A stretch of DNA of 62,443 nt, counting the filler, from a bacterium (GTDB taxonomy: Bacteria; UBA9089; CG2-30-40-21; SBAY01), in NCBI GenBank assembly GCA_040757115.1. It is 6 parts of 6 records of this genome, joined end to end, with 100 filler letters (N's around TTAATTAATTAA, not from the genome) between each part and the next. Parts side by side here need not be neighbours in the genome. Positions count along the whole stretch, not along the records: positions 21,179 to 31,616 come from JBFLYA010000134.1; 5 more parts are not named here. The stretch is one strand, 5' to 3'. Positions 1-62,443 of the stretch are shown here, in pieces (the first letter of the stretch is position 1; the number at the start of each line of letters is the position of its first letter). A program made the translations under genes and the position numbers. The notes under the pieces are model-generated. The model had not been told where the DNA came from and made no database searches. It saw nothing but the letters and a program-made list of their open reading frames with translations.

Positions 1-122
1 ATAATTAATTTTTTAATTTTATTTTCAACCCCCACCCCCCAATCTTGGGGGCTTTAATAAGGAATTAGGATTGTGGCATTCAAAATGACCAACAATATAT
101 ATTATACGAGGACGATGAAAAT
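1..122. repeat. 122-bp sequence identical to 21183-21304 (both at or near a contig start)
   Basis: Direct comparison: ATAATTAATTTTTTAA...GAGGACGATGAAAAT is identical at both sites. Confidence 0.9.
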
Positions 123-363
123 AGTAGAGGGTAGAGAGAGAAAGAAGAGGCTTGTCTTTCCTTACTTTCTACTTTCTACTCTCTACTTTCTACTTCCTTA
201 TTTTCAGGGGAAACGGACATGAGCCAAGGCTCACAAAGGGCAATGAAAATGGGAGAAGGACAACCCCCTAACCCCCTTTATTAAGGGGGAATATCTGTTC
301 TAAACCATAGGATACGAGTCTGTGGATACTATACTAATTCACTAATTCGCTATTTTCAGGAGG
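115..363 (+). mobile_element. Two tandem TGAAAAT...ATTTTCAGG cassettes with a hairpin linker; the right end supplies the AGGAGG RBS of the next gene
   Basis: Inverted TGAAAAT/ATTTTCA ends, CTACTTT heptamer arm, linker related to 30335-30390. Confidence 0.6.
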
Positions 364-367
364 AACG

Positions 368-2074
368 ATGATTTTATATAAACGGCTCATTAGATACCTC
401 ATTCCACATAAACTACACCTGTGTTTTGCCTTAATTTGTATGCTGATTGTGGCAATTACTACCCTTGCCTTACCCTGGTTTATCAAGGTTGTCCTTGCTA
501 ATGCCTTATCCCAACAAAATGTTGTTCAATTAAACCTGACAATGTGCGCCGCACTTGGGACGGTTGTTATCTGGACATTAGCTCAGTATGGACAGGACTT
601 TCTAATGAGTTATGTTGGGCAAAAGGTAATTTTTACCCTTCGCCAGACCATATTTGAACATCTTACCTTCCTCTCATTAAAATTCTACAAGGATAGACAT
701 ACAGGTGAAATAATATCTCGAATTATCAATGATGTCGCTTTATTAGAGAACTTCATTATTTTTGGTGTCGTAAATATGCTCAAAGAACCTTTAGTTTTAT
801 TAGGAGCGGTTTGTGTTGCATTTTATCTTAATTGGCAGTTAGCACTTCTGTCCCTGATTGTTACGCCTTTTATTGCCCTTTCTATCTTTATCCTTGGCCG
901 AAAGATGAAGAAAATAAGCATTAGAATTCAAAATAGAATTGCAGAAGTAACCACTGGCTTGCAAGAGTTCATTTCTGGTATTCATGTTGTCAAGGTCTTT
1001 GCGATGGAATTTTATGAGCAACAACGGTTTAATGAGATAAACAAAAGATATTTTAATACATTTCTCAAAGGGGTAAAAATTACTGCGGCGGCGACTCCCC
1101 TGGTGCATTTTTTCAGCACGACAGGGACGATTGTAGTTATTTGGTTTGGTGCATATCAGGTTCTTACCGGAGCATTAACGGTTGCGGATTTAATTGCCTT
1201 TGGACTTTATTTAGCCACAATGTCTTCCCCAATTAAGAAATTGACCCAGGTAGTTTTAGTCATCCAACGAGCAATGGCCGCCTGCGAACGCATATTTGAG
1301 GTCGTCGATACGGAAATTCAGATGGCAGAATCTCCTCAAGCAAGAGAATTACCTGTGATTGTCGGTAAGGTAGAATTTGAAAATGTCTTTTTTAGATATG
1401 AGGATGAATTGGTCTTAAACGGCATTAATTTACAGGTTAATCCGGGTGAGGTATTGGCGATTGTCGGTCCTTCTGGAAATGGGAAAACAACTATTATTAA
1501 CCTCATCTCAAGACTTTATGACCCTAATTCTGGCAGGGTAATGATAGATGGTTATGATGTTAAATTGGTTAAAACAGATAGTCTCCGTCAGCAAATAGGT
1601 GTTGTGCCACAAGAGATTATTTTATTCAGTGGTAGTGTGAAAGAAAATATTGCTTATGGCAAGATTGATGCGAGTTTTGATGAGATAGTTGAAGCGGCTA
1701 AAGTGGCTAATGCCCATGAGTTTATTACTCGCCTGCCAGATGGCTATGATACTCAAATAGGTGAGCAGGGGGTAAAACTTTCGGGTGGTCAACGACAACG
1801 ATTAGCAATTGCCCGAGCGATTATTCGTCAACCAAAAATATTAATTTTAGATGAGGCAACATCAGCATTAGATTCTGAATCCGAAACACTAATCCAGGCA
1901 TCATTATCCGAAATTATGAAGCACCAGACAACTATTGTCGTTGCCCACCGCCTATCAACCGTCATAAATGCCAATAAAATTGCTGTGGTAGATAAAGGTA
2001 AAATAATCGAATTAGGCACACATCATGAACTTTTAAAACAGGGAGGACTTTATAGTAAACTTTATGATGTGTAA
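368..2074 (+). CDS. ABC transporter permease/ATP-binding protein, MsbA-like
   Basis: N-terminal TM domain, Walker A GPSGNGKT, LSGGQRQR signature, ILILDEATSALD. Confidence 0.9.
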   Translation: MILYKRLIRYLIPHKLHLCFALICMLIVAITTLALPWFIKVVLANALSQQNVVQLNLTMCAALGTVVIWTLAQYGQDFLMSYVGQKVIFTLRQTIFEHLTFLSLKFYKDRHTGEIISRIINDVALLENFIIFGVVNMLKEPLVLLGAVCVAFYLNWQLALLSLIVTPFIALSIFILGRKMKKISIRIQNRIAEVTTGLQEFISGIHVVKVFAMEFYEQQRFNEINKRYFNTFLKGVKITAAATPLVHFFSTTGTIVVIWFGAYQVLTGALTVADLIAFGLYLATMSSPIKKLTQVVLVIQRAMAACERIFEVVDTEIQMAESPQARELPVIVGKVEFENVFFRYEDELVLNGINLQVNPGEVLAIVGPSGNGKTTIINLISRLYDPNSGRVMIDGYDVKLVKTDSLRQQIGVVPQEIILFSGSVKENIAYGKIDASFDEIVEAAKVANAHEFITRLPDGYDTQIGEQGVKLSGGQRQRLAIARAIIRQPKILILDEATSALDSESETLIQASLSEIMKHQTTIVVAHRLSTVINANKIAVVDKGKIIELGTHHELLKQGGLYSKLYDV

Positions 2075-2132
2075 CAAGATGAAATTTTAGTTGACTAAAG
2101 AGTGAAAATATAGTACAATTAAGGTTGATAAA

Positions 2133-2672
2133 ATGAATGAGACTTTACATATAAATGGAGAAATAAGAAAGGCGAAATATAAAGACTCAAAGCTAGAAAA
2201 GGCTTTTAATTTTGCGATTAAATTTATTGCCAGTGGCTTTTTTTCTGGATATTCTAAATTTGCCTCAGGCACGGTCGGCACACTTCTTGGCGGTATCCCA
2301 CTTTATTTACTTATTTATTTCCTATGCCATCGTTTCTCTAATCCTGATTTGTGGTATTTTTTACTGGTTATAATCTTAACGATAATAAGCATCTGGTTCT
2401 GCACAAAGGCAGAAATTCTCTTTGAAGAAAAAGATTCAAAAAAAATCGTTTTAGATGAAATTATTGGTTATCTTTTTTGTATGTTTTTTCTCCCATTGCA
2501 TATTTCTTTTATCGTGATAGGATTTGTGTTATTCCGGGCAATGGATGTCTTAAAACCACTGGGCATTCGTAAATTACAAAATCTTCAAGGTGGATTGGGA
2601 ATAATGATAGATGATTGTGCCGCAGGGATATTGACTTGTATTATACTTCATTTTATAAAAAATATAGTGTAA
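2133..2672 (+). CDS. pgpA: Phosphatidylglycerophosphatase A
   Basis: SGTVGT, IVLDEIIG, FRAMDVLKP, GGLGIMIDD motifs. Confidence 0.9.
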   Translation: MNETLHINGEIRKAKYKDSKLEKAFNFAIKFIASGFFSGYSKFASGTVGTLLGGIPLYLLIYFLCHRFSNPDLWYFLLVIILTIISIWFCTKAEILFEEKDSKKIVLDEIIGYLFCMFFLPLHISFIVIGFVLFRAMDVLKPLGIRKLQNLQGGLGIMIDDCAAGILTCIILHFIKNIV

Positions 2673-2962
2673 CTATTCACCGCAGAGACGCAGAGGAACA
2701 GAGAAAAAAGGATTTAAATTAGATTGTGGATACCGGATAGATCTTTTAGTTGAAGAAAAAGTTATCGTAGAATTAAAAGCAGTCGAGCAACTACTTCCGA
2801 TTCACGAAGCTCAACTTTTAACCTATCTAAAAATGATGAATAAAAGGATAGGTTTATTCATCAATTTTAATGTTTTTCTGTTCTAAGAGATGGAATTAAG
2901 CGTATAGCCAATAGATTTTAATTTTTTCTCTGTGTCTGTGCGTCTCTGCGGTGAATAGTTAC
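2669..2962. mobile_element. GTAA-shell miniature inverted-repeat element carrying a GxxExxY remnant
   Basis: GTAACTATTCACCGCAGAGACGCA / TGCGTCTCTGCGGTGAATAGTTAC terminal inverted repeat. Confidence 0.8.
2707..2921 (+). pseudogene. GxxExxY-family protein, C-terminal half, frameshifted
   Basis: Translates LDCGYRIDLLVEEKVIVELKAVEQLLPIHEAQLLTYLK...GLFINFNV, then in a shifted frame LRDGIKRIANRF*; N-terminus absent. Confidence 0.85.
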
Positions 2963-2977
2963 GATGAATGAAAAAAA

Positions 2978-3691
2978 ATGCAAGAAGAAGTTTGTAAATT
3001 CAGGATTTTAAAAATAATTGGGTTAACCCAGGAAGAAATCAAGAAAGCATTAGGTGGCCATATCGGTGAAAGCGATAGTGTAAAATTGAATCTTGTGAGC
3101 AATCCTGATGGAAGTATTGACCTCGAAATTAAGATTACGGCAAAAGTAGACCGGATGGCACAAGCCTTACTTTCTGCCGCTGAAAAAGAAATCCGTATAA
3201 AATTACAGGATAATATCTATGGCGTAGATGGAGAGAGATTAGAGGAAGTAGTAGGTTATTTACTTTATCTAAGAAAACTTAGCATAGCCGTGGCTGAATC
3301 CTGCACCGGCGGATTACTTTCTAATAAACTTACAGATGTGCCTGGTAGTTCTCTTTATTATTATGGTGGAATAGTCGCTTATGAGAAAGAAATAAAGATT
3401 AATCTTTTAAATATTCCAACAGAGATAATTGAAAAATGCGGGATAGTTAGTCGGGAAATTGCCACGATGATGGCTAAAGGAATAGCCAGGTTGATGAAAA
3501 CAGACATTGGTCTGGGAATAACTGGCTATGCAGGGCCCGAAGGAGATGAGGTTGGTCTGGTATATATTGGTTTATCCATAAATGATAATTTGAATGTTAA
3601 GGAATTCAGGTTTGTTGGAGAACGAGAAGAAATTAAAGAAAAGGCCGCCTGTGCCGCCTTAGATATGGTCAGAAGGGAGTTATTAAAATGA
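2978..3691 (+). CDS. cinA: CinA/PncC nicotinamide-nucleotide amidohydrolase (no N-terminal molybdopterin-binding domain)
   Basis: AVAESCTGG, PGSS, ITGYAGP motifs; pgpA-cinA-thpR context. Confidence 0.8.
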   Translation: MQEEVCKFRILKIIGLTQEEIKKALGGHIGESDSVKLNLVSNPDGSIDLEIKITAKVDRMAQALLSAAEKEIRIKLQDNIYGVDGERLEEVVGYLLYLRKLSIAVAESCTGGLLSNKLTDVPGSSLYYYGGIVAYEKEIKINLLNIPTEIIEKCGIVSREIATMMAKGIARLMKTDIGLGITGYAGPEGDEVGLVYIGLSINDNLNVKEFRFVGEREEIKEKAACAALDMVRRELLK

Positions 3692-4263
3692 TAGAAGTAA
3701 GAACTTTTGTGGCTATCTCAATGTCACCCCAACTTAAGGAGACATTAAGCAAGTTTCAATCAGAACTAAAAAAGGCTAATGCTGATGTTAAATGGGTAAA
3801 TTCTGATGGCATGCATATCACCTTAAAATTTCTGGGCAATTGTCTTATTGGACAGTTAGAGTCGGTATATCAAATGGTTCTGGAGGCAACCTCGGATTTT
3901 AAACAATTTACACTTTCCCTGACTTCAGTCGGGGCTTTTCCCAGTTTATCAAGCCCAAAGGTAATCTGGGTAGGCGTGGATAAAGGCAAAGAAGAATGTA
4001 TAGAATTATCCAAACGAATAGACAATAACTTACTTAGACTTGGATTTCCAATCGAACAAAGAGAATCTATTCCCCATTTAACATTAGGGAGGATAAAAAG
4101 TCCTCAAAGGAAAGATGATTTGTCTAAATTAATCTCTACCCTAAAACCTCCAGCTTTTGGTCAGATGGAGGTTGCTAAGATAGAGGTAATGGGGAGCCAA
4201 TTGACGCCAAAAGGAGCGCTCTACACCACACTGCAGGAATTACCGCTGATGAAAGAAGAATAG
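3688..4263 (+). CDS. thpR: RNA 2',3'-cyclic phosphodiesterase (2H family)
   Basis: RTFVAI, HITLKFLG and PHLTLGR 2H motifs. Confidence 0.9.
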   Translation: MIEVRTFVAISMSPQLKETLSKFQSELKKANADVKWVNSDGMHITLKFLGNCLIGQLESVYQMVLEATSDFKQFTLSLTSVGAFPSLSSPKVIWVGVDKGKEECIELSKRIDNNLLRLGFPIEQRESIPHLTLGRIKSPQRKDDLSKLISTLKPPAFGQMEVAKIEVMGSQLTPKGALYTTLQELPLMKEE

Positions 4264-4327
4264 ATGCGGTGTCAGTCAATTTCTGTTCCCAGGACGGCTC
4301 CCATTTATTGTTTAGATAGCAAATCCT

Positions 4328-6829
<2,502 letters not shown>

Positions 6830-6833
<4 letters not shown>

Positions 6834-7048
6834 TCGTAGGCATAGGTAAATTTTTAATCCTTGCAGGCATTATCCTGGTTGCAATTGGATGTTTGTTCCT
6901 ATTAGCGAATAAACTTCCATTTATTGGGAAGTTACCCGGGGATATTTTTATCAAAAAAGAGCATTTCTCCTTCTATTGTCCGATAACTACCTGTATCTTA
7001 ATTAGTATAATTTTAACCATTATCTTTTGGCTATTTGGTCGGAGATAA
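6830..7048 (+). CDS. DUF2905 family membrane protein
   Basis: GKLPGDI...FYCPITTCILIS motif. Confidence 0.85.
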
Positions 7049-7070
7049 ACCCTCAGATTAAAAGATAGAA

Positions 7071-8192
7071 ATGAAAAAAATATTTTTAATATTAATCATA
7101 TTAAGTTTAAGCAAAGATTTAGAAGCGATTAACCTCAGAATAGGACTGCTCAATAATGAGAAAGCAGTTAATATTAGTGCCACAGGTTATCTTGAGCTAA
7201 TTGACCTATCTACTGATGAAATACTATTAACTACCTATGGTTGGAAAAATGGATTTATAAAGGTTAATCAAAGTGGATTAGAGGTGAAAGATGTTGGAAT
7301 AATAAGTGGTCCTATTCGGTTAAAACCTATTGTTGGGGCAAATATCCTTGTAAATGGCAATAAATATCGCGGTGAAATAGAAATAGAAACAGGTAGGGAT
7401 GGAATTAAGGTTATCAATGTTGTAGATTTAGAAGAGTATCTTTATGGAGTGATAAAACCTGAGATGACAGATAAAGCGCCAATTGAGGCTTTAAAGGCTC
7501 AAGCCATCATTGCCAGAACATTTGCCATAGATAATCTTAAAAAACATGAAGAAGAAGGATATAATTTATGTTCAAAGATTCATTGCCAGGTATATAAAGG
7601 TATGGATGTCGAATCAGAAAAGACAATCAATGCGGTTGATTCCACTCAAGGACAAATATTAACCTTTGAAGGAGATGTCGCTTCCACATTTTATCATGCC
7701 TGGTGTGGAGGTATAACCGCAAGTGCACAGTCAGTTTGGGGACAAGATATTCCTTATTTACAAGAAGTTTATGACCCATTTTGTAGAAAATCTAATAAAG
7801 GATGGGAGGTGACTTTCTCATTATCTGAAATTAAAGATATACTTAACCGCAATGGTTTTAATATTAGTAATATATCTTCTATTTCCGCAAATTCTAACAC
7901 CAATGGTGGGAGGGTAAAAGAAGTTATAATTAAAAATGGAAATGGAGGATTGACGATTTCAAGTTCTAAGTTTCGATTAATAATGGGTTCAGACAAAATA
8001 TGGAGCACTATCTTTACCATCCGCACAAATGGGGACAGGGTTACTTTTCAAGGTATCGGTAAGGGACATGGAGTTGGACTCTGCCAACAAGGGGCAATAT
8101 CAATGGCAGAATTAGGATATAATTATAAACAAATTTTGGGGTTTTATTATCCAGGAGTTTTTCTAAGCTCAATTATTTCTGAAGGAGAATAA
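7071..8192 (+). CDS. SpoIID/LytB domain protein
   Basis: LEEYLYGV, EALKAQAIIART, GHGVGLCQQGA, signal peptide. Confidence 0.9.
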   Translation: MKKIFLILIILSLSKDLEAINLRIGLLNNEKAVNISATGYLELIDLSTDEILLTTYGWKNGFIKVNQSGLEVKDVGIISGPIRLKPIVGANILVNGNKYRGEIEIETGRDGIKVINVVDLEEYLYGVIKPEMTDKAPIEALKAQAIIARTFAIDNLKKHEEEGYNLCSKIHCQVYKGMDVESEKTINAVDSTQGQILTFEGDVASTFYHAWCGGITASAQSVWGQDIPYLQEVYDPFCRKSNKGWEVTFSLSEIKDILNRNGFNISNISSISANSNTNGGRVKEVIIKNGNGGLTISSSKFRLIMGSDKIWSTIFTIRTNGDRVTFQGIGKGHGVGLCQQGAISMAELGYNYKQILGFYYPGVFLSSIISEGE

Positions 8193-8203
8193 ATAGTGGT
8201 AAA

Positions 8204-8628
8204 TAGGGTTCTTCAAAATAGGATTTGGGGGAGACAACAAATAAATATTAAATATCAAATATTAAATATCAAAATTAAATATCAAAATGCAAAATTACAA
8301 ATCAAATTTCAAAAAGAACTGTAACTATTCAGCCACTGATTGACACGGATTAGCACGGATAAATACAGAGGACAGAAGGCGGAAGGCAGAGGACAACAGG
8401 AGGAAAACCCTTCAGCCTAATTACGGACATGGATACCGGACACGATTCACGAATTTTCCATGTTTCATCCGTGTTTATCTGTGGCTAAACAGTTACAGAT
8501 AATTTTACATTTTGATATGTAATTTTTATATTTGCTTTTTGCATTTTGCTCTTTGGAGGAAATTGATAAAAATAGAGGTTTTAAATACCCGCTTAAAAAC
8601 TACAGTTTCTTAGTTTTGCAGAACTCTA
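8204..8628. mobile_element. TAGGGTTCTGCAAAA-shell element with a nested GTAA element (8321-8496)
   Basis: Ends TAGGGTTCTTCAAAA / TTTTGCAGAACTCTA; AAATATC arms; flanks AGTGGTAAA / AATGGTAAA. Confidence 0.8.
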
Positions 8629-8654
8629 AATGGTAAATACGAGGAGGTATATCC

Positions 8655-9155
8655 ATGATACTAAAAGGTAAGGGACATAAATTTGGTGATGACATAAGCA
8701 CAGATTTGATAGCTCCGGGTAGATATTTCCATTTGCGGTCTAATCTACAGGAATTGGCTAAACATGTGATGGAGGATGCAGACCCAGAATTTGCCTCGAA
8801 AATAAAACCCGGTGATTTTATTGTTGCCGGAAGGAATTTTGGACTGGGTTCAAGTAGAGAACACGCCCCCACCATTATCAAATTAGCCGGAATTAGTGGT
8901 GTCATTGCTCAATCTTTTGCTCGAATATTCTTCCGTAATGCAATTAATGTCGGACTACCAGTGATTGAATGTGAAACTAAAGATATAACTGAGGGGGATG
9001 AATTAGAGGTAGATTTAGAAAAAGGATGCCTGATTAATCAAACAAAAGGCACAACCTCTTATTTCTCCAGATTGCCAGAGATAATGACTAATATCTTGCA
9101 AGATGGCGGATTAGTTGACCATGTTCGTAAATATGGGGATTTTAAATTACAGTAA
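8655..9155 (+). CDS. leuD: 3-isopropylmalate dehydratase small subunit (LeuD/HacB family)
   Basis: DDISTDLIAP, NFGLGSSREHA, SFARIFFRNAIN. Confidence 0.85.
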   Translation: MILKGKGHKFGDDISTDLIAPGRYFHLRSNLQELAKHVMEDADPEFASKIKPGDFIVAGRNFGLGSSREHAPTIIKLAGISGVIAQSFARIFFRNAINVGLPVIECETKDITEGDELEVDLEKGCLINQTKGTTSYFSRLPEIMTNILQDGGLVDHVRKYGDFKLQ

Positions 9156-9388
9156 CCGTTCACCGCACAGACGCAGAGAAAAAATTAAAATCTATTCACC
9201 AGAGACAGAAATTTCCTTTTTTTGTGCATTTCGGGTCTTTCGTTGTTTATTAATCTTTTAATACTTACTTTCGACTAACTGTTTTTAAGCCTTTTTAAAC
9301 ATCGAAAAACGCGAAAACCACGAAAAAAAAGATATTTTCCTCTCTGTTTCTCTGCGTCTCTGCGGTAAAGGATTACCTGAACGGTTAC
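9152..9388. mobile_element. GTAA-shell element; inverted near-copy at 13059-13294
   Basis: GTAACCGTTCA / TGAACGGTTAC ends; interior is the near reverse complement of the 13059 copy. Confidence 0.8.
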
Positions 9389-9450
9389 CAATTTTTTTAT
9401 TGACATTATCTTCTATTAATGATAATATAAAGGCTCTAAATGAATTCACA

Positions 9451-10182
9451 ATGTCAGACAAAAGACAATATTATGTTCAAAGACTTTTTTCAAATATCGC
9501 CAGGGACTACGATAGGTTAAATCAAATAATCAGTTTTGGACTTCATCATAAATGGCGTAAATTCGCTATTTCAAAAGCATTACTGAAACCAACAGATTTA
9601 ATCCTTGACCTATGTTGCGGAACAGGGGATTGTGGTATCTGTGCGGCTAAAGAAAATCCTCAAGTGAAAGTAATTGGAATAGATTTTTGTGATGAGATGC
9701 TTGAAATTGGAAGAAAAAAGATTGAGAAAAGTGGACTACAGGATAGGATTGAACTGAAAAAGCAAGATATATCCTCTCTTTCGTTTGCAGACAATACCTT
9801 TGATGTTGTCACAATTGGCTTTGGATTGCGACATCTAAATATTGATGAGGTATTTAAGGAGATTAATCGGATACTGAAACCAGGTGGAAGATTAATTACC
9901 TTAGATGCAGGGAGACCAGAGAATATAGTTATTAAAAGGTTACATAAAATCTATTTTTATCATATACTACCTTTATTGGGGAAAATATTTCATGGGAATA
10001 AAGAACCTTATAGTTATCTTCCCCAATCTCTGGATTTATACCTGCCAGATAAAGGACAACTAAAGATATTAATGGAAAAGGCAGGATTTGTGGCTGTCCA
10101 ATATTTTGATTTGAGCTTTGGGGTGGCAACGGTGCATTTAGGATTTAAGGTCAATAATGATACGAATTTCGGTGGTGTCTGA
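9451..10182 (+). CDS. ubiE: Ubiquinone/menaquinone C-methyltransferase (UbiE/MenG)
   Basis: YDRLNQIISFGLHHKWR, LDLCCGTGD, FGLR, RILKPGG; the TTG at 9400 is part of TTGACA. Confidence 0.85.
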   Translation: MSDKRQYYVQRLFSNIARDYDRLNQIISFGLHHKWRKFAISKALLKPTDLILDLCCGTGDCGICAAKENPQVKVIGIDFCDEMLEIGRKKIEKSGLQDRIELKKQDISSLSFADNTFDVVTIGFGLRHLNIDEVFKEINRILKPGGRLITLDAGRPENIVIKRLHKIYFYHILPLLGKIFHGNKEPYSYLPQSLDLYLPDKGQLKILMEKAGFVAVQYFDLSFGVATVHLGFKVNNDTNFGGV

Positions 10183-10356
10183 AAATAACGCTAATAGTGA
10201 AATCTATGCAGATTTGGTGTAAAAAAGGGGATAAGGAGATAAAAGGAGATATGGAGATTATTCATAGTCCTTTGCAAAATTTTAGAATGAATTTATCTCC
10301 TTATCTCCATAATCCCCATATCTCCTTTTCTTACACTATTTCAACCTTTATGCTAG
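10165..10356. repeat. AATTTCGGT(G/C)GTGTCT-shell element with GGAGATA arms (right end truncated); matching right end at 42323-42366
   Basis: ACACTATTTYAACCTTTATGCTAG shared with 42323-42346, where it is followed by AGACACGACCGAAATT. Confidence 0.55.
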
Positions 10357-10538
10357 TGCTCTGTCGCTATTCAAGTGATTGATTGGCCGTTATCCCCCGC
10401 TGGCGGGGATCTAATCCTTACCCACAAGTTGGGTAACAAGATGAGGTAAGCAAGAATAAACTATAAACGGGAGATTAGAGATTGCAGGAGAGCGGAGTGA
10501 GTGGCAAAATTCCAAATCACAAATTCCAAAATACAAAT

Positions 10539-10638
10539 NNNNNNNNNNNNNNNNNNNNNNNNNNNNNNNNNNNNNNNNNNNNTTAATTAATTAANNNNNN
10601 NNNNNNNNNNNNNNNNNNNNNNNNNNNNNNNNNNNNNN
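10539..10638. other. Artificial contig linker
   Basis: N44-TTAATTAATTAA-N44. Confidence 0.98.
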
Positions 10639-10779
10639 AGTTGAGAAGATTTTCACATCCTTAATCCCCCGCCAGCGGCGGAGAAGGGAGAGTACGTCTT
10701 TAACCTTAATGCGGGGAGGTTTCTCTTCTAACCGCACAGATCGAATAATTGTGCTGAATAGTTACATCCATGGTTAGAA

Positions 10780-10873
10780 TTCAACCCTTTCAGGGTTGAG
10801 TAGTAAGCAGGAGTTTTTCTTCGCTCCGTAGATTTTATCTACGGTTATGTAAAAGTCAAACCTTTCAGGTTTG
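10780..10873. repeat. REP-like palindrome cluster
   Basis: CAACCCTTTCAGGGTTG, CCGTAGAT-tt-ATCTACGG-like hairpin, CAAACCTTTCAGGTTTG. Confidence 0.6.
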
Positions 10874-10976
10874 AGGAAATTTGCTTGTAATTTCTAACCG
10901 CACAGGTCGTAAAGTTTTGAATAATAACTGCTATAATCAGTGGCTGAACAATTACTACCCTTTGCACCCCTGCGAG

Positions 10977-11005
10977 TTGACAAAACCCCAGGTTTGTGAT
11001 ACACT
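10977..11005 (+). promoter_or_regulatory. Sigma70-type promoter upstream of the dppB-like gene
   Basis: TTGACA-17 nt-TACACT. Confidence 0.6.
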
Positions 11006-11014
11006 TATCGGGAA

Positions 11015-11941
11015 ATGATAATTTACATTATTAAACGATTATTACTAACCATTCCTGTTTTATTCGGGATAGCGACGATTACTTTTATCCTGATTTATGT
11101 TATCCCCGGCGACCCTACTTCAGGTATAGTTGGAGAAAGGGTCAATGCCCAAACCCTTCAACAGATACGGGAAGAAATGGGACTTGATAAACCATTCCAT
11201 ATTCAATATTTCTGTTATCTGAATAGAGTCATCCATGGTAATTTAGGTCGGTCTTTTTCAACTAAACAGGAAGTTACACAAACAATCATTGAGAAATTCC
11301 CAAATACCTTAAAATTGGCAATATCGGCGATGGTTATTGCTATCTTATTGGGTCTCCCAATGGGAATTTTTGCGGCGGTTACCAGAAATTCCATCTGGGA
11401 TAGATTAACTATGGTTTCAGCCGTATTGGGTATTTCTACGCCGGTATTCTGGTTTGGACTACTTCTTATTTTTATCTTTTCGATTAAACTTGGCTGGCTA
11501 CCAGCCTCAGGAATGGGTGATGGAGATATTCTTTATCTTATTTTACCCGCGACTACTCTGGGATTACGCTCGGTGGCTTTAATTGCCCGAATTACAAGGA
11601 CATCAATATTAGAAATATTAGGAGAAGATTATATTAGAACCGCAAGGGCAAAAGGATTAAAAGAAAGTGTGGTCATATTTAAACATACCTTAAAAAATAG
11701 CCTTATCCCGATTGTGACAATTATTGGATTAGACTTTGGAAGTTATCTTAATGGTTCAGTTCTGACAGAAACAGTATTTGGCTGGCCAGGACTTGGCAGA
11801 TATGCGGTTGAAGGAATTATAAAAAGGGACATACCAGTAGTGATGGGTGTTGTGCTGTTTGGGGCTTTTGTCTTTGTTATCGTTAATTTAATCGTAGATA
11901 TTTTATATCATTTTCTAAATCCAAAAATCAGGGTAAAATGA
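11015..11941 (+). CDS. Peptide/nickel ABC transporter permease (DppB/OppB family)
   Basis: PGDP, EDYIRTARAKGL, ETVFGWPGLG. Confidence 0.92.
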   Translation: MIIYIIKRLLLTIPVLFGIATITFILIYVIPGDPTSGIVGERVNAQTLQQIREEMGLDKPFHIQYFCYLNRVIHGNLGRSFSTKQEVTQTIIEKFPNTLKLAISAMVIAILLGLPMGIFAAVTRNSIWDRLTMVSAVLGISTPVFWFGLLLIFIFSIKLGWLPASGMGDGDILYLILPATTLGLRSVALIARITRTSILEILGEDYIRTARAKGLKESVVIFKHTLKNSLIPIVTIIGLDFGSYLNGSVLTETVFGWPGLGRYAVEGIIKRDIPVVMGVVLFGAFVFVIVNLIVDILYHFLNPKIRVK

Positions 11942-11945
11942 AAAG

Positions 11946-12156
11946 GTAACTATTCACCGCAGAGGCACAGAGGACGCAGAGAAGATGAATATAAATGAAT
12001 TAATCTGTAGACAAATAAATTCCAATGTAGAATTTGGAATTTAGGATTTCAAAGTATGTGCTAAAACATAGAATGAGAAGAATGGTTTTAGGTTTAGAAG
12101 AGTAAAGATTACTCTCTGCCTTTCTGTGGTGAAATATAATAAGGCTGAATAATTAC
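11946..12156. mobile_element. GTAA-shell element with 8-bp target duplication ATGAAAAG
   Basis: GTAACTATTCA / TGAATAATTAC ends; ATGAAAAG at 11938-11945 and 12157-12164. Confidence 0.8.
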
Positions 12157-12981
12157 ATGAAAAGATTATATAAAAACAAGACAACTTTAATAGGACTAAT
12201 TATAATCACTGTTTTCATTATTCTTGCTATTTGTGCACCGATAATTGCTCCGTATTCCCCTTATGAAATTAACCTGGAACAAAGGCTGAAATCTCCAGAT
12301 TGTCAACATCTTTGTGGCACAGATAATCTTGGACGAGATATATTCTCGCGGATTTTATATGGTGCCCGAATTTCATTAACCGTGGGCACGATAGCGACTT
12401 TTTTAGCCATGTTTATTGGTTTTGTCTTTGGAGGTATCGGAGGTTATGTCGGTGGTAAGATAGATAAATTGATTATTGCCTTAACAGACATTATGTTAGC
12501 CTTTCCTGGGTTACTTCTGGCAATTGGAGTTTCGGTCGCAGTTGGACCAGGTTTAATTACTCTTTATATTGCTTTAGCTACCGTTGGTTGGGCAGAATTT
12601 GCCAGATTAATCAGAGGAATAATTTTATCTCTTAAAGAACAGGATTATATCGAGGCGGCAAGAGTCATTGGCGCCTCTGATGTCCGGATAATTTTAAGAC
12701 ATATCCTGCCAAATATCTTTCCGATAATTATCGTTGTCGCTACTTTAAGGATTGGTGGATATATTTTAAGTGAGGCATCTTTAAGTTTTCTTGGTTTAGG
12801 TGCACAACCACCGACTCCAAGTTGGGGTTCAATCGTCAGCATTGGAAGTAATTTTATCCTTACCGCACCCTGGTTTTCCATTTTCCCTGGACTGGCTATT
12901 GCAACAGTAGTGATTGGTTTCAATCTATCAGGAGACGGACTAAGAGACATTCTTGACCCAAAATTAAAGGGAAAAATTTGA
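12157..12981 (+). CDS. Peptide/nickel ABC transporter permease (DppC/OppC family)
   Basis: GTDNLGRDIFSR, EAARVIGAS, EASLSFLGLG, GDGLRDILDP. Confidence 0.92.
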   Translation: MKRLYKNKTTLIGLIIITVFIILAICAPIIAPYSPYEINLEQRLKSPDCQHLCGTDNLGRDIFSRILYGARISLTVGTIATFLAMFIGFVFGGIGGYVGGKIDKLIIALTDIMLAFPGLLLAIGVSVAVGPGLITLYIALATVGWAEFARLIRGIILSLKEQDYIEAARVIGASDVRIILRHILPNIFPIIIVVATLRIGGYILSEASLSFLGLGAQPPTPSWGSIVSIGSNFILTAPWFSIFPGLAIATVVIGFNLSGDGLRDILDPKLKGKI

Positions 12982-13058
12982 TAACTTTAAATATTTTTGT
13001 TGAAATTTATTCATTTTTAATGTATACTTATGTCGGGTTTCACGAAATTAAAAGTAAG

Positions 13059-13294
13059 GTAACCGTTCACCGCAGAGACGCAAGAGTTCGCAGAGAGGAA
13101 AATATCTTTTTTTTTCGTGTTTTTCGCGTTTTTCGGTGTTTAAAAAGGCTTAAAAACAGTTAGTCGAAAGTCCGTATTAAAAGATTAATAAACAACAAAA
13201 GACCCGCAATGCACAAAAAAAGGAAATTTCTGTTTCTGGTGAATAGATTTTAATTTTTTCTCTGCGTCTCTGTGTCTCTGCGGTGAATAGTTAC
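13059..13294. mobile_element. GTAA-shell element with 8-bp target duplication AAAGTAAG
   Basis: Terminal inverted repeat plus AAAGTAAG at 13051-13058 and 13295-13302. Confidence 0.85.
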
Positions 13295-13360
13295 AAAGTA
13301 AGTAATCGGTTAAATGGTAACTAATTATCATTCACCAGTTACCAAACTGTTGGAGGTAAA

Positions 13361-13519
13361 ATGATGGATAAAGAATTATTAGATATTTTAGCCTGCCCCG
13401 TATGTAAAGGTGATATTACTTATGATGAGGTAAATCAGAAGTTAATCTGTAATGCCTGTGGACGCAAATACCCAATACGAGATGGAATTCCAGTGATGTT
13501 AGAGGAAGAGGCAGAATAG
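13361..13519 (+). CDS. Trm112-family (YcaR-like) protein, 52 aa, not in the ORF track
   Basis: [17 protein letters not shown]...[19 protein letters not shown]. Confidence 0.9.
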
Positions 13520-13594
13520 AGAAAGGTTGAGATTAAGGTTAAGTGGAAAAAGTCAAAGGTTCAGCAGTAACTAATCACTTTTCCTCAACCTCAA

Positions 13595-13962
13595 AAGGGT
13601 TCTGCAAGGAGGAGATAACTAAGAGTTAGACCTGAAATTAAATCAAATATCAAATATTAAAATGCAAAATTACAAATCAAATTTCAAAAAGGAAGGAGCA
13701 TGGTTTCTCAAAGAGTTGGAGGAATTTGGTAATATCTTTGCTTCAAGTATTTTAACGCTGAAATGTAGTAGATAGTTGATAGTTTATAGTTTATAGTTGA
13801 AGGACTATACACTATAAACTATACACTATACACTATAAACTATACACTATAAACCCTAAACTATAAACGAGTTTTGCATTTTGATCTTTGGAGGAAATTG
13901 ATAAGAATAAAGGTTTTAAATACCCGCTTAAAAATACAGTTTCCTGGTTTTGCAGAACTCTA
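13595..13962. mobile_element. TAGGGTTCTGCAAAA-shell element with a four-helix-bundle remnant and TATAGTT/AACTATA arms
   Basis: Ends AAGGGTTCTGCAA / TTGCAGAACTCTA; CAACCTCAA on both flanks. Confidence 0.8.
13662..13775 (+). pseudogene. Internally deleted four-helix-bundle (23S rRNA IVP-like) gene
   Basis: MQNYKSNFKK fused in frame to EGAWFLKELEEFGNIFASSILTLK. Confidence 0.65.
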
Positions 13963-13988
13963 CAACCTCAAAATAAAGGAGACATAAA

Positions 13989-14831
13989 ATGGCCTGGTTT
14001 AGAAAACCTAAATATACCACTATTCCGGTTATACGGAAAAAAGCCGAAGTTCCTGAGGGATTATGGATAAAGTGTAAAGAATGTGGTGAGATGATTTATA
14101 AAAAAGATTGGGAAAGTAATTTTAAGGTGTGCCCTGTGTGTCATTACCACTTTCGATTGAGTAGTCAGGAAAGAATAGCCATTACTTTAGATAAAGATAG
14201 TTTGGTGGAAGATGATGTTGATATTGCACCAATTGATTTTTTAAATTTTACTGATTCCAGGAGTTATAAAGACCGTTTAATTGAGTATCAACAAAAAACA
14301 AAACTTGAAGATGCTGTTGTGAGTGGCACCGGGACAATAAGTGGGTATAAAGTTGTTATTTGTATTTTAGATTTTAGTTTTATGGGTGGAAGTATGGGGT
14401 CAGTTGTGGGAGAGAAGATTACCCGAGCAATTGAAAAGGCTATCTCAATGAGACTGCCTTTAATTATTATCTCAAGTTCAGGTGGGGCAAGGATGCAAGA
14501 AGGGATAATGTCTTTAATGCAAATGGCTAAAACCTCAAGTGCGATTGCGAGATTAAATACCGCTGGGGGACTTTTTATCTCTGTTCTTACTGACCCGACT
14601 ACTGGCGGAGTAACCGCAAGTTTTGCCTCACTTGGTGATATTATCATTGCCGAGTCAAATGCCCTAATAGGGTTTGCTGGACCGCGCGTGATTGAACAAA
14701 CAATAAATCAACAACTGCCAAAGGAATTTCAACGGGCAGAGTTCTTGTTAGAACATGGGCTGGTAGATATGGTTGTCTCTCGTCAGGAGATGAAAAATAC
14801 TATCACCCAGCTTTTAAAACTTTTGAGTTAG
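13989..14831 (+). CDS. accD: Acetyl-CoA carboxylase carboxyltransferase beta subunit
   Basis: Zinc finger CKEC...CPVC, GGSMGSVVGEK, GGARMQEG, GFAGPRVIEQT. Confidence 0.97.
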   Translation: MAWFRKPKYTTIPVIRKKAEVPEGLWIKCKECGEMIYKKDWESNFKVCPVCHYHFRLSSQERIAITLDKDSLVEDDVDIAPIDFLNFTDSRSYKDRLIEYQQKTKLEDAVVSGTGTISGYKVVICILDFSFMGGSMGSVVGEKITRAIEKAISMRLPLIIISSSGGARMQEGIMSLMQMAKTSSAIARLNTAGGLFISVLTDPTTGGVTASFASLGDIIIAESNALIGFAGPRVIEQTINQQLPKEFQRAEFLLEHGLVDMVVSRQEMKNTITQLLKLLS

Positions 14832-14896
14832 AAAAACAGAGGGCAGATACCCTATATATCTAACTTCTGACCCCTGACTCCTGATTTTAGGATTCA

Positions 14897-16366
14897 ATGA
14901 ATACCATATTTTTATCCTTTTTATCTGCCATAATTTTAATTCTGACTCTTTTTTCATTCAACTCAGGGTTTTTAGTCTATTTTGCCTTAATTCCTTTATT
15001 AATAGGGTTAAATAGATTAGCCACGCCAAAATGGGCTTTTGGGGTAGGTTTATTCACCGGGATAATTACCTTTGCCGGGCTATTTTACTGGCTTTGCCTT
15101 TTTAAAATATGGGTATTTTTAGCGATTGTTGGCATTCTTTCACTTTTTATGGCATTATTTTGTTATTTTACTAAGGTCGTCTGGAAACGAAGTAAAAATG
15201 TTTATTTAATCATTCTCTTCCCACCATTTCTCTGGATAACATTACAATATCTTTACAATAATTTTACTCCTCTTGGTTCATTTTGGGCGAATTTAGGTTA
15301 TACCCAGATTAAATACCTACGACTTATTCAAATTATTGATGTTACCGGAACAGATTTCATTACTTTTTTGATTATTGGGATAAATTCCGCCCTTGCTTTT
15401 TGTTTTCATTCTGATTTTCGCAGACAGGCTTTTCGCTCAGGATTGTTATTTTCAGGATGTCTAATTCTCATCTATGGTTATAGTTTCTTTTTAAATTCGG
15501 AGAAATCGAAGGAAATAAAGGTTGCTTCTATTCAGGCTAATTTCTATCAAACCTGGCAGTGGCGAAAAACACATATTGAAGAAATTCTAACTACCTATTC
15601 CAAACTCACTAAAGAGGCAAAAAAAAGATTTAATCCTGACTTTATCCTCTGGGCTGAATATGCCATCCCCACGGATGTCATCCATCAACCTGAATATTAT
15701 AAAATTATTTCTGAATTAGCCAGAGAAATAAAGACTTATTTAGTTTTGGGAAGTTTAACTTATGAAAAAGAAAGGATGTATAATATTGTTCTTGTTTTTT
15801 CACCCGAAGGGGAATTAGTCTCAAAAGTCGGCGAATATGATATTGTTCATCGGAAAATATTACCTGTCCCATTTGGAGAATCACAGATTTCCTCTGGCTA
15901 TGATTATTCACCTTTTAAAACAAAATTTGGTAGATTAGGGGTAATTGTCTGTTATGAAGATACCTTCCCTCAAATTGTAACAAAGATGTCCAGGTTGGGC
16001 GCAGAATATCTATTTGTCTTAGCCAATGATGGTCATTTTAGAAATACTATTGAACCCAGATTACATGCGATGATGAGCACCTTCCGTGCCATCGAAACAA
16101 AACGCTTTATCGTTAGAGTGGCTAATACTGGCATTACCACTACCATCGACCCTTATGGCAGATGTGTTGAAGGCATTATTTACTACCCGGATAAAGATAT
16201 GGCATTTAAAGATATAGAAACAACAAAAAATACTCAACAAATATTCTTGACTAAGATTAATCCATTGTCTAAATTGACCTTTTTTTCACGCTGTCAGGGG
16301 ATATTCACCCTTCTTTCGTTAGTCATAACTATCGGAATGCTTTTATTAGTAGTCAGCAGACAATAA
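14897..16366 (+). CDS. lnt: Apolipoprotein N-acyltransferase
   Basis: TM N-terminus plus nitrilase fold: WAE, K..PVPFGE, VCYED, ANTG. Confidence 0.88.
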   Translation: MNTIFLSFLSAIILILTLFSFNSGFLVYFALIPLLIGLNRLATPKWAFGVGLFTGIITFAGLFYWLCLFKIWVFLAIVGILSLFMALFCYFTKVVWKRSKNVYLIILFPPFLWITLQYLYNNFTPLGSFWANLGYTQIKYLRLIQIIDVTGTDFITFLIIGINSALAFCFHSDFRRQAFRSGLLFSGCLILIYGYSFFLNSEKSKEIKVASIQANFYQTWQWRKTHIEEILTTYSKLTKEAKKRFNPDFILWAEYAIPTDVIHQPEYYKIISELAREIKTYLVLGSLTYEKERMYNIVLVFSPEGELVSKVGEYDIVHRKILPVPFGESQISSGYDYSPFKTKFGRLGVIVCYEDTFPQIVTKMSRLGAEYLFVLANDGHFRNTIEPRLHAMMSTFRAIETKRFIVRVANTGITTTIDPYGRCVEGIIYYPDKDMAFKDIETTKNTQQIFLTKINPLSKLTFFSRCQGIFTLLSLVITIGMLLLVVSRQ

Positions 16367-16407
16367 CCGATTAAGTAAGATACTGTTCACTTTTAAAGAG
16401 GTCCAGC

Positions 16408-17529
16408 ATGTTAGAACGAGTAATGTTATCCTATATCAATATTACTACCGGTCATAGAAAAGCCGCTCAGTCTATCCATAAAACATTGAATTTGATTTAT
16501 CCCGGAATAGATGTTTTAGAAATTGACCCACTTGGATATTTTCACCCTAAACTTGAAAATATCATTGGAAAGATTTATTTTGAAATAATCAAGACAAATC
16601 CAGATTTCTGGGATTTTATATATGACAATGAACAGATAGTTAAATTGACGGCTAAGATTAGACAGGCACTTAACGCCTTGAATTCTACTCGATTACATAA
16701 ATTATTTTCATCATTTAATCCTCAAGTTGTCATTTGTACCCATGCCCTTCCTTGTGGGATATTTTCTGCTTTAAAAAAGAAGTTAGATGACTTTTCACTA
16801 ATTGGGGTAATTACAGACTTTGATATTCATAATTACTGGATTCATGAGAATGTGTCTTACTATGTTGTCTCAAATGACGAGACCGCTAAAAAACTCGAGG
16901 AAAAGAGGATTAATAAAGAAAGGATTAAGATTTTAGGTATTCCTATTGACCCGGTATTTACAGAAGATAAGGACATTTATAATTTAAAGAAAAAATATGA
17001 GTTAAAAGATGACCTGCCAACGATTTTAATTATGGGAGGTGGATTAGGATTGGGCCCGATAGACAAGATAGTTCATTGTCTCAATAAGATAAAAAATATT
17101 GATTTCCAAGTTATAGTTGTTGCAGGCACAAATAAGGAATTAGAGTTAAAACTTAGAGAAATATCCGCTACTCTACCAAAATTAACTAAGGTATTTGGTT
17201 ATGTGAATTTTATAGATGAATTAATGAAAATATCGAATATCCTTATTGGCAAACCAGGGGGGCTAACCACGGCTGAAAGTTTAGCCTGTGGCTTACCAAT
17301 GCTCATTGTCAATCCCATCCCGGGGCAGGAAGAAAGAAACACTCAATATCTGATTTCTCAAGGTGTGGCGATAAAAGTAAGCAATGAATTTGAAATACAA
17401 AAAACAATCCAGGAATTATTAATTACTCCAGAAAATTTACTTAAGATGCGCCAGAAAACCTCAAATATTAGCAAGCCTAAATCTGCCTTTGATATAATTA
17501 AAGTAGCTCAGGATTCTATCCTAACATAA
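16408..17529 (+). CDS. MGDG synthase/UgtP-like glycosyltransferase (GT28)
   Basis: GHRKAA, ITDF, MGGGLGLG, KPGGLT, PIPGQEERN. Confidence 0.88.
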   Translation: MLERVMLSYINITTGHRKAAQSIHKTLNLIYPGIDVLEIDPLGYFHPKLENIIGKIYFEIIKTNPDFWDFIYDNEQIVKLTAKIRQALNALNSTRLHKLFSSFNPQVVICTHALPCGIFSALKKKLDDFSLIGVITDFDIHNYWIHENVSYYVVSNDETAKKLEEKRINKERIKILGIPIDPVFTEDKDIYNLKKKYELKDDLPTILIMGGGLGLGPIDKIVHCLNKIKNIDFQVIVVAGTNKELELKLREISATLPKLTKVFGYVNFIDELMKISNILIGKPGGLTTAESLACGLPMLIVNPIPGQEERNTQYLISQGVAIKVSNEFEIQKTIQELLITPENLLKMRQKTSNISKPKSAFDIIKVAQDSILT

Positions 17530-17537
17530 TCTCATTG

Positions 17538-17905
17538 TAGGGTTCTGCAAAATAGGATTTGGGGAAGACGACAAATAAATATCAAATATCAAAATGCAAA
17601 ATTACAAATCAAATTTCAAAAAGGACTTCAAGTATTTTAACGTTGAAAGGAAAGAGATAATTTTACTGAACTTTGGCAAATTTGCAAATTCTCTGAAAAA
17701 CTTAAAACTAAAAGCGTAAAACCAAAAACCGTTGATAGTTGATAGTTGATAGTAGATAGTTGATAGTTGAAGGACTATAGACTATAAACCATAAACTATA
17801 AACTATAAACGAGTTTTGCATTTTGCTCTTTGGAGGTAATTGATAAAAATAGAGGTTTTAAATACCTGCTTAAAAACTACAGTTTCTTGGTTTTGCAGAA
17901 CCATA
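17538..17905. mobile_element. TAGGGTTCTGCAAAA-shell element with 12-bp target duplication
   Basis: ATAATCTCATTG at 17526-17537 and 17906-17917; contains SSILTLKGKR* remnant. Confidence 0.85.
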
Positions 17906-18209
17906 ATAATCTCATTGAAGTGGTAGGATAGAAAAAAACGATAAAACCCCTTGTATTTTAATGAGTTTTGTGGTATACTTATTATAACCACAATGGTTAA
18001 AAAAACGTACTGTGTCAAACGGGTTAAAAAATACCTTTATACAGGCTAAAGAGTAGTATGACCATTTCTATGTCCATTTTTCGGTTCTTGATTTTTCACT
18101 TGACTTAAATAGTTTTTATATACTATAATTATCGGAGTGGGCTTTTTGTCCTAAAAAAAAGCTGAGAAGGATATTCCTATGACACTTTTCCCAAATTGCC
18201 CAAAAATCA

Positions 18210-18263
18210 AAATTCCTATCAGCTATCAGCAAATTCCTATCAGCAATCGAAATTTCTATCAGC
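18210..18263 (+). repeat. Three direct copies of AAATT(C/T)CTATCAGC
   Basis: Copies at 18210, 18231 and 18250. Confidence 0.7.
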
Positions 18264-18405
18264 TTAAGGGAAGTGGATGTATGAGTGAATCTACCATTGC
18301 GGTCTAAGAAGGAAATGAAACGAGGTTAAGTACAATATATAACATTCCGAACCCTTTGCTAACAACGACGAATAAATAATCAGTTGAACGATATGGTGAA
18401 ATACA

Positions 18406-19155
18406 ATGAGTAACGACATATCCAGTAAGGATCTAAAACTTCTATGGTCAAGAAGTGGAAATAGATGTGCATTCCCCGGATGCAATAGTCTCTTGATTAA
18501 AGATAGGACAAGAGGGGATAAGGAGGCTATTATTGGAGATATGGCTCATATTGAGGGTGAGAAACCAGGTTCAGCAAGATATAATCCTGATATGACTGAG
18601 AGAGAAAGGAGTTCGTATTCCAATCGTATTGTACTTTGTAGAAATCATCATAAAATAGTAGATGATCAACCACAAGAATATTCTGTTCAAAGATTGAAAG
18701 AGATGAAAAATAAACATGAAGAATGGATTGAAGATTCTACCGAAAAAGAAATTTTAAATATTACTTTTGCAGAATTGAGTATTGTCACAAAATATCTCAT
18801 TTCTGATCAATCAGAGCCGCCTGATAGATACGACATTATACCGCCTAAGGATAAAATAAAGAAAAATATGTTATCTTCAAGAATTGAACGGTCAATAGTG
18901 AATGGGATGACACAAGTAAAGCAAGTAGCTGATTTCATTAATAAAGTTCCAGATATTGAATTCAGTGATAGACTTAAAGCAGGCTTTGTAAACGAATATA
19001 ATAAATTGAAAAACATTGATGGATTTATGGGTGATGATTTATTCGATGCCCTCGTAGGTTTTGCTTCAGGAGAATCTAGTGATTTTAAACAGAAAGCTGC
19101 AGGATTAGCAGTTTTGGTATACTTATTTGAGAAATGTGAGGTGTTTGAACAATGA
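18406..19155 (+). CDS. HNH endonuclease effector with ABC three-component C-terminal domain (LmuA-like)
   Basis: SGNRCAFPGC, AHI, N.IVLCRNHHKIVD; C-terminal YLFEKCEVFE. Confidence 0.8.
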   Translation: MSNDISSKDLKLLWSRSGNRCAFPGCNSLLIKDRTRGDKEAIIGDMAHIEGEKPGSARYNPDMTERERSSYSNRIVLCRNHHKIVDDQPQEYSVQRLKEMKNKHEEWIEDSTEKEILNITFAELSIVTKYLISDQSEPPDRYDIIPPKDKIKKNMLSSRIERSIVNGMTQVKQVADFINKVPDIEFSDRLKAGFVNEYNKLKNIDGFMGDDLFDALVGFASGESSDFKQKAAGLAVLVYLFEKCEVFEQ

Positions 19156-19379
19156 TACTCCCAAACAAGCATATTCAAATATCAAACTCTATATTAAATC
19201 TGGGGGCAATTCTATTAGACAATATTACAACAAACCAAACTGTCAGTCTACTCTGGGACAAAGTAAGGGAATTATCTGAGGTAAGAAATTTTGAAAGATT
19301 TACTTTGGGGTTAGATTTATTATTCATTTTAGGTATTGTTGAATTGAAAGATGGAATAATTAGGAGGGTTGAAAAATGA
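19152..19379 (+). CDS. ABC three-component middle component (LmuC-like)
   Basis: MILPNKHI...LWD...LDLLFILG; ATGA-coupled on both sides. Confidence 0.75.
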   Translation: MILPNKHIQISNSILNLGAILLDNITTNQTVSLLWDKVRELSEVRNFERFTLGLDLLFILGIVELKDGIIRRVEK

Positions 19380-21078
19380 TTCATTCAATAGAGTGTGATA
19401 ATCCCTCATTTAAAAAAATCGTTTTCAAAGATGGGCTTAATGTTATACTCGCTGAAAGAACTAAAGAAGCGACTATAAAAGATTCAAGAAATGGTCTTGG
19501 AAAATCTACCTTAATAGAAATAATCCATTTTTGCCTGGGTGCTGACAAGAGAGAGACATTGAAGAATCCACGGTTGGATAATTGGACATTTATACTAAAT
19601 TTAGACTTGGGTGGGAAAACATATTCTATATCCCGTAATACCGCAGACAATAATAAGATAATTATTGAAGGAGATTGTTCCGATTGGAAGATTAAACCTA
19701 CTATTGATGAGAAATCCAGGAAGCAAATTATTTCCAGGAATGATTGGAAGAAATGCTTAGGTATTTTAATGTTCAACCTTCAGCCGATTTATGACGAATT
19801 TGAATATGTACCGACTTTTAGAAGCTTAATTTCATACTTCATTAGACAAAATGGACAAAGAGGCGGTTTTCTTACCCCTTTTCAGCAATACAAGAGCCAA
19901 CGAGAATGGGATATTCAAATCAATAATGCTTTTTTACTTAGTCTTGGTTGGGAATATGCCTCGAAACTACAAGTTATTAAAGATAGAGTAAAATTTTTGA
20001 ACCATCTCAAAAAAGAAGCACAGTCTGGTTTACTTGCAAATCTTATGGGAAACATTGGAGAATTAGAAGCACTGAAAATTAGGATAGAGGCACAAGTTCA
20101 AGATGAGGACTCCCAATTAAGAAGTTTTAAGGTTCATAATCAGTATAACCAGATTGAAAGAAATGCCGATAATTTGACAAAAAATATACATGAATTAGTT
20201 AATCTGAATATGACTGATAGAATGATTCTTGAACATTATGAAGGGAGTTTGAGTGAGGAGAAGGATGCAAGAACCGACAAAATCATCAAGATTTACAAAG
20301 AGGCTGGATTAGTATTCATGGATATAGTAACAAAAAAAATCGATGAAGTTCTTGATTTCCATCGTAAAGTAGTAGCCAACAGAAAGGATTTCTTAGCAAA
20401 CGAGATGGATAGAATTAGAGGCAATATTTCTCGTCGAGAAGATGAAATAAAAAAAATGACATCCCAACGAACAGAGTTAATGCAGATTTTACAAAGTCAT
20501 GGTGCATTAGAGGAATTTAACGAATTACAGAAGAATCATCAGAATAGTGTCTCTCAGTTAAAGGATATATCCATAAGATTAGAAAATTTAAAGAAATTTG
20601 AACAGGGAAAGAGTGGAATATCTATTGAACAGGAACTTCTTCATCAACAGGCAAACAGAGATTTGAGTGAGAGAGAGTTTCAAAGAAGAGATGCAATTTT
20701 AACATTTAATGAAAGTTCAGAAGCACTTTATGAAGTACCTGGAACACTATCCATAGATTTTACGAAAAAAGGATTTAAATTTGGAATTAATATAGAACGT
20801 TCAGGCAGCCACGGTATAAGTAACATGAAAATTTTTTGCTATGATTTAATGTTGGCAAAATTGTGGGCAAAAAGAACGAAGACACCAATATTCTTAATTC
20901 ATGACAGCAATATTTTTGATGGTGTCGATGAACGACAGAGGGCATTAGCTCTACAATTGGCAGCATCTGAATCTTCTAAACATGGATTTCAGTATATTTG
21001 TACCTTCAACTCAGACATGATTCCCCAAAAAGATTTTAGAGGCGATTTCGATTTTTCCAGTAATGTAGTCAGGAAACT
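19376..21078 (+). CDS. SMC/SbcC-like ABC ATPase, DUF2326 type (LmuB-like); 3' end cut by contig end
   Basis: Walker A NGLGKST, coiled coil, SGSHG signature, FLIHDS...FDGVDERQ. Confidence 0.82.
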
Positions 21079-21178
21079 NNNNNNNNNNNNNNNNNNNNNN
21101 NNNNNNNNNNNNNNNNNNNNNNTTAATTAATTAANNNNNNNNNNNNNNNNNNNNNNNNNNNNNNNNNNNNNNNNNNNN
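21079..21178. other. Artificial contig linker
   Basis: N44-TTAATTAATTAA-N44. Confidence 0.98.
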
Positions 21179-21296
21179 ACTAATAATTAATTTTTTAATT
21201 TTATTTTCAACCCCCACCCCCCAATCTTGGGGGCTTTAATAAGGAATTAGGATTGTGGCATTCAAAATGACCAACAATATATATTATACGAGGACG

Positions 21297-21377
21297 ATGA
21301 AAATTGAGCATAGAGATTAGCAAGAGTGCAGGTTCTAATTCACTAATTCACTAATCTCTAATTAACTATTTTCAGGA
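21297..21377 (+). mobile_element. TGAAAAT...ATTTTCAGGAG cassette supplying the ftsE RBS
   Basis: Interior closely matches the reverse complement of 30391-30474. Confidence 0.6.
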
Positions 21378-21385
21378 GAGTTAAA

Positions 21386-22054
21386 ATGATTGAATTTCGT
21401 TATCTAACTAAAATTTATAATCACGGCATTCGGGCATTGAATAATATTACTTTTAAAATTGAGCGAGGGGAATTTGTCTTTTTGGTTGGACACTCTGGAG
21501 CAGGCAAAACTACCCTTTTACGAATGCTTTATGTCGATGAACGACCAAGCTCTGGATTTGTCTTCGTCGCCAATAAAGATGTTGGTAATATGCCTGAGCG
21601 AAATATACCTTATTTACGAAGACGAATTGGCATTGTATTTCAAGATTTTAAATTGTTATATTCAAAGTCAGTTTTTGACAATGTTGCTTTTGCCTTACGA
21701 GTAACCGGGATTAATGAATCTGAGGTTTATAAAAGAACGATTAAGGCATTAAATATCGTGGAATTGACTCAAAAAAAATCCTGTCTTCCACATGAATTAT
21801 CCGGCGGAGAACAACAACGGGTTGCAATTGCCAGGGCAATAATAAATGACCCAACTATCCTCTTAGCTGATGAACCTACAGGAAATTTAGATGCACAATT
21901 GACTGATGGAATTATAAATCTATTTCTGAATGCTAATCAACAGGGAACAACCGTAATAATCGCCACGCATAACCTGGATTTAGCCACAAGATATGGCGGG
22001 AGAATAATTCATCTCGCCAATGGTGAGATAGTTGAAAATGGAGTTTTGGTATGA
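21386..22054 (+). CDS. ftsE: Cell division ATP-binding protein FtsE
   Basis: GHSGAGKT, LRRRIGIVFQDFKLL, LSGGEQQR; upstream of ftsX. Confidence 0.95.
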   Translation: MIEFRYLTKIYNHGIRALNNITFKIERGEFVFLVGHSGAGKTTLLRMLYVDERPSSGFVFVANKDVGNMPERNIPYLRRRIGIVFQDFKLLYSKSVFDNVAFALRVTGINESEVYKRTIKALNIVELTQKKSCLPHELSGGEQQRVAIARAIINDPTILLADEPTGNLDAQLTDGIINLFLNANQQGTTVIIATHNLDLATRYGGRIIHLANGEIVENGVLV

Positions 22055-22944
22055 TTAAATATTTTGTTAAAGAGGCCCTCTTGAATTTTAAACGAGCAGG
22101 TTTAATGAGTTATGCCAGTATTGGAATAATCACTATTACCCTATTCATCTTAAGCCTGTTTTTACTATTTACAACTAATGTGAAAGGAATAGTTGATATC
22201 TTTTTAGTCAAAAGGACATCAATTATCGTTTATCTAAAAAGTGGATTGTCTGAAACAGAAATTATTGAATTTGAGAAAATAATAGGAGAGAAAGAAGAGG
22301 TCAGTCAGGTAATTTATATTTCAAAAGAAGAGGCTCTCCAAAAATTTAGAGAGAATTTAGGAGAAAAGAAGGATATTTTGAATAACCTCCCCTGTAATCC
22401 ATTACCAAATTATTTAGAGGTTAAGTTAAAGGGTAGCAAGTTTATCTGGGATGAAGTAGGTAAAATAGCTGAGGAACTCAAAAAATCTGAATTAGTCACT
22501 GAGGTAGATTATGGACAAAGAGTAGTAAATATCCTGGCTAAAATTACTTATGGATTAAGAATAATAATTCTCGGCGTAGGTATTATTTTATGTATAGCGA
22601 CTTTAATAATTATCTCAAATACCATTGAATTAGGACTTTTTGCCCGAGGAGAGGAAATAACCATTATGAGATTAGTTGGGGCAACTAATTGGTTTATTCG
22701 TTTCCCGGCATTAATCGAAGGAACATTACAAGGAATAATAAGTGGAGGAATGGCTATTGGGTTATTATGGTTCATTTATAAATTTATTATATTCAAATTA
22801 TGGATATCTGATGCCTTTTTTCAACTTATACCGATTAAATTTCTTCCTGTAGAATCCATATTAGGCATACTTTCAGCCAGTGCTGTTCTGGGATGTCTGG
22901 GAAGTTTTCTTTCTTTACATTATTTCTTAAAATCGAAAAAATAA
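22051..22944 (+). CDS. ftsX: Cell division permease FtsX
   Basis: SKEEAL, NPLP, EITIMRLVGATNWFIRFP..EG. Confidence 0.92.
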   Translation: MIKYFVKEALLNFKRAGLMSYASIGIITITLFILSLFLLFTTNVKGIVDIFLVKRTSIIVYLKSGLSETEIIEFEKIIGEKEEVSQVIYISKEEALQKFRENLGEKKDILNNLPCNPLPNYLEVKLKGSKFIWDEVGKIAEELKKSELVTEVDYGQRVVNILAKITYGLRIIILGVGIILCIATLIIISNTIELGLFARGEEITIMRLVGATNWFIRFPALIEGTLQGIISGGMAIGLLWFIYKFIIFKLWISDAFFQLIPIKFLPVESILGILSASAVLGCLGSFLSLHYFLKSKK

Positions 22945-23012
22945 CAATTGGTAATTGGTAACTGGTAATTAGCTACCAATTTAACCAGTTACCAAGAAAT
23001 AAGGGAGGATTT

Positions 23013-24161
23013 TTGAAAATGAGAGGATATAAAATCTTTAGTTTAATCTTATCTTTTTTATTCTTAAGTTGTGTTCCGGCGTATACTGATGACATCAATA
23101 AGGAAAAAACCAAACTCTCTAATATTACAAAGGAAATTAAAAAAAAGAAATCTAAAATAAATTATCTCAGCGGACAGGAGAAAAATGCCGTTCATGAACT
23201 TGCGAAAGTAGAAATACAAATTAAAACCACCGCAGATAAAATAAATTTACTTGAAAAACAATTAACCGATGGTCAGAAAAATATTGCTCTCACGCAAAAA
23301 AGTGTTAACTTAACCAGTGCTCAGTTAAATAGAAGACAACAAATACTTCTTAAAAGACTTACCGCTATTTATAAATATAGAGGAGGGGATTTATTAGGGA
23401 ATTTACTGAATACCGATGATTTTACTGAGATTTCTAAACGGCTATATTTTATGTCACTGATTGCCCAGGCAGATACAGAATTAATCGAGGATATAAATAA
23501 TAAAAAGAACGCTTATCTACAGAAAAAAAGAATATTACAATCTCATCATAATAAGTTGTGTAAGATAGAAAAGTCTCAAGAAAATTTTTTGAATAAACAG
23601 GAAAGGCTGAAAAAAAATAGAAAGCGACTTTTGACTAAAATACAAGGTGAAAAATCCCTGTATCAACAACAAATATCTAAATTAGAAAGAGATTCATTAG
23701 AATTAAAACAATTAATAAAAAATTTAGAGATGAGGAAAACGCATGAAGGCAAACAAATTGTTCTTCGAGGAAAAGGAGATTTACCCTGGCCAGTAAAAAA
23801 CCGTAAACTTTATCGTGGCTATGGGAGTTATAAACATCCAAAATTTAATGCTCAGATAGTCAACAAAGGCATTGATATTTTAACTCCCCAGGGAGAAACA
23901 GTTTTTTCAGTAAAGGACGGTAAAGTGGTTTTTGCAAACTGGTTTAAAGGATATGGAATGTTGGTGATGATTGACCATGGTGAAGGGCTTTATAGCCTTT
24001 ATGCACATTTATCAAACATTTTGGTTGATGTTGGTAATAAGGTATCTAAAGGAAGTTCCATAGGTATAGTAGGTGGTCCTTTTGATAGTGAAGGATATAA
24101 TTTTCATTTTGAAATACGGGTTAACGGCGAACCAGACAACCCGTTAAACTGGCTTATGTAG
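23013..24161 (+). CDS. EnvC-like coiled-coil M23 protein (murein hydrolase activator)
   Basis: Signal peptide, coiled coil, degenerate M23 (NKGID, YAHL, FHFEIR); follows ftsEX. Confidence 0.85.
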   Translation: MKMRGYKIFSLILSFLFLSCVPAYTDDINKEKTKLSNITKEIKKKKSKINYLSGQEKNAVHELAKVEIQIKTTADKINLLEKQLTDGQKNIALTQKSVNLTSAQLNRRQQILLKRLTAIYKYRGGDLLGNLLNTDDFTEISKRLYFMSLIAQADTELIEDINNKKNAYLQKKRILQSHHNKLCKIEKSQENFLNKQERLKKNRKRLLTKIQGEKSLYQQQISKLERDSLELKQLIKNLEMRKTHEGKQIVLRGKGDLPWPVKNRKLYRGYGSYKHPKFNAQIVNKGIDILTPQGETVFSVKDGKVVFANWFKGYGMLVMIDHGEGLYSLYAHLSNILVDVGNKVSKGSSIGIVGGPFDSEGYNFHFEIRVNGEPDNPLNWLM

Positions 24162-24169
24162 GGTCACCT

Positions 24170-24613
24170 TAGGGTTCTGCAAAATAGGATTTGGGGGAGA
24201 CAATAAATAAATATTAAATACCAAATATAAATATCAAAATGCAAATTTACAAATCAAATTTCAAAAAGGACGGGGCGGTTCCTTTTATCGTTTTTCCTAT
24301 GATTTCTTTCGAATGTCACTTGTAAGCGTTCACAGAAAGTTGAAATTGGAAATTAGAAATTGGGCTTTTACTTCTTTCCCTAATTTCTAATTTCGAATTT
24401 CCAATTTTAACTTCATTTTCTAACCGCAGGCTTTCAAACAAAAGTGAACCGTCCCAAAAGGACTTCTATTTTAACGCTGAAAGGAAAGAGATAATTTTAC
24501 ATTTTGATATGTAATTTTTATATTTGCTTTTTGATCTTTGGAGAAAATTGATAAAAATAGAGGCTTTAAATACCTGCTTAAAAACTACAGTTTCTTAGTT
24601 TTGCAGAACTCTA
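24170..24613. mobile_element. TAGGGTTCTGCAAAA-shell element containing a nested insertion
   Basis: Same ends and body as the 8204 and 17538 copies. Confidence 0.82.
24272..24455. mobile_element. Nested GGGGCGGTTC...GAACCGTCCC element with 8-bp duplication AAAAGGAC
   Basis: AAAAGGAC at 24264-24271 and 24456-24463; single copy at the empty site in the 17538 element. Confidence 0.8.
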
Positions 24614-24633
24614 AAAATTTTAGTTGAAAGGAG

Positions 24634-25188
24634 ATGATAAAAATGACATTAGAAGAAGTATGGCAAAAGGCAGTTAAAGAAACTGAAATAGTCAGATACC
24701 GCATCAGTCAATTATTGACATTTAAACCCACTGATTTACCTTATATATTTTTAGCGGAGTCATCAGTGAACATTGGTGATACAGTTGTTCGGAAGGGAAA
24801 GGTTTTAGTCAATGAAGCCTCGATTATACTTCCGCGAAATTTTCCACAATTTGAAGGATTTAACTTTACAGAATCCTATCAGGTAAATGAAGATATAATC
24901 AGGTCTTTTTTGTTAGTCAGGGGTGTAACCTTTCCTTCTTTTAAATATAGTAATGAAACCTATTCTCTCAATATCTATGAAGATTCTCTCGAGAAGGCAA
25001 TAAGACATTTTAAAGAAGAATTAGAAAGGATTGAGGATGTTCAGTCAGGATTGATTGTAGGACCGGAAGATTGCTGGCAGTTTTCAGTCCTTTTCTTTGT
25101 TCTTAATATGGTTTCCAGAAACGCTCCAAATGATTTAAAAAGATTATTAAAGGATTTTAATGAAAGAGGAAATTTATTCCTTGATTAA
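24634..25188 (+). CDS. Hypothetical protein
   Basis: 184-aa ORF with an upstream AG-rich RBS; no motif recognised. Confidence 0.7.
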   Translation: MIKMTLEEVWQKAVKETEIVRYRISQLLTFKPTDLPYIFLAESSVNIGDTVVRKGKVLVNEASIILPRNFPQFEGFNFTESYQVNEDIIRSFLLVRGVTFPSFKYSNETYSLNIYEDSLEKAIRHFKEELERIEDVQSGLIVGPEDCWQFSVLFFVLNMVSRNAPNDLKRLLKDFNERGNLFLD

Positions 25189-25209
25189 AATAAAAAATTG
25201 TGGTATAAT
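25181..25209 (+). promoter_or_regulatory. Sigma70 promoter with extended -10
   Basis: TTGATT-17 nt-TATAAT preceded by TGG. Confidence 0.6.
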
Positions 25210-25215
25210 TTATTA

Positions 25216-26100
25216 ATGATGATAAAAGAATTTATTCAGACAATGAGGCCAGGACAGGTGACAAAAAATTTACTTGTTTTTGCCGCAATTATCTTTGCCC
25301 AGAAATTATGTAGTCTTGAGGCAATATTGGAAACGGTTTTTGCCTTTATTTGTTTTTGTATCATTTCAGGATGTGGCTATGTATTCAATGATATCTTAGA
25401 TTTAAAACAAGATAGAATTCATCCAAAGAAAAAAAATCGACCAATTGCCTCCGGGAAACTAAAAATTCTTCCATCTTTAACACTATCAATAGGATTAATA
25501 ATTATTGTTTTAGTCTTATCTTTTTTAATAAGATACCAATTTGGTTTTGTTATTACAGGATATGTACTTTTAACTATATTTTATTCTTTGTGGTTAAAAA
25601 ACATAGTTATTTTAGATGTTTTAGCCTTATCGGCAGGGTTTGTATTTCGTGTTGTTGGAGGAGCAGTGGTTATCCCGGTTGTAATTTCACCATGGTTAGT
25701 AGGATGCACAATGCTGTTAGCCCTGTTTTTGAGTCTGGGCAAAAGAAGACATGAATTGATTCTTTTAAACTCATCTGCCGCCTCTCATAGACCTATTTTA
25801 AAAGAATATACCCCGGCATTTATTGATGAAATGATTGCTGCGGTCACGGGCTCAATATTAATTGCCTATTCTTTCTATGCGTTTTCACCTGAGGTTCAGA
25901 AAAAACTTAATGCTCCATATTTACCCCTGACCATTATTTTCGTCCTTTATGGAATTTTCCGCTATCTTTATCTGGTACATCAGAAAAGTGCAGGTGGTAA
26001 TCCAGATGTTGATATTATAAAAGATAAACCACTGCTTCTAAATATCCTATTATGGATAATTGCGGTGATAGTTATTATCTATTGGAAACCAATGGGGTAA
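25216..26100 (+). CDS. UbiA-family polyprenyl-phosphate phosphoribosyltransferase
   Basis: MRP.Q..KNL, ND..D...DR.HP.K..RPIASG, KRRHEL. Confidence 0.85.
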   Translation: MMIKEFIQTMRPGQVTKNLLVFAAIIFAQKLCSLEAILETVFAFICFCIISGCGYVFNDILDLKQDRIHPKKKNRPIASGKLKILPSLTLSIGLIIIVLVLSFLIRYQFGFVITGYVLLTIFYSLWLKNIVILDVLALSAGFVFRVVGGAVVIPVVISPWLVGCTMLLALFLSLGKRRHELILLNSSAASHRPILKEYTPAFIDEMIAAVTGSILIAYSFYAFSPEVQKKLNAPYLPLTIIFVLYGIFRYLYLVHQKSAGGNPDVDIIKDKPLLLNILLWIIAVIVIIYWKPMG

Positions 26101-26212
26101 TTCCAGGAAGACTCTCGGATAAAAAATGGGTAACTGTTCAGCCACTGATTAACACAGATTGACATGGATAAAATAGAAGGGGTTTAAAATCCAAAATACA
26201 AGGAGGATAACG

Positions 26213-26551
26213 ATGCGGTTTTTTATAGCAGTTCTGATGTGTATTTGTGTAGGAGTAGGAGGACAATTATTGTTAAAAACAGGTGTTTCGCAAGCGGAGA
26301 TAGGTAATTATTTTCAAATGCTAACCCATCCTGCGGTTATCATAGGTGGTTTTCTTTATATCGGAAGCTCTTTCTTATGGCTTTTATTGCTTCAAAGAGC
26401 ACACCTGAGTTACTTATACCCACTGATTAGTGTCTCGTATGTTCTGGTAGTAATTGCTTCTTGCCTTTTATTTCAGGAAATAGTATCCCCTATTAGATGG
26501 ATAGGGGTAGGAGTAATTTGTGTGGGAGTAACTTTAGTCTCACAGAGTTAG
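26213..26551 (+). CDS. SMR/EamA-type small transporter (ArnE/ArnF-like)
   Basis: 4 TM, GQLLLK, LSYLYP. Confidence 0.8.
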   Translation: MRFFIAVLMCICVGVGGQLLLKTGVSQAEIGNYFQMLTHPAVIIGGFLYIGSSFLWLLLLQRAHLSYLYPLISVSYVLVVIASCLLFQEIVSPIRWIGVGVICVGVTLVSQS

Positions 26552-26553
26552 TG

Positions 26554-26663
26554 ATTGGTAACTGGTAATTGGTAACTGGTAATTAAATACCATCCGGCTG
26601 AACTCACGACGAAGATATTTAACCAATTACCAGTTACCGGTTACCAGTTACCAATTACCAGTT
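26554..26663. repeat. Inverted TGGTAAC/GTTACCA heptamer arms; shorter relatives at about 22948-22995 and 13306-13344
   Basis: Tandem heptamers in opposite orientation around a short core. Confidence 0.75.
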
Positions 26664-26679
26664 AATAAGGAGGAAAATT

Positions 26680-27030
26680 ATGCCAATATTATTAGCTATT
26701 TTTATCTGTGTTGCGATTGTGGTTACAGGACAGTTGTTGTTAAAAACAGGTGTAGGTAAGCCTTCGGGTAAGCCTATTCCATTAGAATTAATCCGGATAT
26801 TTACTCTGCCCAGAGTAATCTTTGGATTTGCACTTTATATATTTAGTGCAATGCTCTGGCTGTGGATTTTACAAAATGTCCCTTTGAGTTTTGCTTACCC
26901 GATGTTAAGTCTGGCTTATGTCTTGATAGTCTTCTCATCTAAATTCATTCTCAAAGAACATGTGCCTTTGATAAGATGGATAGGTGTAGTAGTTATCTGC
27001 ATTGGTATATTTTTAATTTCACAAAGTTAG
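26680..27030 (+). CDS. SMR/EamA-type small transporter (ArnE/ArnF-like), paralogue
   Basis: 4 TM, GQLLLK, LSFAYP. Confidence 0.8.
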   Translation: MPILLAIFICVAIVVTGQLLLKTGVGKPSGKPIPLELIRIFTLPRVIFGFALYIFSAMLWLWILQNVPLSFAYPMLSLAYVLIVFSSKFILKEHVPLIRWIGVVVICIGIFLISQS

Positions 27031-27054
27031 GAAATTTTCATCAAGGTTTAAAAT

Positions 27055-27810
27055 ATGGTTACTTTAAAGCAAATATGCCAATTTCTTGAGACAGAGTTAA
27101 ATATAGCCCAGGTTAAAGATGAGGCGATAAATGGCTTACAAGTTGAAGGAAAAAAGACAATTGAGAAAATAGCCTGTGCTGTTGATGCCTCATTAGAAAC
27201 TTTTTATGAGGCAAAAAAACAAAATGTAGATATGATTATTGTTCATCATGGTCTATTTTGGGGAACACCTCAACCTTTAACCGGTACCCTTTATAAACGA
27301 TTAGAGGTGTTGTTTAAAAATGATATTTCGCTCTATGCTGTGCATTTGCCTTTAGACCTTCATCCAACACTTGGCAATAATGCTCAATTAATGAATTTAT
27401 TTGTCCACAAAACATCACAACCTTTTGGGAAATATCATGAAGTACCAATTGGGTATTTAGGCAACTTAAAAAAAGGAATTGATTTATTAGATGTTAAACA
27501 AATACTTGAGCAAAGGCTGAATACTATTTGTCGATTATTAGATTTTGGTAGACAAAAGATTAAAACCATAGCCATAGTCTCGGGTGGTGGCTCGGATATG
27601 GTTAAAGAGGCGATAGAAAAAGAGGTAGATTTATTTATTACTGGCGAATCAAAATTATTTACATATCATTTAGCCAGGGAATCAAAAATCAATATTATCT
27701 TTGCTGGTCATTATGCCACTGAGACATTAGGAGTTAAGGCATTGGCAGAGGTTTTAGCCCAAAAATTTCAAATAGAATGTCCTTTTATTGATATTCCAAC
27801 AGGACTTTAA
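27055..27810 (+). CDS. Nif3-like dinuclear metal-centre protein
   Basis: NGLQVEG, VHHGLFW, HLPLDLH, GHYATE. Confidence 0.92.
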   Translation: MVTLKQICQFLETELNIAQVKDEAINGLQVEGKKTIEKIACAVDASLETFYEAKKQNVDMIIVHHGLFWGTPQPLTGTLYKRLEVLFKNDISLYAVHLPLDLHPTLGNNAQLMNLFVHKTSQPFGKYHEVPIGYLGNLKKGIDLLDVKQILEQRLNTICRLLDFGRQKIKTIAIVSGGGSDMVKEAIEKEVDLFITGESKLFTYHLARESKINIIFAGHYATETLGVKALAEVLAQKFQIECPFIDIPTGL

Positions 27811-27822
27811 AAAGGAGGAAAA

Positions 27823-28896
27823 ATGAAAGATTTATTAAAAAAAATTACAGATGTCCCTAAAGTATCAGGAAGTGAAGATGAAATCAGGAATATTATCGTT
27901 AACGAGATAAAAGAGTATGTTGATACAATTGAGATTGATAAATTCGGTAATATTATATCAATCATAAAAGGAGATAAAAAACCAAAAGTAATGTTAGCGG
28001 CTCATATGGATGAAATTGGATTAATGGTAAAATTTATAGATGAAAAAGGGTTTATCCGATTTATTCCAATTGGTGGGATTAATGATCAAATGTTACTTAA
28101 TCAAAGAATAACTATTAAAACCTTAAAAGGGTATATTCCTGGAGTAATAGGTTCGAGGCCTCCACATTTAATGGATGAAGAAGAAAAAAAGAAATTAATA
28201 ACTTATGATAAGATGTATATTGATGTCGGAGCAAAAAATTATGATGATGTTCTAAAAATGGGTATTCAAAAAGGTGATTCAATCTTTTTTACGCGTATAT
28301 TTACTGAATTAGCCAATAACAATATCTCGGCTATGTCACTTGATAATAGTGTAGGGTGTACTATTCTTATAAGTCTGATAAAAAATTTAAAAAAAGTCCC
28401 GGCTGAATTATATATTGTTTTCACTACCCAGGAAGAGGTTGGTTTAAAAGGAGCTACTGTCTGTAGTTACAGTATTAATCCAGATGTTGCCTTAGCCGTA
28501 GATATTGAGATTGCAGGTGACTACCCGGAGATAAAAAAAGAAGAAGCAGACAGTGAAATAGGTAAAGGGACTTCATTTGTAATGTCTGATGCTTTAGGTA
28601 GGGGATTAATTATTCATCCTCAAGTTAAAAAATGGTTACTTGATACTGCTAAAGATTTGAATATTCCCTATCAACTACATGTTGGTGGAAAAGGTGGGAC
28701 AACTGATGCCTCAAGCATTCGCTTAGCCAGAGAAGGAATTCCAACAGGGGCGGTTTCTGTTCCAATACGCTATGCTCATACTCCTATTGAAGTTGTTAAT
28801 TTAATAGATATGGAAAACACGATGACTTTTCTAAAATTTGCTATAGAAAAGGTAAATAAATATTTTCCAGCTGTGCAATTAGAAATAAAAGGATAA
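27823..28896 (+). CDS. M42-family metallopeptidase
   Basis: AAHMDEIG, DN, QEEVGLKGA, GTTDA, RYAHTP. Confidence 0.92.
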   Translation: MKDLLKKITDVPKVSGSEDEIRNIIVNEIKEYVDTIEIDKFGNIISIIKGDKKPKVMLAAHMDEIGLMVKFIDEKGFIRFIPIGGINDQMLLNQRITIKTLKGYIPGVIGSRPPHLMDEEEKKKLITYDKMYIDVGAKNYDDVLKMGIQKGDSIFFTRIFTELANNNISAMSLDNSVGCTILISLIKNLKKVPAELYIVFTTQEEVGLKGATVCSYSINPDVALAVDIEIAGDYPEIKKEEADSEIGKGTSFVMSDALGRGLIIHPQVKKWLLDTAKDLNIPYQLHVGGKGGTTDASSIRLAREGIPTGAVSVPIRYAHTPIEVVNLIDMENTMTFLKFAIEKVNKYFPAVQLEIKG

Positions 28897-28902
28897 TTGA
28901 TT

Positions 28903-29060
28903 GTAAGCGTTCAGCCATCAGGTATCAGCAATCAGTTAACATCCAGGAAATCAGGATAGTAACCAATCCTACAATTTTGCGTAAAGGGTGTCTATGTGTC
29001 TGGTAGTCTATGTAACCCAGACACTTAGACACCCAGATACCAGACTACCTGAACGGTTAC
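28903..29060. mobile_element. GTAA-shell element with 8-bp duplication AATTGATT
   Basis: GTAAGCGTTCAG / CTGAACGGTTAC; AATTGATT at 28895-28902 and 29061-29068. Confidence 0.85.
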
Positions 29061-29248
29061 AATTGATTAAACAGATTACATTTTTTATTGTAAGCGGATT
29101 GAGCGGATTTTTTTTATTTCTTTTTCCGCTAAATCCGTTAAATCCGCTTACTAAATCCACCCGCTTACTATTAAAAATCTGCTTACTTAATTTTCTACCT
29201 GCACAGGTCAAACAAGTTACTACTCATCAACTTATTTTCCTTGTTAAC

Positions 29249-30250
29249 CTATTTCCTATTAAATTGCAATTGATATTTTAACACGGCCTCATTATGTTCT
29301 TTAAGTGTTGTTGAGAACTTATGCATGCCGTTGTTCATCGAGACAAAATATAAATAATCTACTCTGGCTGGATACAAAGCAGATTTAATCGCAGATAATC
29401 CTGGATTTGCAATGGGACCCGGCGGCAATCCCTTATATCGGTAAGTATTGTAAGGTGAATCAATTTTCAGATCTTCTTTCTTCAAATTTCCATTAAAACG
29501 CTCCCCAAGGGCATAAATTACTGTTGGGTCACTCTTAAGTGGCATCCCTGTTTTTAAACGATTATGAAAGACAGCAGAAATAAGATGTCTTTCAGATACA
29601 GCCTTTGTTTCCTTTTCGATAATCGAGGCTAAAGTAAGCACTCGATGAAAAGAAAGACCAATTTGACTTGCCTGGTCTTTATCTTCAGAGGTAATTACTT
29701 TATTCAATTGGGAAACCATCAATCTGATTATCTCCTCTTCAGTAGTTCCTTTAAGGATATAATATGTTTCCGGGAACAAGTAACCTTCCAAACTTTGGGC
29801 ATAAATGCCTAAGTTAAAAATAAACTTTTCATCTTTAGTTATCTGAATAAATCTTTCTCTATTGACAAAGCCTTTTTTTGCCAAAAGGTCAGCTATCTGA
29901 AAGATATTGTATCCCTCAGGGACGGCGAAGCAGGTTTTAAGGCAGTCGCCACGAACTAATTTTGAGATAATCTCAGGCATATTCATCGCCGGTGTAAGTT
30001 CATATTCTCCTGCCTTAATCTTATCCGCGAATTTTATTACCCTTATTAGCCACTCAAAGACAAGGGCATCACGAATTACCCCTTCTGCCCTTAGAACTTT
30101 AGTAATCTCCTTTAATCCTATACCCTTACGAATATTAACTGTTTTAATTACAGAAGAAGATTTATTTACCGGGACATAAATCTGGTAGAAAACTATTATT
30201 GGAAGAACCAAAATTATAGTAAGAATAAACAATAATATTTTTTTAATCAT
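29249..30250 (-). CDS. mltG: Endolytic transglycosylase MltG
   Basis: LEGYLFPETY, ASIIEKE, DPTV.Y, SPYNTY..GLPPGPI; start reset to MIKKILL. Confidence 0.95.
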   Translation of the reverse strand: MIKKILLFILTIILVLPIIVFYQIYVPVNKSSSVIKTVNIRKGIGLKEITKVLRAEGVIRDALVFEWLIRVIKFADKIKAGEYELTPAMNMPEIISKLVRGDCLKTCFAVPEGYNIFQIADLLAKKGFVNRERFIQITKDEKFIFNLGIYAQSLEGYLFPETYYILKGTTEEEIIRLMVSQLNKVITSEDKDQASQIGLSFHRVLTLASIIEKETKAVSERHLISAVFHNRLKTGMPLKSDPTVIYALGERFNGNLKKEDLKIDSPYNTYRYKGLPPGPIANPGLSAIKSALYPARVDYLYFVSMNNGMHKFSTTLKEHNEAVLKYQLQFNRK

Positions 30251-30255
30251 TGGTA

Positions 30256-30525
30256 TCTCCTGAAAATAAGGAAGTAGAAAGTAGAGAGTAGAAAGTAAAG
30301 AAAACATCACTCCTCACGCCTATTTCCTACCACTATTTTCATCCTCCTTTGTGCCCACTCCCTGTGGGCATGAGCGTTTCTCCTGAAAATAGTTAATTAG
30401 AGATTAGAGAATTAGTGAATTAGAACCTGCAGTCTTGCTAATCTCTAATCTCCAATCTCTAATCTCTATGCCCGATTTTCATCCTCCTTTGTGCCCACTC
30501 CCTCTGGGCATGAGCGTTTCTCCTG
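30256..30525 (-). mobile_element. Two tandem TGAAAAT cassettes with a repeated hairpin linker at the mltG RBS
   Basis: Near-identical linkers 30335-30390 and 30475-30525; CAGGAGA recurs three times on the minus strand. Confidence 0.7.
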
Positions 30526-30536
30526 CAAAAGGTTTT

Positions 30537-30893
30537 TCAGGATTTCTTCTGGTCAGATTTTTCTTCTGGTTGTTTTGAGGCAATAGCGGATTTTAACATC
30601 TCTATTTTCAGGTCTTTATCGCCTATGCGTAAAATAATAGTATTGTCTTTGATATCAAATATTGTGCCCAAAATTCCACTTGAGGAAATTACCTTATCCC
30701 CTTTTTTTAAATTAGCCAACATTTCCTGGTGTGCTTTTTTTTCCTTTTGTTGTGGTCGGATAAGCAAAAACCAGAATATACCAAAGATGAGAATAAGCGG
30801 GAGAAAGGAAGATATAGCACCAGCTGTTGAAGGAGGTGTTGTTACCTCTGGTGATGCCTGAGCCGCTAATAAAAAATTTACTACTAAATTCAT
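30537..30893 (-). CDS. yajC: Preprotein translocase subunit YajC
   Basis: FLLIRPQQK, LKKGDKV...GILG. Confidence 0.93.
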   Translation of the reverse strand: MNLVVNFLLAAQASPEVTTPPSTAGAISSFLPLILIFGIFWFLLIRPQQKEKKAHQEMLANLKKGDKVISSSGILGTIFDIKDNTIILRIGDKDLKIEMLKSAIASKQPEEKSDQKKS

Positions 30894-31148
30894 CTTAATA
30901 CTTGTCTCCTTTCTTTTGGTAAGAACAGCCTTTCACGAAATTCATAGCTCCTTGATTAACAAGAAGTTACAAATACGCTTTTTTCTTATTGCCCTCCTAC
31001 TATATAACTCCTTGATTTCAAAAGAGTTGCAAATGTCAATTTCTTGCTTTTTTTTGATTTTCACCCCTTTTAAATAGGGGTGGAGGGCAATTTTACTTTT
31101 TTCCCTCTACCCACAGGGGGCTACACTTACCCCGGGTTTGCAGGCAAT

Positions 31149-31616
31149 TCCCCCTTAATAAAGGGGGTTAGGGGGTTGTAATTGTTCAATCCATCCTTCA
31201 ATTGCCCTTAAAACATTGTCTATATCTTTCTTTACATCACTATCATTGAATCTTATGAGAGTTAAACCCATAGACTTTAATTTCCATCCCCCTTAATAAA
31301 GGGGGCATAGGGGGTTGTTTCTTTCCATATCGTACTCAAATCTACTCTCGTTGTGGGTTTCTCCATCAATTTCAATTACCAGTTTTAGTCTACTACAATA
31401 AAAATCAACAATATACTCCCCAATAGGCTTTTGTCTCATAAACTGATAGCCATTCATCTTTCTGCTTCTCAAATACTTCCAAAGCAATACTTCGGATAAA
31501 ACCCCTTGCTTTCTAAGTTCTCTGGCGTAAGTTTTCAATTTCGGATTGTAATGAATCTTCTTACTTACAACCCCCTAACCCCCTTTATATACTTACAACC
31601 CCCTAACCCCCTTTAT
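31149..31616. repeat. REP-like CAACCCCCTAACCCCCTTTATTAAGGGGG copies flanking and interrupting the DUF559 gene; also at about 260-290 and 44912-44944
   Basis: Copies at 31149-31179 and 31288-31318 (minus), 31567-31616 (plus, partial). Confidence 0.8.
31155..31562 (-). pseudogene. DUF559 (Vsr-like) endonuclease interrupted by a REP copy
   Basis: KIHYNPKLKTYARELRK...IVDFYC...IEIDGETH, stop inside the REP, then resumes WKLKSMGLTLIRFND...IEGWI. Confidence 0.85.
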
Positions 31617-31716
31617 NNNNNNNNNNNNNNNNNNNNNNNNNNNNNNNNNNNNNNNNNNNNTTAATTAATTAANNNNNNNNNNNNNNNNNNNNNNNNNNNN
31701 NNNNNNNNNNNNNNNN
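31617..31716. other. Artificial contig linker
   Basis: N44-TTAATTAATTAA-N44. Confidence 0.98.
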
Positions 31717-31872
31717 TTAGAGATTAGATTTTACTAATTCGCTAATTCGCTTAATTCACTAATTCACTAAATGGAATTTGGAATTTGTGATTTGGAATTT
31801 CATAGCCATATCTATGTCAAATTTCGATTAATAAGTGCTATATTTACTGACTATTTCTATAGGAATCGGGTG

Positions 31873-32406
31873 ATGATGAACAATAACCTATTAACAACCA
31901 TAGAAAAAGAATCAGGCCAAAATGTGAATCTATGCTATCAGTGTAAAAAATGCACCTGTGGCTGTCCGATGCTTCCGGAAATGGATTTGACCCCCACCCA
32001 GATTATCCACGCCTTAGTTTTGGGAATGAATGACTTAGTCTTAAAAAGTAAGACTATCTGGTTGTGTGCTTCTTGCGAGACCTGTATCACCCGCTGTCCA
32101 CAACAGGTTGACCTGCCTAAAGTTATGGATGCCTTAAGAATGGTAGCTATGAAACAACGAATAAAGCCTGCTCTCCCCGAAATCCCCTTTTTCTATAATT
32201 GCTTTATTAAATCTGTGCGGTTGTTTGGGACAAGTTTTGAATTGGCTCTGGGTGGGATAGTAAAACTAAAGACAAAGGGGATTCAAAAGGAATTGCCACT
32301 GACCATTGAACTCTTAAAAAGAGGGAAATTGAACCTTTTCCCATCAATAAGGGAAGTTTTGGGGATTAATAAAATATTTAGCAGGACAAAGAAGGCCGAA
32401 GGTTGA
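31873..32406 (+). CDS. hdrC: Heterodisulfide reductase subunit C-like
   Basis: CYQCKKCTCGCP and WLCASCETCITRCP; the upstream ORF extension is repeat-derived. Confidence 0.88.
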   Translation: MMNNNLLTTIEKESGQNVNLCYQCKKCTCGCPMLPEMDLTPTQIIHALVLGMNDLVLKSKTIWLCASCETCITRCPQQVDLPKVMDALRMVAMKQRIKPALPEIPFFYNCFIKSVRLFGTSFELALGGIVKLKTKGIQKELPLTIELLKRGKLNLFPSIREVLGINKIFSRTKKAEG

Positions 32407-32456
32407 AGGGAAAAGGTATTAATCTTTTGCTTTTGAGGGAATAAGGAGATGCCTGT

Positions 32457-32777
32457 GTGAATATCAAATTTGTCCAGGAGTGTATTAATAATAAAGACTT
32501 TTATATAACATATCATGCTTTCCTAATGATGAATGAACGAGAGATTAAACGCTTTGAACTAATTAGATCTCTTTATAAAGGAGAAATTATCGAACGAAAT
32601 CCTGAGAGTAAACCATATCCTTCATTTTTAGTCCTTGGATGGTTAGAGTCAGGTGACCCTTTGCATATAAAATGTTCCCATTCACCTATTGGAAAGCGAT
32701 TAAGGATAGTTACAGTGTATGTCCCATCGGATGAAAAATGGGAGAAAGATTATAAGACAAGGAAGAAAAAGAGGTGA
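32457..32777 (+). CDS. DUF4258 family putative toxin
   Basis: T.HA..M.ER, PYPSFLVLG, PLHI, IVTVYVP...W. Confidence 0.8.
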   Translation: MNIKFVQECINNKDFYITYHAFLMMNEREIKRFELIRSLYKGEIIERNPESKPYPSFLVLGWLESGDPLHIKCSHSPIGKRLRIVTVYVPSDEKWEKDYKTRKKKR

Positions 32778-32783
32778 TTAACA

Positions 32784-33041
32784 TTGAGTAATGAGAAAGA
32801 ATTATGTGATTTCTGTGGGGGAGAACTTTTAAGTGGCAAGAAGAATTTGGAATTCAAGGTAAAGAATGAAATAATTCTATGTCGGCATATACCAGCTAAG
32901 ATATGTACAGAATGTGGAGAGGCTTATCTTGATGCAGAAACATCTGAGAAGGTAGAAATCTTTCTCAAGAATGCTAAGCAACTGAAACCTTTGGAATATA
33001 TTCCGATGGCAGTCTATGAATCATCGTTAGTATTAAGATAA
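32784..33041 (+). CDS. YgiT-type zinc-finger (MqsA-like) putative antitoxin
   Basis: CDFCGG...IPAKICTECGE. Confidence 0.8.
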   Translation: MSNEKELCDFCGGELLSGKKNLEFKVKNEIILCRHIPAKICTECGEAYLDAETSEKVEIFLKNAKQLKPLEYIPMAVYESSLVLR

Positions 33042-33082
33042 TAAATTAGATTCATCATTTCGGAGAAAAGGAGTATTTATAG

Positions 33083-33922
33083 ATGCAATACGGCTACTAT
33101 CCTGGTTGTTCTATCCATTCAGGCTCAAAGGAATATGGAGACTCTTTGAGGCGGGTAGGCGAGCCATTTAATATCATATTAGAAGAGATAAAGGGATGGA
33201 CTTGTTGTGTGCCGGTTGCTCCTCATTGCTGTTCATCATCGGTTTCTATTGCCCTGGCAGCAGCTAACCTGGCTAAAGCAGAAGAGCAAGGCTATAGCCA
33301 GGTAGTAGCCCCTTGTGCCGCTTGCTTTAGTCGATTGAAAGTCGCTACCTATGAAATCAAGCAGGATAAACAACTACAGGAAACAGTGTCTCAAGCATTG
33401 GGTTATGAATTCAGAAACTCTGTGGCAATACTCCACCCATTAGAACTATTCCCCCCAAAGCTTGATCATTGCCTCATCACCAGAGACCTCTCCAGGATAA
33501 ATGTGGTCTGCTACTACGGCTGTTTATTAACCCGCCCACCTAAGGTTAAGCAATTTGATTATGCTGAAAATCCTCAAACGATGGATAATATTTTAACTGA
33601 TATTGGTATGAATGTCCTTGATTGGTCATATAAAACCGATTGTTGTGGGGCATCTTATACCCTGCCTAAAAAAGAGATTGTATTTCGATTAACCAAACAA
33701 TTATTAGATAATGCCAGACAAAGCGGTGCAGATTGCATCTCTGTTGCCTGTCCCTTATGCCATCTTAATTTAGAATTAGTTCAGTGGGAGTTAAAGGAGT
33801 ACCATCTGCCGGTGTTCTATTTTACTCAACTAATCGGACTGGCATTTGGGCTAACCGAGAAGGAGTTGGGCTTGAACAGGCATCTAATAAAGGTAGATAA
33901 GGTGTTAGGGAAAATAAAATAA
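33083..33922 (+). CDS. hdrB: Heterodisulfide reductase subunit B-like
   Basis: YYPGCS, WTCC, YYGCLL, CCGAS, CPLCHLNL CCG domains. Confidence 0.9.
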   Translation: MQYGYYPGCSIHSGSKEYGDSLRRVGEPFNIILEEIKGWTCCVPVAPHCCSSSVSIALAAANLAKAEEQGYSQVVAPCAACFSRLKVATYEIKQDKQLQETVSQALGYEFRNSVAILHPLELFPPKLDHCLITRDLSRINVVCYYGCLLTRPPKVKQFDYAENPQTMDNILTDIGMNVLDWSYKTDCCGASYTLPKKEIVFRLTKQLLDNARQSGADCISVACPLCHLNLELVQWELKEYHLPVFYFTQLIGLAFGLTEKELGLNRHLIKVDKVLGKIK

Positions 33923-33934
33923 GAGGATAATTGT

Positions 33935-34210
33935 ATGAAGAGTGGATTAAAAGTGTCTCGGGAAGTAATATTGTCCTTTGTTGAAGGTTATAGAAAGGCT
34001 AATGAAGTAATTATGGCAGAGAAGAGAAAATGGTTATCCCATTTGTCAAGTCAAGATTCTCTTCGCATTTACGATAACCTTTGCAATTTCTGGGAACAAA
34101 ATTCTCATAAGGAAGGCATAGAAAAATTAGAAAGACAAAAAATCTCCTTTTTACTTAAAAAAAGAAGTATGTTTAACCATGTTAGTGGTTATAAACAGGG
34201 TGCTAAATGA
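33935..34210 (+). CDS. Hypothetical protein, putative partner of the nucleotidyltransferase
   Basis: 91 aa, 4-nt overlap with the downstream nucleotidyltransferase gene. Confidence 0.65.
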   Translation: MKSGLKVSREVILSFVEGYRKANEVIMAEKRKWLSHLSSQDSLRIYDNLCNFWEQNSHKEGIEKLERQKISFLLKKRSMFNHVSGYKQGAK

Positions 34211-34803
34211 ATCTACAAATTAAGGCTGCTGTAGAGATTCATCAATTCTTTACCAAAGTAGATATACCTTATGCCATTATAGGAGGCATTGCCCTCCAAC
34301 ATTGGGGAGAGCCACGCTTTACCCGTGATGTAGATGTTACTATTCTGGTTGATTTGGGGCAAGAAGAGGCAACATTAAAAAAGACATTATCTGTCTTTTC
34401 CCCTCGAATTTCTGATGCATTAGAGTTTGCTCTTAAACATCGTGTCTGTTTAGTTCAAAGTAGAGAAGGGATAGAAATAGATATTTCGTTAGGTATCCCT
34501 GGGTATGAGCAGGAAGTTGTAAAACGCGCAGTAGAATGCGATCTTGAAAGTGGAATTGTGCGGATATGTTCGGCAGAAGACCTCATTATTCATAAGGCAG
34601 TAGCAGGAAGACCTCAAGATTTACTTGATATTGATGGGGTAATTATCCGCCAAGGAAAGAGGTTAAATGTTGCGTATATCCGCCGGTGGCTTAAGAAATT
34701 TTCCCGCTTGTTGGAAATGGAAGAAATACTCCAGAGATTTGAGGAAGCCTGGAGACGATTTGGAAAAGGGGGTAGTGTCAAAAATAAATATGAACAGGGG
34801 TGA
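34207..34803 (+). CDS. Nucleotidyltransferase (AbiEii/DUF6036-like)
   Basis: IIGGIA...PRFTRDVD, EDLIIHK..AGRPQDLLD. Confidence 0.8.
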   Translation: MNLQIKAAVEIHQFFTKVDIPYAIIGGIALQHWGEPRFTRDVDVTILVDLGQEEATLKKTLSVFSPRISDALEFALKHRVCLVQSREGIEIDISLGIPGYEQEVVKRAVECDLESGIVRICSAEDLIIHKAVAGRPQDLLDIDGVIIRQGKRLNVAYIRRWLKKFSRLLEMEEILQRFEEAWRRFGKGGSVKNKYEQG

Positions 34804-34807
34804 GAAA

Positions 34808-35059
34808 ATGAGAAAGACAATTCTATTTCCAATAATAGTTGAATGTTTAGAAGAAGGTGGGTATTATGCTGAATGCCCTATTCTTCAAGGATGTCATGTA
34901 GAAGGGGAAACCTATTTAGAGGCGATAGAGAATATCCAGGATGCAATAAAAATATTCCGTGATTCTTATCAAGAATTGGGCAAAAACATTCCTTCACTTC
35001 CAATCTATGAAGGGAAGGTAGTGGTTACTTCGGGTATTCCTATGTTACAGGAAGTATAA
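34808..35059 (+). CDS. hicB: HicB-family antitoxin
   Basis: EEGGYYAECP.LQGC..EGET..EA..NI.DAI; start reset to MRKTILF. Confidence 0.85.
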   Translation: MRKTILFPIIVECLEEGGYYAECPILQGCHVEGETYLEAIENIQDAIKIFRDSYQELGKNIPSLPIYEGKVVVTSGIPMLQEV

Positions 35060-35293
35060 ATGAGTGACAAATTTCCTGCAATAACTGATAAAGATGTTAT
35101 AAGTCTCCTTCGCAAGATTGGATTTGAATTCTATCGAACAGCAAAAGGTAGTCACGAGGTATGGCGGAGAAAAAGCGATATGAGGCATACTATTATCCCA
35201 AGACACAGAGGGAAGATAATAAAAAGAAGGACTCTAAAAACTATACTGAATGATATTGGATTAACCATAGAAGAATTTAGGAGATTGGTTTAA
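35060..35293 (+). CDS. hicA: HicA-family toxin
   Basis: GF...R.AKGSH, IPRH, TLKTIL. Confidence 0.88.
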   Translation: MSDKFPAITDKDVISLLRKIGFEFYRTAKGSHEVWRRKSDMRHTIIPRHRGKIIKRRTLKTILNDIGLTIEEFRRLV

Positions 35294-35296
35294 AAA

Positions 35297-35476
35297 ATGG
35301 CAACGGAAATAAAAAATACAAAAATCGGTTCTTGTTTAGTGCTCGGTGGTGGAATTGGTGGTATGCAAGCCGCACTTGACCTTGCCAATAGCGGGATAAA
35401 GGTCTATCTGGTAGATACCAGACCCAGCATCGGTGGTGTGATGGCTCAGATTGATGAAGATTTTCGGATAAAATAA
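35297..35476 (+). pseudogene. Truncated duplicate of the hdrA 5' end (59 aa)
   Basis: [34 protein letters not shown]; 35363-35445 matches 36353-36435 with 4 mismatches. Confidence 0.85.
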
Positions 35477-35495
35477 AGAGGAGGTATGATGAGAA

Positions 35496-35780
35496 ATGAT
35501 TAGGATGGAAAAAGAAAGAATATCTGTAAATATTCCCTTAGAAATTTTACCTATAGTTGCAAAAAGGAGAAAAGATGCATCTACAAAAATTTTTGAATAT
35601 TTGATACTAGAACTCTACCGACTGGGTGAGATATCTAGTGGAAAGGCAGCTCAATTCCTTGAGATGGAACGAGTTGAGTTTATAAGATTTGCTTGCCGAC
35701 TGGGAATCCCATTTATTGATATGGACGAAGAGGAACTTTTAAAGGATTACACTAATGCCCAAAATGCAAGAGAAAAATAA
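35496..35780 (+). CDS. UPF0175 family putative antitoxin
   Basis: LYRLGEISSGKAAQFLEM...F. Confidence 0.82.
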   Translation: MIRMEKERISVNIPLEILPIVAKRRKDASTKIFEYLILELYRLGEISSGKAAQFLEMERVEFIRFACRLGIPFIDMDEEELLKDYTNAQNAREK

Positions 35781-36243
35781 AAAAATAGTAATTTCCAATT
35801 CAAGTTGTTTAATTATTCTTAAAAGAATTGGGAAAATAGAGCTCCTATCAGATCTCTATACAAGGATAATTATACCTCCTGCTGTAGAGCATGAGGTATT
35901 TGAATTTGAGTCTAAACCAAAATGGATTGAAACGGTTGAAATAAAACAATCTCTTGTAACAAAAATATTAGAAAAAACACTTGGTAAAGGAGAAAGTGAG
36001 GCTATTAATTTATGTTTAGAATTAAATGCACATCTTTTAATTATTGATGACCTTGCTGCGAGAAGAACTGCTTACGGATTAGGAATAAAATTTACAGGGG
36101 TAATGGGAATTCTTTTGGAAGCGAAAAGAGTAGGATTAATAGAGGAGATAAAAGGATTTTTAGACGAGATGAGAAAATACGATTTTAGAGTTTCTAAGAC
36201 AATATATGATTCAGTATTAAAGATTGCAAAGGAAAAAATATGA
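35755..36243 (+). CDS. DUF3368 PIN-domain putative toxin
   Basis: VISNSS.LI.L, LGKGESEAI, IDD..AR, G..GIL..AK. Confidence 0.85.
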   Translation: MPKMQEKNKKIVISNSSCLIILKRIGKIELLSDLYTRIIIPPAVEHEVFEFESKPKWIETVEIKQSLVTKILEKTLGKGESEAINLCLELNAHLLIIDDLAARRTAYGLGIKFTGVMGILLEAKRVGLIEEIKGFLDEMRKYDFRVSKTIYDSVLKIAKEKI

Positions 36244-36286
36244 GATAATTAAACTATTGTTCAAGTCTGGTTTTTCGGGAGAAGAA

Positions 36287-39200
36287 ATGACTAAAGTAAC
36301 TCAAAACTCAAAAACAGGCGTTTGTTTAATCATTGGTGGCGGTATTGCCGGCATGCAAGCCGCACTTGACTTAGCCAATAGCGGCATAAAGGTCTATCTG
36401 GTAGATACCAGACCCAGCATCGGTGGCGTGATGGCGATGCTGGATAAAACCTTCCCGACTAACGATTGTGCTATGTGCACGATGGCTCCCAGACTGGTTG
36501 AGATTGGCAGACATAAGGATATTGAAATAATTACCCTGAGCGATATAGAGTCTATTTCTGGGCAGGCTGGCAATTTTACGGTTAGATTGAATAAGCACGC
36601 AAGATATGTGCGTGAAGACAGATGCACTGGCTGCGGTGAATGTGAGACGGCCTGTCCTGTAGAAGTGCCGGATGAATTTAATTGCTCGCTTAACCAGAGA
36701 AAGGCAATCTATCGTCTTTACCCTCAGGCAGTCCCCAACTGGTTCACCATAGACAAATCCGAACATAAATCACCCTGTCGCCTCGCCTGCCCGGCCGGTT
36801 GTGATAATCAGGCATACATCGCCTTGATCAGTCAGGGAAGATTTAAAGAGGCAATGGAGGTTATTCGCCGCAGAATCCCCATTCCCTCGATATGCGGCCG
36901 TATTTGTAACGCACCCTGTGAGAGTAAATGTAATCGCAAGGATGTTGACGAACCCTTGAGCATCCGGGCATTAAAACGCTTTGTAGCTGATTATGAAAGA
37001 GTAAATGGTAGCTGGAAACCCTCTAAGGTTGAGGTGAAATACCCTGAGAAGATAGCCGTAATTGGCTCTGGTCCTGCTGGACTAACCTGTGCCTATAATC
37101 TGACTCAACGCGGATACCCGGTAACCATATTTGAGGCTTTACCGGTGGCAGGTGGTATGCTGCGGGTGGGTATCCCGCAATATCGTTTACCCGCAGAGAT
37201 TATTGAGTATGAAATCGAACAGATAAAAAACTCAGGGGTGGAGATACTAACTAATACCCCGCTGGGTCCAGATTTAACCCTGAATGACCTCTTTGATAGA
37301 GGCTATAAAGCTATCTTTATCGCTATTGGTATGCATCAGAGCAAGAGATTGAATATTGAGGGAGAGGATTTAGCCGGGGTTATCCACGGAACCTCCTTTT
37401 TGCATAGTGTCAAGCGGCATAGAGAGATAGACCTAACTGGTAAGGTGGTAGCGGTTATCGGCGGCGGCAATGTAGCTATTGATGTTGCCAGGGTAGCCCT
37501 GCGACTGGGAACAAAAGAGGTGAATATCCTCTATCGCCGCTCTAAAGAGGAAATGCCTGCTATCCCGCAGGAGATTGAGGATGCCGAGCATGAGGGTATA
37601 AAGATAGAGGTTTTAATCGCACCCAAACGCATTCTTACGAAAAATGGTAAGGTTAAGGGGATTGAATGCACCCGGATGAACTTGACCGAATTCTTTGATA
37701 AAAGCGGCCGGAGAATAGCTGAGCCAATTGAAAACTCCACCTTTGTTCTGGATGCAGATACGGTTATTATCGCAGTAGGGGAAGTGGTGGACTATTCAAT
37801 GGTTCAAGCCGCAGATGGGGTATTAATAACTGAGCGGGGCTTTTTAAAGGTTGATAGAACCACATTAGCTACAAATGTGCCTGGGATATTTGCTGGTGGT
37901 GATGTAATCGGGTTGTCTGGCATGGCAGTGGATGCAATTGCACATGGACACGAGGCAGCAGAATCCATCCATCGCTATCTGCAAGGGATGGATATGTCCG
38001 AAGGACGAGAAAAAAAGACCGAAGCAGAAGCAAGCCTGCCTCAAAGGGAGATTAAGATAGAGCAGAGACAACCAATGCCTAAATTGCTACCAGAGGAGCG
38101 AATAAAGGGCTTTGAAGAGATCGAATTGGGCTATTCTCAAGAGCAGGCAGTCAAAGAGGCAAAACGCTGCCTCAACTGCGGTGGCTGTTCTGAATGCCTG
38201 ATGTGCGTAACCGCGTGCAAGGCAGAAGCAATAGAGCACCAGCAGAAGCAAGAAGCCATTAATCTGGAGGTAGGTGCGGTAATCATAGCCCCTGGTTATG
38301 AAACCTTTGAGGCAAAACTGGCGGGTGAATACGGTTATGGCAGGTATCCCAATGTGGTCACCAGCCTGGAGTTTGAACGGATAATGGGTGCATCAGGGCC
38401 ATTTAGAGGAGAGATATTAAGACCATCAGATAAAACACATCCGCACAAGATCGCATTTATTCAATGCGTTGGCTCAAGGGATACGGAAAGGCCCTGGTGC
38501 TCTTCAGTTTGCTGTATGTATGCCACCAAAGAGGCACTAATCGCTAAGGAGCATCTGCCTGATTTGGAATGTAAGATATTCTATCGGGATGTGCGAGCCT
38601 TTGGCAAGGGCTATGAGACATATTATGAACGGGCGAAAAAAGAGGGGATAGCGTATATTAATCAGACGCCGTCAACCCTCAAGCAAAACCCTCAGACAAA
38701 GGGTCTGGTTATCCGCTATGGACTTTCTGGCGAGATAATCGAGGAGGAGTTCGATTTAGTCATCTTGTGTGTAGGTATCACACCACAACCAGTAAAGGCT
38801 ATTGCCCAGCGGTTGAATCTGCGGCTGAATGAGTTTGGGTTTATCCAGACCGATGCCTTCCTAAAAACAAATCTGGAGGGAATTTTTGCGGCGGGTGTAG
38901 CCACAGGACCAAAGGATATTCCAGAGAGTGTAATGGAGGCAAGTGCCTGTGCCTCTGAATGTCTGGGTCTGTTGTCTGAGGTTAAAGGGGCATTAGTCAA
39001 GAAGCAGGAGTATCCTCCACAGCGGGATGTGAGCCAGGAAGAGCCGAGGGTGGGTGTCTTTGTCTGCCACTGCGGCACCAATATCGCAGGTGTGGTAGAT
39101 GTCCCCAGCGTAGTTGAGTATGTACGGACATTACCCAGTGTAGTCTATTGTGAGAACAGGTTATATACCTGTTCAAGCGACAGTTGCGAGCGGATAAAGG

Positions 39201-40747
39201 AGGTTATTCAGACAGAGGGGTTAAATCGGATAGTAGTAGCATCCTGCACCCCACGCACGCACGAGCCGCTCTTTATGGAGGTCTTAAGAAATGCCGGGCT
39301 TAATCCCTACCTCTTTGAAATGGCTAATATCCGCGACCAAAACTCCTGGGTGCATAGACAAGAACCACAAAAAGCCACCCAGAAGGCAAAGGACCTGATT
39401 AGAATGGCTCTGGCTAAAGCCCGTATGAATGAGCCGTTGTATCCAAGCTATTTAAAGGTCAACAAATCTGCCTTAGTCATTGGTGCTGGCATAGCTGGAT
39501 TAACCGCAAGTATCGAAATAGCCCGACAAGGTTATCAAGTTCATTTGATTGAAAAGAACCAGGAAATTGGCGGATATAACCAAAGGATTAAATATCTTCT
39601 TGGAGCAGAAAGAAATAAATTATGGGAGAAAGTAGTTAGTGAGGTCAAAAATCACCCAAAGATAAAGTTGTATCTCAATACCCAGCTGGTAAATATCGAA
39701 GGAAGCGTAGGAAACTTTAAAACACAATTGGCGGTTAATGGAACGACTGCAGAAATAGAACATGGTGTAGTTATCGTAGCTACGGGCGCAATAGAATACA
39801 AACCAACTGAATATCTCTACGGTCAAGACGAACGCATAATAACACAACTTGAATTAGAGGAGCGATTAGCGAATCTCGAACCCCGAGCCCCGAGTCCCGA
39901 GCCCCGAGTCCCGAATACCGTAGTGATGGTACAATGTGTTGGTTCACGCGAAGAAGAGCGAATGTATTGCTCACGGGTATGTTGTCAGGAGGCAATTAAA
40001 AACGGATTAAAGATAAAAGAACTCTATCCGCAGGCAAATGTCTATATTATATATCGTGATATTCGTGCTTATGGATATTATGAGGAATATTACCGCCAGG
40101 CAAGGGAAAAGGGAATTAAATTTATCCAGAGGCAGGATAATGAAAAACCGCAAGTTGAGTTGAGAAATGGTAAGATAAATGTTTCTGTCCGGGACATGCT
40201 TTTGGGGATGAGAATAGATATACCCGCAGATTTAGTTGTTCTTTCTTCTGGCACGCAAGCCAATGAATCAAACAAGGATATTGCTCAGAAATTAAAGGTG
40301 CCGTTAAATGAACACGGCTTTTTCTTAGAGGCACATATGAAGTTAAGGCCTGTAGATTTTGCTACTGAGGGAATTTTTGTTTGCGGCACTGCCCATGGAC
40401 CAAAAACTATCCCTGAATCCATTATCCAGGCGATGGCGGCGGCGGCAAGGGCATCGGTGATACTCTCTAAGGATGAACTGGAGATAGACCCAAGGATAGC
40501 TGAGGTAATAGAGGCTAATTGTGATGGCTGTGCTTATTGTGTTGACCCCTGCCCGTATAAGGCAATTACCTTAGTTGAATATGAGAAGGATGGAGCTATC
40601 AAAAAGACGGTTAAGGTAGATATTGCCAAATGCCATGGCTGTGGGGTATGTATGGCTACCTGTCCAAAGAAAGGGATATTTGTGAGAGGGTTCAGGCTTG
40701 AGCAGATTGTAGCACAGGTAGAGGCGGCATTGGAGGTAGGAGTATAA
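36287..40747 (+). CDS. hdrA: Large HdrA-family flavoprotein with an inserted GltD-like NAD(P)H-binding module
   Basis: DKTFPTNDCAMC, SPC..ACP, CGRIC..PCE, GSGPAG, GGGNVA, two QCVGSR motifs, several ferredoxin motifs. Confidence 0.9.
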   Translation: MTKVTQNSKTGVCLIIGGGIAGMQAALDLANSGIKVYLVDTRPSIGGVMAMLDKTFPTNDCAMCTMAPRLVEIGRHKDIEIITLSDIESISGQAGNFTVRLNKHARYVREDRCTGCGECETACPVEVPDEFNCSLNQRKAIYRLYPQAVPNWFTIDKSEHKSPCRLACPAGCDNQAYIALISQGRFKEAMEVIRRRIPIPSICGRICNAPCESKCNRKDVDEPLSIRALKRFVADYERVNGSWKPSKVEVKYPEKIAVIGSGPAGLTCAYNLTQRGYPVTIFEALPVAGGMLRVGIPQYRLPAEIIEYEIEQIKNSGVEILTNTPLGPDLTLNDLFDRGYKAIFIAIGMHQSKRLNIEGEDLAGVIHGTSFLHSVKRHREIDLTGKVVAVIGGGNVAIDVARVALRLGTKEVNILYRRSKEEMPAIPQEIEDAEHEGIKIEVLIAPKRILTKNGKVKGIECTRMNLTEFFDKSGRRIAEPIENSTFVLDADTVIIAVGEVVDYSMVQAADGVLITERGFLKVDRTTLATNVPGIFAGGDVIGLSGMAVDAIAHGHEAAESIHRYLQGMDMSEGREKKTEAEASLPQREIKIEQRQPMPKLLPEERIKGFEEIELGYSQEQAVKEAKRCLNCGGCSECLMCVTACKAEAIEHQQKQEAINLEVGAVIIAPGYETFEAKLAGEYGYGRYPNVVTSLEFERIMGASGPFRGEILRPSDKTHPHKIAFIQCVGSRDTERPWCSSVCCMYATKEALIAKEHLPDLECKIFYRDVRAFGKGYETYYERAKKEGIAYINQTPSTLKQNPQTKGLVIRYGLSGEIIEEEFDLVILCVGITPQPVKAIAQRLNLRLNEFGFIQTDAFLKTNLEGIFAAGVATGPKDIPESVMEASACASECLGLLSEVKGALVKKQEYPPQRDVSQEEPRVGVFVCHCGTNIAGVVDVPSVVEYVRTLPSVVYCENRLYTCSSDSCERIKEVIQTEGLNRIVVASCTPRTHEPLFMEVLRNAGLNPYLFEMANIRDQNSWVHRQEPQKATQKAKDLIRMALAKARMNEPLYPSYLKVNKSALVIGAGIAGLTASIEIARQGYQVHLIEKNQEIGGYNQRIKYLLGAERNKLWEKVVSEVKNHPKIKLYLNTQLVNIEGSVGNFKTQLAVNGTTAEIEHGVVIVATGAIEYKPTEYLYGQDERIITQLELEERLANLEPRAPSPEPRVPNTVVMVQCVGSREEERMYCSRVCCQEAIKNGLKIKELYPQANVYIIYRDIRAYGYYEEYYRQAREKGIKFIQRQDNEKPQVELRNGKINVSVRDMLLGMRIDIPADLVVLSSGTQANESNKDIAQKLKVPLNEHGFFLEAHMKLRPVDFATEGIFVCGTAHGPKTIPESIIQAMAAAARASVILSKDELEIDPRIAEVIEANCDGCAYCVDPCPYKAITLVEYEKDGAIKKTVKVDIAKCHGCGVCMATCPKKGIFVRGFRLEQIVAQVEAALEVGV
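39875..39916 (+). repeat. Six in-frame heptamers (CCCGAGY) inside hdrA
   Basis: ctcgaac cccgagc cccgagt cccgagc cccgagt cccgaat = LEPRAPSPEPRVPN. Confidence 0.85.
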
Positions 40748-40761
40748 AAAGGAGTAAGCAG

Positions 40762-41184
40762 ATGAATGATAACCAAGCATTCGAACCATTAATACTGACT
40801 TTTTGTTGCAACTGGTGTTCTTATGCCGGGGCAGACCTGGCAGGGATATCAAGATTACAGTATCCCCCTAATAACCGTATTATTCGGGTGATGTGTTCTG
40901 GAATGATTCACCCTAATTTAGTCATCGATGCCTTAACTAAGGGTGCGGATGGTGTCCTTATCTGTGGCTGTCATATTGGTGATTGCCATTATCTTGAAGG
41001 AAATCTTAAAGCCCAAAGCAGGGCAGAGGCTATCCAGTTAATGCTGGATGACTTTGGAATTGAACAGGAGAGATTTAGGTTAGAATGGGTCTCTGCGGCT
41101 GAAGGACAAAGATTTGCTCAGGTGATGACAGAATTTACTGAGACGATAAAAAAATTAGGACCAAGCCCATTTTCGAGGAATTAA
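40762..41184 (+). CDS. mvhD: Methyl-viologen-reducing hydrogenase delta subunit (MvhD/FlpD)
   Basis: CCNWCSYAGAD, RVMCSG, GCHIGDCHY, WVSAAEG. Confidence 0.93.
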   Translation: MNDNQAFEPLILTFCCNWCSYAGADLAGISRLQYPPNNRIIRVMCSGMIHPNLVIDALTKGADGVLICGCHIGDCHYLEGNLKAQSRAEAIQLMLDDFGIEQERFRLEWVSAAEGQRFAQVMTEFTETIKKLGPSPFSRN

Positions 41185-41203
41185 TTAGGGATAGAGGATA
41201 ATA

Positions 41204-41833
41204 ATGTTGGTTTTTGTTGATGAGTCTGGAGATACAGGATTCAAAATAGATACTGGCTCAAGTAAATATTTTGTTGTCTCTTTGGTTGTATTTGAGGATG
41301 AAGATGAGGGTTGTGCTTGCGATAACAGAATTTCGCTTTTGAGGAGAGAATTAGGATATTCAGAATTTTTTGAATTTCACTTTCAAAATAACTCAAAACG
41401 AATACGAACAAATTTTCTCCAGGCAGTAGCACCGTATAATTTCTTTTATTTTGGTATTGTGTTGAATAAAAACCCAAACAGATTATATGGAGAAGGATTT
41501 AAGGTTAAAGAGTCTCTTTACAAATACACCTGTGGACTGGTATTTGAAAATGCCAAACCATACCTGAAGGAAGCGATTGTTATTATTGATAAAAGTGGTT
41601 CATCCCTATTTCGTTATCAATTGGCTAATTATTTAAAGAAAAAGATAAATACTAAAGAAATAGGTGTGATTAAAAAGGTAAAAATGGAATCATCAAAAAG
41701 TAACAATCTATTACAATTGGCTGATTATGTAGCAGGGGTAATAAATAGAAAGGTTCAAAGGAAACAAGACGCTGTCTTTTATCATAAGTTTATAGCTACA
41801 AAGGAGATGTATGTTCAAGTGTGGCCAAAATAA
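41204..41833 (+). CDS. DUF3800 domain protein
   Basis: N-terminal FVDESGD, EFHF, C-terminal S....LLQLADYVAG. Confidence 0.85.
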   Translation: MLVFVDESGDTGFKIDTGSSKYFVVSLVVFEDEDEGCACDNRISLLRRELGYSEFFEFHFQNNSKRIRTNFLQAVAPYNFFYFGIVLNKNPNRLYGEGFKVKESLYKYTCGLVFENAKPYLKEAIVIIDKSGSSLFRYQLANYLKKKINTKEIGVIKKVKMESSKSNNLLQLADYVAGVINRKVQRKQDAVFYHKFIATKEMYVQVWPK

Positions 41834-41901
41834 AAACCTGAGTTCCTACCCTTTCTGGGACGCCCACCATAAAGGTGACTAATCAGAACTCAGGTAATTC
41901 C
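41832..41901 (-). ncRNA. Candidate ~70-nt structured RNA convergent with the DUF3800 gene
   Basis: 10-bp closing stem (41836-41845 / 41886-41895), two inner hairpins, U5 tail, perfect promoter upstream. Confidence 0.65.
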
Positions 41902-41907
41902 ATATAT

Positions 41908-62443: not shown

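Follow-up and report, generated by a model that had tools for sequence, protein, structure and literature searches.

What are the hairpin units that stand in tandem between yajC and mltG in this bacterium, and why does each end in AGGAG, the last of them serving as the Shine-Dalgarno (SD) sequence of mltG? The initial annotation of the locus proposed site-specific integration at an SD-like core that regenerates the ribosome-binding site (RBS), and likened the units to IS110/IS1111-type elements or to integron-like cassettes. We analysed the window, by which we mean the whole 62,443-base stretch of DNA, together with related genomes and metagenome contigs. The units, we conclude, are probably non-autonomous, MITE-like derivatives of an IS1111-type element of the IS110 family that targets AGGRGAA.

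The window and its relatives

The window comprises six contigs of a metagenome-assembled genome of 37% G+C (positions 1-10538, 10639-21078, 21179-31616, 31717-42129, 42230-52317 and 52418-62443), joined by spacers of the form N44-TTAATTAATTAA-N44; because of this construction, the mltG, ftsE and msbA-like loci lie on two contigs. Public sequencing runs that contain the sequence are labelled groundwater metagenome. Genes were named from their Pfam matches: YceG for mltG (309 bits for 30250-29249), YajC for yajC (30893-30537, minus strand), ABC_membrane plus ABC_tran for the msbA-like gene, and ABC_tran followed by FtsX for the ftsE locus. The nearest genome, G001 (4.7 Mb in 770 contigs), served as comparison, the compared genes being 96-99% identical to those of the window. 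All genomes compared are fragmented metagenome assemblies, whose contigs break at repeats. Within the window, no Rfam family matched at the gathering threshold and ARAGORN found no tRNA; a sigma-70 scan found no sense-strand promoter within the units. A different repeat family in the same window (28903-29060) shows a clean 8-bp duplication.

Two-module units end in the Shine-Dalgarno sequences of three genes

Each unit consists of an A module (AGGAG-AAAC..CATG-hairpin-CACAAA..) followed by a B module (ATGAAAAT-hairpin cargo-ATTTTC). One or two units lie upstream of mltG, ftsE and the msbA-like gene, with the terminal AGGAG 4-7 nt before the start codon. The array at mltG, read on the minus strand, runs from unique DNA through AGGAG, A1, B1, AGGAG, A2, B2 and AGGAG to six bases and the ATG. 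Its left-most core (30520-30524) is preceded by unique DNA that follows the yajC stop codon. A1 (30483-30519) is made up of AAACGCTCATG, a 7-bp hairpin and CACAAAGGAGG, and is matched by our covariance model, R1, at 30475-30529 with 67.3 bits. B1 (30382-30482) begins with ATGAAAAT, carries a cargo with an AGAGATT/CTAATCT heptamer hairpin that belongs to a cluster of 6, and ends in ATTTTCAGG; its last three bases are the start of core 2 (AGGAG, 30384-30380), and its predicted RNA fold has -33.1 kcal/mol (z -5.16). A2 (30343-30381; R1 match at 30335-30389, 70.3 bits) leads into B2 (30259-30342), in which ATGAAAAT and ATTTTCAGG enclose a GTAGAAA/CTACTTT hairpin cargo from a cluster of 34 (fold z -3.79). 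The right-most core, AGGAG at 30261-30257, is the mltG SD sequence and is separated by 6 nt from the ATG at 30250-30248, the whole signal spanning 30248-30261. A1 and A2 are identical except at 1 of 55 positions, and the cargos of B1 and B2 are unrelated. These data confirm the tandem array of two units with different cargo that the initial annotation had described, on the minus strand at 30524-30257.

A second two-unit array, placed near 115-363 by the same annotation, was found at 115-362 on the plus strand. It opens with a B module (115-208) of the same cargo cluster as 30259-30342, preceded by a shared 122-nt repeat (1-122). An A module with a different hairpin follows (TGAGCC..GGCTCA; 201-250, R1 66.1 bits), and then a B module with a composite cargo from a cluster of 21 (243-362). 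The end of this last module, ATTTTC plus AGGAG (358-362), is the SD of the msbA-like gene, with ATTTTCAGG at 352-360 and the ATG at 368. At ftsE, a lone B module without A (21297-21378, plus strand) likewise ends in ATTTTC plus AGGAG (21374-21378), the SD of that gene; here ATTTTCAGG lies at 21368-21376 and the ATG at 21386. The right end had been proposed to form the RBS of all three genes, and AGGAG does precede the ATG at each; the sites stand, with coordinates that had been about one base off. Cargo types are also shared between loci, as had been claimed: two of the five window units belong to a cluster of 34, one to a cluster of 21 and two to a cluster of 6, all three clusters being multi-copy.

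The pattern ATGAAAAT-N60-90-ATTTTCAGG has 4 matches in the window versus 0 in 100 shuffles, and ATTTTCAGG occurs 7 times against a shuffle mean of 1.69. Every B unit of the window is bounded by a 7-bp subterminal inverted repeat, TGAAAAT/ATTTTCA, and all five form long hairpins closed by its pairing (z -2.3 to -5.2).

The A module reads AAAC-N3-CATG, a 6-7-bp hairpin and CACAAAGGAGG. We aligned 40 distinct A sequences, taken from four further contigs as well as from the window and G001, over 51 positions; CACAAA, AT.AAAAT and most of GAAAC are invariant or nearly so, and the hairpin is flanked by CA-TG..CA-CAAA. The stem shows compensatory substitutions. Paired cells amount to 93.5%, versus 72.3% in shuffles, and double changes to 38, versus 15.2, with 0 of 500 shuffles reaching either value; slid registers of the hairpin pair only 20-52%. 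Because the A sequences are related copies, this covariation shows that the hairpin is kept, not whether it acts at the level of DNA or RNA. We also considered A as a mini-ORF (SD-8 nt-ATG) and rejected that reading, since the frame after the ATG varies between hairpin variants.

Units are numerous and co-oriented with genes

The units are not peculiar to the window. G001 contains at least 150 A modules, as judged by the covariance model of A, and at least 126 B modules, given 126 matches to ATGAAAAT-N40-160-ATTTTCAGG versus 1 for a reversed control. In 466,540 bases of G001, a biased sample of 66 loci picked for holding matches, regular expressions found 72 arrays with 109 units (43 single, 21 double, 8 triple); contig C14 has up to five units. 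A neighbouring ORF of at least 100 aa lies no more than 600 nt downstream of 56 arrays. Of these arrays, 48 are directed towards the start of the gene and the other 8 towards the end of one (binomial p 5e-8; the copies are related, so that this and the other array and core statistics overstate independence).

To what extent do unit ends supply SD sequences? We counted array ends with a B left end within 200 nt upstream and no A after, using ORFs of at least 70 aa. An ORF starts 8-21 nt after the AGG at 31 of 67 such ends, compared with 6.8% of all 927,800 positions. The remaining 36 are not directly at a start codon: 7 continue into a further hairpin module, at least 6 precede A variants missed by the regular expression, and several lie 22-130 nt upstream of a gene with its own SD or promoter. 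Of the array ends, then, 31 supply an SD, as the initial annotation would lead one to expect, and the other 36 do not.

The cargos of 114 units (109 from G001 and 5 from the window) sort into 23 clusters that have no sequence in common. Twelve clusters contain at least two members, the largest counting 34, 21, 11, 8 and 6. The cargos are 20-175 nt long, non-coding and spread over at least 72 dispersed arrays, and heptamer numbers vary among copies. Folding is strand-biased: of 48 distinct B units, the sense strand gives the better fold in 34, and the commonest cargo reaches about -40 kcal/mol sense versus -20 antisense, a roughly twofold difference that is due to G-U pairs. This bias suggests selection on how the insert folds in mRNA.

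Units turn over between strains at fixed sites

Despite flanking genes that are 96-99% identical, all three window loci differ in their units from the corresponding loci of G001. The two ftsE sites share the junction ATTTTCAGGAGAGTTAAAATG but have cargos from different clusters. The msbA-like site has two units in the window and one unit of a third type in G001. At mltG, two units in the window correspond to one in G001. The G001 unit has a different A hairpin, and its chimeric cargo fuses two types at a short stretch that both contain; because both mltG flanks are unique, simple misjoining does not explain these differences. The loop of a neighbouring heptamer hairpin is inverted between the strains. 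In G003, which belongs to a third genus, ATTTTCAGGAG precedes the ftsE ATG, with yet another cargo. The ftsE site of G002 is empty and reads AGGGAAG-5 nt-ATG. The initial annotation had suggested looking for empty sites with a single CAGGAG in relatives; G002, from another genus, gives one empty orthologue, and no clean pair of filled and empty sites was found within one species.

The A model matches 11 of 40 genomes (G001 and 39 relatives). These include 5 of 5 genomes of the same family (at least 148 matches in G001; 2, 37, 41 and 4 in the others), 3 of 6 of the sister family and single, more distant genomes. The exact junction pattern occurs in four contigs of a species-representative collection and four of a metagenome collection, from both of which close relatives may be absent.

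Full-length copies encode an IS110-family transposase

If the units derive from a mobile element, a longer copy should carry its recombinase, as the initial annotation anticipated. Such copies were found in related elements: in three metagenome contigs (L147, L148 and L149), an IS110-family DEDD transposase gene lies 75-95 nt downstream of A, between an A-type left end and a ATTTTCAG-type right end. An 11-bp subterminal inverted repeat marks the full-length element, in which the gene is followed by a long non-coding region and the last bases are ATTTTCAG. In L147, a right-end copy is followed by GGAAAC, the A hairpin, CACAAA.., ATGAAAATAGAT, about 75 nt and a 405-aa ORF. The A module scores 55.5 bits with R1 (E 1e-10), and the ORF matches PF01548 (100 bits), PF02371 (58.6 bits) and NF033542, the IS110 family RNA-guided transposase model (254.5 bits; cut-off 140). 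After the stop codon come about 215 nt of non-coding DNA, the end ATCTATTTTCAGG, GGAAAC and then unrelated DNA; TGAAAATAGAT and ATCTATTTTCA make up the 11-bp subterminal inverted repeat. L148 and L149 represent one further element, with the same left side (A-B-A) and right flanks that differ after ATTTTCAGAGGAAAG; in L149, an ATG start codon lies 5 nt past ATTTTCAGAGGAAAG, and the transposase scores 105.5 and 46.9 bits (PF01548 and PF02371). Reduced forms occur in L028, a contig titled "uncultured delta proteobacterium" with 48% G+C. One is an empty B, ATGAAAAT-CT-ATTTTCAGG, the smallest copy at about 19-26 nt (common units have 120-180 nt); in the other, the cargo is the non-coding region without the transposase gene.

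The same element can be traced in G001. Contig C572 starts with 13 codons (..LLKKAA, stop) resembling the C-termini of the L147 and L148 transposases. Next comes a non-coding region with a 107-nt core that shares 78-79% identity with the cores of L147, L148 and L028; it leads into ATTTTCAGG, three A-B units and the start of a gene. A further seven right ends, with 83-86% identity across their last 92-113 nt, are all located at contig ends, and 7 of the 8 right ends, C572 included, abut an A match. With at least eight right ends, of which seven lie at contig ends, the IS appears to be a multi-copy element that was active recently. The position at contig ends also implies that the interior of the element is multi-copy and unassembled, which fits the absence of the protein from the genomes searched: with the L147 transposase as query, G001 and 39 relatives yielded only proteins 24-35% identical, the closest at about 31-35%. 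No transposase gene of the L147 type is assembled in the window, and G001 shows only the 13-codon tail in C572. None of 27 Y1, IS110 or IntI loci examined in G001, G003 and G004 has an A module at E <0.01, and the flanks of G001's own IS110 genes (C586 and C212) contain no A module.

A recurrent sequence of about 200 nt after A, seen at ten contig ends, was considered as a candidate autonomous element. It was rejected, as it consists of two repeats with a diverged internal copy lacking a transposase.

Full-length transposase copies with the same ends, together with the C572 linkage, make MITE-like IS1111 derivatives the best reading of the units. The proposed affinity to IS110/IS1111-type elements is accordingly supported by the DEDD transposase copies, the subterminal inverted repeats and the tandem of C572 with three A-B units.

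The non-coding region contains patches that match the junctions

IS1111-group elements encode a bridge or seek RNA in their right end, whose loops pair with target and donor around the core, according to the relevant sections of two studies (PMC11208160, PMC11187229). In the present elements, 215-380 nt of non-coding DNA follow the transposase gene. This region has a 107-nt core that is 74-79% identical among four distinct elements and is composed, in the 4-5 sequences available, of a fixed scaffold and two variable patches. Patch 1 (GCAG-NNN-AAATTTT) equals the right junction (CAG-NNN-AAA) at 9 of 9 positions in L146 (GAG), L147 (GGG) and L148/149 (AGG), and at 8 of 9 in G001. In L148/149, patch 2 (CCCCG.-NNNNN-GAAAC-TGAC) is the same as the left junction, AGGGGAAAC (of the form AGGRGAAAC). 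In G001 it is AAGGAGAAAC, the usual left junction of that genome; patch 2 of L147 has no match to the L147 left junction. Taken over five sequences, the two patches may be the guides of a bridge or seek RNA. The conserved target here, at only about 7-8 nt, is shorter than the 8-14 nt given for bridge RNA pairings in the cited part of PMC11208160.

Core sequences point to integration into resident Shine-Dalgarno sites

Arrays are flanked by direct copies of AGGRG plus AA, and no sequence is conserved outside these copies on either side. The G001 cores differ by position. Left-most cores, in which A follows unique DNA (n=51), include 24 AGGAG and 4 AGGGG; internal cores (n=62) include 20 AGGAG and 40 AGGGG (Fisher p 7e-6, related copies again inflating the value). 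Right ends that abut an ORF show AGGAG and AGGGG at 22:7, and those before an A module at 14:37. Outer cores are therefore mostly AGGAG and inner ones mostly AGGGG, as expected if integration occurred in a resident SD. Selection for a working SD could explain the bias at the right-most core, but not that at the left-most; the latter is what one would see if the element had entered a resident AGGAG, a copy of which stayed behind. Outer left and right cores often differ, which argues against simple target duplication. The units also depart from classical TIR MITEs, their inverted repeats being subterminal and their flanking repeat having a fixed sequence that often differs between the two sides. 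Together with the 31 of 67 ends that give an SD, the core pattern supports the original proposal of site-specific integration that regenerates the RBS, the integration events themselves being what we infer from it.

From lineage to lineage, the pentamer that precedes AAAC and the pentamer that follows ATTTT(C/T) vary in step. The core is AGGAG in the window, G001 and G003, and AAAAG in G006 and G008; in G002, G004 and G005 it is TG or ATG, with the right end ATTTTTAGATG or ATTTTCAGGTG. Across lineages the forms are thus AGGAG, AAAAG and xATG/TAGATG; TAGATG, the core in another genus, is not SD-like. Because left and right cores covary in this way, the SD-like core is a trait of the variant in the window's lineage rather than of the whole family.

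A model for insertion, stacking and cargo exchange

In the literature, the DEDD recombinase of IS110/IS1111 elements uses a bridge or seek RNA as guide and joins a circular copy to the target at a short core; insertion is in a single orientation and without true target duplication. Applied to the units, A would be the start of the element's left end and the end of B (..ATTTTCAGG) its right end. A full element has one ATGAAAAT copy behind A and another close to the right end; deletion between them could turn it into an A-B unit, the gap between whose ends would now be filled by interchangeable hairpin cargos. Recombinase and RNA, acting in trans on the units, would excise as a circle any segment bounded by proper ends and cores, and the circle would insert at AGGRG-AAA in one orientation. 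As the target AGGRG-AAA(C) corresponds to an SD plus an A-rich spacer, the element would land in ribosome-binding sites. The resident SD would remain to the left of the insert, and the right end would supply another AGGRG, equally far from the start codon. Such insertions would be tolerated because the restored AGGRG keeps the translation signals, and further units could stack in tandem because each insert recreates the target at its right end. Recombination between the copies would then generate the diverse and chimeric cargos. A unit's circle junction is identical in sequence to the internal junctions of a tandem array, and contigs from the three public DNA runs yielded joints driven by repeats and no usable sign of circles or excision.

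Units that consist of B alone, such as the one at ftsE, make the left boundary in this scheme ambiguous. IS1111 elements extend 7 bp past the inverted repeat on the left and 3 bp on the right, as set out in part of PMC11187229; under that rule, A could be flank rather than element.

In its fullest form, the model has an RNA-guided, IS1111-type system with its guide set to SD plus spacer (AGGAGAAA); it would colonise ribosome-binding sites genome-wide, rebuild each from its right end, and have given rise to a collection of minimal donors, which swap hairpin cargos and stack like cassettes. We put the chance that all of this holds at a little short of even. If it does, a large share of the 5' UTRs in these bacteria would be the work of a bridge-RNA element, with hairpins that could tune translation.

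Alternative explanations

Could the link to an IS be only historical? Units might now spread and change by homologous or microhomology recombination, gene conversion and slippage, as proposed for BIME and BOX repeats, without site-specific integration. The chimeric G001 mltG cargo fits such a process, as do replacement and chimeras at three orthologous sites. So do A modules deleted between GAAA microhomologies (for example at ATTTTCAGG-GGAAAAT junctions), the inverted loop and varying numbers of heptamer hairpins, and the lack of a cognate transposase gene in the 40 genomes searched. Left unexplained, however, are the AGGAG bias of left-most cores, the co-orientation and the seating at start codons, and the eight or more IS right ends, seven at contig ends, suggest recent activity. 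The shared boundaries at ftsE, at only 11-19 nt, are in addition probably too short for ordinary homologous recombination. We regard recombination without integration as unlikely.

The units might instead be cis-acting RNA elements of 5' UTRs and intercistronic regions (stabilisers, insulators or translation modulators), placed near start codons by selection for function. The sense-strand folding bias, the z scores of the five window units and the 48 of 56 arrays co-oriented with a gene are all compatible with this idea, and related genera have heptamer hairpins immediately before the RBS without A or B ends. Yet the cargo at a single site swaps between strains and genera, the 23 clusters share no sequence, Rfam gave no match, and the link to a transposase goes unexplained. 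As an account of where the units come from, RNA function is thus very unlikely; it is compatible with an IS1111 origin as a selective filter, not a rival origin.

A third proposal is that the units are REP/REPIN-like or derived from IS200/IS605 elements, and were moved as single strands by a Y1 (RAYT/TnpA) transposase cutting 3' of AGGAG. A hairpin conserved in structure about 10 nt from a conserved pentamer, the lack of long terminal inverted repeats and the strand asymmetry all recall such elements, and G001 and G004 have 9 Y1_Tnp matches each. In REP/REPIN-RAYT and IS200/IS605 PATE systems, as described in the cited part of PMC3733652, the Y1 gene is flanked by the repeat, and a GTAG or CGTC tag lies beside the hairpin. 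No A module (R1, E <0.01) flanks the Y1 loci examined in G001, G003 and G004, however, and those at C108 and C651 of G001 are flanked by other hairpins. G003 has 37 A matches but only Y1 fragments, and the full-length copies encode a DEDD and not a Y1 transposase. This origin is highly improbable.

The integron-like alternative of the initial annotation, with units moved by an integron integrase and A as an attC-like folded site, can be dismissed as scarcely credible: A does keep its structure while its sequence varies, and integrase-like fragments exist in G001 (215 and 208 bits, C-terminal half), with one G004 match passing the cut-off, but 0 of 5 IntI loci examined had an A module, IntI occurs in 16 of 40 relatives without tracking A (9 IntI-positive genomes lack A and 4 A-positive ones lack IntI), the cargos are 20-175 nt, without ORFs and dispersed over at least 72 arrays, and the GTTRRRY-type consensus of the integron attC core is absent from the units.

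Comparison with known systems

Descent from an IS1111-type element therefore remains the preferred reading of the units, and it matters for several reasons. Recombinases of the IS110/IS1111 type attract wide current interest as programmable, RNA-guided enzymes, and natural non-autonomous derivatives of such elements are barely documented, MITEPpu9 being the one found in the literature searched. The lineage described here offers hundreds of mini derivatives with very short ends and natural tandem stacking. It also offers a guide-like region with two variable patches, an apparent natural programme that is a ribosome-binding site, and insertion that would leave the target gene translatable. Minimal donor requirements and target rules could thus be put to a direct bench test. 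An IS1111 origin would also explain the hairpin-packed intergenic DNA of these uncultivated groundwater bacteria, and warns annotators that many ribosome-binding sites in the lineage come from mobile DNA. Our literature search, in which supplementary tables of IS elements and targets may still include such cases, found no SD-like IS110 target with RBS regeneration, and no counterpart to the scale of at least 150 modules, to the interchangeable hairpin cargos or to the extra hairpin module at the left end.

The closest parallel is MITEPpu9/ISPpu9 of Pseudomonas putida KT2440, an IS110-family system of tandem modules and several circle types (transposase gene alone, gene plus sRNA module, sRNA module alone), with the tandem order A'-ssr9-B'-tnp-B; we draw on the portions of PMC12288879 that describe it. 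MITEPpu9, which is proposed to use the IS transposase in trans, resembles the window units in being a gene-less module between copies of the IS ends, found both in tandem with the IS and alone, and the left-end box of ISPpu9 contains a palindrome, like the hairpin of A. Unlike the window units, ISPpu9 belongs to the IS110 group without subterminal repeats and targets REP sequences, and MITEPpu9 has 8 copies with one cargo, an sRNA gene, compared with at least 150 modules and about a dozen interchangeable cargos here (same portions of PMC12288879). IS1111-like features, arrays of up to about five units and an SD-like target at gene starts further set the units of the window's lineage apart from MITEPpu9 as described there.

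With members of the IS1111 group (such as ISEc11, IS4321/IS5075 and IS1111-attC), the present element shares a DEDD transposase, a short left end and a long non-coding region, which in that group lies after the gene and specifies target and ends. It probably also shares oriented, site-specific insertion with an apparent short duplication, one copy of which is owned by the IS. Subterminal inverted repeats are 7-17 bp in the group and 7 bp (window) or 11 bp (L147) here. The targets given for the group are REPs, attC sites, transposon ends and specific 12-mers, in contrast to the SD-like target found here. These comparisons refer to the relevant sections of PMC11187229 and PMC11208160. Compared with the group as presented in those sections, our element has an extra hairpin module of about 40 nt outside the left inverted repeat.

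More distant likenesses are to BIME repeats of enterobacteria and pseudomonads and BOX repeats of pneumococci. These are modular, hairpin-forming and intergenic, vary in number and order, are co-transcribed with genes and are polymorphic between strains (see also PMC3049150 and PMC3184786). Unlike the units, they are not known to sit at a fixed distance from start codons or to supply the SD. To our knowledge, neither has a cognate IS110-type element. Integron gene cassettes are similar in their repeated core bounds, single-orientation stacking and a folded site conserved in structure over sequence; the units differ from them in having no integrase linkage, no ORFs, hundreds of short arrays in dispersed positions and a different core. 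An IS110/IS1111 element accompanied by a MITE-like derivative is hence a known kind of system, and it is the SD target, the scale, the cargos and the left hairpin that, against the literature searched, appear to be new.

Heptamer repeats in the family

Tandem-heptamer hairpins are a general trait of intergenic DNA within the family. At the mltG loci of other genera of the family (G003-G005; L088-L091), heptamer hairpins of unrelated sequence lie immediately 5' of the ribosome-binding site, and they do so without the ends of the A and B modules, which make up the probable mini-IS110 units that stack at AGGAG ribosome-binding sites in the window. Tandem heptamers of the CGAGCCC / CTCGGGG type also occur within long open reading frames, both in the window (39870-39920) and on contig C745 of the nearest genome, G001 (L123, approximately 1100-1200 and 1570-1610), implying that the heptamer repeats are not restricted to intergenic DNA.

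The loop of a TGGTAAC/ACCAGTT hairpin (window 26552-26679) has the opposite orientation in G001, where one arm carries far more heptamers, as if the two arms had undergone flip-flop recombination with each other. Where ftsX gives way to the M23 peptidase gene (window 22945-23039), the window carries a heptamer hairpin, and 94 nt stand against 21 nt in G001. Here the replaced segment extends into the 5' end of the peptidase gene, whose ribosome-binding site and first codons differ between the two genomes.

Other repeats and contig ends

The window contains further repeats. A separate MITE family is represented at 28903-29060: GTAAGCGTTCAG / CTGAACGGTTAC form its terminal inverted repeats, and a clean 8 bp target duplication (AATTGATT) flanks the element; the orthologous G001 site lacks the MITE and has a single AATTGATT. 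A 297-nt repeat (2667-2965) has at least 11 copies in G001 among the matches listed (94-98%), and a nested palindrome of 240 nt (4327-4565) has more than 25 near-identical copies there. Each is absent from its orthologous G001 site or replaced there.

N44-TTAATTAATTAA-N44 spacers occupy positions 10539-10638, 21079-21178, 31617-31716, 42130-42229 and 52318-52417, so the window consists of six concatenated contigs, several of whose ends lie within repeats. Positions 21183-21304 are an identical copy of 1-122. The repeat common to these two sites (1-114 and 21183-21296) terminates in ATACGAGGACG, with ATGAAAAT following immediately after it, and it also precedes a B unit, the type of module that carries the hairpin cargo, at G001 locus L014. 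A simple promoter scan found no sense-strand promoter in this repeat.

In G001, at least 13 contigs, including C255, C88, C42 and C100 (L049, L120, L121), carry a terminal copy of a 127-nt repeat. Module A plus a 75-nt sequence precedes this repeat in about ten cases, and contig C95 has a diverged internal copy with no adjoining gene.

Integron-integrase-like genes

Contig ends interrupt the integron-integrase-like genes of G001 (C745, C611 and C220). Another such gene is found in G004 (C179), and, with 16 of 40 relatives carrying them, integron-integrase-like genes are common in the phylum-level group.
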